DNA from: an uncultured Chloroflexia bacterium
GTDB taxonomy: Bacteria; Chloroflexota; Anaerolineae; CG2-30-64-16
NCBI GenBank assembly: GCA_963810095.1
Contig: CAWEMM010000009.1
Location: forward strand, 480,001 to 544,000
Reading direction: 5' to 3'
DNA: 64,000 nt
Shown: positions 1 through 64,000 of the stretch, piece after piece
Numbering within the stretch: the first letter of the stretch is position 1
Layout of the letters: each line of letters starts with the position of its first letter
Translations under genes and position numbers: made by a program
The notes under the pieces: model-generated
Told to the model about the DNA's origin: nothing
The model's input: the letters and a program-made list of their open reading frames with translations, nothing else
The model's database searches: none

Positions 1-839
1 CCCCGAAGGCTATCTCCACCGCCACGAAAAGCAGGCTGAACCCGAGGAGCAGGGCGAACGAGCCGCGTAGCGGGACCCCAAAGAATTGCTGCACCACGAA
101 GAGCATCACCAGGAAGTCAAGCCCCCCGATGAGCCACGCCAGCGAGGCTTTGCCGGTTACAAGCTCGGTGCGTCGCAGGGGCGTCACGAGCAACCCCTCC
201 AGCGTCCCCAGCTCGCGCTCGCGCACAAAGACGAGCGCGGCGACAGCCAGGGTCACCTGGTAGACGATAAAGCCCATCTGCGCGGGGATGGTGAAGAGGC
301 GCGAGTTCAACGCCGGATTGTAAGCCGCGGTAGTGACGAGCGCAATAGGCGGTTGGACCGCGGTCTTGCCGCTTCGCCCGGCTGCTGCGGCCCGATCGTT
401 CACGACGCCTTCGACCGCGAACTCGGCCGTACGCGCCACGTTTGTGGACGTGCCGTCGACAATCAGCTGGAGCTGCACCGGGTTCCGGCCCGTTTCAAGG
501 CCGCGGCCGTAGCCCGGTGGAATGACCAGGGCCGCGACGACCTGTGCCCTCCTGGACGAGCTGGTCGATGGCTGCAGGGCCGGCGGGCGTAAAGCGCACG
601 GTCAACTCTTGCGTGTTGTCGAGCGTAAGGGTCAGGCGCCGGCTGGCCTCGGTCCGGTCCTGGTCGACCACGGCGATGGCCAGATCGTTGATGCCGCGGC
701 CCGTCGAGCCGGCGAGCAGCACCAACTGGGCAACGGGAAAGAGCAGGATGAGCAGGAGCATGCGCCGGTCACGCAGCAGCTGGATCAACTCCTTGACAAA
801 CAGGCTGGCGATGCGGCCGAGCGCGCTACGCTCGATCAT
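1..839 (-). CDS. ABC-2 type transporter permease (YbhR/YbhS-like); runs off the left edge; frameshift near 500
   Basis: ATG at 839 overlaps the upstream TGA (ATGA). N-terminus MIERSALGRIASLFVKELIQLLRDRR...IAVVDQDRT. A second frame continues with YNPALNSRLFTIPAQMGFIVYQVTLAVAALVFVRERELGTLEGLLVTPLRRTEL. Confidence 0.85.
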
Positions 840-1978
840 GCGACCCGCTTCCGGAAGGTCAGGAGGCTGAAGCCGAGGGTCAGGAGCGCGGTCAGCGCGA
901 GCAGCCCGGCCGGCGCAGCCAGTTCGTGCAAGGTTGCGCCTTTGAGAAAGATGCCACGGGTGATCGCGACAAAGTGCGTCGTCGGCAGGCTGTAGGAGAG
1001 GAGCGCGGTGCGCCACGACGACGTGTTGACGGGCAGGATCAGGCCCGAGAGGAAGAAGCCGGGCACAAAAAACACCAGCAGCACGACGAGCATGGCGGTC
1101 TGCTGCGAGCTGACCAGGCGCGAGATCAGCAGCGCAATCCCCATCGTGGCGAGATAGAAGTCGACGGTCAGGAGGAGGAGCAGGCCGGTGCTGCCGCGCA
1201 GGGGCACCCGGAACCAGAGGACCGCGACCGCGACTGCGAGGGCCAGGCTCAGCGCGCCGCTGAGCACGTAGGCGAGGACCTTGCCGAGCAGGTATTCTGA
1301 CCCGCGCACGGGGGAAGCCACCAGTGCCTCGAGCGTGCCGACTTCAGACTCGCGCGTCACGGCCAGCGTCAAGGCCAGGGCCGGGAGCGTCAGCACGATC
1401 GCCAGCAGGCCGGGCACCATGCCCCACTGGGATTTGAGCGTGCTGTTGAACCAGATGCGGGTGGCGACGGGGATGCCGGCCTCACGCGTCGAGGGGAACG
1501 CGTCACCCGCCAGGCGCGTGCCGAACGCCGCGGACTGCCGGCCGAGGTTGCTCAGGGCCTGGGATGCGGAGATGGCGTCCGTGCCGTCCGCTGTGGCGAG
1601 GATTTGCGGTCCGGCCTCGGCCGCGAACGACGCGCGCCAGCGTTCGAAACGAGACTCGAACCCGGCGGGAATGGTGACCGTGATATCCGCTTTTCCACCA
1701 TATAGCGTTTCGGCCAGCCCGGCGCTGCTGTCCGACGTCTCGGCGACGGCAAACGAGCCATCCGCCGTCAGGCTGGACAGGAAGCTGCGCGAGAGCGGAG
1801 AGCGGTCCTGGTCCAGCCATGCCAGTCGCACCGTGCCGATATCGAACGAAAACAGGTAGGCCAGGACGAACAGGATGAAGGCCGGCGAGAGGGTGACCAG
1901 AAAGAAGATGCGGGCGTCCCGCGTGATGTGGCGCAGCTCTTTGCGGGTGATGGCGGAGACCCGGGCGGGCGAAAACAT
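836..1978 (-). CDS. ABC-2 type transporter permease (YbhS-like)
   Basis: ITRKELRHITRD start, WLDQDRS, RESEVGTLEALVASPV, SYSLPTTHFVAITRGIFLKG; six TM segments. Confidence 0.9.
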   Translation of the reverse strand: MFSPARVSAITRKELRHITRDARIFFLVTLSPAFILFVLAYLFSFDIGTVRLAWLDQDRSPLSRSFLSSLTADGSFAVAETSDSSAGLAETLYGGKADITVTIPAGFESRFERWRASFAAEAGPQILATADGTDAISASQALSNLGRQSAAFGTRLAGDAFPSTREAGIPVATRIWFNSTLKSQWGMVPGLLAIVLTLPALALTLAVTRESEVGTLEALVASPVRGSEYLLGKVLAYVLSGALSLALAVAVAVLWFRVPLRGSTGLLLLLTVDFYLATMGIALLISRLVSSQQTAMLVVLLVFFVPGFFLSGLILPVNTSSWRTALLSYSLPTTHFVAITRGIFLKGATLHELAAPAGLLALTALLTLGFSLLTFRKRVA

Positions 1979-1987
1979 GGCCGCAGG

Positions 1988-2731
1988 CTAGCGCTTCGTG
2001 GGCTTTTCCGAGTCGGAGATGGGCACGGTCCGCGTTGCCGGCTTCTTCTGGGCGAGCGGCGCGGACAGCGAGGACAAGACCGGGCGAAGCGACCGATTCA
2101 ACACGCTGCGTTTGCGCCACGCCACGATACCTGCGCCGATCAGGAGGGCTGCGGCGGCGAAGTAAACCTTGTAGCGGTCAAGCGCGGGACTCATGTTCTG
2201 CCACTCGTTGCCCAGCGCAAAGCCGAGCGCCATGTAGCCGACGATCCACATGGTGTTGCCGATGATGGCGCCCAAGATGAACCGGCTCAAGGGAAAGCGG
2301 CTGGAACCGGCGATCAGATTGATCGGAATGCCGATTGGCGCAAACAGCCAACGGGTCAGGTAGACGGTGAGGCTGGGGCGCAGCTTGAAGCGGCTTTCTG
2401 CCACGTCATAAGCGGCGGCGAAACGGGCGCCGGCGCGCGTGCGGGCAAGCGGCCCAAGCTGGCGTCCGATGGCATAGTACAGCAGCTCCGCCACGAGGGC
2501 TCCGCCCGCGGTCACCAGCACCGCGGTGGGCAGATGCATGTGGCCCTGCCTCACCAGTGCACCCGCAGCAATCATCAGCACCGGCACCGGCAGGGGCACG
2601 CCGAGCGCGCAGACGAAAGCCACCAGTCCCAGCGTCATGGGACCGTTGAACATAAGCCACTCGAGCAGGGTGCGGGTAAGATCCACGATACTGACTGCGT
2701 CCTCAGCTAAACCAACGTATGAAGCCCCCAA
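1988..2731 (-). CDS. DedA/VTT family membrane protein
   Basis: ALGVPLPVPVLMIAAG, LLYYAIGR, YLTRWLFAP...INLIAG motifs; start codon uncertain. Confidence 0.85.
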   Translation of the reverse strand: MGASYVGLAEDAVSIVDLTRTLLEWLMFNGPMTLGLVAFVCALGVPLPVPVLMIAAGALVRQGHMHLPTAVLVTAGGALVAELLYYAIGRQLGPLARTRAGARFAAAYDVAESRFKLRPSLTVYLTRWLFAPIGIPINLIAGSSRFPLSRFILGAIIGNTMWIVGYMALGFALGNEWQNMSPALDRYKVYFAAAALLIGAGIVAWRKRSVLNRSLRPVLSSLSAPLAQKKPATRTVPISDSEKPTKR

Positions 2732-2790
2732 AAGGTGCCTTTATTATCTCTGATTTGGCGCCAAGTGGGAAATCCGAGCGCCGGGAGCCC

Positions 2791-3748
2791 TCACGGTAGG
2801 ACCTCGGGCACACGCATGAGCGACAGGCACACAGGGTCGAAATAGCGGGGCCAGAAACTGGCGGCCTCAGGGTTGAACGACTCGAAGTTGGTATAGAGCC
2901 CGGCCATGCCCAAGCCGGAATAGTGTTCAAGCGCAGCTTGGAGCAAGGCCTTACCCACCCCGCGGCCGCGATACTCCGGCCGTAAGTAGGCGCCGTTGCA
3001 GAAGGCGGCCGCGCCCGACTGGAGCACCGCCACCGCGTCAAAGTCGTAGCCCGTGAACCGCATGAAACCAACCGGTGCCGAACCGTCGAGGGCGAGCCAG
3101 ACGCTGTTCTTCGGGCGCTGGCCGAACTCTGCAAAGGCAGATGGGCTGTCGGCGCTAGGAGGGGCCATGAAGAGCGGCGCGGCCGAGTAGTGCGCGACAT
3201 GCTCAGCGTCCAGGCGCGCTAGAGCAAGCCAGTCGGTTTCTCCGGATGCACGCCGGATCGTCAGTTCGGTCTTCGGAATTGGGACCAAGGACACTGCCGG
3301 ACGCACTGCATCGACCACCGCCAGCCCGAAGCCGCTCCAGAACCATGCCTCGCGGCCCTCCTGGTCGTTCGCCAGCAGGGTGATCGCATGAACCTCGCAT
3401 CTACTCTCTGCCCAGCGGGCAGAGGCGGCCCGGTACAGCGCCGCGTAAATCTCCGCCCGCCTTCCGGCCGCTGCCCCGTGCGCCCACTCCGGCACGTATG
3501 CGCCGCGTCTCGCCGACCCCCGGAACCGCTCGATCTCCCACCATGCCAGGTAACCGAGCAGGCGCCCGTCTTCCATGGCGGCCAGGCTGCGCGAGCTCAT
3601 CCTGCCGATCTTCTCGGAGACCAGGTGGGGGTCCTCGAGGGGGTCGGGCAGCACGGGGAAACTGGCGCGCAGGCCGCGCGAACTGCCCGGCGAACAGCCT
3701 GGCCGCCTCGAGAGTGCGTTCCGGGTCGAGAGCTTCGACTCTAATCAC
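2791..3748 (-). CDS. GNAT family N-acetyltransferase (two-domain); frameshift near 3670
   Basis: C-terminal YLRPEYRGRGVGKALL acetyl-CoA motif and NPEAASFW; N-terminus MIRVEALDPE lies in another frame. Confidence 0.8.
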
Positions 3749-3767
3749 CGGCTCTCAGGCTCGCTTT

Positions 3768-4841
3768 CTAGGGTGCGACCGTCGCGCTGGGCTTCGCCGT
3801 GGGCCTGGCGGCCGGCACGGTGAAACCAGGCGGCGGCGCGGGACACTTGCCGGTCGTCTTCCCCAGGTCGGCCAGCGGTTTCGCGGTGAAGATCTCCCCC
3901 AGCCGCTGCTTCAGGCTGGCCTGGTCCTTGATGACCAGAACGGACGCGCCCCCTTTGGTCCTGTAGGGCTTGATCACGTCGGGTGCGAGGGCGGTGCCGG
4001 TCACCTTGGTCGAGTCAAGCTGGAGGCCGAAGCGGGCGAGCCGCAGCACGTCGAGAACCCCGAGGTCGGTGCTGAACGTGCCGGCGAGCGCGCTCCACAA
4101 CTGGGGAATGCGCGGCAAGATGTTAATGCTCTCGGCCTGGTTCCGGAGGGCCCAGATGAGCTGCTGTTGGCGCTTCGCCCGGCCAAAGTCGGAGGTGAGG
4201 TAGCGATAGGTGGCGAACTTGCGCGCCTGCTCACCATTCAGCTTGACTTCGCCCGCGGGCAGCGACCAGTTCACCAGCTTGTTCGGGTTTTTCGGGTCGG
4301 GCGTCTGCTCGTAGAGGGGGCAGTCGAGCTTCACCGTAACCCCTCCGAGGGCGTCGACCAGCTTTGCCAGGCCATCCATTTTGATCAGCACCACGTGCTG
4401 GATCGGCACCCCGAGCGTCTTCTCCGCCACCGCCTTGGCCAGAGCCGGGCTGCCGCCCTTATATTTGGTGTAGTCGCCCAGGAAATAGGCGGAGTTGATG
4501 CGGTCGGCCCCCCAGCCGGGAATGTCGACCCACAAGTCACGCGGCACGCTGAGAATCCCGACCTGCTGCGTGTCATGGTCGATCGACATCAGCATGATCG
4601 AGTCCGTGTGCATCATCCAGGGGCCGGGCCGTACGTCCGCGCCAAGCACCAGGAAGTTCTCTGTGCGCTGCAAGCGCGTGGGGTCGGGCGTTGGGGTTGG
4701 CGTGCCAGGCGTTGGCGAAGGAGGCGGTGTAGAGGTCTGCGCAGCGACCGGCAGCACCGGCGTCACGAGCAGGGCCATCGCCACGGTCAGGACGAAAACT
4801 CTGAGCAACAGGTTTCGATGGGAAGGGGAGGTCGTGATCAT
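3768..4841 (-). CDS. LCP (LytR-CpsA-Psr) family cell-wall glycopolymer ligase
   Basis: NFLVLGAD...HTDSIML...SVPRDLWV...DRINSAY...SDFGRAKRQQ. Confidence 0.92.
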   Translation of the reverse strand: MITTSPSHRNLLLRVFVLTVAMALLVTPVLPVAAQTSTPPPSPTPGTPTPTPDPTRLQRTENFLVLGADVRPGPWMMHTDSIMLMSIDHDTQQVGILSVPRDLWVDIPGWGADRINSAYFLGDYTKYKGGSPALAKAVAEKTLGVPIQHVVLIKMDGLAKLVDALGGVTVKLDCPLYEQTPDPKNPNKLVNWSLPAGEVKLNGEQARKFATYRYLTSDFGRAKRQQQLIWALRNQAESINILPRIPQLWSALAGTFSTDLGVLDVLRLARFGLQLDSTKVTGTALAPDVIKPYRTKGGASVLVIKDQASLKQRLGEIFTAKPLADLGKTTGKCPAPPPGFTVPAARPTAKPSATVAP

Positions 4842-4950
4842 GACTTGAGTATACCCCAGGCTGGAATGGCCGCGCACATTGGACGCGACCCTGTTTTCGC
4901 GCTATACTGCACAGACTCCAGTGCTCCCAGATTCGTTCCAGGTGTCGTTT

Positions 4951-7245
4951 ATGTTTTATCCAGCCATCATCGCGGTCTTGCTGCTCATCATCGTGGCGCT
5001 TTCCGTCGCCGTGGTGGTGCTGTGGCGTCGATCGCGAGAGGTCGTTTTCGGGCTGGACGAAATTGCCGAGGACGTCCTCAAGTCGCTCTATCACCTCGGC
5101 CGGCAATCTCCCGTGGTCTCCTCGCGTGACCTCATTCGTGGCTCAGAACTCCAGCCGAACCGGTACCCCATCATTGCCGCCGAGCTCGAGCGGCGGAAGT
5201 GGGCCGTGGTGGACAGCCCGCCGTCGGGAGGGCCTGGCCTTAGGATCACGCCGGCGGGCGAGCGTCGCGCGCTCGAGCTGATCCGCGCGCATCGCCTTTG
5301 GGAGCGCTATCTCGCGGACAAGGAAGGGCGTCCGATCACCGCGCTGCACGACGAGGCCATGCGCCGCGAGCACCTCGCGACGCCCGAGCAGGTCGACGCA
5401 CTGGCAAGGGAACTGGGTGACCCCCAATTCGATCCGCACGGCGATCCAATTCCAACGGCCACAGGCGAGATGCCGCAGGCCGACGAGGGCACCCCGCTCA
5501 CCCGGTGGCCGGTCCACCGGGCCGGCCGCATCGTGCACGTGGAGGACGAACCCCCCGCGCTGTTTAGCCAGCTCGCGCTGATTGGCTTGACTCCCGGCGC
5601 ACAGGTCGAGATTGACGAGCGCATGCCCGCGCAGGTGCTCGTGTGGTCGGGCCGCCAGCGGCTAACCCTCGCGCCCGCGGCCGCCGAGCGCGTGTTCGTG
5701 GTCGATGCGCCCCCCGCAGCGCTCCCGTTGTCCGAGATGGAGATCGGGCAGGCCGGCCGGGTCGTCGGGATCGGCCAGGGGGTGGGGCTGGCCGACCGGC
5801 TACGCCAGACCGGCGTTCGCCCCGGCGTCGAGATTTCGGCGGTCGGCGTCGACCCTATTGGTGAGCCGGTGCGATACCGGGTCAACGGCAGCAGTGATTT
5901 CGGCCTATCGCGGATCGAGGCCAACCAGATCGTACTCGACGCGGGATCGATTCGCGAGATCGTCCTGCCCCGGCAGCCTTGGTTGCAGGAACAGGCGGAG
6001 CGGGTCCGCGAGCTGTTCCGGCGCTATGGCAGCATGGTCGTGTTCCGGCGCGCACTTGTCTTCTTTGGCCCGGCCTTCGTCATCAGCGTGGGATACATGG
6101 ACCCGGGCAACTGGGGCACAGACATCGAAGGTGGCGCGCGTTTCGGATATCAGCTGCTGTGGGTGATCTTCCTTGCCAACCTGATGGCGATCCTCCTGCA
6201 GATCCTGTCGGCGAAACTGGGCATTGCGACCAGTCGGACGCTGCCCGAGGTGTGCCGCGATCATTATCCCCGCTGGGCCGCCATCACCCTATGGATCACG
6301 GCAGAGCTGGCCGCCATCATGACGGACCTGGCAGAGTTTCTCGGCGGCGCGGTCGGTCTGAACCTGCTGTTCCACATTCCGCTGTTCCCCGCCGCACTCC
6401 TGACAGGCGTGATTATCTCCGGGATTCTGTATCTTGAACGGTATGGGATGCGCAAGGTGGAGATGGTTGTGCTGGCGCTCATTGCGGTCATCGGCTTCGG
6501 CTACATGGCCGAGATGTTCCTGGTGAAGCCGCCGCTCGGCTCCATCCTGCACGGCCTGTTCGTGCCTTCGCTGCCGGTCGGCGCCACCCTCGTGGCCGTC
6601 GGCATCATCGGTGCAACGGTCATGCCGCACAACCTGTATCTGCACAGCGCCCTGATCCAGTCGCGCTTCCGGCCCAGCGATTCGCTGCAGCGCAAGCAGG
6701 AAGTCTATCGCATGTCGATCGTCGACTCAGTGGTAGCGCTGAACGGCGCACTCCTGGTGAACTGCGCGATCCTGATCATGTCGGCAAATGCGTTCTCGGG
6801 TGGGCGATTGACCAATTACTCTCTCGAATCCGCCTACCAAACCCTGACGCCGCTGCTCGGTCCTGCGGCGGGCGTCGTGTTTGCCATTACGCTCCTGGCC
6901 TCCGGCCTGTCATCCTCGACGACTGCGACGATGGCCGGGCAGGTGATCATGGAAGGCTTCATCCACCACAAGATGAATGTGTGGCTGCGGCGGGCAATTA
7001 CCATGATCCCCACACTGGTCATCATTGGCCTCGGCATCGACCCGCTGCGCATCCTCGTGCTGTCGCAGGTGAGCCTGGCCTTCCAATTGCCCTTCGCCGT
7101 GATCCCGCTCGTGCTCTTCACCTCAAACCGCAAGATCATGGGCCCCTTCACCAACACCCGCCTCACCAAGGTCTTGGCCTGGGGAGCGACGGCTGTGATC
7201 CTATCTCTAAACATCGTGCTGTTGCTCCAGACATTTGCAAGTTAG
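4951..7245 (+). CDS. mntH: Fusion protein: N-terminal TM helix + DtxR/MntR-like domain + two FeoA/SH3 domains + Nramp (MntH) divalent metal transporter
   Basis: One uninterrupted ORF. DtxR motifs AEDVLKSLY, RAHRLWERYL, EAMRREH, DPHGDPIP. Two FeoA repeats (LALIGLTPGAQVEI; LRQTGVRPGVEIS). Nramp motifs GYMDPGNW and GATVMPHNLYLHS. Confidence 0.88.
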   Translation: MFYPAIIAVLLLIIVALSVAVVVLWRRSREVVFGLDEIAEDVLKSLYHLGRQSPVVSSRDLIRGSELQPNRYPIIAAELERRKWAVVDSPPSGGPGLRITPAGERRALELIRAHRLWERYLADKEGRPITALHDEAMRREHLATPEQVDALARELGDPQFDPHGDPIPTATGEMPQADEGTPLTRWPVHRAGRIVHVEDEPPALFSQLALIGLTPGAQVEIDERMPAQVLVWSGRQRLTLAPAAAERVFVVDAPPAALPLSEMEIGQAGRVVGIGQGVGLADRLRQTGVRPGVEISAVGVDPIGEPVRYRVNGSSDFGLSRIEANQIVLDAGSIREIVLPRQPWLQEQAERVRELFRRYGSMVVFRRALVFFGPAFVISVGYMDPGNWGTDIEGGARFGYQLLWVIFLANLMAILLQILSAKLGIATSRTLPEVCRDHYPRWAAITLWITAELAAIMTDLAEFLGGAVGLNLLFHIPLFPAALLTGVIISGILYLERYGMRKVEMVVLALIAVIGFGYMAEMFLVKPPLGSILHGLFVPSLPVGATLVAVGIIGATVMPHNLYLHSALIQSRFRPSDSLQRKQEVYRMSIVDSVVALNGALLVNCAILIMSANAFSGGRLTNYSLESAYQTLTPLLGPAAGVVFAITLLASGLSSSTTATMAGQVIMEGFIHHKMNVWLRRAITMIPTLVIIGLGIDPLRILVLSQVSLAFQLPFAVIPLVLFTSNRKIMGPFTNTRLTKVLAWGATAVILSLNIVLLLQTFAS

Positions 7246-7276
7246 GCTGATTCTCAGTTCTTTAAGGCGCAGGCTA

Positions 7277-7306
7277 TTGACATCGCTTGCGTTTAGCTCG
7301 TATAGT
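7277..7306 (+). promoter_or_regulatory. sigma70-type promoter of the Rrf2 gene
   Basis: TTGACA (7277-7282), 18 nt spacer, TATAGT (7301-7306). Confidence 0.75.
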
Positions 7307-7315
7307 ACCCTCAGT

Positions 7316-7338
7316 TCTCCTACTACTTCACTAGGCTA
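7316..7338. promoter_or_regulatory. Putative Rrf2 operator, copy 1
   Basis: TCTCCTA-CTACTTCAC-TAGGCTA between the -10 box and the start codon; near-identical to 8018-8040. Confidence 0.65.
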
Positions 7339-7346
7339 TATGTGAG

Positions 7347-7781
7347 ATGAAGCTATCGAAGCGCGGCGAGTACGGTTTGCGTGCAATGGTCGACTTGGCC
7401 TCCCAGCCAGTCGGCGCCGTCGTGTCCACTAAGGACATTGCCCAGCGCGAGCAAATACCGGCCAAATTCCTGGAGCAGATCCTGCTCGCGCTGCGCAACG
7501 CCGGCCTGCTGCACAGCCGAATGGGCCTGGGCGGCGGCTACGCGCTGGCGAAGCCGGCCGCCGATATCACGTTGGGGCAGATCGTGCGTGTTTTGGACGG
7601 ACCTTTGGCGCCCATTCGCTGCGTGAGCCAGATGGCCTACGAGCCATGCGCCTGCCCGGACGAGAAGACCTGCGGGCTGCGGCTCGTAATGTCGGACGTC
7701 CGCAACGCGATTTCGTCCATCCTGGATCGAACGACCCTGGCCGATGTGGCGCACCGCGTGGAGGCGGCGCGTCTCCTGTAG
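7347..7781 (+). CDS. Rrf2 family transcriptional regulator (three Cys, probable Fe-S binding)
   Basis: MKLSKRGEYGLRAM, FLEQILL, SRMGLGGGYAL, GPLAPIRCVSQMAYEPCACPDEKTC, LDRTTLAD. Confidence 0.95.
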   Translation: MKLSKRGEYGLRAMVDLASQPVGAVVSTKDIAQREQIPAKFLEQILLALRNAGLLHSRMGLGGGYALAKPAADITLGQIVRVLDGPLAPIRCVSQMAYEPCACPDEKTCGLRLVMSDVRNAISSILDRTTLADVAHRVEAARLL

Positions 7782-8017
7782 GCGATCCCTTACGACAGAC
7801 CGAACTGGTCGCAAAATCGTAAGGACGCGCTGTGTACGTAAGGGCGAGCTGAAGCTGGCCCTAGGCTCGACCCCATTTTGCGATTGACCTGGCAGAGCGC
7901 AGGGTCACAAAGCGAGCTCGGTTCAAATTGCTGTCTGCATCACGCTTGCCCCGAAGACACCGGTAGCTGGGCTGCCGGCCGTCGGTCTCGATCGGCAAGC
8001 GTCATTTTGCCATCAAT

Positions 8018-8040
8018 ACTCCTACTAACTCCCTAGGAGT
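8018..8040. promoter_or_regulatory. Putative Rrf2 operator, copy 2 (perfect palindrome)
   Basis: ACTCCTA-N9-TAGGAGT just upstream of the AGGAGG RBS of the pstS-like gene. Confidence 0.7.
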
Positions 8041-8064
8041 CATAGAAGAAGGAGGAACTCCGCT

Positions 8065-9045
8065 ATGTCCCGCCGCTCCAGAGTCACTTCTTTCGTCGCT
8101 TGCCTTGCCACCATCGCGGTGCTTGTACCGCTGCTGGCGGGGTGTGCGAGCCAACAAGTCGCGTCGCAGCAGGCGAAACTCAACGGCACGATCACGGTGT
8201 CGGGGGCCTTCGCGCTGTACCCGATGGTCGTCATGTGGGGTGACGAGTTCAGCAAGCTCCATCCCGACGTCAACTTTGACATTTCCGCCGGAGGGGCAGG
8301 CAAGGGGTTGTCCGATGCGCTGGCCGGCGCGGCGGACGTCGGCATGGTGTCGCGCGCCGTGACGAAAGAGGAAGAGGCCAAGGGCGCGTGGTGGGTCGGC
8401 GTGACCAAGGACGCGGTGTTCCCGGTGGTCAACGCCGCTAACCCCGTCCTCAAGGAGCTGATGGCAAAAGGTCTGACCAAGGAACAGCTCGCCGACGTGT
8501 TCATCACCGAGAAGGTCAAGACCTGGGGCGAGCTCGTGGGCCGGCCAGAAGTGACCGACAAGATCGACGTATTCACGCGCTCGGATTCGGCCGGCGCGGC
8601 CGAGGCCTGGGCCAAGTTCCTGGGCGACAAGAAGCAGGAAGACCTCAAGGGCATCGGCGTGCAGGCCGACCCGGGCCTGCTGGACGCCGTGGTCAAGGAC
8701 AAGAACGGCATCGGTTACAACAACCTGGCGTATGCGTATGACGCCAGCAGCGACAAACCGGTCGCGGGCGCGATGGTCGTTCCGATCGATGTTAACGGAG
8801 ACGGCACCGCGAGCGCTGAGGAGCTTCTCGAGACCAAGCGGGAGGCCATGCAGGCGGTTGCCACGGGCAAGTATCCTTCGCCGCCCGCGCGTGCGCTGAA
8901 CCTGGTGACCAAGGGCCAGCCCTCGCCGTTGGTCGCGGAGTTCTTCAGGTGGGTGCTGACCGATGGGCAGAAGTTCGTCGATGCCGCAGGCTACGTGCAG
9001 TTGACGCCCGAGCAGTTGCAGGCGAGTCTGGCGAAGCTACAGTGA
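8065..9045 (+). CDS. pstS: PstS-family anion-binding lipoprotein with atypical binding motifs
   Basis: Lipobox LAGC; ITVSGAFALYP, GGAGKG, ADVGMVSR, GKYPSPPARAL, GQKFVDAAGY; first gene of a pstCAB-like operon. Confidence 0.8.
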   Translation: MSRRSRVTSFVACLATIAVLVPLLAGCASQQVASQQAKLNGTITVSGAFALYPMVVMWGDEFSKLHPDVNFDISAGGAGKGLSDALAGAADVGMVSRAVTKEEEAKGAWWVGVTKDAVFPVVNAANPVLKELMAKGLTKEQLADVFITEKVKTWGELVGRPEVTDKIDVFTRSDSAGAAEAWAKFLGDKKQEDLKGIGVQADPGLLDAVVKDKNGIGYNNLAYAYDASSDKPVAGAMVVPIDVNGDGTASAEELLETKREAMQAVATGKYPSPPARALNLVTKGQPSPLVAEFFRWVLTDGQKFVDAAGYVQLTPEQLQASLAKLQ

Positions 9046-9058
9046 CCTTGTAAAGGGT

Positions 9059-9097
9059 CCGCTCAGCCAGGTCCCCCGCAGAGACCTGGCTGAGCGG
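9059..9097 (+). terminator. Intercistronic GC hairpin after pstS (attenuating or stabilising)
   Basis: CCGCTCAGCCAGGTC...GACCTGGCTGAGCGG inverted repeat, no U-tract. Confidence 0.55.
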
Positions 9098-9118
9098 GCC
9101 AGCGATTAGGAGCTCACG

Positions 9119-10099
9119 GTGGAATCAACGCTTCCCCGAGCTGGGGGCGAGCCAGCGGCGCGTTCAAATGCGAGCCGCTGGCGCTACCTTAAGGACCGCA
9201 TCGCCTCGCGCATTCTTTGGCTGGTCGCCATTTTGCCGCTCGTCATCCTGGTGCTCATGGCCGCGGGGCTGGCTGCACGGACGAAACCGCTCTTGGATCA
9301 TGCCTCGTTGGGGGCGCTGCTGCTGGGCGAGACGTGGAGCCCTCAGCAGGGTCTCTTCGGCTTCCTGCCCTTCATCGTTGGCACGGTCTGGGTGACGACG
9401 GTCGCCATGATCATCGCCGTGCCGCCCACCCTGCTCATGGCGATCTACCTTGCCGAGTATGCCCGGCCCAGCACACGCACCGCCATGAAGCCAATCCTCG
9501 ACATCCTGGCGGCCATTCCGTCCGTCGTGTACGGCGTGTGGGGCATCGTGGCGGTCGTGCCGCTGGTCCAAAACTTCTTCGGTCCTGCGCTCTCGGGCGT
9601 GTTTGGCTTCATGCCTCTCTTCCAGGTCAACAACCCGACCGGCTACGGCATTCTCGCCGGCGGCATCGTGCTGGCCGTCATGGTCGCGCCCGTGATCAGC
9701 GCCATCACGTTCGAGGTCATGGACGCCGTGCCGCGCGGGCTGCGTGAGGCGACCCTGGCGCTGGGAACGACCCGTTGGCAGACGATCAAGCACGTCGTGC
9801 TGCGCAAGGCCGCGCCGGGGATCATCGCGGCGGTCGTGCTGGGGTTCTCGCGGGCGTTTGGCGAGACGATGGCGGTGCTCATGGTCGTGGGCAACGTGGC
9901 CAAAATTCCGCACTCGATCTTCGATCCCGCCTATCCCCTGACGGCGCTCATCGCGAACAACTATGGCGAGATGATGTCCGTGCCGCTGTATGATGCGGCG
10001 CTGTTGGCCGCGGCGCTGATCCTGCTGGTCGTCGTGCTGCTGTTCAACCTGGTTGCCGCGCTGATCCTGCGCCGCGTCAAGCGGAGCGTGTCGCAATGA
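9119..10099 (+). CDS. pstC: PstC-family ABC permease
   Basis: FGFLPFIVGT, AIYLAEY, LAAIPSVVYG, SRAFGETMAVLMVVGN. Confidence 0.9.
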   Translation: MESTLPRAGGEPAARSNASRWRYLKDRIASRILWLVAILPLVILVLMAAGLAARTKPLLDHASLGALLLGETWSPQQGLFGFLPFIVGTVWVTTVAMIIAVPPTLLMAIYLAEYARPSTRTAMKPILDILAAIPSVVYGVWGIVAVVPLVQNFFGPALSGVFGFMPLFQVNNPTGYGILAGGIVLAVMVAPVISAITFEVMDAVPRGLREATLALGTTRWQTIKHVVLRKAAPGIIAAVVLGFSRAFGETMAVLMVVGNVAKIPHSIFDPAYPLTALIANNYGEMMSVPLYDAALLAAALILLVVVLLFNLVAALILRRVKRSVSQ

Positions 10100-10965
10100 G
10101 AAACCTGGTTTCGCGCCGGCGGATGGCATGTATCGAAGAGCGTTTCTTTCTCGGGCTGATGCTGCTCTCCTTTGTCGTGGTGGGGGGCAGCCTGCTCGTC
10201 ATCGTCGGCACGGTGCTCGTGCGCGGGCTGCCCGGGCTGACCTGGTCCATGCTGACACAGACGCCGAAGGGCGGCTTTTACATGGGCAAAGAAGGGGGAA
10301 TCCTCAACGCGATTCTGGGCTCCCTCATTCTGGCGTTTGGGGCCACGCTCGTCGCGCTTGTCCTGGCCCTGCCCATGGCCCTGTATCTCAACTCGTATGC
10401 CAGCAACAACCGGTTGAAGGCCCTCGCGCGGCTCAGTCTCGACGTTCTGTGGGGTGTGCCGTCAATCGTCTACGGCGCGGTCGCCTTCACCCTCATGTTG
10501 GTGATCGGCATGCGTGCGTCGTTGCTGGCCGGGATTGTTGCGATCGCGCTTGTCGAGCTGCCGATCCTCGTGCGTGCGGTGGACGAGGTGATGAAGCTCA
10601 TCCCGCACGAGCTGTCTGAGTCCGCACTGGCGCTTGGCGCGACCCGCACGGAGGTCGCCTTTGGCGTCATCGTGCGCCAGGCGCTGCCCGGCATCGTGAC
10701 GGGGATTTTACTGGCGTTCGGGCGGGGCATCGGCGACGCGGCCGCGGTGCTCTTCACGGCCGGCTACACGGACCGGCTGCCCACGTCGCTCTTTCGCCCG
10801 GTGGCGACGCTGCCGCTCGCGGTCTTCTTCCAATTGGGTACGCCGTTTCCTGCCGTGCAACAGCGCGGCTACGCCTCGGCGCTGGTGCTGACCGTGATCA
10901 TCCTGGTCGTGAGCCTGGGTTCACGCTGGCTGGCCGTGCGCCTGAGCCGGAATGTGATCAAGTAA
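10096..10965 (+). CDS. pstA: PstA-family ABC permease
   Basis: GGILNAILGS, LWGVPSIVYG, GILLAFGRGIGDAAAVLFTAG; ATGA overlap with pstC. Confidence 0.9.
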   Translation: MRNLVSRRRMACIEERFFLGLMLLSFVVVGGSLLVIVGTVLVRGLPGLTWSMLTQTPKGGFYMGKEGGILNAILGSLILAFGATLVALVLALPMALYLNSYASNNRLKALARLSLDVLWGVPSIVYGAVAFTLMLVIGMRASLLAGIVAIALVELPILVRAVDEVMKLIPHELSESALALGATRTEVAFGVIVRQALPGIVTGILLAFGRGIGDAAAVLFTAGYTDRLPTSLFRPVATLPLAVFFQLGTPFPAVQQRGYASALVLTVIILVVSLGSRWLAVRLSRNVIK

Positions 10966-10992
10966 GCCGCGGACGGCGCCGTAAAGAGGCGA

Positions 10993-11060
10993 CGACACAA
11001 AGCTTCACACGGCCCGGATTCCGTGCTTTGTGAGCTTTGCGCCTTGGTGTCTTTGTGGTG
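10993..11060. repeat. REP-like hairpin (CACAAAG/CTTTGTG family)
   Basis: GACACAAAG...CTTTGTG...CTTGGTGTCTTTGTGGTG between pstA and pstB. Confidence 0.55.
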
Positions 11061-11084
11061 TCAGGTAGCCGTTAGAGGAAGCCA

Positions 11085-11837
11085 ATGGAAGCACACATTA
11101 GGGTCGAGCATCTCGGCGTGCAGTATCGCACGTTCCAGGCGCTGAAGGACGTCAACGCGGAGATCCCGCGCAACAAGATCACCGTCATCATGGGACCGTC
11201 GGGCTGCGGCAAGACGACGCTGCTCAAGAGCATGAACCGTCTGCTCGACTTGACTGAAGGCGCGCAGATCACCGGCCGGGTGTTGCTCGACGGCGAAGAC
11301 GTCTACGCACCGTCGGTGGACGTGGGCGAAGTGCGCAAGCGGGCCGGGCTGCTTGCGCAGCGGCCCTTCCCCCTGCCCATGTCGATTTACGACAACGTCG
11401 CGTACGGGCGGCGGATTCACGGCATCCGCGATGGACGTAAGGACGGTGAGGCGGTCCAACACTATCTCGAGTTGGCAGGGCTGTGGAGCGAGGTGAAGGA
11501 TCGTCTCCACACACCGGCTACCCGGCTTTCGATTGGCCAACAGCAGCGGCTGTGCCTGGCGCGCGGGCTGGCGGTCGAGCCGGAAGTAATCCTGGGCGAC
11601 GAGCCCACGTCCGCGCTGGACCCGATTTCTGCACAGCACATCGAGAGCCGGCTGCTCGAACTGAAGGAGAAATACACGGTGGTGTTGGTCACGCACGTGT
11701 TGCGCCAGGCGCGCCGGCTGGCCGACCATGTGATCTTTATGTACCTGGGGGAGCTGGTCGAGGCGGGGCCGGCGGAGGAAGTGTTCAACCGGCCGAGAGA
11801 GGAACGGACCCGGGCCTATTTGAACGGTGCGTTCTAG
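11085..11837 (+). CDS. pstB: PstB-family ABC ATPase
   Basis: [41 protein letters not shown]. Confidence 0.93.
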
Positions 11838-11846
11838 GGGGATGCA

Positions 11847-11893
11847 GCATGGGGCGCGCCCACCGGCCAGCGGCCGGCGGGCGCGCCCCATGC
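11847..11893. terminator. Hairpin between convergent genes
   Basis: GCATGGGGCGCGCCC...GGGCGCGCCCCATGC. Confidence 0.6.
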
Positions 11894-11905
11894 TCCGCGA
11901 GCGAA

Positions 11906-14620
11906 CTACTGCCCCTTTGTCAGCGCATAACCGAATACGCCCGTGCGGTTGGAGAGTGCTGACGGCGAAGTATTCACCGCCGTGACCGCGTAGTAATATG
12001 ACCCCGCGCTACCTCGGGCCTGCAGGTCCGCAAAGCTCGTCCCCAACACATTCGCATACGGCACGTCGCTCGCCGTATTTGGCGTGAAGTAGGGCGCCGT
12101 AGCGCTCCGCCAGACATCGTAGTGGTCCACCACCGCGGCTTTTCCGTTCACGTCCAGCGTAACCGCGCTCCACGTCAGGTTCGCGTCCGCGCCACTCGCC
12201 GCGATTGCGACCACCGGCGCTTTCGGGGCGGTCAGTGCGCTAGTGCGCTGCACTTCCACCATGTGAATCCACTCGTTGCCGTCGCTCGCCGTCCCATCCC
12301 GGCTGTCGATGTAGAAGTCCGCGCCCCCCGTCAGCCGGCCGCCGAACCTGCCATCCGTTACCGTGAAAGTGGCGGTCTTCAGCGTCTTTGTCCCCGCCTT
12401 AACGATCGTTCCGGCCGTCTTCTCGCCCGAGGCCGAGTCGTACTTCAGCGACCACTTGTCCGTCCCGAGGTCGAAGTAGTTGACGGTGATGGTAGCTGCG
12501 TAAGTGTCCGAGCCGGGGATATAGCCGTCGTCGATGAGGAAGAACATGTACGGGTTGCCCGTGGACTGGTCTGTCCGGCGCACCGTGTACGCTTCCTTGC
12601 CTTCGCCCGTGTAGTTCTTCAGCGCCGTCACATCGTACCACTTGCTGTAGTCGTTGGGATCCTGGCCAACGAGCGGAGGCAGGTCGGGGTTGTAGGGCTG
12701 CGGGAAGCACGGGTAGTTCGGCCCGAACAAGTCTTCCCGGTAGGACCCTGTCGGGCAGTTGCCCAGGCCGGCTTTCCCCGCAGCGTTATTCAGATTCACG
12801 GGGTCTCGGGCATAGCGGCTGTCCACGCTCTTGTCGTTCGTCTCGGCGACGGTCTTCCCGCCTGTGATCGAGTCGACCTGCTTGAGATAGAAGTCGAAGT
12901 TGCCCAGGTCGGGCGACACGGTCCCGCTCGCGATGTACGACACCCCGCCCGTGCGGCAGTTCATGAAGGTTGGGTTGCGGTGCTCGCGCATCAGCACCCA
13001 GACCTTCGGCGTCGTCTCGGGCGTCTTGCCGAAGTAGGGCTTGGCCCAGATAAAGTTGTCCTTGTCACCCTGCGCCTGAAGGATCGGCTGGTCGGCCCGC
13101 TGGTAGTCGACCTTCTTATCCAGCGCGTTCGCCAGCCCCATGAACGAGAGCGCGGGGTTGCACAGGTCGGTGTCGTACGCCTCCATGGAGAAAGGCGCCT
13201 GGCCGAGGAACTCCGCCAGCGGGTCGAACATCCCCGTGCCGTCGTTCTTGAACGCTTCGCGCTGGTCTGACGAAAGCATGTTCGCGGACAGCCCCACCTT
13301 GCGCGCACCGGCGTAGTCGGTGGTGTCCTCGCGCTCCTGCACGCTCTTGTAGGTCGGCGCATATTGGAGCAAAACGCTGCGCCCCGGCGGCTGGCCGGGC
13401 ACCGAGTTGAACGCGTCGGCGTGCGCCTGGGTCACCTTGTTGGCGTAGTCAATCCAGCCCTGTGAGGTCAGGCCGGCATTCGACACGACAAAGTCGAAGT
13501 TGTCCGTCGTCGGCTGGTTCTCGCCGTAGACCCCGGTGCCGAACGAGAGGTACTGGAGGTCCGGGTTCGCCTTATAGCGTGCGCCAAAGGCCTGGATGAA
13601 GCGGACGTACGGATCCGAGAAGGAGGCGTTCTGATACTTAGGCACGAGGTGACGCACCGAAACCTGCACGTTGTCGACGTAGAAGGTGGTGACGTTCGAG
13701 GCGTTCGTCGCCACCCTGAACGCGACCCGCACCTTCTTCTCCGGCGCGAAGTTGCTCACGTCGAACGTGTACGTCTTCCAGGTCTTGCTCGTGTGGCCGA
13801 GGTTCGTGATATCCAGCTGTGTGCCGCCGAGCTTGTTATTGCCCGTGTCCCACAGTTCCATGTAGAGGTGATCGTTCGCAGCGGCATCCGCGGTGTCGAT
13901 GTACACGTCCGCTTTGATGGTCACCCGCTGTGTCCCGTCGAGGCTGGCGGGCATTGCGGGAATGCGCTCTTCATAGTGGTAGATCGTGCCCGCGGCGTTA
14001 TTCACACCTCCGAGCACCGCAGCATAGTTCGTGCCGCTATCCGGTCCGTCGCCCACCGAGACATTGCCCGACTTCGTCCACAGGTATGCGTGGTCGCTGG
14101 AGTTGTCGAAGCCCGCGTTGTAGCGCGAGGGTTTCCAGTAGTTGATGTAGTTTGGCGTCGGGTCGGTTGCCGAGTTATTGGCCGGCGCCACCGTGTCGTT
14201 GCCCTTGATAACATAGTCCGGCGTTGGCCGGATGTCGCCCGAGTCGCTCCCGTCGTAGACGCTCGTCATCACGCCGAGCTTCAGCCCTGCCTTTTTGGCA
14301 TCCGTAATGCGCTGATCGAGCAGCGTCCAGTCGTAGACGCCGTCGGCCGGGTTAAGCTCGCTCCAGCGCAAGGCGCGCATGGCTCCGTCGATTGGGTAGG
14401 TAGATGGGCTGAGCATCGGGTTCGTGCCGTAGTCGATATAGAAGACGCCACCCTGGGGGTTGAGCGGCGCGGTGATGCGGTCAGGTTCAACCCCGGCGTT
14501 GGGCGGTGCAGTTGTGCCTTCTTGCGCTCGCATGGGAATGGCGGCGGCAGCGAGCAGCAGGCCGGCAAGCGCCAGCGCGGCAAGCAGGGTCTTTCCGCGA
14601 GCATGAAAGGGGCGGATCAC
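11906..14620 (-). CDS. Large secreted modular protein: clan GH-A-like (GH42-related) glycoside hydrolase with an inserted beta-sandwich domain and a C-terminal FN3-like domain
   Basis: GTG start with AGGAG RBS; signal peptide (LLAALALAGLLLAAAAIPMRA); LRWSELNPADGVYDWTLLD, FIQAFGARY, GVYGENQP; C-terminal LTWSAV...YDVWRS...YYYAVTAVN. Confidence 0.6.
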   Translation of the reverse strand: MIRPFHARGKTLLAALALAGLLLAAAAIPMRAQEGTTAPPNAGVEPDRITAPLNPQGGVFYIDYGTNPMLSPSTYPIDGAMRALRWSELNPADGVYDWTLLDQRITDAKKAGLKLGVMTSVYDGSDSGDIRPTPDYVIKGNDTVAPANNSATDPTPNYINYWKPSRYNAGFDNSSDHAYLWTKSGNVSVGDGPDSGTNYAAVLGGVNNAAGTIYHYEERIPAMPASLDGTQRVTIKADVYIDTADAAANDHLYMELWDTGNNKLGGTQLDITNLGHTSKTWKTYTFDVSNFAPEKKVRVAFRVATNASNVTTFYVDNVQVSVRHLVPKYQNASFSDPYVRFIQAFGARYKANPDLQYLSFGTGVYGENQPTTDNFDFVVSNAGLTSQGWIDYANKVTQAHADAFNSVPGQPPGRSVLLQYAPTYKSVQEREDTTDYAGARKVGLSANMLSSDQREAFKNDGTGMFDPLAEFLGQAPFSMEAYDTDLCNPALSFMGLANALDKKVDYQRADQPILQAQGDKDNFIWAKPYFGKTPETTPKVWVLMREHRNPTFMNCRTGGVSYIASGTVSPDLGNFDFYLKQVDSITGGKTVAETNDKSVDSRYARDPVNLNNAAGKAGLGNCPTGSYREDLFGPNYPCFPQPYNPDLPPLVGQDPNDYSKWYDVTALKNYTGEGKEAYTVRRTDQSTGNPYMFFLIDDGYIPGSDTYAATITVNYFDLGTDKWSLKYDSASGEKTAGTIVKAGTKTLKTATFTVTDGRFGGRLTGGADFYIDSRDGTASDGNEWIHMVEVQRTSALTAPKAPVVAIAASGADANLTWSAVTLDVNGKAAVVDHYDVWRSATAPYFTPNTASDVPYANVLGTSFADLQARGSAGSYYYAVTAVNTSPSALSNRTGVFGYALTKGQ

Positions 14621-14835
14621 ATGATGCTCCTGTAGATGTCTTGAGGTTCTGAGTCGAGCGGCAGCGAAGCGGCGGTCAGCGTAAGGGCGCTGGGCCTTGA
14701 GGAGGAACGCCGCGCAGCAAGACACACAGCGATGGCCGTGCCTAACGAAACAAACGAAGAAGACCGGCCGCAGTTACGGCCGGTTTGATGTAGGCCGGCC
14801 GTAGGGCGGAAGGGTTGCCTCGGGGCCGTTCCTGC

Positions 14836-16758
14836 CTATCCGATTGCCGTTACGCGCACCATGTCGAATGCGGCGCTCGCCCACGATGCGGCGAGGCCGA
14901 CGTGAGTTCCTGCCCGCGGCAGCGGCAGCTCGCCAAGGTGTTGCCCTTCGAGCGCGACTGCGACTCCCAAGTGGGTCACCCGCAGCCGCCACTGATGCCA
15001 TTGCATCACGCCGAAACCTTCCGGCAGGCGCCACGCCGTTTCGTTGCCTGTGTCGCCGTCGCCTGCAACGAGTTTCCAGCCGGCCTCGGTCCGCTCCAGC
15101 GCCAGCAGCGGCCCGGCATGGTCGGCCGACAGCGCCGGCGAAATGCCATACCCCCCGCCGGCCTCGGCATCGAGCAGCCGGACGTCGACAACCAGTTCAT
15201 ACTGCTCGGCAGGGACCATTTTGGCGATCATCGCGCTGTCGCGGGGCTTCGCCGGCGAGAGCAGTAGCCCGCCGCCCACGCTCCAGTCCGCGTCGCCCTC
15301 CCAATCCAGTTCCCCAGCGGCTTTCTCGGGACCGTCGAAGAGCTCCTCCCAGCCGAGCGTGATCTCCGGCGCTGCGAACGCGGCGCTCGTACCGTCGGTA
15401 TATAGCGCGACGTCGAAGGGCTCAAACGGCAGCTTGAGGCGCCAGCGGGAGGCCAGGTTGTCGAGCATGACCGCGACCCGGGAACCGTCGACCTCCAGCC
15501 GCAGCAGGTGGTCGACCGTCGGGTCGAAACCGGCCGGCAGCGGGTAGGCGCGCTGCGCCCCGCGCACGGCGATAACTAACGCCCGTTCGGCCGGCCAGAT
15601 TCCGAGCTGCGCCGACCGCTTCCGCTCCCCGATCAAGAGGACACCGTACGACCCGGTCGCAGGCGGATCTGCACGGAGGGTGACTTCGAATGTGAACTGG
15701 GGCGCAGGCAACTCCCAGCGCGCCTCGCTGCGCTGGCGCGGTAGGGTTTGCCGTGCCTCGTTCCCGTGGACCTGCCACTTGCCGCCCGTCATGTGGGCGT
15801 CGAAGCCGCTCACGGTGGGCGCGTTGGGCGCGGGCTGGGGGGTGTGGCTCGGCCCGAGCACGAGCAGGCGGTCGCCGGCCCAGTCAAGCGGGTCGATGGA
15901 AAGGACGCGGGAGTCGTCTACCCAGCGATGGTAGACGCAGTAGAGCTGCCTGTTGTCTGGCCCACGCACCACTGAGTTGTGTCCCGGCCCGGTGACGAAG
16001 CCGGGCAGCGTTCGGATGACCAAGGGCGCGTCCAGCCCGTCGCACGGCTGATCCCACTCCTCCTCGCACAACACCTGATGGCTCGTCGCGTACCCCACGC
16101 CGTACGACTGATTCGTCCAGTTGCCGCCGCTGAACATCTGGTAATAGACCCCCTTGCGCTTGAGCACGAAAGAGCCTTCAATCGTGTGCCACTTGACCCC
16201 ACCCTTGGAGGCGCGCGCCGGATCGAACACTTGCCACTCGTATGCCGCCCGCGAAACCGGACGGGGTTCGCCGGCCAGGGTGAACGGATCGACCATCCGG
16301 TCGACTACCGTGCCCGTGCCCACCCGCGTGTACTCGAGGAAGTCCGTGGCATAAAACATGTACATCTGGCCGTCTTCGTCGACGAAAACATGCGCGTCGA
16401 TGGCGAAGTCCTCTTTGGTGAGCCGTACGCCCTTGTCGATGTAGGGGCCGCCGGGATTGCGCGAAGTCGCAACTCGGAGTTGCATTAGCGTTTCGTTCCC
16501 CACGCTGTAGTAGAGGTAAAAGACGCCGTTGAGGTAGGTGATCTCGGGTGCCCAGTAGTAGGGATGCTCCTCTGCCAGCGGCTCGAGCGCGCCGCCCATC
16601 ACATGCCAATGAACCAGGTCGGCCGAACGAAGCATTTCGAACTTACGTTGATGGGGGAGGCAGTTGCTGCTGATGCACCAATACTCGCCGCGGTGCTTGA
16701 ATACGAACGGATCCGGGGCGGATCGCTTTAGTACGGGATTCAGATACGTCTCAGTCAT
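14836..16758 (-). CDS. Glycoside hydrolase family 43 with C-terminal beta-sandwich domains
   Basis: APDPFV, WAPEI, AIDAHVF, IEGSF, GPGHNSV. Confidence 0.9.
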   Translation of the reverse strand: MTETYLNPVLKRSAPDPFVFKHRGEYWCISSNCLPHQRKFEMLRSADLVHWHVMGGALEPLAEEHPYYWAPEITYLNGVFYLYYSVGNETLMQLRVATSRNPGGPYIDKGVRLTKEDFAIDAHVFVDEDGQMYMFYATDFLEYTRVGTGTVVDRMVDPFTLAGEPRPVSRAAYEWQVFDPARASKGGVKWHTIEGSFVLKRKGVYYQMFSGGNWTNQSYGVGYATSHQVLCEEEWDQPCDGLDAPLVIRTLPGFVTGPGHNSVVRGPDNRQLYCVYHRWVDDSRVLSIDPLDWAGDRLLVLGPSHTPQPAPNAPTVSGFDAHMTGGKWQVHGNEARQTLPRQRSEARWELPAPQFTFEVTLRADPPATGSYGVLLIGERKRSAQLGIWPAERALVIAVRGAQRAYPLPAGFDPTVDHLLRLEVDGSRVAVMLDNLASRWRLKLPFEPFDVALYTDGTSAAFAAPEITLGWEELFDGPEKAAGELDWEGDADWSVGGGLLLSPAKPRDSAMIAKMVPAEQYELVVDVRLLDAEAGGGYGISPALSADHAGPLLALERTEAGWKLVAGDGDTGNETAWRLPEGFGVMQWHQWRLRVTHLGVAVALEGQHLGELPLPRAGTHVGLAASWASAAFDMVRVTAIG

Positions 16759-16792
16759 CAGGCTCTCTCTTCCGTGGACTCGTCATGCTAGT

Positions 16793-16852
16793 AAACACAA
16801 AGGCACAAAGACACGAAGTTGTCACGGTTCCCTTTGTGTCTTTGTGCCTTTG
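16793..16852. repeat. REP-like hairpin (CACAAAG family)
   Basis: CAAAGGCACAAAGACACGAAG...CTTTGTGTCTTTGTGCCTTTG. Confidence 0.7.
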
Positions 16853-16873
16853 GAGTCGGGATGCGAGCCCCGG

Positions 16874-18335
16874 TTAGGCCTGATACGTTCGCGCCGTGAC
16901 GTCGCCGCCGCGCCCGGTCCAGTTTGTGTGGAAGAATTGACCCCGGGGCGAATCGGTGCGCTCGTAGGTGTGGGCGCCGAAGTAGTCGCGCTGCGCCTGG
17001 ATCAGGTTCGCGGGCAGCCGCCCGCTGCGGTAGCCGTCGAGGAACGCCGAGCGCGCTGCTGAGTGCAGGAACCGGAACGCCGATCTGCACCGCTGCCGAG
17101 ACAACCCGCCGCCATGCCGGCAGCGCCTGCAACATCGCGTCCCGGAAGTACGGGGCCAGCAGGAGGTTGACGAGCGTGGGGTCCGCGACGAACGCGTCGC
17201 GGATGTCGTCCAGGAAGGCCGCGCGGATCACGCAGCCGCCGCGCCACATGAGTGCAATCCCGCCCAAGTTGAGTTGCCAGCCGTAATTCCGGGCGGCCGC
17301 CTGCATGAGCATGAAGCCCTGTGCGTAGGAGACGATCTTGGCGGCATAGACTGCTTGCTCAAGGTCTGCAAGAAACGCTTGGGCATCGCCCGTGAGCCGC
17401 TCGTATCCGCCTCCCAGCGCCTCTGCTGCGACGCGGCGTTCGTCGACGAGCGCGGAGAGGAAGCGGGCAAAAACGGCCTCGCCGATCAGGGTGAGCGGGG
17501 TGCTCTGATCCAACGCGGAGACGACGGTCCACTTGCCCGTGCCCTTTTGTCCGGCGCTGTCGAGGATGTAGTCGACCACTGCTTCGTCTTTTTCGTCGCG
17601 GTACGCCAGGATGTCTCGGGCAATCTCGATGAGGTACGACTCGAGCTGGCGGCTGTTCCAGCCTGCGAAGACCGCGCTCATCTGGTCGTTGCTGAGCCCG
17701 AGACCGTCCTTCATCAGCTGGTACGACTCGGCGATGATCTGCATGTCGCCATACTCGATGCCGTTGTGAACCATCTTGACGAAGTGGCCCGAGCCCGATG
17801 GCCCCACCCAATCGCAGCACGGTTCGCCGTTCGGATCGCCTTCAGGTACCTTCGCCGCAATGGCCTGGAGAATCGGCTTCATGTGGGGCCAGGCTGCAGC
17901 GGAGCCGCCGGGCATGATAGACGGGCCGTGGCGCGCGCCCTCTTCGCCCCCAGATACACCGGTGCCGATGTACAGCAGGCCCTTTGACTCGACATAAGCG
18001 ACGCGCCGGACCGTGTCTTCGAAGTTCGAGTTGCCGCCGTCGATGATGATGTCCCCGGGCGCGAGGAGGGGGATCAGCTTCTCGATGAAGTCGTCGACGG
18101 GCTGCCCGGCCTTTACCAGCATCATGACTCGCCTGGGGCGCTTGAGCAGCCCCACCATCTCCTCCAGCGAGTGCGTGCCAACGATCGGCATGCCCTTTGC
18201 CGGCCCGTCCACGAACTCGTCGACCACCGAGTGCGTTCGATTGTAGACGGCGACTGTGAAGCCATGATCGGCCATGTTCATCACGAGGTTCTGGCCCATG
18301 ACGGCCAGGCCAATGAGTGCGATGTCTGCCTGCAT
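16874..18335 (-). CDS. gnd: NADP-dependent 6-phosphogluconate dehydrogenase (decarboxylating); frameshift near 17055
   Basis: [34 protein letters not shown]; [20 protein letters not shown] in the adjacent frame. Confidence 0.95.
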
Positions 18336-18439
18336 TTTTGAATCCTTTCCGGATCGTGCGTGCGATATGAGGCATTGTAGTGGCGCGGGGAGATGCGGTC
18401 AAAAGTGTGGGTGGACCGAGCCAGGCTTCACATGCGATC

Positions 18440-18523
18440 GACAAGAACGACAAGGGGCACAAAGGCTATCTCGAAAACTCGGGACGTTTGTGCCGCCTTG
18501 CGTCTTGGTGTCTCTGTGGTGAA
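18440..18523. repeat. Degenerate REP-like hairpin (CACAAAG family)
   Basis: GGCACAAAG...TTTGTGCC...CTTGGTGTCTCTGTGGTGAA. Confidence 0.5.
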
Positions 18524-18528
18524 GACGA

Positions 18529-21270
18529 CTAGCGCCGCCCGAGATACCGGACCATGTCGTCCAGCATCAACGCGGCCAGCGGGTTGCTCTGCAGCTGGCG
18601 GCTGAGCCGGAAGGTACTGCCCATGAAGCGACCTTGGCCCATGGGGCGTTCGCCCACCAGCGCGACGGTCGAATGCAGCCAGCCCACCGCGAGCCCCGCG
18701 TGCACCTGCGTCGCGTACTCATAAGCCCGAAAGTTCTTCAGCACGTGTTCGGGGGTCAGGCCGTAGTACATGAAGTCCACGAGGCCGTCTCCCGGCAGGC
18801 TGCGGAACACACGGTCACGGTTCACCCACAACAGCGTGCTGGCCCAGTTGCCCTCCCACACTTCGTCTTCGCGTTCCTCGAGCCCGATGCCCGCCAAATA
18901 GGTGCGCCGCGATTTCTTGGTCTCGGCGAGCCAAAGCAGGCGCGAGCCACCAAGCACATGCTCACGCAGCGGGTCGGTTGCGATGCGGGCGACGATGACC
19001 GAAGCGTCCTCGGCGCGCTCCGCGAGCGAGTAGCCGATCGCAGCCAGTTCTTCGGCCATGTCGGGCGAGTAGAGCCGGAGCGCGGGATCGGGTTGCTGTC
19101 TCGGAGGGAAGAACCAGAGCTCGTGGTCGTTTTCGCTGATGACCATCCCGTCGGGCGCAACCAGCCGCAAGACAACCCGATGCGACCCGGCGCTGCTGAC
19201 CGCGGGCACGGTGAAGCGGGCGGTCCCCACGGGCGCGACGGAACCGCGGTCCAGGGCACTGACGGCGAAGGCGCCGGCCTTTCCCCTCTCGCGCAGCTCC
19301 CATTCGACGCGGCAGCCCTCCAGCGAGCGGCTCGCGTAGTGCGAGACAAACACCCGCAGGCGGACTTCTTCCCCGCTGTAGTAGGCGGTGCGGTTCAGCT
19401 GGGCGAAAACGAGGTCGTCGGCGTTGAATTGGGGCAGCGCGGCGGCCACTTGTTTCGGGTGGCGGTGCATGTCGAGGACGCCGTTGGCTTCCCAGTGTAC
19501 GTCGGTGAACTCGGTGACCACGTACCCCTGAATCGACGGATGGCGCCGCATCTCTTCGATCTGCGCCTTGAAAGCCTGCGTTTGCAGCCGCTGGCTCGCG
19601 CGCGTCAGCGCCCCAAATGTGCCGAAGGCGCGCTGCAGGTGGAAGGTGCGGAACCGCTCTTCGACGCCGTGGGGGTAGACCACGCCTTGGCCCCAGTCGT
19701 GGCCCGTTTCGAACCACCACGGCTCATGCCCCCCATAACCGGCATAGAGCTGGTCGAGGTCGGGCAAGCCCCAGTTGCCGAACTCCGACACGACCAGGGG
19801 CTCGTCGCCCCGGCGCCGGTTCTCGAGCGCAGCCGGCCGCTGCGCCGCGTGCCAGGGGTCCTTCATAAACTGGCGCACTTCCGGATAGTCGCGGTACAGG
19901 TGCGCGTAGGACCACCAGGGCCGCTTGGCGAACATGGCTACCCACTCTCGCCATTGGTTGAAGTGGTCGGGCATCGCATAATAGTTGTGGAAGTCCTCGA
20001 TGTCTGTTACGACGTGCGCGTTGCCCCAGCACGCGGAGTTGTCGACGACGAGACGGTTCGGATCGAACCCCTTCAGCCAATCGTACTCGGCTGCCAGCCA
20101 GGCCCGCTGCTGGGGATCGGTGATGTCGAGCCCCCAGTTTTCGTTGATGATGGTCCAGACGACGATCGAAGGATGATTCCAGTCGCGCAGCACCATCCCG
20201 CTGACCGTCTCGCGGGCGCGCCGCGTCGAGGCGTCGGTCAGACGGGCGTGGTTGGGCAGTTCCGTCCAGATAAGGAGGCCAAGACGGTCGGCCGCGTCGT
20301 AGTAGCGGGGGTCGGCGACCTTGATGTGGATGCGCAGGCAGTTAAATCCCATGGCGAGCGCCTGGCGCATCTCCGTTTCGATGTACTCGTAGGACGGGGG
20401 CGTGCTGATCAGCTCGGGGTAGTAGTCCTGGTCGAGCGCCGCACGCAGATAAAGCGGCCGGCCATTGAGCAGGAGCTTGCCCGCGTGCGCCTCGATGGTG
20501 CGGAAGCCGAACTGCGCATCGAGCGTGTCGCCCGACGAAGTCACGGTGATGCGCGCGGTGTAGAGATTGGGCGCGAGCACGTCCCACAGCAGGGGATCGG
20601 GCGTCACAACATCAAACGCGGTCGATGGCGACTCCTCGCTCCGGACTACTTCGCCCGAAGGCGCCAGAATCTCGCAGCGGACGCTCTCGCCTGCCGCCAA
20701 CTCCTCGCTTAATCCGACCTGCACTGCGACGCGTCCCGAGCAGGCGTCGGGTGTGACGCGGATGCGCTTTACGTGCACCCGCGGGCGTAGCTCCAGCCAC
20801 ACGGGCTGCCAGATGCCCGACAACATCCCGTACCACGACTGCTTGCCGTGGGGTATTTCGTTGAACATCTCCGCGGAGTCTTCGACCCGAACCACGAGAC
20901 GGTTTGAGCCCGGCCGGGCGACCGCGGTGATGTCGAGCTCGAAGGGAAGATAGCCGCCTTCGTGCGAGCCGACGGGCTGGTCGTTGACCCAGACCGCCGC
21001 GAGGTAATCGACGGCGCCGAAGTGCAGCACGATGCAGCGTTCGGGTTGCAGCCAGTCTGCCGGTAGCTCGAACGATCGGGTATACCAGGCGACGCCGGGG
21101 TAGTCACGCAGCTCAGCGCCTTGAGACTGCCAGGGGGCAGGAACGGTGATGGGGCGTGCGGCTGTCCCAACATCAATCGACCCCGGCGCCAAGGTTGCGT
21201 CGGGGTCGGTCTGGAACAGCCAGGGGCCCTCGCGGCCCCCGTCAAGCGATATCTGCTGCCGTTGCGTCAA
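18529..21270 (-). CDS. Glycoside hydrolase family 2
   Basis: LHFGAVDY, HEGGYLPF, FGFRTI, RDWNHPSIVVWTIINENWG, VSEFG. Confidence 0.92.
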   Translation of the reverse strand: MTQRQQISLDGGREGPWLFQTDPDATLAPGSIDVGTAARPITVPAPWQSQGAELRDYPGVAWYTRSFELPADWLQPERCIVLHFGAVDYLAAVWVNDQPVGSHEGGYLPFELDITAVARPGSNRLVVRVEDSAEMFNEIPHGKQSWYGMLSGIWQPVWLELRPRVHVKRIRVTPDACSGRVAVQVGLSEELAAGESVRCEILAPSGEVVRSEESPSTAFDVVTPDPLLWDVLAPNLYTARITVTSSGDTLDAQFGFRTIEAHAGKLLLNGRPLYLRAALDQDYYPELISTPPSYEYIETEMRQALAMGFNCLRIHIKVADPRYYDAADRLGLLIWTELPNHARLTDASTRRARETVSGMVLRDWNHPSIVVWTIINENWGLDITDPQQRAWLAAEYDWLKGFDPNRLVVDNSACWGNAHVVTDIEDFHNYYAMPDHFNQWREWVAMFAKRPWWSYAHLYRDYPEVRQFMKDPWHAAQRPAALENRRRGDEPLVVSEFGNWGLPDLDQLYAGYGGHEPWWFETGHDWGQGVVYPHGVEERFRTFHLQRAFGTFGALTRASQRLQTQAFKAQIEEMRRHPSIQGYVVTEFTDVHWEANGVLDMHRHPKQVAAALPQFNADDLVFAQLNRTAYYSGEEVRLRVFVSHYASRSLEGCRVEWELRERGKAGAFAVSALDRGSVAPVGTARFTVPAVSSAGSHRVVLRLVAPDGMVISENDHELWFFPPRQQPDPALRLYSPDMAEELAAIGYSLAERAEDASVIVARIATDPLREHVLGGSRLLWLAETKKSRRTYLAGIGLEEREDEVWEGNWASTLLWVNRDRVFRSLPGDGLVDFMYYGLTPEHVLKNFRAYEYATQVHAGLAVGWLHSTVALVGERPMGQGRFMGSTFRLSRQLQSNPLAALMLDDMVRYLGRR

Positions 21271-21381
21271 GGCGAGAACTCCTGAACATGCTTATGGTGC
21301 AGTGAAACCTGGCGGGGAAAGGTTCTGCCTTTTCCCGCCAGGTGATTGCCCGAACTGCCGAGTATAAACCGCGGATAAGTG

Positions 21382-22695
21382 CTACGCGGCCATCGCCAAC
21401 CCCACGGGTGCGGCCCGCAGCGGCATGGCGACCGGCGGGATTGGCCGCGCCATGTGCGCCTGGAACCGGTCCACGAGACCGGTCCGATGGCGGCGCAAGA
21501 TGCCGCTTTCGTCGAACGCCGCGTCGTACAGCCCCAAGTGGATCAGGTACTTGTTCAGCGGCTTGCGTCCACGTCGATACGCCCAGTCGATCATCGTGAA
21601 GAGCGGGAACCAGGTGTAGCCCACCACGGGCACGCCTTGCTCGCGCAGGCTGAAGACGCCGTTGATCGTCCCGTCCATCCAGGTCTCGCGGGCAGCGAGG
21701 CCGCCCAACGACGATGTCTCGGTGATCATGATGGGCCGCTCGTAACGGCTGTAAAGCTCGGCCGACGCGGCCGCCAGGTGACCGCCGTGGGTTTTGACCG
21801 GCTTCCCGATCATTGTCCCGTCGGCCTTCGGCGCCATCTCCTTCGCCGACCAGGGGTAGAAGTTCGCCCCTAGCACGTCATAGCTGACCGCGTGCTCGCC
21901 GAACCACGCCAGGTCGGCGTCGGTCAGCCCGTGGCGCCGCAGCCGCGTGAGCAGCGGGTGGCCGTCGCCTACCCGGCCCATGGTCAGGTCCAGGCTGATG
22001 AACTGCAGCTCGTTGCTCAGGCGCACGCGCTCTTCCAGAGCCGGCACCTGCGTCGAGTTGCGCCACAGTGCCTCGACCTGCACGGTCTGCCATTCCGGTC
22101 GCACCGCGCGAATCGCTTCCATCGTCGCGACGATGCCCCGGGCAAGGGCCAGGATCATTTTGAAGTAGCCGTCGTCGCCGTGGAGGTACGGCGGCCACAG
22201 CCCGTCGAAACCGCACATGCCGGCGTTCACGAGCGGCTCGTTCAATGGCGTGTACCAGTGGACCAGGTCACCGTAGCGCCGCGCCACTGCCGTCGCATAT
22301 TCGGCAACCGCCTCGGGATAGCAGCAGTTGATAAAACTGTTCTCCATCCACAGGGGCGTGCCGTAGTGCATGATGTCAAGGATGGGCGTGATGCCCTTGA
22401 CGTTTACCAGGTAATCGAGCGCGGCGTCGGACCACGACCAGTCCCAAACACCCGGCTTGGGTTGGACCTTGTACCATGGGATGCCCCAGCGCACGGCTTG
22501 CACGCCGCTCTCGGCCACCAGGTCGAAGTCCGATTTCCACTGCGCATAATGCTGCGTCAGTTCGTACTCATCGAGCGCCCGCAGCCCGGGCCGGGCGTGC
22601 GGGATGAAAGTATCTTCAATGCCGGTGGCCCAGGTAAAGCCGCCGCGAGCGGCGAAGCCAAGAGCATCGCCAATAGGGGGGAGAGATGCGTCCAT
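21382..22695 (-). CDS. Glycoside hydrolase family 1-like beta-glycosidase
   Basis: RWGIPW, MHYGTPLW, YTPLNEP (acid/base), IMITET (nucleophile), VVGYTWFP. Confidence 0.85.
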   Translation of the reverse strand: MDASLPPIGDALGFAARGGFTWATGIEDTFIPHARPGLRALDEYELTQHYAQWKSDFDLVAESGVQAVRWGIPWYKVQPKPGVWDWSWSDAALDYLVNVKGITPILDIMHYGTPLWMENSFINCCYPEAVAEYATAVARRYGDLVHWYTPLNEPLVNAGMCGFDGLWPPYLHGDDGYFKMILALARGIVATMEAIRAVRPEWQTVQVEALWRNSTQVPALEERVRLSNELQFISLDLTMGRVGDGHPLLTRLRRHGLTDADLAWFGEHAVSYDVLGANFYPWSAKEMAPKADGTMIGKPVKTHGGHLAAASAELYSRYERPIMITETSSLGGLAARETWMDGTINGVFSLREQGVPVVGYTWFPLFTMIDWAYRRGRKPLNKYLIHLGLYDAAFDESGILRRHRTGLVDRFQAHMARPIPPVAMPLRAAPVGLAMAA

Positions 22696-22887
22696 CTGGT
22701 AAGCTGCACCTTGTGCACAAGTTGGGTGTGTTTGCGCGGGCGGATGTGCTGGCGAAATGAAGTGCGGAGGTCAAGTTGCAGCTTGACCGCTGGGGATCCT
22801 CACACGACACGCTCGCGCCTCTATGACGTCAGACTGCGTTGAAAAGTTCATGGTCTACACTAGACGATAGACATTACATTATGAATT

Positions 22888-24195
22888 TCATGGCGCAGGT
22901 TGCGGGCCGGTCAGCGGACCGACGACGACGGGCTTGCCGTCCTGCCAGTCGAGCCGGTTCATCCACATCTGGCGGCGGTCACCCCGACGCCCGCCTGCGA
23001 GGACTTCCCAGGCATGGTATACCAGCCAGTCCTGCCCATCGAGTTGAATAATAGTCTGATGGCCCGGACCGACGACCATGTTGGGCGGGGGCTGCATCTG
23101 GCTCTTCAGGATCGGGTTTTCTGGGGCATCCGTGCAGGGGCCCAGTGGGCCCTCGCAGGTAGCATAACCGACCGCGTATTCCACCCCGGCGTAGTTGTTG
23201 GCCGAGTAGAACAGGTAATACTTCCCGTCGTGCTTGAACATAGTGGGGGCTTCAATCACGCTGCCTTCCCACTGCTTGTCGTTGCGCACCAGGCGGACCG
23301 GCTCGCCAACGAGGCTTAACCCGTCGGGAGCCAACTCCTGCGCATAGATGTACGTAGGGATGCCGCAACAGTTGCCGTCGTTTTTATAGTACAGGTAGCG
23401 CTTATCGCCGTCGGCAAATGGATCGGGGTCGATCGTCCCGCCCTCTTTTGCCTGGCAGACGAGGGGCTTGTCCGAGGTATCCTTGAACTTGCCCTCAGGC
23501 TTGGTCGAAACCGCCGCGCCCACGCACTGCTTGTTCGAAGCCTTGTCCCGCGCAGTATAATACATCACATAATTTTGTGCAACTTTTGCTACTTCCGGTG
23601 CCCACACCAGCGATCCGCCCGGTTTGGCCCACTTGGCCAGCGCGGGCATCGCGTCGGGCAACAGCTCCCACTTCAGCAGGTCCTTCGATCGCCCGGTTTG
23701 GATGTTCTTGCCGTTGGCGTTGGTCGCATACGCATACCAGTATCCATCGTCGGCTTTCAGCAAAAACGGGTCCGCGAAGTTCTCCCGCAGGATGGGGTTC
23801 TCGAAGGAGGCTCCCGAGGCCGCCGGCGTCCCTGCTGCCGGGGTTCCGGGCGCCGGGGTCACCGTTTCACCGGCATTGATGGGTGGCGCCACCGCGGTCA
23901 TAGCAGGCGAAGTCGGCGGCACGGGCTGCGGCGTCGGCGACGCGCCGCTCGGCGTCGGGGTTGGCGTGAACGTGGCGGTCGGCGTCGGGGTGGTCGTCCC
24001 GGGTGCCGGGGTCGCAGTCGCCGTCCCGGGTCCCGCAGTCGGCGTTGGCGTGAAGCTGGGCGTCGGCGGCGGCGCAGTCAGCGGCTCCGTAAGCCCACGG
24101 TCGCCCGGCTGCAAGCCGTTGCAGCCCGCCAGCAGGATGAGGAGCACCAGCAGCAGAGCCGCGGCTGCCCGGTGCGAGATCGGCGTCTTCTTCAT
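22888..24195 (-). CDS. GH43 lipoprotein with Pro/Thr-rich linker
   Basis: Lipobox LAGC; PT repeats; FADPF, WAPEV, IDP, IEAP, GPGH. Confidence 0.9.
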   Translation of the reverse strand: MKKTPISHRAAAALLLVLLILLAGCNGLQPGDRGLTEPLTAPPPTPSFTPTPTAGPGTATATPAPGTTTPTPTATFTPTPTPSGASPTPQPVPPTSPAMTAVAPPINAGETVTPAPGTPAAGTPAASGASFENPILRENFADPFLLKADDGYWYAYATNANGKNIQTGRSKDLLKWELLPDAMPALAKWAKPGGSLVWAPEVAKVAQNYVMYYTARDKASNKQCVGAAVSTKPEGKFKDTSDKPLVCQAKEGGTIDPDPFADGDKRYLYYKNDGNCCGIPTYIYAQELAPDGLSLVGEPVRLVRNDKQWEGSVIEAPTMFKHDGKYYLFYSANNYAGVEYAVGYATCEGPLGPCTDAPENPILKSQMQPPPNMVVGPGHQTIIQLDGQDWLVYHAWEVLAGGRRGDRRQMWMNRLDWQDGKPVVVGPLTGPQPAP

Positions 24196-24203
24196 GGCCG
24201 AGC

Positions 24204-25082
24204 CTAGCCCTTCAACCCGGAAGTGGCGACAGACTGGACGACATAACGCTGCAGAAAGATGTAGATCAGCAGCACGGGCACGGCCACAATCACCGCCCCG
24301 GCCATCATCAGGCCGTACTCAGAGGTGTACGCGCCCTGGAGGGTGCGCAGCCCCGGCTGCAGCGTCTGCACGGCCCGGTCCTTCAGGACGAGGAGCGCCC
24401 ACAGGAAATCATTCCATGCGCCGAGGAACGTGATCACCGCCAAGGTCGCCAACGCGCCTTTGGTCAACGGCAGCACGACCTGCAGGAACGTCTGGAAAAG
24501 GCCCGCGCCGTCAATGTACGCGGCCTCCTCCAGTTCGTGCGGGATGGTCATAAAGAACTGGCGCATGAAATAGACGCCGAACACGCCCGCCAGCGCCGGG
24601 ATGATGACGCCGCTGAAGTGGTTCAACATCCCCAATTGGGCGACCGTCACGAAGTTCGGCACGAGAAACATCACGCCCGGCAGAAAGAGCGTCGCAATGA
24701 GCAGGGTCCACAGGATCTTCCGGCCGGGAAACTCGAGCCTGGCGTAGGCGTAGGCTGCCAGCGTATCGACCGCCAACACCACCACGGTCGTGATCGTCGA
24801 GACAATCAGGCTGTTCAGAAACCAGCGCCCGATGGGGGTCTGCGGGTTGTTCAGGATCTTAGTGTAATTCTCCAGCGTGACGACCTTGGGAATCCAATAA
24901 ATCTGCTGGGTGAACAACTGCGACTTGAGCTTGAACGACGTCGAGAACATCCACAGCATCGGAATGACGATGATGATCGCCACCAGCACCATGAGCGCGT
25001 AGATCAGCACGCGATTCAAGGTCTTTCGTGCGCGATAGCTAAGGAAGCGGGGCTCGCTCTGAGCTGCTTTGGTCGTTGTCAT
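24204..25082 (-). CDS. Carbohydrate ABC permease (MalG-like)
   Basis: IPHELEEAAYIDGA EAA motif, WNDFLW. Confidence 0.93.
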   Translation of the reverse strand: MTTTKAAQSEPRFLSYRARKTLNRVLIYALMVLVAIIIVIPMLWMFSTSFKLKSQLFTQQIYWIPKVVTLENYTKILNNPQTPIGRWFLNSLIVSTITTVVVLAVDTLAAYAYARLEFPGRKILWTLLIATLFLPGVMFLVPNFVTVAQLGMLNHFSGVIIPALAGVFGVYFMRQFFMTIPHELEEAAYIDGAGLFQTFLQVVLPLTKGALATLAVITFLGAWNDFLWALLVLKDRAVQTLQPGLRTLQGAYTSEYGLMMAGAVIVAVPVLLIYIFLQRYVVQSVATSGLKG

Positions 25083-25092
25083 CCTCGCGCTC

Positions 25093-26031
25093 CTACCGCT
25101 CCCGGCGCCGCAGCACCAGGTTATTGAGATACGAAAAGACGATCATAATTGCGGCCACGATGAACGACATGGCCGCCGCACGCCCCTGGAAAGGACGCAC
25201 AAAGCCCTCGTTGAAGATCTGCAGCATCACGGGCTGCGTCGCCCCGCCGCCGCTGGCCAAACGCGGGTCGCCGCGCGTCATCATCATGGGCTGCGCCAAC
25301 AGGTTGAACGACGCGATGATGGTGAGCGTGATGATAAAGACGAGCACCGGCTGGAGCATGGGCAGAGTAATGGACCAGAACGTGCTCCACCGGCCTGCGC
25401 CGTCAATCGATGCCGCCTCGTACAGCTCGGGCGGAATCTCCTGCAACGCGGCGAGGAGGATGATCATGTTGTAGCCCATCGTCCACCAGACGGTCGCGAT
25501 GACGATCGTCCACATGGCGTAGGGCATAGTCGACAGCCAGCGGGGGGTGTACAGCCCCAGTTGCTTGAGGTAGAAGTTCAGCAGGCCGCCCTGGCTCTGG
25601 AAAATCCACCACCAGATCAGCGAGATGACCGCAGCCGAGAGGACCCAGGGCGCGAAATAGAGCGCACGGAACGCATTTGCACCCTTGACGCGGGTGTTGA
25701 GCAGCAGCGCCAGGCCAAATGGTACGAGGATGAGGAACGGCACGCTGAGCAGCACGAACGTCACCGTGACCTTCATGGATTGCCAGAATTCACTCGCGGT
25801 GACCGTGCCGATGGTCAGCAGGTCTTTGTAGTTTTGGAGCCCAATGAACTTGGTCGCGTCGGGCCGGAGAAAGTCATATTCAAAGAAGCTCAGATAAAGC
25901 CCGCGAAAGAGCGGATAGCCAACGAACACCAGGAAGAAGATGAAGTGAGGCAGGAGAAACAAATAAGGCGTCAGGTTAGGGCGTCCGCGCCGCGTCACGG
26001 GCGCGTGCCTGGTCGTTGCTGTCGCTGCCAT
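25093..26031 (-). CDS. Carbohydrate ABC permease (MalF-like)
   Basis: FIGLQNY, LQEIPPELYEAASIDGA. Confidence 0.93.
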   Translation of the reverse strand: MAATATTRHAPVTRRGRPNLTPYLFLLPHFIFFLVFVGYPLFRGLYLSFFEYDFLRPDATKFIGLQNYKDLLTIGTVTASEFWQSMKVTVTFVLLSVPFLILVPFGLALLLNTRVKGANAFRALYFAPWVLSAAVISLIWWWIFQSQGGLLNFYLKQLGLYTPRWLSTMPYAMWTIVIATVWWTMGYNMIILLAALQEIPPELYEAASIDGAGRWSTFWSITLPMLQPVLVFIITLTIIASFNLLAQPMMMTRGDPRLASGGGATQPVMLQIFNEGFVRPFQGRAAAMSFIVAAIMIVFSYLNNLVLRRRER

Positions 26032-26057
26032 AGATCTCGCTCCTGACTGGAAGGCCA

Positions 26058-26100
26058 ACACAAAGACACGAAGAAGTCAGAGATCTTCGTGTCTTTGTGT
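26058..26100. repeat. REP-like perfect hairpin (17 bp stem)
   Basis: ACACAAAGACACGAAGA-N9-TCTTCGTGTCTTTGTGT downstream of the binding-protein gene. Confidence 0.8.
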
Positions 26101-26112
26101 CGTGCCGTTACC

Positions 26113-27591
26113 CTACTGGTTCTTCGGCGCGCTGCCGTACGTCGTCGCGTTCTGCTTAAGAATCTCATTGGCGCGGGTCGCCGCGTCGTCCAGTGCCTTC
26201 TTAATGTCGGTGGCGGTGCCGTTCATCACCGAGCCCACCGCTTCGCCCAGCGGGCCGAAGGCATCCGAGATGCCCGGCACAGGGGGCGGGAAGACGGGGT
26301 TTTCGAGCGAAGGCGCAATCACAGCCTGCGGGAGCGCCTTGAACGCATCGCTGTTGCGGGCTTTGTTGCTTGCCGGAATGTTGCCGGCCTTCGCCCACTC
26401 GGCCGAGTTGTCGATCAGGTACTTGATGAGCATGCCGGCGGCTGCGTCCTTGCAGGGGTCGATCGTCTTCTGAACACCCAGCGCCAGGAGCGGACCGCCC
26501 GCCCACACTGCCGGCTGGTCGCCGATCTGCGGCACCGAAGTCGCTTTACCCGCGAACTCGACGCCCGAGCCCGTCAGGTTGCTCAGCTGCCAGATGCCGT
26601 TCCACACCATGGCCGCATTGCCCGCCTTGAAGGCGTTGAGTTCCGCGTCGACTTCCAGGTTCGGCTCAGACCACTTGGACTGTGCATCCTTCATCCACTG
26701 CAGCGCCTTGACGCCCGCGTCGCTGTTCCACGTCGCTTGCGTGAAGTCCGAGCTGAACTCGGAACCGCCGTACTGGTGCAGAAGCATCTGGAAGATCTGC
26801 TGGACCGGGAAGCCGCCCGTGATGTCGAAGCCCTTCACGTCCCCTGCGGTCAGCTTGGTCGCGGCGTCCTCGAATTCCTTAGCGTTCGTAGGCGGTGCAC
26901 TGATGCCGGCCTTCTTGAGCAGGTCTTCGTTGTAGAACATGGTCATCGCGACGAAGCTGAGCGGGATAGCATACCGCTTGCCGGCCACTTCGCCCGCGTC
27001 CCACGCGACCTTCGGGAAGTCGTCGCCCGTGATGCCGATCTGCTTCACGACATCGTCCATCGGGCGAATCAGGTTACGGAAGGCGGCCGTGCCGACCACG
27101 TCCTCGTTCACGATCAGCACATCAGCCAGCGTGCCGGCCGCGGCCGCCGTCTGGTACTGGGTCATGTAGTCGGACTGCGTCGTCATCGTCACCTTGATGT
27201 TCGGATTCGCAGCGTTGAACGCGTCCACAAGCTGGCCCATGAACGGGCCGTCCGGGCCGGTGAAGGGATTCCAATAGTTCAAGGTGACATTGGTGCAGTT
27301 GCTGGGCAGGGTCGCAGCCCCACCGCCGGTGCTCGTGCCCCCCGTAGCCTCGGTGGCTGCGGGTGCAGTGGTCGCCGCCTCAGTGGCGGCGGGCGCCTCA
27401 GTAGCGGCCGGCGCGGTAGTTGCCGCAGGCGCTTCGGTAGCGACCGGAGCCGTCGTCGCGGCCGGCGCGGTGGTAGCTGCCGGCGCAGTGGTGGCCTGCT
27501 GTGCAGCGCCGCCTCCCCCGCCGCCGCAAGCGGTCAGGAGCATGCTCAGGATGACCAGGACGGGCAACACACTTACGAGAAACTTCTTCAT
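26113..27591 (-). CDS. Carbohydrate ABC solute-binding lipoprotein
   Basis: Lipobox LTAC; (APAATT/E)n linker; YWNPFTGPDG, FYNEDLL, NGIW. Confidence 0.92.
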   Translation of the reverse strand: MKKFLVSVLPVLVILSMLLTACGGGGGGAAQQATTAPAATTAPAATTAPVATEAPAATTAPAATEAPAATEAATTAPAATEATGGTSTGGGAATLPSNCTNVTLNYWNPFTGPDGPFMGQLVDAFNAANPNIKVTMTTQSDYMTQYQTAAAAGTLADVLIVNEDVVGTAAFRNLIRPMDDVVKQIGITGDDFPKVAWDAGEVAGKRYAIPLSFVAMTMFYNEDLLKKAGISAPPTNAKEFEDAATKLTAGDVKGFDITGGFPVQQIFQMLLHQYGGSEFSSDFTQATWNSDAGVKALQWMKDAQSKWSEPNLEVDAELNAFKAGNAAMVWNGIWQLSNLTGSGVEFAGKATSVPQIGDQPAVWAGGPLLALGVQKTIDPCKDAAAGMLIKYLIDNSAEWAKAGNIPASNKARNSDAFKALPQAVIAPSLENPVFPPPVPGISDAFGPLGEAVGSVMNGTATDIKKALDDAATRANEILKQNATTYGSAPKNQ

Positions 27592-27756
27592 TTGTGAATC
27601 TCCTCCTTGGAGTTCGGCTGGTGAATACACCAGTACGGATTGTCAACGCGCTTTGTTCCATCAGTCGAAGTCTGACAGTAGTCGTGCCGTTAAGCAGCCA
27701 TCACCTCCCTTCATTCATTGCTCAGACGTTGTGCTAGCATTGGCTCGCCGCTTCGG

Positions 27757-28719
27757 TTAACCTCTGTGATACCGGTAGCGCAGCAGCAGGTCCTGCGGAT
27801 AGTTGCCGAACTTGCTGCCAAACAGGTTGATGCCCCCAATGTTGAGTGCATCCTCGGGTACGCCAATACGGATGCTCAGCGTGCCGCCACTCCCGAGCTT
27901 GATCGTGTCCAGCGTCACGTCGGAGACGCGGACGCCGTCCACAAAGCTGCCACTCGGGGTGACCTTCCAGACTTTGAGCAGCCCGTACTGCGAGTTATCA
28001 CTGTCCCACCAAGCGGGGGTTAGCACCCCGCGGTTGCCCCCGAAATCCGCCGGGCTCGTCCACACGCCGATGCGCACCCCGTTGATCCAAACGGTAATAT
28101 CTGACGGCCAGTCACTATGATGCAGCGGGGCTTCGGAGCACGTCTCGAAGCTGAGCTCGAGCGCGTCCAATATCACGTTGGGCGGCACGCGGTTGGGGAA
28201 ACGGTATTCCACGTAGCCTTTGTGGAACCAGAGCAGTTGCGCCGAAAGGCGTTCCGGCTCGAAGAAGGCGGTGGGGTCGTCCAGATGGCCGATAATGCTG
28301 GTCGCGCTGACCAGGCCGCACGTAGGGATGGTGCGGGCGTCCACATAGGCGCCCAGCGGCATGGCAATTTCGGTCGCCAGCTCTTCTTGTTCACGATCAA
28401 ACGGCAGCTGGATCGTGACCCGGTCGTACATGCGCGCACACACTTTCTGCAAGCCGCGCGACGCGGGCCGGATCTCGGTGCGGATCAATCCCGCATGTTC
28501 CAGGATATTCACATGGAGGGTGACGGTGGATGGCGGCCAGCCGAGGGCGTCGGCGATTTCGAGGACGGAGCACGTGTGGGCGCCGAGGTACTGCAGGATG
28601 GCCAGGCGCTTATCGGAGCCGAGCGCCTTCAGCACCTCCTCGAACTCAACGATGTTTGAGCCCGAGGGCGTCAAGCTGAGGACTCGGCCGCTTTTGGGTT
28701 CCACCGGCTGTTCCGTCAT
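27757..28719 (-). CDS. ArsR-type HTH regulator with a large C-terminal domain (type found in sugar-utilisation loci)
   Basis: VLKALGSDKRLAILQYL...HVNILEHAGLI; PTCGL, CSEAP, WPSDI, NSQYGLLK. Confidence 0.8.
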   Translation of the reverse strand: MTEQPVEPKSGRVLSLTPSGSNIVEFEEVLKALGSDKRLAILQYLGAHTCSVLEIADALGWPPSTVTLHVNILEHAGLIRTEIRPASRGLQKVCARMYDRVTIQLPFDREQEELATEIAMPLGAYVDARTIPTCGLVSATSIIGHLDDPTAFFEPERLSAQLLWFHKGYVEYRFPNRVPPNVILDALELSFETCSEAPLHHSDWPSDITVWINGVRIGVWTSPADFGGNRGVLTPAWWDSDNSQYGLLKVWKVTPSGSFVDGVRVSDVTLDTIKLGSGGTLSIRIGVPEDALNIGGINLFGSKFGNYPQDLLLRYRYHRG

Positions 28720-28740
28720 CGCCAACCGCCTATTCGCTAA

Positions 28741-28857
28741 TTGAAACCGGAATATCCGTTTCAAAAGGCACAAATCGGCCATCTGCCGCCGACAAAGACG
28801 TTGAAAGGCCCCATGCAACGGCTAGGTCAGCCTAACTGCGTCATTTGACGCAGTTAG
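28741..28857. promoter_or_regulatory. Two palindromes in the divergent intergenic region
   Basis: TTGAAACCGGAATATCCGTTTCAA (28741-28764) and perfect CTAACTGCGTCA-TT-TGACGCAGTTAG (28832-28857). Confidence 0.5.
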
Positions 28858-29038
28858 ACCTGTTTAACTGCTGGATAACATACAGCAAACCAGAACGCTT
28901 GTCAAGAGGTTAATTGAATCATCATAAAATGAGCAGGGCCCGACTGGGAGTTGACCCACATGTTGCAAGCGCAGATCGTTGTACGATGCTCGATGCGGCC
29001 GCACACGCAGGGCGGCCGACAGTGTGGGAGGTGTTCCA

Positions 29039-30217
29039 GTGCACCGATTATCACGCCACGATGTTTTGCAGCTCGCCAACCCGCAAGCCGCCGCGGGCGC
29101 GGGACCGTTCGTTTCGATCTATCAACCGGCCGATGCGCCGGGTCGCGAGAGCTTGGAGGGCCCGATCCGCTACAAGAACCTGCTCGACGAGGCCGAAGAC
29201 AGGCTGGTGAGCCAGGGCGTCAAACGCGCCGAGGCGCACGAGATCTTGCAGCAGGCTTGGGCACTGCACGGGAATGGAGAATTTCATCGCGCACCCGGGC
29301 TTGGGCTGGCGCTCTTCGCGGCGCCCGGTTTCTTCCGCTATTACCGCCTGCCGCTTGACCTCCCAGAACGGGTCGTCGTCGGCGACCGCTTTCACGTGAA
29401 GCCGCTGCTGCCGCTGCTGACGGGCGACGGCCGCTTCTATGTGCTCTCGCTCTCGCAGGGCAGCGTGCGCCTGCTCGAAGGCGACCGGCACGGGGTGAAG
29501 GAAACGGCGCTTGGCGAAGATGTGCCGAAGAGCCTCGCTGACTGGATGAAGTACACGGAGGAGGTGGAGTCGCTCCAGTTCCACACCCGCACCGATAACC
29601 CGATCAGCGCGGACGTGCGGGGGGGCGTCTTCTACGGCAGCGGAAGCGCCTCGGAGCGCGATAACAAGGATGAGATTCTCGGCTGGTTCAAGCAGTTGGA
29701 AGACGCCGTGGAGGAGAAAATGGGCCAGGACGGCGCGCCGCTGGTGCTCGCCGGGGTCGAGTACCTCCTGCCGCTCTATCGCCAGGCGAGCGGGTACAAG
29801 CACATCCTGGACGAAGCGATCACCGGTAACCAGGAAGGCACACCAGACGCCGAGCTGCACAGGCGGGCGTGGGAGTTGGTAGAGCCGCACTTTGGTGACG
29901 AAGAGCGTGCGGCGCGCGAGGCCTATGCGATCCAGGCGGGCCGCGGGACGTCGATGTCACGGCTTGGCGAGGTGCTGCGGGCTGCGCACGACGGCCGGGT
30001 CGACACGCTCTTTGTCCGCAGGGGCGCGCAGCGTTGGGGAGAGTACGACGTGCAGAAGCGCAAGGCCGAGGAGCGACCGGCAGGGGGCGAATCGCAACCC
30101 GGCGACGAGGACCTCCTCGACCTGGCAGCGACCCAGGCCCTGCTGATGGGCGGGACCGTATTCGTGGTGGACGACGTGCCGGGAAATGGCGACCTGGCCG
30201 CGGTGGTGCGCTACTAG
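29039..30217 (+). CDS. Bacterial archaeo-eukaryotic release factor homolog (baeRF3-like; possible Balon-type hibernation factor)
   Basis: VSIYQP, IRYKNLL, VVGDRFHVKPLL, FYVLSLSQ, PLVLAG, AAHDGRVDTLFV, AAVVRY; no GGQ motif. Confidence 0.8.
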   Translation: MHRLSRHDVLQLANPQAAAGAGPFVSIYQPADAPGRESLEGPIRYKNLLDEAEDRLVSQGVKRAEAHEILQQAWALHGNGEFHRAPGLGLALFAAPGFFRYYRLPLDLPERVVVGDRFHVKPLLPLLTGDGRFYVLSLSQGSVRLLEGDRHGVKETALGEDVPKSLADWMKYTEEVESLQFHTRTDNPISADVRGGVFYGSGSASERDNKDEILGWFKQLEDAVEEKMGQDGAPLVLAGVEYLLPLYRQASGYKHILDEAITGNQEGTPDAELHRRAWELVEPHFGDEERAAREAYAIQAGRGTSMSRLGEVLRAAHDGRVDTLFVRRGAQRWGEYDVQKRKAEERPAGGESQPGDEDLLDLAATQALLMGGTVFVVDDVPGNGDLAAVVRY

Positions 30218-30246
30218 CAGGTTAGCACATCAACTTGGCTTCGATG

Positions 30247-30283
30247 CAGAGACCTTCGGGGCTTGCACAACCCCGAAGGTCTG
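30247..30283. repeat. Hairpin between convergent genes (REP-like or terminator)
   Basis: CAGAGACCTTCGGGG...CCCCGAAGGTCTG. Confidence 0.55.
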
Positions 30284-30290
30284 GCACACC

Positions 30291-31925
30291 TCATCGCTCG
30301 GGTATCTGCTTCAGCGTCTCGATCAGCAAGTCGTTGAGCATTCCCACCGTCGACACCTGCAAGCGCTCGCCGGTCGTATGCACGTCCTTGAGCGTGGGCC
30401 CGATTGAGATCGCCTCCATCCCGGGATAGCTCGCCACAATCGTGCCGCACTCCAGCCCCGCATGGACGGCCTGCACTTCCGGCTCCTTCCCGTACAGGTC
30501 CTGATATACCCGCTTCATCAGGAGCAGGATTTGCGAGTCCGGATCGGCCTTCCAGCCGGAGAAGCGGTTATTGAAAGCGACGGAAGTGCTTGCGAGGTCC
30601 CACACACTCGCGACCATGGCCGAGAGGTCGTCCAGCTCGGAGTCGACCGAGCTCCGGAGGTAACAGATGACCTCAAGCCCGCCGTTGCCCAGGCTGACAA
30701 TGCCCATATTGGTTGAGGTCTCCACGAGACCTTCGACCTCGTCGCTCATGCGTATCACGCCCTGGGGGTTGGCGTAAAGCGCATCGATCAGGGTCTGCTG
30801 CGCGGCTTCATCCATGACTTTGGCGGGCATGCCGGCCGCGGTCGCATTGACCTGCAGCCCGGGTTCGACTGCCGCAAGCTCGCTCTTGACCGTTGTCTCG
30901 TAATCCTTGACGTCGGCCACGAACGCATCACGCTTGTCGTCGGGAACGACGACGAGCGCGGTGGCCGACGTCGTGATGGCGTTCGCAGCGGTCCCGCCGG
31001 CGAGGCTCGCCAGCCTGACCCCGTCCGTCCTGGACAGCTGCGACAGGAGCCGCACGAGCAGCTTGGTGGCGTGGCCGCGACCCAGGTCGATGTCGACTCC
31101 CGAGTGGCCGCCCTTAAGCCCGTCGATCGTAATCGAGTAGGCGGTGGTGGCGGCAGGAGCCGGCGCCTCTGCGTAGGTGTTGCTGATGTCCGCGTAGACG
31201 CCGCCCGCACTGCCGATGGTGAAAACGCCTTCGTCCTCCGAGTCGAGGTTGATCAGGATCGAACCGTTGAGGACGCCGGGCTGGAGCCCGAGCGCGCCGT
31301 CCATCCCGTCCTCTTCATTGACTGTCAGCAGCGCCTCGATGGGGCCGAGGGACAGCGTCTTGGATTGCAGGATCGCCATGATCAGGGCCAAGCCGATGCC
31401 ATCGTCGGCGCCCAGGGTGGTATCGCCTGCCACGACCCAGTCGTCTTCAACGTATGCCTGAATCGGGTCGTTCTCCCAGTCGTGCGTCACGCCCGGCGCG
31501 GTCTGCCCGACCATGTCCATGTGGCCCTGCAGGATCACCCCCTGGCGGTTTTCCATGCCGGCGGCTGCCGGCTTGCGGATAATGACGTTGCCCAACGCGT
31601 CGACTTCCGTCTCGAGCCCCAGGTCGCGGCCGAACTGCGCGAGGAAGGCGCTGATCTTCTCCTCATGGTGCGACGGCCGCGGGACCTGCGTGATTGCGTA
31701 GAAGTTCTCGAAGACGTCTGCGGGGTTCATGCTGGCCGCCACACCGGCGAGCGGCACCCGTCCGGTTGGGGCCGGCGTAATGGCTGAAGGCACACTGGTC
31801 GCCGGCGCTGCGCCGGCTGACGGCAGTTCGACGGTGGCTGGAGGCGGCGCCGGCACGGCAACGCACCCTGAGGCGAGTAGGACGGCGAGGGCCAACGTGA
31901 CGAGGGTAGGCGGGAGGCTTTTCAT
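30291..31925 (-). CDS. pepD: M20C dipeptidase (aminoacyl-histidine dipeptidase) with lipoprotein signal
   Basis: VPRPSHHEE, LQGHMDMV, TTLGADDGIG, NEEDG, GGHSG, VHAGLECG; N-terminal LLASGC. Confidence 0.88.
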   Translation of the reverse strand: MKSLPPTLVTLALAVLLASGCVAVPAPPPATVELPSAGAAPATSVPSAITPAPTGRVPLAGVAASMNPADVFENFYAITQVPRPSHHEEKISAFLAQFGRDLGLETEVDALGNVIIRKPAAAGMENRQGVILQGHMDMVGQTAPGVTHDWENDPIQAYVEDDWVVAGDTTLGADDGIGLALIMAILQSKTLSLGPIEALLTVNEEDGMDGALGLQPGVLNGSILINLDSEDEGVFTIGSAGGVYADISNTYAEAPAPAATTAYSITIDGLKGGHSGVDIDLGRGHATKLLVRLLSQLSRTDGVRLASLAGGTAANAITTSATALVVVPDDKRDAFVADVKDYETTVKSELAAVEPGLQVNATAAGMPAKVMDEAAQQTLIDALYANPQGVIRMSDEVEGLVETSTNMGIVSLGNGGLEVICYLRSSVDSELDDLSAMVASVWDLASTSVAFNNRFSGWKADPDSQILLLMKRVYQDLYGKEPEVQAVHAGLECGTIVASYPGMEAISIGPTLKDVHTTGERLQVSTVGMLNDLLIETLKQIPER

Positions 31926-31982
31926 TGCGCATGCTCCTTCCAGCGAGCGAACCGAGCGGCGCCATTGCGAACCGGTAGCGCG

Positions 31983-32047
31983 AGTTTATCATCTTTCTTC
32001 ACAAAGTCAACGAAGCAAATTGACTTAGCGCGGGTAAGTGATAAGAT
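31983..32047. promoter_or_regulatory. Back-to-back divergent sigma70 promoters
   Basis: TTGACT on each strand (32005-32010 minus; 32020-32025 plus), each 16 nt from a TGn-extended -10 (TAAACT; TAAGAT). Confidence 0.6.
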
Positions 32048-32377
32048 GAACTGGATCGTTCGCGCCTGGACTGCCTGTCCCGTCGATCAATGACTACCCT
32101 CCGCAAGCGCTCGCTCCGGGAGGCGTGCCGTGTCCCGCCATTCTTGCAGGCCCGTTCTCGGAGGCCGGCCCTTGACCCGGCCGCTGCTTCTGCGGCCCGC
32201 GTCACGGCAGCGCCGCATCCTCACACCCGTGTCAAACGTCTTCATGTATGCCGGCACGCAACTATGTCGGTGCACCACCCATTCGCTTGTTCGCTTGCAG
32301 ACACCCATTCAGCGTGGCCTGACGCAGGCTTGTCGTCCAGCCCTATGCGCCGGCTGTTTACCAGGGAGGCTCGTCCC

Positions 32378-34720
32378 ATGAAGCTTTCGGGATTTCGAGG
32401 TCTCACCCGCCGCCTTGTTGGCGTCTCTGCATTTTCCTGCCTGTGCCTCGCGTTGAGCCTTTTCGTCCTGAGCGGTTGCGTCCCGGTTCCACTCGCCCCG
32501 TCCGCCCCAGCCCCCGCGGTACGAGGTGTGGATGCGCCGGCCGCCACCGAGCCCGCGCCAGATGCTGCCGGCGAAATCACGCCGCGGATGTTGGTGGCCC
32601 CCGGGGCCCTGATGGGGCCATCCCCATCCAGCTTTGCCTGGAGCCCGGTGGACGCGCGCCTCGCCTACGTTGAGCCTGCCGGCGGAGTCGACATGTTGTG
32701 GGTGCTGGATGCGGCGACGGGCGCAAAACGAGTCGTCCTGGATCCGGGCAAGCTCAGCGGCGCGGCCAAAGACGCGGCAATCGACCTGACCACGGCACAG
32801 TGGTCGCCAAAGGGCGACCGGTTGCTGCTAGCGGGTGCAGACTCGTTGTGGCTCCTCGACCTGCCCTCGGGGGAACTCGAAACGCTTGTCTCGGGTGCGG
32901 GCAACCGGACCGCCGCCGCGTTCGTGCCCGATGGCGGCTCGGTGTCCTACGTCCAGGATAACGATCTGTACCTGGTCGGCATCGCCGACCGTGAAGTACA
33001 GCGGATAACCCGGGACGGCGGCGAGACGGTTTTCAACGGAGCGCTGGACTGGGTCTATAACGAGGAGCTGGCGACGCGGGCGGCGCAGCCGGGCTACGGC
33101 TGGTCGCCGGACGGCAATCTCCTGATGTTCCTCCGCCTCGACGAGACCGCAGTCCCGAACGATCCGACGACCGATTTCCGGCATGTGCCGGCCACGGTCA
33201 GCTACACGCGTTACCCAACGGCCGGCGGCCCCAACCCGATCGCCAGCCTGCATGTCCACGCCATGGGCGCCACTGCGCCCCCGCTCACGGTCCCGCTGCC
33301 CGAAGGCGCCGAGTACGTGCTGCCGTTCTTTACCTGGACGCCTGACTCCAATCATGCGCTCTTTATTACTGTGAACCGCGACCACACGGAGTTGCTGCTG
33401 AACCGGTATACGCCGCAGAGCGGGGAGCTGCGCACGTTGATCAAAGAGACGGCTCCCGACTGGATCAACGAAGAACGGTACGCCGCGCCCGTCTTCGTGG
33501 GCGATGGCAGCCAGTTCTTGTGGCTCTCCGAACGCGACGGATTCATGCACCTCTACCTGTACGGTGCGGACGGCACGCTGGTCCGGCAGTTGACACAGGG
33601 CGACTGGATGATCGATTCGACCGGCTGGAACGTGCTTACGCCGGGCAAGCCGGTGCAGGCCGACCCGGCCGGCGCCTGGGCCTACTTCATCGCAACCCGG
33701 AACAGCCCGCTCGAGCGCCAGGTGTACCGGGTGAACACCGGCACGGGGCAACTTGAGCAGGTCTCGCAGGAACCGGGATTGCACGCAGAGGCGCTCTCGA
33801 GCGACGGGCGCTACCTGGTCGAGCAGTTCTCCGATGTAAACACGCCGCCCGTCACGCGCATCACCCCGACCGACGGCGGCCCGGCCCAGGTGATGACGAA
33901 GGCGGCCGGACCTGCCATCGCGTTGCCCGACCTGACGCGCGAGTTCGTGACGCTCAAAGCCCACGATGGCGTCGACCTCTACGCCCAGTTGGTCAAGCCG
34001 GCCGGTTTCGACCCGGCGCGTAAGTACCCCGTCGTCGTTCACTGGTATGGTGGGCCGGGCCTGCAGATGGTCTCGAACCGCTACGGCGCGACGAACATCT
34101 TCAACAACATCGAACGCGACGTGCTCTACACGCAGGCGGGCTACCTGGTGTGGCGGCTCGACAACCGGGGCAGCGCGGGCCGGGGCCACGCGTTCGAGGC
34201 GCCGATCTTTGGCGAGTTGGGCCGCGCCGCACTGGACGACCAGCTGGCGGGTATCGAATACCTTCGCACCCTACCCTACGTCGACGCAAGCCGCATCGGG
34301 ACGGACGGCAAGTCGTTCGGTGGCTACATGACGCTGTACGCGTTGATCAACGCGGCCGACGTCTTCCGCTGCGGGGTGGCCGGCGCGCCGCCGACGGACT
34401 GGAGTTACTACGACACCATCTATACCGAGCGTTACATGCGGACGCCGAAGTTGAATGCGGGCGGTTACGCTGCGACGAATCTGATCGAGAAGGTGGCGCA
34501 GCTCAAGAACGCGCCGCTGCTGATCCACGGGCTGAACGATACGAACGTACACTTGCAGAACACCGTCAACTTCGTCGAGGCCCTCGAGGCCGCGGACAAG
34601 CCGTTTGGCTTCATTCCGCTGCCAAACCGCGGCCACAGTTTCAAGGGCGATGGCCTGGTGGCCGCCCTGATCGCAAGCGTCGATTATTTCGAGGGGTGTC
34701 TTTCGACCCCCACTAAGTGA
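32378..34720 (+). CDS. S9B dipeptidyl peptidase IV-like lipoprotein
   Basis: GGGAGG RBS; LSGC lipobox; DWVYNEE, YGGPG, DNRGS, GKSFGGY, YDTIYTERYM, HGLNDTNVH, RGHSF. Confidence 0.92.
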   Translation: MKLSGFRGLTRRLVGVSAFSCLCLALSLFVLSGCVPVPLAPSAPAPAVRGVDAPAATEPAPDAAGEITPRMLVAPGALMGPSPSSFAWSPVDARLAYVEPAGGVDMLWVLDAATGAKRVVLDPGKLSGAAKDAAIDLTTAQWSPKGDRLLLAGADSLWLLDLPSGELETLVSGAGNRTAAAFVPDGGSVSYVQDNDLYLVGIADREVQRITRDGGETVFNGALDWVYNEELATRAAQPGYGWSPDGNLLMFLRLDETAVPNDPTTDFRHVPATVSYTRYPTAGGPNPIASLHVHAMGATAPPLTVPLPEGAEYVLPFFTWTPDSNHALFITVNRDHTELLLNRYTPQSGELRTLIKETAPDWINEERYAAPVFVGDGSQFLWLSERDGFMHLYLYGADGTLVRQLTQGDWMIDSTGWNVLTPGKPVQADPAGAWAYFIATRNSPLERQVYRVNTGTGQLEQVSQEPGLHAEALSSDGRYLVEQFSDVNTPPVTRITPTDGGPAQVMTKAAGPAIALPDLTREFVTLKAHDGVDLYAQLVKPAGFDPARKYPVVVHWYGGPGLQMVSNRYGATNIFNNIERDVLYTQAGYLVWRLDNRGSAGRGHAFEAPIFGELGRAALDDQLAGIEYLRTLPYVDASRIGTDGKSFGGYMTLYALINAADVFRCGVAGAPPTDWSYYDTIYTERYMRTPKLNAGGYAATNLIEKVAQLKNAPLLIHGLNDTNVHLQNTVNFVEALEAADKPFGFIPLPNRGHSFKGDGLVAALIASVDYFEGCLSTPTK

Positions 34721-34731
34721 GGAGGAATCAC

Positions 34732-36128
34732 ATGAAGCCCCGTACCTGCGTTCAAATTGCCCTGACCGCCTTGGCCATCCTGGTCCTCGCGGCCTGCTCG
34801 CCGGGCCAGTTGCCCTTGCCACCCTTGCAGGCGCCGACCGCAGCAGAGCCGACCACGGCCCCTGCACAGCCGACCGCCGCGGTGGAACAGCCCGCAACCG
34901 TGGTTCCGCCGGCGCCGACGGCCGAGGTCCCCACGACCGCTGCACCCGAACCGGCTGCGACGGCGCCGGTCGCCGGCACATCCGGCTTGCAGCTTCCTTC
35001 GCAGGAGCAATGCGACGGCCTGGCCCAGCTGCTTTCTGAGGCGCTGTCGCGTGCCACGGGCCAGTCGACGCCGTTGGAGATTACCGAGTCCGAAGTCCCG
35101 ATGACCGACCCCTCCAATGGTGCGACGGGCACCGGCTGCCGAGCGATGGCCACGGGCACCGGCACGCAGTTTGGCAGCCCCGACGCGGTCATGAAGCAGA
35201 TCACGGCCGTCTTTGTCGAGGGCGGCTGGCAGGAAGACATCAAGCTCGCCGCAGGCGGGCCGACGGGCATCGGCTCGGGGTTCCGCGCGGGCGACCTGGT
35301 GAGCATGGCCTTTGCCGGCTGGCAGCCGGATGCGGTCACCACCTGCCCGAGCGATCAGCCGATTTCGGCATGCCAGGTGCCACCCGAGCACCAGGCATAC
35401 ACCATCACGTTGGACACGGCGCGCGAGGCCGCCGCAAGCAGCGCTTCGATGGCGAACCCGGCTTCGGTGAACTGTGAGAAGGTGGGCGGCTCGCTCAAGA
35501 TCGAGGAGCGGCCGGACGGCGGGCAGTACGGCGTGTGCATGTTTGCGGACAACATGCAGTGCGAGGAGTGGGCGCTGATGCGCGGCGAGTGCCCGGCGGG
35601 CGGCGTCAAGGTGACGGGCTACACCACGCCCGCGGCCACGCTTCTGCGCCATCACCGGCGGCGCCTATAGCGTATCGAGCAACAACGGCCAGGCGAACGA
35701 GCGCGGCGTGTGTGCTCTGCCCGATGGCAGGCAGCTGCGAGGTGTGGAGTTACTACCTCGGCGGCTGCGAGTCGCCCGTGATCGGCATGGCGAATCCTGC
35801 GTCTGTGAATTGCGAAAAGCAGGGCGGGAAGGTGCAGATCGAAGAGCGGGCCGACGGCGGGCAGTACGGGGTGTGCTACTTCGAGGATAACCGGCAGTGC
35901 GAAGAGTGGGCGCTGCTCCGCGGGCAGTGCCCGGTGGGCGGCGTTAAGGTGACGGGCTATACCACGCCGGCCGCGACCTACTGTGCTATCACCGGCGGCA
36001 CCTACACCGCGACCGGCAACTCGGGGCAGCCGAACGAAGCGGGGACATGTGCGCTGCCGGGCGGGACGCAGTGCGATGTGTGGAGCTATTACCAGGGCGC
36101 ATGCCCCGCGGCAGGCGCGACCCAGTAA
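34732..36128 (+). CDS. Cys-rich lipoprotein with two tandem DUF333-containing repeats; frameshifts near 35640-35740
   Basis: LAAC lipobox; MANPASVNCEK.GG...CEEWAL.RG.C occurs twice. Confidence 0.8.
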
Positions 36129-36374
36129 TCCCCGGCGCGGCCCGCTTAGCCGCAGCAACGAACCCTTCAGCGCCCCACCCGTTGCGACGCCTGTAGCACC
36201 GGGTGGGGAAGTTCGGGCTGGCCCGATCCCCTGAGCCCGTTAGGTGGGTGGTGGCTGGGAAACTAGACGAACGTCTAGCCGCTTGTGGCTTCATAAGCTG
36301 TTGCAATTGTCACACGCGTCCCTTACACTGGTGTAACCGCCTGCGCTCCGAACTTGCTACGGGAGGTCCCTACT

Positions 36375-39082
36375 GTGATACGTGCTATCGCCAAGCTTCT
36401 GTTCCGTTTCGCCGTTCTGTGGTTCATCGATGCCGTTTCGATCGCGTTTACCGCCTGGCTTCTGGCGGGCGTCAACCTGGTCCCCACGGATGGCTCCATC
36501 TGGGTGACGGCCGCCGGCGCGGCCTTCATGCTGGGCATCGTCAACTTGCTCATCCGGCCGATTATCCTGTTGCTGGCGCTGCCGCTTGGCTTCTTTGTGA
36601 TCTTCGGCGTCGGTTTTGTCGTGAATGCCGTGGCAATCCTGATCACGGCCTCGCTGCTGCCGGCGTTCCAGGTGGACGGCTTTCTCGCGGCCTTTCTGGC
36701 CGGCATCATCATGGCCGTCATCAACACGCTTGCCGTCAGCGTGATCTCGATCGACGACGACGATTCATTCTTCCAGGGGCTTGCGGAGCGGCTGGCCAAC
36801 CGGCAGAAGCCGGACACAGATAAGCTCGCAGGGCACGGCCTGGTGATGCTTGAGATCGACGGCTGCAGCTACCATCACATGAAGCAGGCGCTCGAGACCG
36901 GCCGCATGCCCAACATGAAGCGGCTGATGGACGAGGAGGGGTACCAATTGACGTTGGTGGACTGCGGCCTCCCATCGCAGACCTCCGCCTGTCAGGCCGG
37001 CATTCTCTTTGGCGACAGCTACGACATCCCCGCTTTCCGTTGGTATGACAAGGAGCGCGGCAGGACATTCGTATCCGGCAAGGACGCCGGCGAGATCAAC
37101 GCGCGTTATGCGAAGGGTAATGGCCTGCTGCGTGGCGGTTCAAGCATCAACAACATGATGAACGGCGATGCCGCAAAGTCGCTGCTGACGCTCGCGGACC
37201 TGAAGACTGGCACGCCCGAGGAGAAGAAGGCGCGGGCGCGCGACATCTACCTGCTGATGATCAACCCGTACTTCATCATGCGGACCGTCGTGCTGGTGAT
37301 CGGCGGATGCGCTAGTGGAAGTGTGGCAGTACTTCCGGGACAAGCGGCGCAAGGTCCAGCCGCTGCTCGAACCGTATGAAGCACGGCTATCCGCTTGATG
37401 CGTGCCGCGTGCACGGTCTTCATGCGTGACGTCGCCGAATATCTCGTGACGCTGGACATCGTGCGCGGCGCGCCGGCGATTTACGCCACGTGGCCGGGCT
37501 ACGACGAGGTCGCGCACCATACGGGCCCGTCCACTGAGGCGGCCCTCTCACGTCCTCGCAAAGTATGACCGCACCGATCGGCCGCGTCGCCGACGTCATC
37601 CGGCGGAAGAGCGCCGCGGCCTTACGACCTGATCATCCTCTCGGATCACGGCCAGTCGTTTGGCGCCACCTTCAAGCAGCGCTACGGCTTCAGCCTCATG
37701 GAGTTCATCGAGCAGCACCTACCCGAGGGCGTCGGGGGTCGACCGTGCTACGGCGGCGACGACGGCACGATTGCGCTTGTTGCGGTCAGCGGCGAGTTGG
37801 AGAACATGGCCGGCGCAGGACGTCGGCGGGAAGGTCGGCCGGCCGGTGGCGCCGCAGCGGCCAGCAAGGCCTTGGAGGCGGGCGCCGCAGGCGGCGCCAA
37901 GAAGGAGACCGAGACGAAGGATGCCGGCTGCCAAGCCGCGCCGCCGTCACCGTCTTCGGCAGCGGCAACCTGGCCCGGTCTACTTCCACTTCTCGAACAA
38001 CCGCGTGACCCGGCCCGAGCTCGAGCCACGTACCCGGGCCTTTTCCCGGCGCTCCTCGAACACGAGGGCGTCGGCGTGGTCCTGGCGTACGAGGGCGACG
38101 GCACGCCCATCGTGTGGGGCAAGACCGGCAACCGCAACCTGCGCACGGGCGCCGTCGAGGGCGACGAGCCGCTGAAGATGTACGGCGATCCCAGCGTGCG
38201 CGCCGAGCAGCTGTGCCGGCTGGCCGACTTCCCCAACAACGGCGACCTGACCGTCTTCAGCACGGTCTACGCGGACGGCACCGTCGCGGCGATGGAGGAA
38301 CTTATCGGCAGCCACGGAGGCATGGGCGGGGTGCAGACAGACGCGTTCCTGTTCCACCCGGCTGCGATCCAGGTGCCGCCCATCACGAACGCGACCGGCG
38401 TCTTCCAGGTGCTGGACGCTCGCCGGCGTGCGCCTGTCATGCCCGGGGAGTTGCCGAAGCCCGTGAAGGAAGCGACGAATTCGCACCCACCAAGTCTGGG
38501 CCGGCATCACCCGGGTGCGAGAGTGGCTACCCCTGGCCGCGCGTGCGCTGGTGCTCAACCAGGACGCCTACGCAACAGTAGTCCGGCGCCCTTCGATGAC
38601 CGGCCCGGCGCTGCTGATCGCGCTCGTGATGGCGGTCTTGGCAGGGCTCATCCGTCGCGGTGGCTTCAACCTGCAATCCACGGTTGAGGCGCTGCTGAGC
38701 TTCGCGCTCGCGACCGGGATCGTCTTCGTCACCGGACGGGTGCTCAACAAGGGCCGGGCGCGCGCCCAGGACCAGTACACGGCAACGTACGGCGGGGTGG
38801 TGCGTGCGCTTGGCTTTGCCCAGGTGGTCGCCCTGGTACAGGTGCTGACGTTGATCCCGGTGCTCGGCAACTTCGCGGGGGTTCTCAGCACGGCGCTCCG
38901 GATCTTTGCGGTCTGGATCGCTGCGGCAACGGCTCATGATCTCCGCGGCTGGCGCGCAGTCCTCTTCCCCGTGGTCATGTTCCTGCGTGATATTGGTGTC
39001 GTTCGCGGTAACCGTGGTCCTGCTGCAGGGCGCCGCCCTGAGCCTGACCACCTTGGCTCAGGACTTGGGGTTCGGGGGTTGA
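36375..39082 (+). CDS. Membrane fusion: 4-TM phage-holin-like (DUF360-type) + alkaline phosphatase/phosphodiesterase superfamily + Yip1-like domain; several frameshifts
   Basis: GIVNLLIRP...FVVNA; EIDG, PSQTSACQAGIL, GYDEVAH, LSDHGQ, GSHGGMGG.QTDAF; C-terminal VVRALGFAQ...HDLRGWR. Confidence 0.7.
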
Positions 39083-39684
39083 ACTGAAGGCGCAGTCGCC
39101 TGGGCGGCGGCGGCTGCGGCCGCCGCCTGGCGCTCCTGCGCCTCGATCGCCGCTCGCTCGGTAGCCAGCCTGGTGCGTCGCTTCAGGAGAACTGCCTGCA
39201 AATGCGCTTCGAGCGGGCCCGCGTCACCCTCGGCCGGCATGAAGTAAATCACAAACGTGTCGGCGAAGTGGTCCTGAAATGCCTGGCGGCGGTTGTCGAC
39301 GAGGACCACGAGAAAGCCCCAGAAGAGGGGCAGACTAACGATATAGCCCACGAAGCGCTTGAAAGACTTCCGGCCCGTCACGCGGCTGCCGTCGGTGCGC
39401 ACCACCCGCAGGCCCATGACGCGCTTTCCGATCGTTTGACCGCCCGCCGCAACCAGCCCCACGAAGTACGCGATCCACAACACGACCCCGAAACCGGCCG
39501 TCAGCAGCGCAGTGAACCGCTTCGTCGCCTGGCCCAGCCCCAAGGCGTCAACCAGGAATTGGCCAACCACGGTAATGATCGTGATGACTGCGACGAGGAT
39601 CGCGATATCGATCGTGATCGCAATCAACCGTGAGACGAACCCGGCGGGCCGTCCTTGCTCAGCTAGCTGCAGGTCTGCACGCAT
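39058..39684 (-). CDS. RDD family membrane protein
   Basis: AGFVSRLIAITID, GQTIGKRVMGLRVV, RQAFQDHFADT. Confidence 0.9.
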   Translation of the reverse strand: MRADLQLAEQGRPAGFVSRLIAITIDIAILVAVITIITVVGQFLVDALGLGQATKRFTALLTAGFGVVLWIAYFVGLVAAGGQTIGKRVMGLRVVRTDGSRVTGRKSFKRFVGYIVSLPLFWGFLVVLVDNRRQAFQDHFADTFVIYFMPAEGDAGPLEAHLQAVLLKRRTRLATERAAIEAQERQAAAAAAAAQATAPSVQPPNPKS

Positions 39685-39690
39685 CTCAGA

Positions 39691-40699
39691 TCATCCTGCC
39701 TGACCCACCGGTCCTGTTGGTGGCACCTCGTCCTGTGGGGCGATCGACGTCGTATCCGTGCGGGGCCCACGCCGGAGCAGGCGGCGGACGATGGTCTCGG
39801 CCACATCGTCGGTCACTGCGCTCAAGCGCCGGCTGGTATCGGCCACCGACGTGACGATGTCGGCGCTCTGGCCCCTGAGTTGATCGCGCACCAGTTCGGC
39901 GAGTTCCGGGTTTTTCGAGATCAACTCGATCACGTCGTCCATGATCTCGCTGATGCCGTTCTCTGCGATCCACCGGCTGATTTGCTCTTCCTGCCGGCCT
40001 TCCGAGATCCAGGACTCCGAGAGGCTGACCAGGCGGTTCAACGTCGCGTTGACGGCCGACGTAACGGGCTGGCGCACCGGCCGGAAGAACCAGGCGTCCA
40101 TCACCCGGTCGGTCGTCCGGCTGACGAGGCCCGCTACGCTGCCCGGCGCCTCCATTGCATCTACGGCAACGCTCCAGGCGCTCCTGCGCGCGCTGGTGAC
40201 CATGCCCAGCAGCCAGTAGCGTAAGAGCGTGCCGCTCGTCTCGTCCTGCACCGCAGCAGCGGCCTGGCCATCAAAGATGTCGGGTGGCGCGGCCGCTTCC
40301 CACTTTTGCCCGCGCTTGACCACCTCTTCCAGGCCGAGGATGACCGCGCCCGCGGCGAAGCGGGTGATGAGCTGCAGGGAACGATTGTCCTGCGCGCGGC
40401 AGAAGGGAGGTGCGGGACGCGGGGACCGCGACCGGGGCACGGGTTGCCAAAGTATTAGCCGCGGCCGCACCGCTCCGGACGCCTTGTTTTTCGCCGCCCG
40501 CCACTGTCCTGCCGCTAACTTTGCCGGTATACTGTGACCCAGCCATAGCTTCCGCCAGCCCCCACTTGTCCTCACTGGTTGTTTCGCCCAGCACGCTGTT
40601 AAGGTCTTTCAGCGTCCGGCGCAGGTCGATCATCTGCTCGTTGCGACCCGTGGCCGGCGTGGCGTTGAACCCGGTACCATCATCTTGACTCGTGGCCAT
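39691..40699 (-). CDS. Hypothetical protein (frameshifted), probably co-transcribed with RDD
   Basis: Coding-like frames MATSQDDG... and ...ITRFAAGAVILGLEEV...VAETIVRRLLRR. Confidence 0.5.
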
Positions 40700-40830
40700 G
40701 CTGGGTTGCTCCCGCGAGATGTTCGACTTCGGGCGCTTCGTCCTCACACCTATTCTAGTACCCCACAGGTTGCAGCGCAAGCGCCGTCCATCCAGAGAAA
40801 TCCTGTACGCTCGTCCAGTCGCGGGCGGGC

Positions 40831-41442
40831 TCAGCCGATGTGAGTGACCGACGGATACTCGGGGAAATGGCGCCGCGCAGGTTCGCTCACATCGCTCGGC
40901 GCCTGCAATACCAGAACGGCCCGCGTCTCCTCGTCGCTGGGATTGCCCCAACGATGCGGCAGATCCGCCTCGAACAACAGAAAGTCGCCGGGACCCAGTA
41001 CGTAGACCTCACTATCGATCTCATAGCGCAGCACGCCGGCAAGGCAGCACACGAACTCCTGCCCTTCATGCGCCACGTGGCCGGTTCCCATGTCAGAATG
41101 TGGGGCCAGCGTGATGTAGAACGGCTCCAGGTGTTGGCCCTCGAGCCGGCCGCCGAGACCCTCGATCGTCAGGCCCGCACCCCGTATCGCGGGGCGTTCG
41201 TGCGGGCGGAAGTGCAGCACGCGGGCGACAGTGTCGCTCTCGAAGAAGTAGCTCATCTTCACGCCCAGCGCTCCCGCGAGTCGTTGCAGCGTCGCTACAC
41301 TCGGCGAAATCTCGTCCCGCTCGATGAGTGAGATCGCGTTCGGCGACAAACTCGCCAGCTCGGCAAGCTCGCGTTGCGAAAGATCGCGCTCCTTGCGCAG
41401 GCCGCGCACACGGGGCCCCAGCGAGAAAGTGCTGTCGGACAT
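40831..41442 (-). CDS. XRE-family HTH regulator with cupin domain
   Basis: LSQRELAELASLSPNAISLIERDEISPS; HEGQEF, FEADLPHRWGN. Confidence 0.92.
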   Translation of the reverse strand: MSDSTFSLGPRVRGLRKERDLSQRELAELASLSPNAISLIERDEISPSVATLQRLAGALGVKMSYFFESDTVARVLHFRPHERPAIRGAGLTIEGLGGRLEGQHLEPFYITLAPHSDMGTGHVAHEGQEFVCCLAGVLRYEIDSEVYVLGPGDFLLFEADLPHRWGNPSDEETRAVLVLQAPSDVSEPARRHFPEYPSVTHIG

Positions 41443-41690
41443 CGTGCTCCTACTTCACACAATAAGACTTAAGTCGTACACAATTTTGGTAGTATTCCTA
41501 TTGCCCGGCGCAGATCCGACCAGTATACTTGATGTGCATGGCCCGCGCCTGGGCCGCGCTGCTATTGTACCATATCCGCCGCTCGACACATGCCAGACCA
41601 CACAAAGCTCCAGGCCGCCTGCCCGGTGATTCCGCTGCAGAACGATCCACAGCAGCGCCAACGGGCCATTCAGCACCATGAGGAGGTCGC

Positions 41691-43028
41691 GTGAAAAGGT
41701 TTATCTACTTAGTGATTGCGCTTGCGTTGGCGATCGGCGCATTCGTGGTCGCACAACAGCCCCCCGCCGTCAACGCTGACAACGGCTCAATCGACACGCT
41801 CAAGATCGAGCTCGGCAAGGCCATGTTCTTCGACAAAGGCCTATCGGCCAACGGGACCCAAGCTTGCGCCGCCTGCCACGCACCCGAGGCCGGTTTCGTC
41901 GGCGCTGATTCTGCCATCAATGCCGGCGGCGCGGTCTACGAAGGTGCCATCCCCAACCGGTACGGCAACCGCAAGCCCCCGACTTCAGCCTATGCCGGAG
42001 ATAGCCCGAATTTGCATCAGGACGAGAACGGGGACTGGTTTGGCGGCATGTTCTGGGATGGGCGGGCCACCGGCGACCGGCTGGGTGACCCGTTGGTCGA
42101 GCAGGCGCAGGGCCCCTTCCTCAATCCCCTGGAGCAGGCGCTGGCCAATGCGCAGGTGCTGTGCGAGAGGGTAAAGAAGGCGTCGTATGCGCAGCTCTTC
42201 GAGCAAGTGTGGGGCGCCGGGACGCTGGACTGTGCCAAAGACGCGAACGGCGTTTACGAGAAGGTCGCGCGGTCCGTTGCGGCGTACGAGGAGAGCCCGG
42301 AGGTCAACCCCTTCAGCTCCAAGTTCGACTTGTTCTGGGACAACGCGCTGGCCAAAGGCAAGGACCCGAGCAAGATCGTGTGCGGCATGGGCCCCCAGGG
42401 ATGCGGCGCCGGGGGGAACAATCCGAACCGGTGGAGCATGTACCGCGGGCTCGGGCTGACCGACCAGGAGCTGACGGGTCTGGCCGTGTTCAACGATCGG
42501 GCCGCGTGCTCCAGCTGCCACACCCTGACTGCTGAGCCGGGAAAGCACCCGCTGTTCACCGATTTCGGCTATGACAACATCGGCGTGCCCAAGAACCCCG
42601 CCAACCCATTCTACAAGATGCCGAAAGCCTGGAACCCGGACGGCAAGAACTGGGTCGACTATGGGCTCGGTGGATATCTGAGGGACGCGGGCCAGCCGGC
42701 CGAGGTGTACGAGCCACAGCTGGGCAAGCAGAAGGTGCCGACACTGCGGAACGTGGATTTGCGCCCGGCCGCGGACACGGTCAAGGCTTACGGTCACAAC
42801 GGCTACTTCAAGTCGTTGAACGACATCGTGCTGTTCTACCACTGGCGCGGTTGCATGGGCAGTGGGATGGGCGGCGGCATGGGCGGCGGCATGGACGGCT
42901 GCATGGGCAACATGTTTGACGCACCCGAAGTGCCCGAGACCGTAGCAACCTTGAACATGTTCCCTCGGCCGCAGGTGGACAACATTGTGGCTTTCCTGAA
43001 GACACTGTCGGATGGCTATAAGCCGTAG
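41691..43028 (+). CDS. Diheme cytochrome c peroxidase / MauG superfamily protein
   Basis: Signal peptide; CAACH and CSSCH heme motifs; FWDGRA, QAQGPF, KVPTLRNV, YGHNG. Confidence 0.9.
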   Translation: MKRFIYLVIALALAIGAFVVAQQPPAVNADNGSIDTLKIELGKAMFFDKGLSANGTQACAACHAPEAGFVGADSAINAGGAVYEGAIPNRYGNRKPPTSAYAGDSPNLHQDENGDWFGGMFWDGRATGDRLGDPLVEQAQGPFLNPLEQALANAQVLCERVKKASYAQLFEQVWGAGTLDCAKDANGVYEKVARSVAAYEESPEVNPFSSKFDLFWDNALAKGKDPSKIVCGMGPQGCGAGGNNPNRWSMYRGLGLTDQELTGLAVFNDRAACSSCHTLTAEPGKHPLFTDFGYDNIGVPKNPANPFYKMPKAWNPDGKNWVDYGLGGYLRDAGQPAEVYEPQLGKQKVPTLRNVDLRPAADTVKAYGHNGYFKSLNDIVLFYHWRGCMGSGMGGGMGGGMDGCMGNMFDAPEVPETVATLNMFPRPQVDNIVAFLKTLSDGYKP

Positions 43029-43098
43029 GCAAGTGGCCGGTCGTTCCGCTCGCCACTAACTGGGCCCGGGCGAGAAGCCCGCTCTGCCGACCCGATAC

Positions 43099-43143
43099 AA
43101 GTGGTCGCCCGTCACGCTTGCGACGGGCGGCCACTTTGTTTCT
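43099..43143 (+). terminator. Intrinsic terminator
   Basis: AAGTGGTCGCCCGTC...GACGGGCGGCCACTT followed by TGTTTCT. Confidence 0.65.
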
Positions 43144-43285
43144 GGCGCCAAGCAGACGGCCGGTGGGTTGCCGGTCACAGTGAGACCAGTCTCCATCCGC
43201 TAGGCTGACTCAGAATGGAATGTGACGGGCTCGCTGCGACTTCCGCGGGGGCCCCGGCCCGCACTTTCGGGGAAGAGGATGTAGA

Positions 43286-43841
43286 ATGCAGAACAAGATC
43301 GCAGCGCCGGAAGGCTTCCGGTACGAGGCGGACTTGCTGCTGCCCGACGAGGAAGCCGAGCTTGTGGCGCAGATCCGAGAACTGCCCCTCAGAGAGTTCG
43401 AGTTCCACGGTTACACGGGCAAGCGCCGGGTTTTCTCGTACGGATGGCACTACGACTTCGAGGAGGAGGCGCTTCAGCCCGCGGACGACATCCCACCGTT
43501 CCTGAACACGGTGCAAGAGCGGGCCGCTGCCTTTGCGGGACTCTCTGGGGCCGACCTGCCGCACACGCTGATCACCGAGTACGGCCCCGGCGCAGCGATT
43601 GGATGGCATCGGGACAAGGGCGTTTTTGCCGACGTGATCGGGGTCTCGCTCCTGTCCTCCTGCAATTTTCGGCTTCGCCGGAAGGTCGGCAGCGCGTGGG
43701 AGCGTTACTCGTTCATCGTCGAACCGCGCTCGGCGTACCTGCTGACGCGGCCCCGCTCGGACAGTGTGGGAGCACAGCATACCGGCCGTCGAGACCTTGC
43801 GCTATTCGATTACGTTCCGCAGCATGCACTCAAGACGCTGA
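43286..43841 (+). CDS. AlkB-like 2OG-Fe(II) dioxygenase; frameshift near 43750
   Basis: EYGPGAAIGWHRD; WEHSIPAV...RYSITFR in the adjacent frame. Confidence 0.85.
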
Positions 43842-43913
43842 CGCACCGTGGCTCGCTTGCGGCAAGGTCGGCGGCGAGACCCTGGTGAAGCATCGACCGA
43901 TGGAGAAGGGGAA

Positions 43914-45858
43914 ATGACCGGCATGGTAGACCCATTCGCAGTGATCCGGCCCCAGACGCCGGCGCACGACTGGCTGCGCTTTGGTGAGGTGAAGCCTGCG
44001 GGTTGGCTGCGCCAGCAGATGCAGCACGATCTGGAGCAGGGGTTTCTGGGATGCCTCGACGATCTCGTGCCCGGCCTTATCTGCGACGACGATATCTACG
44101 GCCGGGACCGGCGAACGATGGGCAGCCGGCATCAGGACCTGGGCACGATTGCCGACGATGAGAGCCTGCGGGTGCAGTACATGTGGTGGAACAGCGAGAC
44201 GCAGTCCAACTGGTGGGACGGTGTCGTGCGGGCGGCGCTGCTGCTCGACCACGGGCCGGCACTCGAGCGGGTCACCGGCTACGTGAACCGGATGCTCGCC
44301 AATCAGGATGACGATGGTTACCTGGGCATCTACGCGCCCGACCTGCGCTTCGCGTTCCGGGGCGAGAACGGCGAGTTGTGGGCGCAGGCAACCCTCTTCA
44401 GAGCCCTACTGGCGTATTACGAGGCGACCGGCGAGCCGCATGTGCTTACGGCAGTGGAACGGGCCGCCCGAGTGACAATGACCGCTTACCCGCCAGGCCG
44501 GTCCCAGCCTTTCCCCGCCGAGACCTCGATGTGCGGCGACAGCCACGGCCTGGTCATCACCGACGCATTGGAGCGCCTGGGACAGCTGACCGGCGACCCG
44601 TCGTTTACGTCCTATGCCGCCTGGCTTTACGAGGCGTTCAGCAAGAGTCGGGTGAGCCTCGACGACGCGCAGTACCGTCACCTCGTGGACCCCGACTACC
44701 GCTTTCGCCAGCATGGCGTGCATACCTACGAGCACCTGCGTCCGTTGCTCCTGGCCGTCTTCGCGACCGGAAATCCTGCGCTCCGCGGTGCGCTCGCCGG
44801 TTACCTGGCCAAGCTCGACCGCTGCCTTGCGCCAAGCGGCGGCCCCATCGGCGACGAGTTCATCGAAGGCCGGGACGCAAGTGCGGGGGAGACCGGGTAC
44901 GAGTACTGCTCGATTCACGAGTTGCTCGACTCGTATACACACCTGCTGCAGAAGACCGGCGCACCGGACTGGGGTGACCGGACGGAGTGGCTGCTGTTCA
45001 ACGCAGGGCAGGGCGCTCGACACCCCGGGGGCTGCGGCATCACCTACTTGCGCACGGACAACTCTGTTCAGCTCACTGGGCCGCTGCATCCCGGCGATCC
45101 GCCGACGCACCACGGGCCGCAGACGCGTTACAAGTACTCGCCCGTGCATCAGGACGTGGCAGTGTGCTGCGCGCCGAACGCGGGCCGCATCTATCCGTAT
45201 TACGTCCGTAGCATGTGGATGCGCTCGGCGGAAGGACTCGTGGCGACGCTGTACGGCCCCTGCGAACTCAAGACCGACGTCGAGGGGTCGCCGGTGCGCA
45301 TTCGCGAGACGACGAACTACCCGTTCGACCTGGCGGTCGTGCTGACCGTCGAGACCGACCGCCCCACCGAGTTCGAGCTTGCGTTGCGGGTGCCGCGATG
45401 GGCGGAAGGCTACACGCTGGGTGGCGCAGAGGATTATGCGGAGCACGAGGGTTTCGTGCGCATCCGCCGTTGCTGGTCGGGCGCCAGCCAGATCACCCTG
45501 AATTTCCAAGCCAGCGCGAGGGTGCACCCCTGGGCGGATGGCGGGGCCTATCTCAGCCACGGCCCGCTCGTGTTTGCCCTGCCGCTGGTCGCCGAACCCC
45601 AGCCCGGCCGGGAATACGGGCGGGGCTTCTGCGATCTTCGCTATACCCCTGCCGCCGACGCCGTGCCTGCGCTCGCGCTGCCGCCCCGGCCGGCCTTCAC
45701 CCTCGCGCGATGCCACCTGCGATCCGTCCGAGCCGTGGGATTCGGTCGCACTGGTCGGGTCACTGCGGGCTTCGGGAACCGGCGCGGATACTCCCGTGCG
45801 TCTGGCGCCCATGGGCGGGACGGTGCTGCGCTTGGTGACCTTTCCGGTGAGTGCGTGA
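43914..45858 (+). CDS. GH127-like beta-L-arabinofuranosidase family; frameshift near 45715
   Basis: VKPAGWL, NQDDDGYLG, HGVH, YEYCSIHE, VCCAPN, ETTNYPF, LRVPRWA, HGPLVFAL. Confidence 0.82.
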
Positions 45859-45891
45859 GGCAGCCAGGCCGTACCTCGCCTGCTCGCCGGG

Positions 45892-47722
45892 CTACTCCGT
45901 TGGGAAAAGCATGGCCTCGGCGAAGTTGCGCATGAAGCGGGGCGCGCGGGCCAGCTCGATGTAGCGGACGCGCGCCGCGATGTCGGCTGCGTGCCGCCGC
46001 ATTGGGCGCGAGACGAGGGCCAGCCGCGCACCGGTCCCGGCCGCGTTACCCACCTGCACCACCCGCTCCACGGGAACGTTGGGCAGCATGCCGATGGTGA
46101 TCGCACTTTCGACGTCGATGTAGGTGCCAAAGGCGCCGGCAATGATGACCTGGTGCAAATCGCCCGCCGTGATCCCCGCATCCTGGAGCAGCGTGTCGAT
46201 GCCCGCCCTAATCGCACCCTTGGCCAGTTGGAGCTCGCGGATGTCGTGCTGGCTGACCGCGATGGTGCGGCGGTTGCCCGATTCTTCTGGGCCGGCAATC
46301 ACGAATTCCCTGTCTCCGTCGGTCTGCCGGGTGCGGTCGCTCTCGAGCAGACGCCCCCGCCCGTCGAGCAGGCCGGCGAGGCGCAGCTGCGCCACGACGT
46401 CCAGCAGGCCCGAGCCGCACAACCCGACCGGCGGCTGGTCCTCGATGGTCTTGTAGGCCACCTTGCCCGGCCGTCCGTCCGTATCGCGCTCGATCCTCAC
46501 CCGTTCGATAGCACCCGGGGCAGCCCGCATGCCAGCCTGTATGTGCGCGCCCTCAAATGCCGGGCCCGACGCGCAGGAGAGGCTGGTCATCTTGCTCTTG
46601 TGGGTCAGGCACATCTCGGTGTTGGTGCCGATATCGATGGCAAGAACGGTGTCGCGCCGGCTCGATAGACCCGTCGCGAGCAGCATGGCGACGTGATCTG
46701 CGCCGACATAGCCTGCGATGTTGGGCAGCAGGTGGACGTGGGCGCCGGGCGCAATCTGGAGGCCGATGTTGCGCGCCCGGCCGTGGATGGCCCCGCGCAG
46801 CGCGGGCACGTAGGGTGCAGACGCGAGCTGGGCCACGGGCAAGCGCAGGAAGAGGTGGTGAATCGCAGTGTTACAAACGACCACCGCTTCCACGATGTCG
46901 CGGGCCGAAGCACCGATTTCGGCACACGCCGCAGCGGCGAGCTCGCTCAGCTCGCTCGTCAACAGCTCCTGCATGCGGAGCGCCTCGGCCGGGCCCCGGC
47001 TCGCGTACATCAGCCGGGCGACGACATCCTCCCCGTACGCGATTTGCGGGTTCATCGCGCCGCGCTTCGCCAAGGTCTGCCCCGTCAGCAGGTCGACGAG
47101 ATAAGCCGCGATTTTGGTCGTGCCGATGTCCACGGCGAGGCCGAGCCAGGGGGTGTCCGCTCGGCCCACATGCATGATGTCGCGGCCGTGGAGCGTGATG
47201 CGCCCTTCCCAGCCCAGCTTGCGGAACTGGGTGCTGGCCTCGCGGATCACCTCCAGGTCCTGGTGATACGGGACAATGCCGGTCGCCGCATGCACGGCAT
47301 CGTAGAGGCGCTGGTCGTCCGCACGCAGGTCCTCGAGGCTGGGGGGCTCCATCCGCACGACGCATTGTGACACGCCTGGCTTGACTTCGACCTCAACGTC
47401 GAGCCCTTCGATCTGCGTCCGCTGCAGGGCCGTGAGCGACTCGGGCGGCACGTGCACCTTCACGTCGCTCTCGGGGAACGACACGGCAGGCCAGCAGGTA
47501 GCCGTGATCGAGCTCGGCCTGCGTCAGGCCCCGCCGCGCGCCGCCCGCCGCCTCCCTGACCTCGCCCGAGATCACCTGCACCTTGCAGCGGCTGCACGTG
47601 CCCGCACCGCCACAAACGCTCGCCAGGTCGACGCCCAGGCTGCGGGCGGCATCCAGCAGCGTGCCGCCGTCGGGGCAGGGGCCGCGGCGGCCAACGGGCT
47701 CAAAGTCGATGGTGTAGGGCAT
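45892..47722 (-). CDS. ATP-dependent reductive activator of corrinoid proteins (RACo/ASKHA, DUF4445) with N-terminal 2Fe-2S domain; frameshifted
   Basis: CGGAGTCSRC...LLAC; VDIGTT, GEDVVAR, IDIGTNTE, GPAFEG, GLCGSG, AGAFG, GNAA. Confidence 0.93.
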
Positions 47723-47804
47723 GCACGTAACCTTTGCGGTCGGGGTCAGGCCGGGCGCCAGGGCAGCCGGGCGGCTGTCGCCAGAAACCCGGCTCCAAAC
47801 GTGG

Positions 47805-49022
47805 CTACCGCACTTTCGCCACCAGGCCGGCGATGAGTCCCACCAGCGCCATGACGGCGAGGCTGGCAAACGCCACCGGCCAGCCGGCAGATTGGGCGAG
47901 TGTACCAAAGATGATCGGACCGAGCAACATGCCCGCGTTTTGGCCGACCATGATGATCGCCATCGCCAGCCCGCCGTGCCGCTCGTCGCCGGCCGACTCG
48001 ACCGCGCCGGAGAAGATCGCCGTCGGGACGAGCCCGAGGGCCACGCCGCTCGCGATCAAGACGAGGACGAGGGCCGTACCCGTTGCAAAGCCCACTAACG
48101 GCAGCAGGACGATGGAGGCGGCCAGGCCAAAGAGGTAAGGCTTCTTCCGCGAGCCGAGCTTGTCCGAGATCACACCACCCGCCGGCGCAGAGAAGATGGT
48201 GATCAGCGTCGGAATCGCGGCAAGCAGCGCGGCCTGGCCCAGGGGCATGCCCCGCTGGGCCGACAAAAACGTCGGGATGTAGGTGCTGGAGCCAATGACC
48301 GCAGCGCAAAATGCGCCGAAGGCCGCCGCGAGGAGCCAGATGGTCGGGTTGCGCAGCACCTGCCGCGAGTCGACCGCGCGGCGCGAGGCCCGGCCGGATG
48401 ACTGCGCCGCCCGCGGCTCCAGCGGCGCCGGGCGCACCACTGCCACGTAGAGCAACGTGACCGCGGCCGCGTAAATGACGCGCCAGCCACCAGACCGCGC
48501 GCCAGCCGAATGCCGCGGCCACCGGTGGCGGCGCCACAATCAGCGTCACCGCGGTGCCCACCGGAACCCAGGCCGACCAGACGCCCATTGCCGTCCCGCG
48601 GCGCGAGGCCACAAACCACTGGGCGATGAGCGCGGGCGCGAGGACGGCCATGAAGCTCGTCCCCGCACCTTCAATCACCCGGCTGATAAGGAGTTGCCCG
48701 GAACTACGGCTCAGCGCGCCCAGGACGCCGCCGATCACGATCGAGCCGCCGGCAATGAGCCCCGTGACGCGGAAGCCCACCCGCTGGAGGATGAACCCGG
48801 ATGGGATGGCGAGCACCAACCCAGTGATCGCATAGACCGACATGAGCAAGCCCGCGCCCGAGACCGAAAGGCCCAGGCTGGCCATGAGGACGGGCATAAT
48901 CGGGCGGCACCTTGAACTGGTTCAAGGGCGCGGCAATGCTGAAGAGCAGCAGGACGGCCAGGATCACCCAGGCCATCGTCGACGCGGCCTGTGAGCGAGC
49001 CGAGATACGTGCGACTTGTCAT
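47805..49022 (-). CDS. MFS transporter; frameshifted
   Basis: NQFKVPP, SRVIEGAG, RRGTAMGVW, GVISDKLGSRK. Confidence 0.85.
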
Positions 49023-49129
49023 AAATCACGCCTTAATCGAACGTCGCGGCCATCCCGGATGAACGAATGAGCGCGGCCTTCGGTCGCGGGCTTCGTATTC
49101 GATCATTCGAGATGGCCGCGCTTCGTTGC

Positions 49130-50399
49130 CTAATACACGCCGAACTCGCGGGTGGCATCGACCCACGCGCGGACGTTTTCCAGCTTGCAGCCTTCCATTT
49201 CGCCGACGCCCGTGCACATGATGAACCCACCGCCCTTGCCGACCTTCTCGCAGAGCTGCCTGGTCCAGTCGCGCACTTGCTGGGGCGTGCCGCTCTGCAG
49301 CAGCGAGTTCTTCATGCCGCCCATGATGCACATGGTGTCGCCGACCACGTCCTTGACCTTGAAGATGTCGGACGACTGGAAGAAGCCGACGGTTTTGCCC
49401 TTGGGCAGCTCGCAGAGGTATGGCAACCGCTGGTCCCACACGCCTTCATAGAAGACGACCGGCGTGATACCGGCCTCGACCAGCCGCACCTGCATTTCCT
49501 TCAGCTGCGGCCAGTAGAACGTCTCGAACTGCTTGATCGACATGAACCCGTCTGACCCGCGGTGCAGGGGGATGAACGCGACCTTCAAGGCCGGTGATCT
49601 GCGCGAAGCTGAAAGCGAATTCCAGCTGCAAGTCGAGCACGACGCGCTCTGCTGCCAGCAGCTTGTCGGGCCGGCGCAGCATGTCGAGCATGATGCCGCG
49701 CATGCCGCGCAGCGTGTCCGACATGAAGTCGAACGGCGCTTCGGTGAGTGAGCCGGCCAGCGGCGGCGGCGGGAAGCCGAGCGCCAGCAGGCGGGCAGTC
49801 GACTCGCCGAGGTTGGCTGCGTCCTGCAGCGCGGCCTCGTTCGCCTTGCCCAGCGCCTGGAGCGCAGCCATCACCGGGGGATTGGCGAAGAACGGCAGGT
49901 TCGGCAGGTTGTAGTGCCCGAACGCGAACATGCCGAGGGGCGGCAGGGCCGCCAGGCCCTCCAGTTCCTTGAAAGCCCGCGGCAGGTACTTGCGGATGGT
50001 CCAGTCGGACGGGTCGCGCAGGAACGCGTCGTAGTCTTCGCCCTTCATAAACTCGTGCTCGTCAAACTGGAACGAGCCGGTGTCGGGCAGGCCGTAGCCC
50101 GGCCACTTCGTCATGCGGTCGCCCAGCACCAGCGACGGCCGCGGGCTGTTGTAGAGGCCCATGACCGTGTCCGGCTCAAACTCGAGCGCGAACTTCTCCG
50201 TCAGCTCCTGCGCCTTCTGAAAGTTGTCCTGCTGCTCGCGGTGCGTGATCCCGCCGTACTCGGCCAGCAGGTAGCCGGCGGCCAGGTTGATCGGGATGCG
50301 GTCCGGTTGCTTGAGCGCCATTGCGTCCTGCAGGCGCTTGCTGCGCTCGGCCAGCAGTTGTTCGGGGCCCTTGCCCGCGTCGAGTGGGTTGTTTGCCAT
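49130..50399 (-). CDS. URO-D-fold corrinoid methyltransferase 1; frameshift near 49590
   Basis: RLQDAMALKQPDRIP, APFDFMSDTLRGMRG, FIPLHRG.DGFMS.KQFETFYWP, GGGFIM. Confidence 0.85.
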
Positions 50400-50485
50400 G
50401 TGAGTGTGCTCCCGCGGACAACGCAGTCCGCTGGTGTATATGGGCGACCTGTGCAGGCCGCTGCGACGGCCAGGACGCCTGGCGA

Positions 50486-51824
50486 TCAGTATACGCCGTA
50501 CTTGCGGCACGGTGTCGATCATCGCGTGCATGTTCTCGGGCTTGCAGTGATCCACGACCGCGCCGGGCGACAGGATGAAGCCGCCGTCGCAGGCGACGTC
50601 GTCGATGCAGCTTCTTCACGTAGGCTTCGACATCCTCGGGCGTGCCGGTGGTCAGGGTCGATGCGGGCACGTTGCCGCCGAAGCAGGCCCAGCCGCCGAA
50701 GCGCCTTCTTGACCTCGTTCATGTCGGTCTTGTCGAAGATCCAGAGGGTCGAGCCTGCCGGGATGTCGGGGTCTCGGGCGATGACGTCCAGGCGCTGGTT
50801 ATAGCCGCCCTCGACGAAGAGGAACGGCACGCAGCCCTCGTTGACCAGGCCCACGATGACCGCCTTGAGCGTCGGCCAGTAGAAGGTCTTGAAGTCCTTA
50901 TCCGACATGAAGCCGTCTGCGCCCTTGTGCAGCGGCATGAAGACCACAGGGACGCTGGTTGGTGGTCGCAGCGCGCACGCCCGATGCATCGGCAAGCGGC
51001 ACCAGCCGCTCCATCGCCGCAAGCACCTTCTTGGGCTGGCGGAACTTGTCCAGCATGATCGCGCGGGTGCCGCGCAGGGTGTCGCCCAGGGTGTCGAACG
51101 GCGCCTTGCACGCGCCGCCGATGAACGGCCGGCAAGCCGAGCGTCGCCATCGACTCGCCGTCGATCGGCCCGATGGCAGACTGGCCCACCGGAGCGCCTC
51201 GCGGCCCGCCTCGAGCAGTTTCTCATACGCAGCTTGCGACGGGGGGCAGCCCCGCGCCGACCATGTAGCCGCCGGTGAAGGGCAGTTCGATCATGTCGGT
51301 AATGGGGCCCAGCATCGACCAGCCGGCGAGCGCTCCGAACACCCGCGGCAGGTAGTAGCGGATGAAGAAGTCGGACGGATCGTTGATCAGCAGGTCGTAC
51401 TCGTCGGCCTGCATGAACTCGCCTTCGAGCGCCTGGTAGGAGGCCGTTGGCGATGACGCCGCGGCCCGGCCACTGGTAGAGCTTGTAGTCGAGGATGTCG
51501 AAGAGCGGGCCCGAGCCGGCCATGCCGCAGCTGACCACCGTGTCGGTCACGAAATCGCGGTTGTACTTCTTGAACGCGTAGCCCAGCTTGTCGTAGTCGT
51601 ACATCGCCTCTTCGGTCGTGATGCCCGCATAGGCAAAGGGGACGATGCCGCTCGTCATCATGAATGGGACGCGCACCGGCTTTTTGCAGCTGGATCACGT
51701 CCTTGAACATCTGGACGCGTTCTTTGTAGGCCGCCTCGGCGCCGGGCGTGGCAAACGGAAAGCCGGGTGAGGCCCATTCTGCAAAGCGCGCTTCGAACTT
51801 CTGCTCGCGAGTCAGGGATGTCAT
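50486..51824 (-). CDS. URO-D-fold corrinoid methyltransferase 2; multiple frameshifts
   Basis: ERVQMFKDVIQL, APFDTLGDTLRGT, FMPLHKGADGFMSDKDFKTFYWP, GGFILSPG, ENMHAMI. Confidence 0.8.
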
Positions 51825-51841
51825 TGTGCTGCTCCTCTCGC

Positions 51842-52500
51842 TTATGCCGCCATCCGGGCAGCCTGCGCGTCCAGCCCTTCGCCAGCGTGACGGCGGCCAT
51901 CGCGTCCAGGCCGAACGCATCCGCACCGGCGTACTTGCACACCTGCTCGTCCACCGTGCCGCCGCCGACCATGATCTTCACGCCGTCGCGCAGGCCCGCC
52001 GCCTTCATCGCGTCCACGGTTTGCCTTCATCGAGTCGTAGGACAGGGTCAGGAAGCCGCTGAGAGCGCCACGCACCTCGGGCTTGATCTCTGCCGACCTT
52101 GTTGACGAACGTCTCGACCGGCACGTCGATACCCAGATCGTGCACCTCGAAGCCGTTCACGTCAAGCATGAAGACCACGATATCCTTGCCGATGTCGTGG
52201 ATGTCGCCCTTGACGGTGCCGACGATGACCTTGCCGAGCTTGCTGCTCGCGGCCTCGTGTGCGTCCGTCATGTACGGCTTGACCTCGGCGGAGACGCCCT
52301 TGAGCATCTCGCCCGCGAGGATCAGCTCGGGGATGAAGTACTCGCCGTGCTCGAAGCGCTTGCCGACGACCTCCATGGCCGCTCGGCAGTCGTCGAGGAT
52401 CGTGCGTGGGCGACGTGCCGGCAGCCAGCAGCTCCTTCGTGAGCGCGAGCGCGCCCTCTTCGTCCATGTCCGCAATGGCGTTGATCAGTTCTTGAGACAT
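51842..52500 (-). CDS. Corrinoid (B12-binding) methyltransferase cognate protein; frameshifted
   Basis: YFIPELILAGE, GTVKGDIHDIGKDIV, LSGFLT, KIMVGGG. Confidence 0.92.
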
Positions 52501-52540
52501 TCTAGGCTCCTTTGACTGTTCTGGCTTCTATAGACTGGCT

Positions 52541-52620
52541 AACCACAAAGACACAATGAGGGGGTTTTCAGTTCCCCAGGGGGGCTATAGAAAACCTTTG
52601 TGTCCGGGTGCCTTTGTGGT
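52541..52620. repeat. REP-like hairpin (CACAAAG family)
   Basis: ACCACAAAGACACAA...TTTGTGTCC...CTTTGTGGT. Confidence 0.65.
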
Positions 52621-52633
52621 CAGCGGGTCGTCG

Positions 52634-53429
52634 TCATTCCAACAAGCCGGCCCTGTACGCCCGTGTGTACGCGAGGCAGTGCCGGTCGATCCCCAGGGTG
52701 GCCTCGGCCGCCAGCATGGCCTTCTTTAGTTCCCTGTCGAGCGGATCGAGGATGGCGCTGTCGAGCCCGGCTTCGAGCATGAGGGTCAGGAACGCCCGGT
52801 TGACGAGCGTGCGAACGGGCAGGCCGTAGGACACGTTGCTCAGGCCGGAGGTGAAGTGGACCTTCGGGAACTCCGCCTTGACCGCACGGACCGTCGCAAG
52901 CGCGACCCGGGCCGCGTCGCCGCTGGCGCCGATGGTCATAACGAGCGGGTCCACATAGACCTGCTCGTCGGGAATGCCGGCGTTCCGAGTGTGCCTCCAT
53001 CAGGCGCTGCACGATGGCAAGGCGCCCTTCCGCGGTCGTCGGGATGCCCTTGTCGTCCATGGCAGCGCGATCACGCCGCCCTGGGCCTGCGCGGCAAGCG
53101 GCAGGACGCCCGTGAGGCGGTTTGCTTCGCCGCTGATCGAGTTGATCAGGGGGCCTTCTTCACGTGGGGCAGCGCGGCGCGCGAGCGCGGCGGGGTTGGC
53201 GCTGTCGAGGCAGAGCGGCTTGTCGACGACCGCCTGGACCGTCTCGACCAGCCAGACCAGGTCTTCCGGCTCGCGATCGCTCGGCGTCCCTGCATTGACG
53301 TCGATCCAGGTGGAGCCGGCCTCGGCCTGGCTGCACGCCAGCTTCTCGATGAACGCCAGCGTCGCGGTTCAGAACGGCTTCCTTGACCGACTTGCGGGTG
53401 CCGTTGATCTTTTCGCCGATGATTTTCAT
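52634..53429 (-). CDS. Methyltetrahydrofolate:corrinoid methyltransferase (AcsE/pterin-binding); frameshifted
   Basis: MKIIGEKINGTRK, PLCLDSAN, LINSISGE, DPLV, SGLSNVSYGLP, GLDSAILDP. Confidence 0.9.
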
Positions 53430-53441
53430 GCTGAACGTCCT

Positions 53442-54128
53442 TCAACCTTTGTCTGTGGCTGTCTCTGGGAAGAAATGGCTGGTAAGTGATGGTCTCGCCC
53501 GGAGGCACGACGATGAAATCGTCATCCCAGGGGCCAAGAGCATCTTGCGGACCAAGTCGTTCGAGCCCTGGATTTCCTCGAAGCGCAGGTCCCAGCGCTG
53601 CGCCAGGCGCCTGGGTGTACTCGCGATAGGGGGTCATGTCGTCGCCGTCGACCGGTATCAATCAGGGCGAGGCGGGTATAGTGCTTGATGGAGAGGCGAA
53701 TGAGGCGCTCGGCGCGCGCCGCACCGTACTTCTCGACCAGCCGGTCGTACTCGCTGAACGGCGTGTCGCCCACCTCGATCCAGCCCTTGGTGAGATAGTA
53801 GGTGCCGGGCTCGCCTCTGACTTGCTTGGTGTACGCTTCGCGCGAGCCGAGGAAGATGCGAGATGCAGTCGTCGACGTGGGGCACGACCAGCGTGCAGCC
53901 GTTGGCCTTGAGCCCCACCACCGCCATGCTGCAGAACCCGTAGCCCAGGACGATGGTTTCTGCCTCGGCAGCCGATGCGTCGATGGCTGCCTGCAGCGCA
54001 GCCTTGAGCGACGCGGGGTTGACGTGCAGGCCAAAGTCAAGCACCTGGCGCGGCATGTCCTCGGGAAGAAGCGGCAGCATCTCTTCCATCACGGTGGCGC
54101 AGGCGAGCACTTTTCGGGAATGGAGCAC
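53442..54128 (-). CDS. DUF1638 domain-containing protein; frameshifted
   Basis: VLACATV, DFGLHVNP, LGYGFCS, VDDCI, GTYYLTKGW, WDDDFIVVPPG; start uncertain. Confidence 0.85.
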
Positions 54129-54335
54129 GGTCGGCTCCAGTGGCGAGAATAGTGATGTGGACTCGTGGACGGCAGACCTGGGGGCCCGGCCTCTCCACCC
54201 GGCGATAGAAGCTGCCATGATACTATAGTACCCTAGGGAACTTGTCAAGTGGGAAAACGTCATATATGATGATCTTCAAGACAAGCATCGCGGAAGACGT
54301 GCACCCTGGCGCGTCCACCGGAAGTCGAAGTTCGC

Positions 54336-55130
54336 ATGGCCATCAGAGAACCGCCGTTTCCCGCCCGCAAGGCGTCGCACGTCCCGGCATCGACCGGGAG
54401 TCCTTCGAGCCGCCTTACCACCAGCTTGCCAGCTATCCTCCGCCGCCAAATCTCCGCGGGCGGACTGCGGCCGGGCGACCGCCTGCCTTCGGAAGCCCAG
54501 ATGTGCGGGCGGTATGATGTCAGCCCCATGACCGTGCGGCGGGCCATCAACATCCTGCTGGACGAGGGGTTGGTCACCGCCAGCCGCGGCCGCGGCACGT
54601 TCGTGAAGCCGCTCGGTCTGGGCACGGCCACCTTTGGCCTGCAGGCGCTGGAAGACGCTGTTCAGCGCCGAGGACACGACGGTGCGGTTTCTGTCGGTGC
54701 GGACGATCAAGGCGACGCCGCGCATCAGCGAGAACCTCGCGGTGCCCGATGGATGACAAGGTGATCACGATCCGGCGCCTGCTCTCCGTCGCGGCGAGCC
54801 GGTCGCGTTTCACCGCGAGTATCTCGTCTTCGATCCGGCCCGCCCGATTGTAGAGGCCGAGATGGGCATCACGAGCCTGCAGGGGCTTTTCGACGGCCGG
54901 GGCGAGACCGTGCTCAAGCGGGGCAACCTGGGCATCGAGACCACGACGCTGACCGAAGAGGAGTCGAAACTGCTGCGGGTGCCCGCTGGGCAGCGCCGCC
55001 TTCCGCATCCAGCAACGTTTTTTGACTTTGACGACCGCCCGGTGAGCTGGGGCTGGTTCATCGTGCGCGGCGATCGCTTGCGTTTCAATGCGACCGTGGG
55101 CGTTCGAGGCTCCGCGCCGCAAATAAGGCG
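54336..55130 (+). CDS. GntR (HutC/UTRA) family regulator; frameshifted, end approximate
   Basis: GDRLPSEAQMCGRYDVSPMTVRRAI...RGRGTFV; C-terminal DFDDRPVSWGWF. Confidence 0.8.
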
Positions 55131-55155
55131 GCGCAGTTGCCGGATGGACGGTGAG

Positions 55156-55832
55156 ATGAACGACAGGATGCGGCCCGAGCAGGGGAATCTGCAGGGCGGC
55201 ACGCGCTGGCAGTGCGGTGGCCGACCTGCGCGAGAACGAGGTGCTCGACATGGTGCAGGCGCGCATGGCCGCCGGCGACGATCCGCTGCAGATCATCGAG
55301 GACTGCCAGGCGGGATGCGCGAGGTGGGCGAGCGCTACGCCCGGCAGGCGTTACTACCTCTCCGGGCCTGATCATGGCCGGCGAGATCCTCCGCGAGGTG
55401 ATGGAAATCGTGATGCCGTCAGTGGTCGAGCGGTTTTCCGGCCAGGCTGCCGGCCGGGTGTTGCTGGGCACGGTGCAGGGCGACATTCACGACCTGGGCA
55501 AGAACCTGCTGCTGATGCTGCTGCAATGCCATGGCTTCACCGTCGAGGACCTGGGCGTCGACGTGGCGCCTGCTGCCTTCGTGGCCGAGGCGCGCGCGGT
55601 TCAAGCCGCACGTCATCGGGCTATCCGGGCCTGATCACCGCCGCCTACGTCAACATGCGTGAGACCGTCGCCGCGCTGCGCAAGATGATGGCCGAAGACG
55701 GCACGCCCATCCCGATCCTGCTGGGCGGACAGGTGGACGAGCAGGTGTGCCAGTATCGTGGGCGCGGATTATTGGTCGACCGACGCGATGGAAGGCGTGC
55801 GGTTGTGCCAGCGGCTGGTCGGAGAAGGCTAG
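55156..55832 (+). CDS. Second corrinoid (B12-binding) protein; frameshifted
   Basis: YYLSGLIMAGE, LGTVQGDIHDLGKNL, DLGVDV, ILLGG, STDAMEGV. Confidence 0.85.
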
Positions 55833-55865
55833 CCGTAAGCATCGCGGCGCTCCGACAGGATGTAG

Positions 55866-55896
55866 AAAACAAACAGGCCCCGCGTCAGCGGGGCCC
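55866..55896 (-). terminator. Terminator downstream of tRNA-Glu (possibly bidirectional)
   Basis: Minus strand GGCCCCGC-TGAC-GCGGGGCC followed by TGTTTGTTTT. Confidence 0.65.
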
Positions 55897-55918
55897 GTGC
55901 TTGCATGGGTACATGCTA

Positions 55919-55991
55919 TGCCCCCAAGGGGATTCGAACCCCTGCACCAGGCTTGAAAGGCCTGTGTCCTGGTCCTCTAGACGATGGGGGC
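55919..55991 (-). tRNA. tRNA-Glu (TTC), CCA not encoded
   Basis: GCCCCCA acceptor stem, anticodon arm CAGGC-CTTTCAA-GCCTG, T-arm AGGGG-TTCGAAT-CCCCT. Confidence 0.96.
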
Positions 55992-56011
55992 GTGCCGGAT
56001 TAACGTAGAGA

Positions 56012-56040
56012 ATTGTACCAGAGGCCGCGCGTGTGCGCAA
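56012..56040 (-). promoter_or_regulatory. tRNA promoter
   Basis: TTGCGC, 17 nt spacer, extended -10 TGG-TACAAT on the minus strand. Confidence 0.6.
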
Positions 56041-56174
56041 AAACCACGGGGTGACTTCTGGCGCTGGACGGCCCACCCTCCCAAAGACGCGGCCCTCCGC
56101 CGCGGAGGTTTCCTCCCTGCCCCGTGTCGCCCCGGGGATCGGCTGCCCCGCGGTGACGCGCTTGATGCGCCCGC

Positions 56175-56912
56175 TTACCGCCGCACCGGGCACGCATTCG
56201 TCAGCCCGCAGACCCCGCAGGCTTCGCGAATCGCCTCGCGCTCGCCGTCGCGCAGCAAGCCGTGCTTCTCCCGGTTCGTAATGAGCTTGTCCACCGCGCC
56301 GGGCGGGAAGGGCAACTCGCGGCCCAGCGCCAGGAGCTTGTAGGTGACCTCGGCCGCGTTCTCCAGTTTTTCCAGCTTCAGATAGGCATCCCACACGGAC
56401 TTGCCGACGGTGACGCTGCCATGCCGCTGGAGGATGACTGCGTCGTGTTGGCGGATCAGTTCGCGAATCACGACCGCGCCCTCGGCGCTGGCCGGGGTGG
56501 CATACTCGGTGGTGGGGATCAGCCCGAGCGTCACGATGACTTCGGGCAGCAGGCAGCGGGCCAGCGAGACGCCGGCGATGGACAGCGTGATCGCATTCGT
56601 GGGATGCGCGTGCACGACGGCCCTAATCTCGGGCCGCTGCCGGTACGCTTCGAGGTGCAGCAGGATCTCGGACGAGGGCTTGAGCGTGCGAGCCGGACCG
56701 TAGCGGGATTCGCCCACCGGCCGCGCGTCCCAGTCGATCACGACCATCTGGTCCGGCGTCATGTACCCCTTGCTCAAGCCGCTGGGCGTGACCAGGAAGC
56801 GATCCGCATCGAGCCGGGCAGACAGGTTGCCGTCGGTGGCCGTCACGTACCCGCGCATGTGCATCAGCTGGCCGATGCGCACGAACTCCTCGCGCAGCGC
56901 CCGCTCGGTCAT
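56175..56912 (-). CDS. Class II aldolase/adducin family (fuculose-1-phosphate aldolase-like), probably microcompartment-associated
   Basis: DGNLSAR, TPSG, PSSEILLH, VVHAHP, LQRHG. Confidence 0.9.
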   Translation of the reverse strand: MTERALREEFVRIGQLMHMRGYVTATDGNLSARLDADRFLVTPSGLSKGYMTPDQMVVIDWDARPVGESRYGPARTLKPSSEILLHLEAYRQRPEIRAVVHAHPTNAITLSIAGVSLARCLLPEVIVTLGLIPTTEYATPASAEGAVVIRELIRQHDAVILQRHGSVTVGKSVWDAYLKLEKLENAAEVTYKLLALGRELPFPPGAVDKLITNREKHGLLRDGEREAIREACGVCGLTNACPVRR

Positions 56913-57025
56913 CGCAGCGCCGTTTCCCGCATAACTCCCGTAACCCATGAATCCTCGCTTGCAGAATGGACAAGAAGGCAGGTTTCTCCACGCCAGCGAA
57001 CCTGGCGCAGCAACCTGGCTTCTTG

Positions 57026-57301
57026 CTAACCCGTGATATCTACCTCGTCGACGATGCCCACGATCACGCAGCGTACCGGGCCCCATGGCTCCACGTTCAG
57101 CACCTGGCGCGCACCGGTGCCCTCGTCCAGGACGAGCACCCGGTCGCCCACGCCGGCCTGCACGCTGTCCACGGCGATATCGTACTTTGGCATGGGGCGC
57201 CCTGCCAGGTCGAGACGCTCGACCAGGAGCAGCTTGTGCCCGCCAAACATGGGGTGTTTGATCGTCGCAACGACCGTGCCGGCGACCTGTCCGATGTACA
57301 T
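57026..57301 (-). CDS. BMC vertex protein (EutN/CcmL family)
   Basis: GQVAGTVVATIKH...KLLLV...AVDSVQAGVGDRVL...IVGIVD. Confidence 0.93.
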   Translation of the reverse strand: MYIGQVAGTVVATIKHPMFGGHKLLLVERLDLAGRPMPKYDIAVDSVQAGVGDRVLVLDEGTGARQVLNVEPWGPVRCVIVGIVDEVDITG

Positions 57302-57333
57302 CGGGTTACCCTTCTCTCCGGCAAGCCGGTTTT

Positions 57334-57606
57334 CTAGCGGTGCAGGTCCACTTCGTCCACGATGCCCACGATGGCGTGGTCCACGGGCACGAACGTCTGG
57401 GGCAGCGCCAGCGCGGCCTCCCGGCTGGCGATGATGAAAACGAGTTCGCCCGGCCCCGCCTGCGCGGTGGCATCCGCCGCCACGACGGGCTCGCCCTGGG
57501 GCCGCTGCTCGCGGTCGAGCGGCTGCACGATCAGCAGCTTAACGCCTTCGAGCCCGGTGTACTTTTCAGAGGCAACCAGGGTGCCGATAACAGTGGCCAG
57601 TTGCAT
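57334..57606 (-). CDS. BMC vertex protein (EutN/CcmL family)
   Basis: MQLATVIGTLVASEK...KLLIVQP...AGPGELV...SREA...PVDHAIVGIVD. Confidence 0.93.
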   Translation of the reverse strand: MQLATVIGTLVASEKYTGLEGVKLLIVQPLDREQRPQGEPVVAADATAQAGPGELVFIIASREAALALPQTFVPVDHAIVGIVDEVDLHR

Positions 57607-57796
57607 AGCAGGTCCGTAAGCAGATGAGATGAGTGTCGAATGACGAGACGAGTTTACCACAAAGACACCAGGACACGAAGGGAGACCGCGCCCGGTGATT
57701 GCGGGCCCTGCCGCGGGTGCGCGCGTCCTGCCGTCGAAGAGTGAGCGTCAACGGCGAGGTAGCGGGATGGGACCCACGTCCGGGCGTCTCCGTGTT

Positions 57797-58398
57797 TCAG
57801 TCTTTTCGCGTCGTTGGCTGCGGGTTCTTGATGTTCTGCGCGGCCAGCCGTACCGTTTCGGCTACCCGCCTGGCGCGCGTCTCGGGCCGCTTGGCGGTCC
57901 TGATCCAGCGAAGGTACGCGATCCGGGCGCCGGGACTGAATGCTGCGAAGTTGCGGGCCGCCGCCGCGTTCCCCCCGAGCGCAGCGGCCAGGTCGTCCGG
58001 TACAGCCGGATCCTCAATCGCTTCCAGCGCGGTTCCACGACCCGTCCGCCTGCGCCTGCTCGATCTTCGCCATGCCTGCAGGCGTCATGCGCCCCTGCTC
58101 GATCAGCCGCGCGACCCGCTCCTTGTTCGACCTGGCCCATGTGCCCACCGGCCTTGCGCGGCGTGAAGGTCACGAGCGCTTCGCTCGGCATCGACCGACT
58201 TCGCCTTGCTGTCGATCCAGCCGAAGCAGAGGGCTTCTTCGACGGCCTCCTCGTAGCGAATGCCCGACCAGCGCTGTCTTTCTTCGCATAGATCAGCCAG
58301 ACGCCGCGGGAGTTGGCGTGGTTGGCCTCCAGCCAGGCCCGCCATTCCGCAGCGGTCACGGGCGATATAGTTGCATATTCCGGTTTCGTCGCCGTCAT
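57797..58398 (-). CDS. YdeI/OmpD-associated family protein; frameshifted
   Basis: EWRAWLEANH, EEALCFGWIDS, WARSNKERV, GRMTPAG, AKRPETR. Confidence 0.85.
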
Positions 58399-58546
58399 GC
58401 TCGATCCTCATGGCCTCTGCCGGTGCGTCTCGGCCCTTCGCGCCTCAAACATTGTAGCAGGGATGCGGACGAGTGTGGTAAAATCACAACCCGCAGGTGG
58501 TCCGCTTCATTCTACGGCGGACAGGCCGCACGAGAAAGGCCGCAGC

Positions 58547-59771
58547 TTGAGCAAAGTCATCATCGCGTGCGCACAGCAACAGATGCGTCTGTTCGAGTCT
58601 TCGGATGGCTTTCGCCGCGAGATCAGCCGGTTTCTTAACATGGCGCGTGCCAAGGGCGTCCAGCTCGCCGTTTTTCCGCCCCTCGTCGGCGTCATGGCGG
58701 CCAGCGCCCGGGTGCAGGGGTTCAGCGTGCGGTTGCTCAAGCAGGCGGCGGAGCGCCAGCGCACGCGCAGCTCGTTGTGGTCGCGCACGCGCGGCGCGGT
58801 TGCCGAGGGGACGGCGTCGCTCCTGGGGGCCAGCTTCCGCAAGTCCTTCGTCCAGCTGCTGGCGAGTGACCCCGCGGGAATGGTGAGCGATTACGAGGCA
58901 ACGTTCGCCGAACTGGCCCGCGCGTACGAGTTGGCGATCGTGGCGGGCAGCGCGTACGTGCCGGATGCGAACGGCATCGTGCGCCACCGTTCGAGCGTGT
59001 TCGGCCCCGACGGCGCCATTCTCGGCCGGCACGACAAGATGATCCTCTCGCCCGAGGACCAGGCGCTCGCGCAGCCAGGGGACGCGTGGCACGTCATCGC
59101 CACGCCCGCCGGCCGCGTCGGCATCTTGCTCGGCGAGGAGGCGCTTTATCCCGAAGCGGGCCGCATCCTGGCCTACGAGGGCGCCGACATCCTGGTCACC
59201 CTCGCCGCGGTCGGCGACGACACGCTGGCCGCACACATCCGGCACGCCACCATTGCCCGCAGCCAGGATAATCGTTGCTTCGCGGTGGCGAGCTTCCTCG
59301 TCGGGCGCAATTACATGGCAGCGGACGAGGGCTCCGCGCCGGCGTTTATCGGGCAAGTCGGGCATATACGCACCCCTGGAGATGACGCCCCGGACGACCG
59401 GGGTCCTCGTCGAGATGGGGACGGCAGAGGCAGAGGGCTTGCTGACCGCGGAACTGGACCGCCCAAAGCTGCAGTGGCTCTGGACGCACGGCAGTTATTC
59501 GGTGCGCGCAAACATGCCGGTGGGGTTGTTCAGCCGGTATTTGCCGGCGCTCTACGGCAGTGGGCGGACGCTGGCCGAAGAATGGCCCGAGGAGGGGACG
59601 GCGGCGCTCGCGCCCGACGCCAGCACACAGCTGCCGGCCGCGGCGAGCGATGACGAAGGGGCGCCGAGCGCACGTGTGCGGACGGGCGAAGAGTCCGGAC
59701 AGCCAACGCCGCTCGAGCCAGACCAGGCGTCTGGGTCCGCTGAGTTTGGTGGAGAGGGCGAGGGGATCTAG
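58547..59771 (+). CDS. Carbon-nitrogen hydrolase (nitrilase-fold) protein lacking catalytic Glu and Cys; frameshift near 59350
   Basis: LAVFPPL, IVAGS, FGPDG.ILGRHDKMIL, TPAGRVGILLGEEALYPEAGRILA, ARSQDN, GKSGIYAP. Confidence 0.8.
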
Positions 59772-59802
59772 GTGAGCGTGAGGCTCGGCACGAGCCCTAT
59801 CC

Positions 59803-59836
59803 TCGTACAGGCGCCCAAGTGCGGGCGCCCGTACGA
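59803..59836. terminator. Hairpin between convergent genes
   Basis: TCGTACAGGCGCCC...GGGCGCCCGTACGA. Confidence 0.5.
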
Positions 59837-59851
59837 GAAGGCGATGGTCTG

Positions 59852-60082
59852 TTAGGGCTTGAACAGGTCGTCAAACTGCCGCAGCAGCGCCAGCATTGCG
59901 ACGCCGATCTTGATGAAGTCTCCCGCGGAGGCGTTCATCTTTGGCGGCAGCCCCTTGGTGGCAATGGCATTCTCGTACTGCGCCTCGCGTTGGCGCATGT
60001 AGGTCCATGCCGCGCCTGCGCCAACGGTAGCGCCAACAAGAGTGCCTAGCAGGATGGCCGTCGTCTTCGGACTCAAATTCAC
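59852..60082 (-). CDS. Small membrane protein with glycine zipper (YtxH-like)
   Basis: ILLGTLVGATVGAGAAW; GAGGT RBS inside the upstream gene end. Confidence 0.6.
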   Translation of the reverse strand: MNLSPKTTAILLGTLVGATVGAGAAWTYMRQREAQYENAIATKGLPPKMNASAGDFIKIGVAMLALLRQFDDLFKP

Positions 60083-60084
60083 GT

Positions 60085-60390
60085 CTACACCTCTCGTCGC
60101 TTAAGGAGGGAAACGGTTCCCCGGCCAATCGCCTGGACCCGGGCGGTCGTCTCGCTGACCCTGATAACCGGTTCGACGACCTTGTCCGCAGTCTGGTGCG
60201 TCACTTCGTTCACCCGGCGGAACACCTCTTGTACCTTCGGCGAGACCTCGCGCAGCTTCTTGTCGGCCGCCCAGAGACCCCGGATGGAGAAGAAGAGGAT
60301 GATCCCCGGGATGAGCATGAGCACGGCGACTTCGAGGCACAAGAGAATGACCGAAAACGAGGTCCAGGTGCTCAAGGTAGACAGGTCCAT
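60085..60390 (-). CDS. Small membrane protein (TM helix + amphipathic helix)
   Basis: GGAGG RBS; hydrophobic N-half; coupled to the downstream gene. Confidence 0.6.
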   Translation of the reverse strand: MDLSTLSTWTSFSVILLCLEVAVLMLIPGIILFFSIRGLWAADKKLREVSPKVQEVFRRVNEVTHQTADKVVEPVIRVSETTARVQAIGRGTVSLLKRREV

Positions 60391-60526
60391 CCATCCCTCC
60401 CGGCTTGTAGCTCAACGCACAACATTGTAGCAGAAGACGTGCTTGCAGGCAAGCAACATCTGGAGGGTGAGCAGATAGAGCAATTGACGCGAGGTGTCAT
60501 AGTGCAATGGCTGTAGAGGACAGGGC

Positions 60527-61642
60527 GTGACGAGAAGCCAATGGCCCCGTTGGCCGGGTGTGATGCTCGCGGTCGTGCTCGTGTTGCTGCTGGCCGCCCG
60601 CTCAGGCCGGCCCGTGGTTGAGTTCGGTCCCCAGCAGCAGGTGCGCTCGATCAATCCGAAAATGGGGATGCACACCCGGCTGACCGATGAGGTCGAGCCC
60701 TGGAAGGTGCAGCGCACCTTTCAGATGGTGCGCGAAATGGGCGCGTCGTGGGTGGTCGAGTATTTCCTGTGGGCCAGCCACGAGCCGCAGCGCGGCCGGT
60801 TCGAGTGGGGGCACGCGGACCTGGTGGTCAATCACGCGGTCAACCAGGGCCTGAAGGTGATCGCCCGCCTCGGCTACGTGCCAGAGTGGGCGCGTCCGAA
60901 GGACGCTACGCACCTGTACCTGGACGAAGACGGTTACGACGCGTTCGCCCGTTTCGCAGCCGAGTTTGCGCGGCACTTCGCGGGCCGGGTCGACTACATC
61001 ATCGTGTGGAACGAGCCGAACCTGAGCCAGGAATGGGGCTACCGCACGCCCGATCCGGCCGGGTATACGGAGCTGCTCAAGCGCACCTATCGGGCCGTGA
61101 AGGCGGCGGACCCCGATATGCAGGTACTGGCGGGGGCGCTTGCGCCGACGCTCGCGCCGTCGGGCAGCGAGTGGGGCATGAACGACCTGGACTACCTCCA
61201 GGGCATGTACGATGCGGGCGCCCGCGACTCGTTCGACATCCTCGCTGCACATGCCTACGGCTGGACATTCGATGCTGCCGAGGCGCCGAGCCCCGATGCG
61301 GTGAACTGGCGCCGGGTGGAGTTGCTGCGCGATATCATGGTGCGCAACGGCGACGCGGCCAAGCACGTGATGATCACCGAAGGTGGGTGGAACGATCACC
61401 CACGGTGGACCAAGGCCGTCCGGCCCGCTCAGCGTGTGGCCTACACGGTGGCCGCGTATCAGATGGCCCTGGCAGAGTGGCCCTGGGTCGACGCGGTCTG
61501 TCTCTGGGCCTTCCGCTACCCCCGTCCTGCCCGCACGTACCAGGACTACTTCACCTTCGTCGACGGCGACTTTCGCGCCAAGCCAATCTACGAGGCGCTG
61601 CAGCGATATGCGGAGGGGCTGGATTGGCGGGAGCGTAAGTAA
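60527..61642 (+). CDS. Membrane-anchored clan GH-A glycoside hydrolase (GH5/GH39-like)
   Basis: IVWNEPN, AVKAADP, FDILAAHAY, MITEGGW. Confidence 0.85.
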   Translation: MTRSQWPRWPGVMLAVVLVLLLAARSGRPVVEFGPQQQVRSINPKMGMHTRLTDEVEPWKVQRTFQMVREMGASWVVEYFLWASHEPQRGRFEWGHADLVVNHAVNQGLKVIARLGYVPEWARPKDATHLYLDEDGYDAFARFAAEFARHFAGRVDYIIVWNEPNLSQEWGYRTPDPAGYTELLKRTYRAVKAADPDMQVLAGALAPTLAPSGSEWGMNDLDYLQGMYDAGARDSFDILAAHAYGWTFDAAEAPSPDAVNWRRVELLRDIMVRNGDAAKHVMITEGGWNDHPRWTKAVRPAQRVAYTVAAYQMALAEWPWVDAVCLWAFRYPRPARTYQDYFTFVDGDFRAKPIYEALQRYAEGLDWRERK

Positions 61643-61872
61643 GTGGAAGACGAAGTGGGATTGGAACGCGAAGCGGGTTTGGAACACGAAGACGCGAAGC
61701 GGTTTGAAGAGCCGAAGCACGAAGCCCGCGAAGTCCACGCCGGCGAACGAGCGCCTTCGCGCCTCGCGTTTTCGCGCTTCGCGCCTTCGCGCCTTGTCGC
61801 TTCGCGCTTCGCGCCTTCGCGTCGCCTTTCGCGGCTTCGCGTTCCAAACTCACTTCGCGTTCCAAACTCACC
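61643..61872. repeat. ~230 bp inverted-repeat element of (A)CGCGAAG/CTTCGCG units
   Basis: Left arm TTGGAACGCGAAG/TTTGGAACACGAAG; right arm CTTCGCGTTCCAAACTCA x2 (61835-61870); many internal CTTCGCG units. Confidence 0.75.
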
Positions 61873-61890
61873 CCGCGTTCCTGGCGCGTC

Positions 61891-62655
61891 GTGATGCTGG
61901 CCCTTGTGGTGCTGGCTCTCGCCCTGACGGGTTGGTTCGTGCTGCGCGGCCGTGGCGGCGCGCTGGACGACATCCGGGCGCGCGGGGTGTGGCAGGTCGG
62001 CATGGACCCGAGTTTCCCGCCTTTCGAGAACCTGGACGTCGCTGCAGGGCAGGTGGTCGGGCTTGACGCCGACCTGGCCCGCGCGCTCGGCGGACGGTTG
62101 GGGATCAGGACGCAGATCACCAGCCTCGGGTTCGACGAACTGATCGATGCGGTCGCCGCACACCGGGTCGACGCGGCCATCTCTGCGCTGCCCGTGATCC
62201 CGGAACGAACCCAGGACGTTCGCTTTTCCGACCCGTACGTGCAGGCCGGCGTGGTGTTGGCCGCGCGGCGAGACAGCGGCATCGCTGGGCCAGGCGACCT
62301 GGCGGGCCGGCGGGTGGCCGTGGAGTGGGGCAGCCAGGGCGACGCCGCGGCGCGGCGGCTGCTTTCGGCCAACCAAGTGCGTTTCGAACTGCTGCCCAAG
62401 GACACGGTGACGGCCGCGCTCGACGCGCTGGTCGCGGGTGAGGCCGACGCAGCAGTGGTCGACGCCATCAGCCTCGCGCTGCATCCCCAGTCGGCGCGAC
62501 TGGCCGTCGTGGGCGAACCCTTGTCGTCCGATCCGTATGTGGTGGTCGTGGCCGCCGACGCGCCCGACTTGCTGGATGCGATCAACAAGGGTTTGGCAGC
62601 GCTCGAAAGCGATGGTACGCTCGACGCAATACGGAAACGATGGCTCAAGCCTTAA
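61891..62655 (+). CDS. Amino-acid ABC transporter substrate-binding protein (family 3)
   Basis: [36 protein letters not shown]. Confidence 0.9.
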
Positions 62656-62701
62656 CAGACCAGGTTTCTGCCAGAACCCTGGTTTGTTTATAATGACCCC
62701 C

Positions 62702-63589
62702 ATGATCCATTTCGATATCTTCACCCTATTTCCCGGCATGTTCTCCGGCTTCCTGGCCGACAGCATCCTCAAGCGCGCCCAGAGCGCGGGCATCCTGTCC
62801 GTCGGGCTGCACAACATCCGCGATTATGCGGAGGGCCGGCATCGCGTCACCGACGACACGCCGTACGGGGGTGGGGGCGGGATGGTGATGAAGCCCGAAC
62901 CGATCTTCAAGGCGGTCGAGACCGTACTCACACGTTCGCCCGGATGGGTGTTTGCGCCCACGGCCGAGGCGCCCGAACCTCCCCCCGCGCCCGTCCGGCC
63001 GACCTGCCCGAGGATGTACCCATCCTTCTCCTGTCGCCCCAGGGTCGCACCTTCACGCAGGTAGTTGCAGAAGAACTCGCGCGCCATCGCCGCATCGCGC
63101 TCGATCTGCGGCCGCTATGAAGGGGTGGACGAACGGGTGCGCGAAGGGCTTGTGACCGACGAAATCAGCATCGGCGACTTCGTGATATCCGGCGGCGAAC
63201 TCGGTGCTGCGATCATCGTGGACGCCGTGACGCGCCTTCAGCCGGGAGCGCTTGGCTGCGATATGGGCGCGTTCGAGGATTCCTTTGCCACAGGTGTCCT
63301 GGAGTACCCGCAGTACACTAAGCCCCCGGCCTTCCGCGACCAACGGGTGCCTGACATCCTCGCCTCCGGCGATCACGCCAAGGTCGCCCGTTGGCGCCGC
63401 GAGCAGGCGCTCCTGCGCACCTGGCTGCGCCGGCCCGACCTGCTCGACTCCGCGCCGCTCTCCGACCAGGACCGCAAGTACCTGGCGCGGCTGGATGCGG
63501 CGAAACGCGAGGAGGCGGCGACGAATTCCACGAATGTTACGAGGGGCGCGAATGAAACCACGCCCGGCGAGTTCGGAGGAGTCGAGTAA
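62702..63589 (+). CDS. trmD: tRNA (guanine37-N1) methyltransferase; frameshifts near 62990-63105
   Basis: [62 protein letters not shown]. Confidence 0.95.
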
Positions 63590-63646
63590 TTGGTGCAGGT
63601 CGCAGCAACCGCATGTCAGCTGACTGAGGACGTGCCCTATGCTTTT

Positions 63647-63675
63647 TTGGCGCATTAGCACGCCTGTGATAAAAT
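63647..63675 (+). promoter_or_regulatory. rplS promoter
   Basis: TTGGCG, 17 nt spacer, extended -10 TGA-TAAAAT. Confidence 0.55.
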
Positions 63676-63713
63676 CTCCTTTCGTTGCGAACTTAAACGA
63701 AGGGTAGTTAACC

Positions 63714-64000
63714 ATGGCTAATCTGATTGATTCTCTCACTGCTCAGGCTGTGCGGACCGATATGCCCGAACTTCAGGCTGGCGACACGGTTAAGGTGCAC
63801 ACGCTCATTGTCGAAGGCGAGAAGGAACGTGTGCAGGTCTTCCAGGGCCTGGTGATCCGCGTGCGTGGCGGCGGTTCGGACAAGAATTTCACCGTCCGCC
63901 GCATCGCGTCCCACGGTGTTGGCGTCGAGCGCACCTTCCTCTTCATGTCGCCCCGGGTTGACAAGGTCGAGGTGCTGCGGCACGCCAAGGTCCGCCGGGC
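63714..64000 (+). CDS. rplS: 50S ribosomal protein L19 (truncated by the window edge)
   Basis: GDTVKVH...EGEKERVQVFQG...FTVRRIASHGVGVERTF...KVRR. Confidence 0.97.
   Translation, partial: MANLIDSLTAQAVRTDMPELQAGDTVKVHTLIVEGEKERVQVFQGLVIRVRGGGSDKNFTVRRIASHGVGVERTFLFMSPRVDKVEVLRHAKVRR

Follow-up and report, generated by a model that had tools for sequence, protein, structure and literature searches.

The operon described here resembles a phosphate importer but is most likely an unrecognised and mislabelled sulfate importer under a neighbouring Rrf2 repressor, because its binding protein has lost the side chains that grip phosphate and its relatives are found amid sulfate-assimilation genes. Judged from its sequence, it is probably a Pst-derived importer of sulfate or thiosulfate, controlled by Rrf2 and annotated everywhere as a phosphate system. 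A preliminary description of this DNA had proposed this kind of retooling, and every part of that proposal that could be checked was supported in silico. The names in the databases agree with the suspected misannotation: all those seen read 'phosphate' or are generic, and our literature search found no paper on such a system.

The locus and its Rrf2 gene

In the window, that is, the whole stretch of 64 kb that was analysed, the open reading frame list gives the order rrf2, PstS-like lipoprotein gene, pstC, pstA, and pstB, all on the + strand. The sole strong sigma-70-like promoter within positions 7150-12100 lies 5' of rrf2 (TTGACA-18-TATAGT, 7277..7306, + strand, 11/12 matches), and its -35 hexamer, at 7277, marks the start of the feature as first delimited. 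It is followed by rrf2 (7347..7781), encoding a protein of 144 residues, by the gene of the lipoprotein (8065..9045; 326 residues, lipobox LLAGC27), which is the proposed sulfate/thiosulfate receptor, and by those of a PstC-type permease (9119..10099), a PstA-type permease (10096..10965), and a PstB-type ATPase (11085..11837). Beyond it, a convergent gene occupies 11906-14725 on the minus strand; hence, no phoU lies 3' of pstB, as the preliminary description had stated. No PhoU copy occurs inside the window, the genome's own PhoU matches being found only beyond it.

The regulator is assigned to the Rrf2 family by Pfam PF02082 (140 bits, cut-off 30) and TIGR00738 (131.2 bits, cut-off 73.3). It belongs to the same winged-helix fold family as CymR and IscR. 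CymR is its best equivalog match and is linked to sulfur-uptake genes, as is proposed here for the window protein, yet the score (103.1 bits, cut-off 195), like that for IscR (78.5 bits, cut-off 207.55), falls below the cut-off, as for all equivalogs. The protein also differs from CymR and IscR by its operator, described below, and by the spacing of its four cysteines, C92-x8-C101-x-C103-x5-C109. The cysteine cluster reported earlier is thus present, with a CxC (C101-x-C103) in place of the CxxC that had been read; it falls in the region of the Fe-S ligands of IscR and NsrR.

The operator said to be shared by rrf2 and the transporter genes is real as sequence. It consists of a 28-nt direct repeat, 79% identical, at 7308-7335 (Box 1) and 8010-8037 (Box 2), both on the + strand. 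Box 1, a putative Rrf2 operator, overlaps the rrf2 transcript start and contains the core CCTACTACTTCACTAGG at 7319-7335. Box 2 contains the core palindrome CCTACTAACTCCCTAGG (8021-8037) and stands 28 nt 5' of the start codon of the binding-protein gene. With up to three mismatches, the 19-mer CTCCTACTAACTCCCTAGG has exactly two sites in the 64 kb, Box 1 and Box 2, for 0.01 expected.

We compared the locus with 53 relatives from Chloroflexota, Bacteroidota, deltaproteobacterial syntrophs, and methane-cycling archaea. In L017, L051, L067, L068, and L070, the operon likewise follows an Rrf2 orthologue (71-73% identical), and related Chloroflexota loci repeat the box before rrf2 and before the binding-protein gene. 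Indeed, a YCTA-N9-TAGR box is located 22-31 nt 5' of the rrf2 start in L017, L070, and L068, and farther upstream in L073. Before the binding-protein gene, L067 has a comparable box, L068 and L017 have near matches only, and none was found in L051, L070, and L073. Overall, an Rrf2 gene adjoins the operon in 12 of the 53 loci, from at least five phylum-level groups (Chloroflexota, Armatimonadota, Bacteroidota, Thermodesulfobacteriota, and Syntrophobacteraceae loci).

It is possible, if rather unlikely, that the Rrf2 gene is a mere neighbour which regulates itself or serves another target, for example the upstream MntR-Nramp gene, the transporter being controlled otherwise. The uneven conservation of the receptor-gene box would fit this idea, as would the absence of Rrf2 from 41 of the 53 loci and the heterogeneity of the linked Rrf2 proteins, which occur with or without cysteines (those of L032 and L044 have none); these last two points also count against a sulfate importer controlled by Rrf2. 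However, the two boxes are the sole such pair in the window, the adjacency recurs in all the groups named above, and the interval between rrf2 and the operon contains neither a terminator-like site nor a strong promoter.

The binding protein and its membrane partners

The model of the receptor (pLDDT 90.1) shows the two-lobe PstS fold. With this model, all Foldseek matches listed, to rank 46, are phosphate-binding proteins, including 4gd5 (TM normalised to the target 0.88, 22% identity). Both the fold and the operon architecture (receptor, PstC, PstA, PstB) are those of S-type PstS/PstCAB systems, of which the receptors of Clostridium perfringens (PBP-1, 4GD5/4Q8R), Synechocystis (SphX), and Vibrio cholerae (1TWY) are representatives. 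In contrast, the window system has no phoU and its receptor scores far below the curated PstS cut-offs (TIGR02136, 127.1 bits for 206.6; TIGR00975, 63.8 bits for 205), whereas the canonical PstS of the same genome reaches 286.2 bits in the profile search. It is 43-61% identical to members of its own family and 23-27% to canonical PstS proteins (22-27% in the comparison with the S-type systems). The Sbp/CysP model TIGR00971 gave no match with the receptor.

The receptor carries the motifs SGAFALYP, AGGAGKG, GMVSR, and TRSDSAGAA...W, and those singled out in the preliminary description were recovered at residues 47-51 (GAFAL), 76-81 (GGAGKG), and 172-179 (RSDSAGAA). The corresponding positions read GSDT, GGGSGTG, and SRESNSGT in the canonical PstS of the same genome, and GSTT, GGGSGTG, and RSEASGT in a Methanoculleus PstS. 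We then aligned the receptor to PstS and mapped its residues onto the ligand contacts listed in PMC13614923. A48, F49, and A50 occupy the S-type Ser/Ser/Thr positions, A50 being equivalent to Thr10 of E. coli; A78 takes the place of the serine of GS(S/T), and A176 and A178 those of Ser139 and Thr141. In the family as a whole, the Ser/Ser/Thr of GS(S/T)(S/T) becomes Ala/Phe(Trp)/Ala, the GSx serine becomes Ala, the serine of SGT becomes Ala or Cys and its threonine Ala, and Lys80 and Trp182 are invariant additions. The Gly177 backbone position is kept as in S-type proteins, and so are Ser96 at the position of E. coli Asp56, the Asp116-Arg276 pair, Arg172, and Asp174; since these five residues are common to phosphate-binding S-type PstS, they count against a sulfate receptor.

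According to PMC13614923, the proton of HPO4(2-) is proposed to be accepted by Asp56 in D-type receptors and by the Thr/Ser of an Asp-Arg-Thr triad in S-type receptors. In the window receptor, the D-type acceptor site is Ser96 and both triad threonine positions are alanines (Ala50 and Ala178) next to a retained Asp116/Arg276 pair. Ala, Phe, or Gly thus stand in for the Ser/Thr phosphate ligands and for both proposed proton-acceptor positions. This loss of hydroxyl ligands, first noticed in the window receptor, proved to be a trait of the family, seen in 53/53 sequences: A48 and A50 are each conserved in 52/53, and A178, GGAGKG (including A78 and Lys80), S96, W182, and R276 in all 53. Position 176 varies (Ser in 8/53, Cys in 21/53), which counts against the sulfate reading. 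On this alignment, the side chains that grip phosphate are lost from the receptor.

PstC (TIGR02138, 278.9 bits, cut-off 196.45) and PstA (TIGR00974, 205.6 bits, cut-off 193.45) exceed the NCBI phosphate equivalog cut-offs, and PstB remains just under its own (TIGR00972, 325.9 bits, cut-off 343.2). In contrast, the permeases reach 24-51 bits with the CysT/CysW models, for cut-offs of 246-415. The alignments show that the channel arginines are kept: the equivalent of E. coli Arg237 in PstC is Arg in 34 and Lys in 4 of 38 sequences, and that of Arg220 in PstA is Arg in 35/35. PstC Glu241 is Glu in 38/38, whereas the equivalent of PstA Glu224, a glutamate in E. coli and in the genome's canonical PstA, is Asp in 35/35, giving the family signature RGIGDAA instead of RxxGETA. 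In E. coli, the channel arginines are said to determine Pi specificity (PMC12976172), and both their retention and the permease scores count against sulfate.

One may ask whether the system still imports phosphate, as a second, PhoU-independent Pst paralogue, perhaps of lower affinity or with a housekeeping role, binding its ligand mainly via backbone amides, Ser96, and the arginines. The fold, with phosphate-binding proteins as nearest solved structures among the matches listed, the permease scores, the channel Arg/Arg/Glu, and the S-type residues retained in the ligand shell are in its favour. Nevertheless, essentially every member carries other residues at six of the hydroxyl positions, both proposed proton acceptors among them, and in SphX the exchange of one Thr for Ala, at either of two such positions, is enough to lower affinity strongly (PMC13614923). 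Together with the genomic evidence below, this makes continued phosphate import improbable.

Gene neighbourhoods and carrier genomes

The tabulation of neighbours suggested by the preliminary description, made over the 53 loci and 256 flanking ORFs scanned with Pfam, fell on the sulfur side. Ten loci have neighbours that serve the activation or reduction of sulfate, sulfotransfer, or sulfite export (cysD/N/C/H, sulfite reductase, sulfotransferases, TauE), three more have genes of cysteine or methionine biosynthesis beside them, and, as noted, 12 have Rrf2; phoU was found in 0/53. Thus, cysD and cysN(-cysC) are directly downstream of the operon in L023, L031, and L036; the order is cysD-cysN-porin-operon in L047 and L049, and L042 has a cysN-like gene. 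In L043, cysH-like, siroheme-synthase-like, and TauE genes precede a porin and the operon, and in L074 the operon lies between a cysH-like gene and genes for APS kinase and sulfite reductase. TauE is also present in L069, and sulfotransferases in L029 and L031. The three biosynthetic loci carry O-acetylhomoserine sulfhydrylase/metX/metW (L030, L034) or CysE-like and PALP genes (L032).

Some observations count against sulfate. The sulfur neighbours are limited to 13/53 loci, several of them closely related, and no sulfur gene was found near the operon within the window. A phosphodiesterase-family gene sits between pstB and cysD in L023. An OmpR-type two-component pair that could be PhoBR-like lies upstream in L076, and the porin of the Mucilaginibacter loci is of the 'phosphate-selective' O/P family; these two would also suit a phosphate importer, as would the genome G003, in which neither canonical PstS nor PhoU was found. 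However, beside the lack of phoU linkage and the repeated cys/met linkage, the carrier genomes keep a separate canonical phosphate system, namely pstS with phoU elsewhere in the window's own genome, G001, G002, and G005, and a hydroxyl-bearing PstS-PstCA in G004.

The classical sulfate receptor Sbp/CysP (TIGR00971) was not found in any of the six carrier genomes searched, and neither SulP nor an intact DASS gene was found in G001 and G003. The window's own genome encodes a Sat-APS kinase fusion for sulfate activation, which implies a need for intracellular sulfate. In this genome (88.5% complete), no PF01507 protein (cysD/cysH) and no NIR_SIR sulfite reductase was found, and there are about nine SulP genes. 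Here, then, there is no evident need for another importer and no evident assimilation of what it would bring in; the sulfate may go into PAPS and sulfation instead of cysteine.

Another oxyanion that requires no proton acceptor (sulfite, selenate, molybdate, tungstate, chromate, arsenate, or phosphite), with a partial or secondary sulfur-gene linkage, has an equally small probability: the residue argument says only 'not HPO4(2-)', 40/53 loci have no informative neighbour, TauE, of the sulfite exporter family, in L043 and L069 also fits sulfite traffic, and other PBP_like_2 members of solved structure bind tungstate or arsenate (PMC10443332). However, no mod/tup, ars, ptx/htx, or selenium gene occurs among the 256 flanking ORFs, and the recurrent partners cysD, cysN, and cysC encode enzymes acting on sulfate itself. 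Tungstate systems, unlike the present one, are not known to have a PstC/PstA-like heterodimer.

Proposed mechanism and implications

We propose that a high-affinity ABC importer derived from S-type PstS/PstCAB now carries sulfate, possibly also thiosulfate. The ligand of its lipoprotein receptor would be a tetrahedral oxyanion in the fully ionised state. Contacts would come from the backbone amides where three helices begin (residues 48-50, 78-80, and 176-178) and from Ser96, Arg172, and Arg276, which are retained; Lys80, Trp182, and Asn220, all invariant, may contribute as well. Binding would no longer involve the Ser/Thr hydroxyls and proton-acceptor residues that make PstS select HPO4(2-). 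This putative donor set resembles that of Sbp, in which sulfate is bound by the backbone NH groups of helix N-termini together with a single Ser and a single Trp, and no acceptor group takes part. The ion would then cross a PstC/PstA-like channel with two retained arginines, import being powered by the PstB-like ATPase. The system would thus do the job of SulT (Sbp/CysP-CysTWA), receptor-dependent and ATP-driven sulfate uptake beside cysDN/cysH genes, even if the two are not homologous at the family level. Finally, Rrf2, probably in a four-Cys Fe-S cluster form, would bind the 17-bp YCTA-N9-TAGR boxes before its own gene and before the binding-protein gene, so that uptake would follow sulfur or Fe-S status, not the Pho regulon.

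The sulfate uptake systems usually listed for bacteria are SulT, SulP, CysP/PiT, CysZ, and DASS. If the ligand is sulfate, a Pst-derived class present in both domains joins this list, thousands of 'phosphate ABC transporter substrate-binding protein' entries are wrong, and pstS/pstCAB, taken as phosphorus-stress markers in metagenomics and transcriptomics, partly report sulfur physiology. As a natural experiment, the receptor would also show how one anion is selected over another: within the same fold and helix-dipole site, the choice between phosphate and sulfate would be set by the removal of hydroxyl and acceptor groups. The link with Rrf2 points to a sulfur or Fe-S sensing circuit that could be tested in Chloroflexota. 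More broadly, we find it somewhat likely that a widespread, hitherto overlooked class of prokaryotic ABC importers of sulfate and/or thiosulfate, which genome and metagenome annotations count as 'pstS', arose from S-type Pst when the receptor shed its hydroxyl and proton-acceptor ligands. In several lineages, dedicated Rrf2 sensors would switch these importers, and it is through them that many Bacteroidota, Chloroflexota, syntrophic Deltaproteobacteria, and Methanoperedens/Methanoculleus archaea would take up the sulfate that they assimilate or use for sulfation.

Organization of the locus and its paralogues

The locus begins with a strong sigma-70-like promoter found by promoter search (7277-7306, +). 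The first two genes, identified from ORFs and profile searches, encode an Rrf2 regulator (7347-7781, +) and, beyond a spacer of 283 nt, a PBP_like_2-family lipoprotein of 326 aa carrying the lipobox LLAGC27 (the receptor; 8065-9045, +). Genes for a PstC-type permease (9119-10099, +), a PstA-type permease (10096-10965, +), and a PstB-type ATPase (11085-11837, +) follow. As stated in the preliminary description, pstB is not followed by phoU: the gene 3' of it is convergent and the PhoU genes of the genome are located elsewhere. A canonical phoU-pstS-pstC-pstA-pstB-pstB operon is found on the same contig, about 60 kb upstream. Hence, the locus studied here is a paralogous system. The names given to its nearest relatives make Chloroflexota the probable phylum of the genome.

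A third pst-phoU cluster of this genome (contig C12, about 12,500-17,400) has a pstS match split over three frames, as three adjacent partial matches, for which a frameshift in a pseudogene or a fault in the assembly may be responsible. A second PstS-like gene scoring below the cut-off, on contig C7, adjoins tgt and nusA and was rejected as a family member, its motifs being GSTS, GGDTGNG, and REEGSGT.

The other genes of the window (glycoside hydrolases, sugar ABC permeases, peptidases) offer no clue to the substrate. A single 788-aa ORF (4879-7245, +) joins a full Nramp/MntH transporter to a DtxR/MntR-like metal-repressor domain (Fe_dep_repr_C) and two FeoA domains, with a membrane helix at its N-terminus; such a fusion of a metalloregulator module to the manganese transporter normally under its control is unusual. 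Convergent with pstB, a predicted secreted protein of 939 aa (11906-14725, -) belongs to no Pfam family and matches choice-of-anchor J only weakly, its 26 bits lying under the cut-off. A 412-aa protein (28979-30217, +) belongs to the bacterial archaeo-eukaryotic release-factor-like (baeRF) families.

Predicted fold and ligand site of the receptor

The fold of the window's binding protein is that of PstS; its site is not. The protein reaches 127.1 bits against TIGR02136 (cut-off 206.6) and 63.8 bits against TIGR00975 (cut-off 205); the canonical PstS of the same genome reaches 286 bits, over the cut-off. PstC and PstA are above their model cut-offs and PstB is narrowly below. All 16 PDB sequence matches of the receptor are phosphate-binding or PstS-like, the best solved relative by sequence being Clostridium perfringens PBP-1 (4gd5, 76 bits). 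The nearest solved folds to an AlphaFold2 model built from 36 family sequences (pLDDT 90.1) are all PstS, at 22-26% identity, with S-type proteins, which carry Ser at the E. coli Asp56 position, in the lead (4jwo, 4omb, 4gd5, 4pqj, 4q8r). Helices of the model begin at residues 49, 80, and 178, in the three motif segments, and these predicted starts form the usual anion site at helix N-termini.

According to passages of PMC13614923, which enumerates the ligand contacts of PstS, Asp forms a low-barrier hydrogen bond in D-type proteins; in S-type proteins Ser replaces Asp, and an Asp-Arg-Thr/Ser triad was proposed as acceptor of the phosphate proton. We aligned the receptor to E. coli PstS, the canonical S-type PstS of its own genome, and 4q8r. 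For E. coli PstS, the positions used are those we take to be the ligand residues, and the residue identities there were confirmed in the alignment. C. perfringens S11, T12, and S13 become A48, F49, and A50 (S13 is SphX Thr17; E. coli Thr10 corresponds to A50), and the serine of GS(S/T) becomes A78, inside GGAGKG. Arg135, Asp137, Ser139, Gly140, and Thr141 correspond to R172, D174, A176, G177, and A178. E. coli Asp56/SphX Ser63 corresponds to S96, retained as in the S-type; the triad Asp and Arg are retained as D116 and R276, and Ala occupies the two Thr positions where the phosphate proton is proposed to be accepted. The contact mapping thus agrees with the loss of hydroxyls first noticed in the motifs: six hydroxyl positions are lost, leaving a backbone-amide scaffold and positive charges. 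Judged from its residues, this site is what one expects for an anion without a proton. The classical sulfate-binding protein likewise has an anion site made largely of backbone amides and lacking an acceptor group.

These motifs are kept across relatives and are therefore a family trait rather than an accident. Of 8,000 proteins scored in a search with the receptor, 7,926 reached E <= 1e-10; every one of the best 120 of these 8,000 is at least 61% identical to it. In line with the suspected mislabelling, source names are 'phosphate transport system substrate-binding protein' or generic; the nearest Atlas clusters are all auto-named PstS phosphate proteins. Scanning species-representative genomes gave 43 loci, in Bacteroidota (Mucilaginibacter, Sunxiuqinia, Bacteroides, Segatella) as well as in Chloroflexota, Smithella, Syntrophorhabdales, Syntrophobacteraceae, Thermodesulfobacteriota, Armatimonadia, Omnitrophota, Phycisphaerae, Methanoperedens, and Methanoculleus. 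Within the phylum of the window, 11 of 401 sampled genomes have a member, its own genome counted. The alignment comprises 53 sequences: the window receptor, 42 from 41 of the 43 scan loci (L017, whose match is split, and L052, a fragment only, were left out), and 10 from the phylum sample. Identity to the receptor is 43-61% for members and 23-27% for canonical PstS. G76-G77-A78-G79-K80-G81, S96, D116, R172, D174, G177, A178, W182, N220, and R276 are invariant (53/53), and A48, A50, L51, and P53 occur in 51-52 of the 53. Position 49 is Phe in 36, Trp in 15, and Asn in 1; position 176 is Ala in 24, Cys in 21, and Ser in 8.

On a Bacteroidales chromosome (G003), an orphan binding protein (L078, 6815-7792, -), 38% identical to the receptor and with no adjoining pstCAB, has intermediate motifs, SGSQTLYP and FSDSSGT, and lacks GGAGKG. 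This protein may connect the Ala-substituted family with canonical S-type PstS.

The family's permeases have a signature of their own. Counterparts of E. coli PstA Arg220 and PstC Arg237/Glu241, described in part of PMC12976172 as the transmembrane Pi site, are retained. PstA Glu224-Thr is replaced by Asp-Ala/Val in 35/35 family members; E. coli and the canonical PstA of the window's genome have Glu-Thr.

Gene neighbourhoods and proposed Rrf2 control

The 53 related loci were searched with the PhoU of the window's genome and with the window Rrf2 and Pst proteins, and 256 flanking ORFs (189 + 67) were scanned with Pfam. Since many contigs are short, the denominators are conservative. No phoU was found at any of the 53 loci by either approach. 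Tabulating Rrf2 and cys genes vs. phoU, as had been proposed, placed the family on the sulfur side, with genes for sulfate activation, reduction, sulfotransfer, or sulfite export adjoining 10 of the 53 loci and Cys/Met biosynthesis genes adjoining 3 more. Genes resembling cysD and cysN lie downstream at L023, and cysD with a cysN-APS kinase fusion comes right behind pstB at L031 and L036; a sulfotransferase gene is upstream at L029 and L031. The order is cysD, cysN, porin, operon at L047 and L049; cysN-like, porin, operon at L042; and TauE/siroheme-synthase-like, cysH-like, porin, operon at L043. TauE is behind pstB at L069, and at L074 a cysH-like gene precedes the operon, which is followed by APS kinase and sulfite reductase. 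The three Cys/Met loci carry O-acetylhomoserine sulfhydrylase, metX-like, and metW genes (L030, L034) or ThiF, a hexapeptide transferase, and a PALP enzyme (L032). Weaker hints are a cysteine dioxygenase (L013) and a class-V aminotransferase (L071). Sulfur-linked loci are not all independent (Mucilaginibacter 4, Smithella 3, Methanoperedens 2); despite this kinship, the linkage spans at least five distant lineages.

Other arrangements were observed. A Chitinophagales locus (L010) has two tandem copies of the binding protein (509-2633 and 5466-7608), and pstB is followed there by an Rrf2 gene, then a CitMHS/TrkA_C (DASS-like) permease. An outer-membrane porin accompanies the operon in Bacteroidales/Sunxiuqinia (Alginate_exp family; L011-L014, L020, L038) and in Mucilaginibacter (Porin_O_P family). 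In Gram-negative carriers, the importer thus seems to come with an anion porin of its own. At L011-L014, a HisKA_3/LuxR-type two-component pair takes the place of Rrf2.

In 12/53 loci (7/43 from the scan, 5/10 from the phylum sample), the operon has an Rrf2 gene next to it; these loci belong to Chloroflexota, Armatimonadia, Bacteroidales, Chitinophagales, Syntrophobacteraceae, and Thermodesulfobacteriota. A C-x8-C-x-C-x5-C cluster is retained in the orthologues from Chloroflexota (71-73% identical), and the Rrf2 proteins of L032 and L044 have no cysteine at all, indicating that different Rrf2 sensors were recruited.

A 28-nt element with a palindromic core, CCTA-N9-TAGG, is found at 7308-7335 and recurs at 8010-8037 with 79% identity; a 19-mer search allowing up to three mismatches detected these two sites only in 64 kb (0.01 expected). 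A YCTA-N9-TAGR box occurs close upstream of rrf2 at L017, L068, L070, and L073, and upstream of the receptor gene at L067, with near matches at L017 and L068. When 18-mers of the rrf2 and receptor upstream regions were compared, clear pairs were seen only in the window (15/18) and L068 (17/18), 12-14/18 being the chance level by rough estimate. The 18/18 pair of L072 was discarded as trivial because a single divergent spacer is common to both genes. The CymR operator consensus is not given in PMC2869319, and the window box is not likened to the CymR box. Between rrf2 and the operon of the window, neither a terminator-like site nor another strong promoter was found; Rfam detects neither a riboswitch nor any other RNA family in the 283-nt spacer, its sole match in the window being a tRNA (55919-55991). 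The five genes may be transcribed as a single unit that has two putative operator sites, and we infer that Rrf2 would repress the operon in response to a signal that it would sense.

Probable substrate of the importer and possible fate of the sulfate

The importer proposed earlier, a Pst-fold system retooled for an oxyanion, probably takes up sulfate or thiosulfate. Phosphate is an unlikely substrate: its case draws on the unchanged channel arginines, an OmpR-type two-component pair upstream at L076, a phosphodiesterase-family gene within the L023 cluster, and the 'phosphate-selective' O/P family of the Mucilaginibacter porin. Against sulfate, the window's genome (88.5% complete) yielded neither a sulfite reductase nor a gene of the cysD/cysH family and contains about nine SulP genes. 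As the sequences read, these points do not outweigh the site changes together with the cys linkage. Import of some other oxyanion appears improbable.

Among other carriers, G001, G002, and G005 have a canonical pstS with phoU elsewhere in the genome, and Methanoculleus (G004) has a separate PstS (GSTT, GGGSGTG, RSEASGT) adjoining pstC and pstA. The classical sulfate receptor (TIGR00971) has no match in the six carrier genomes searched, the window's own among them. In G001 and G003, the search also covered SulP and DASS: SulP was found in neither, and the sole DASS match, in G001, is interrupted by stop codons.

Full-text literature searches turned up neither a Pst-type importer for sulfate nor a link between Rrf2 and pst. 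The sections consulted of a paper on ANME sulfate assimilation treat transport only as 'putative sulfate transporters' (PMC6286981), and those of GapMind 2026 do not mention uptake (PMC13759103). According to part of a survey from 2023, which covers binding proteins of solved structure, nearly all PBP_like_2 members bind phosphate, two also arsenate or tungstate (PMC10443332). Given this literature and the naming of the clusters as PstS, the family would represent a known transporter architecture with a new regulator and, probably, a new substrate.

In the window's genome, the true substrate could alternatively be thiosulfate, or the reduction genes could lie in the unassembled part. If sulfate is imported, a use is suggested by a 763-aa ORF in which a PUA-like domain, ATP sulfurylase, and APS kinase are fused (L053, 6735-9026, -; contig C6, about 1,630,700-1,633,000), whose 5' end is overlapped by a TauE-like tblastn match. 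It is surrounded by nucleotide-sugar genes (epimerase, fucose pyrophosphorylase, UDP-glucose dehydrogenase), which suggests a supply of PAPS for sulfated glycans. The sulfotransferase and polysaccharide genes next to the operon in Smithella hint at the same use. The sulfate imported in this organism may thus serve PAPS synthesis and sulfation.
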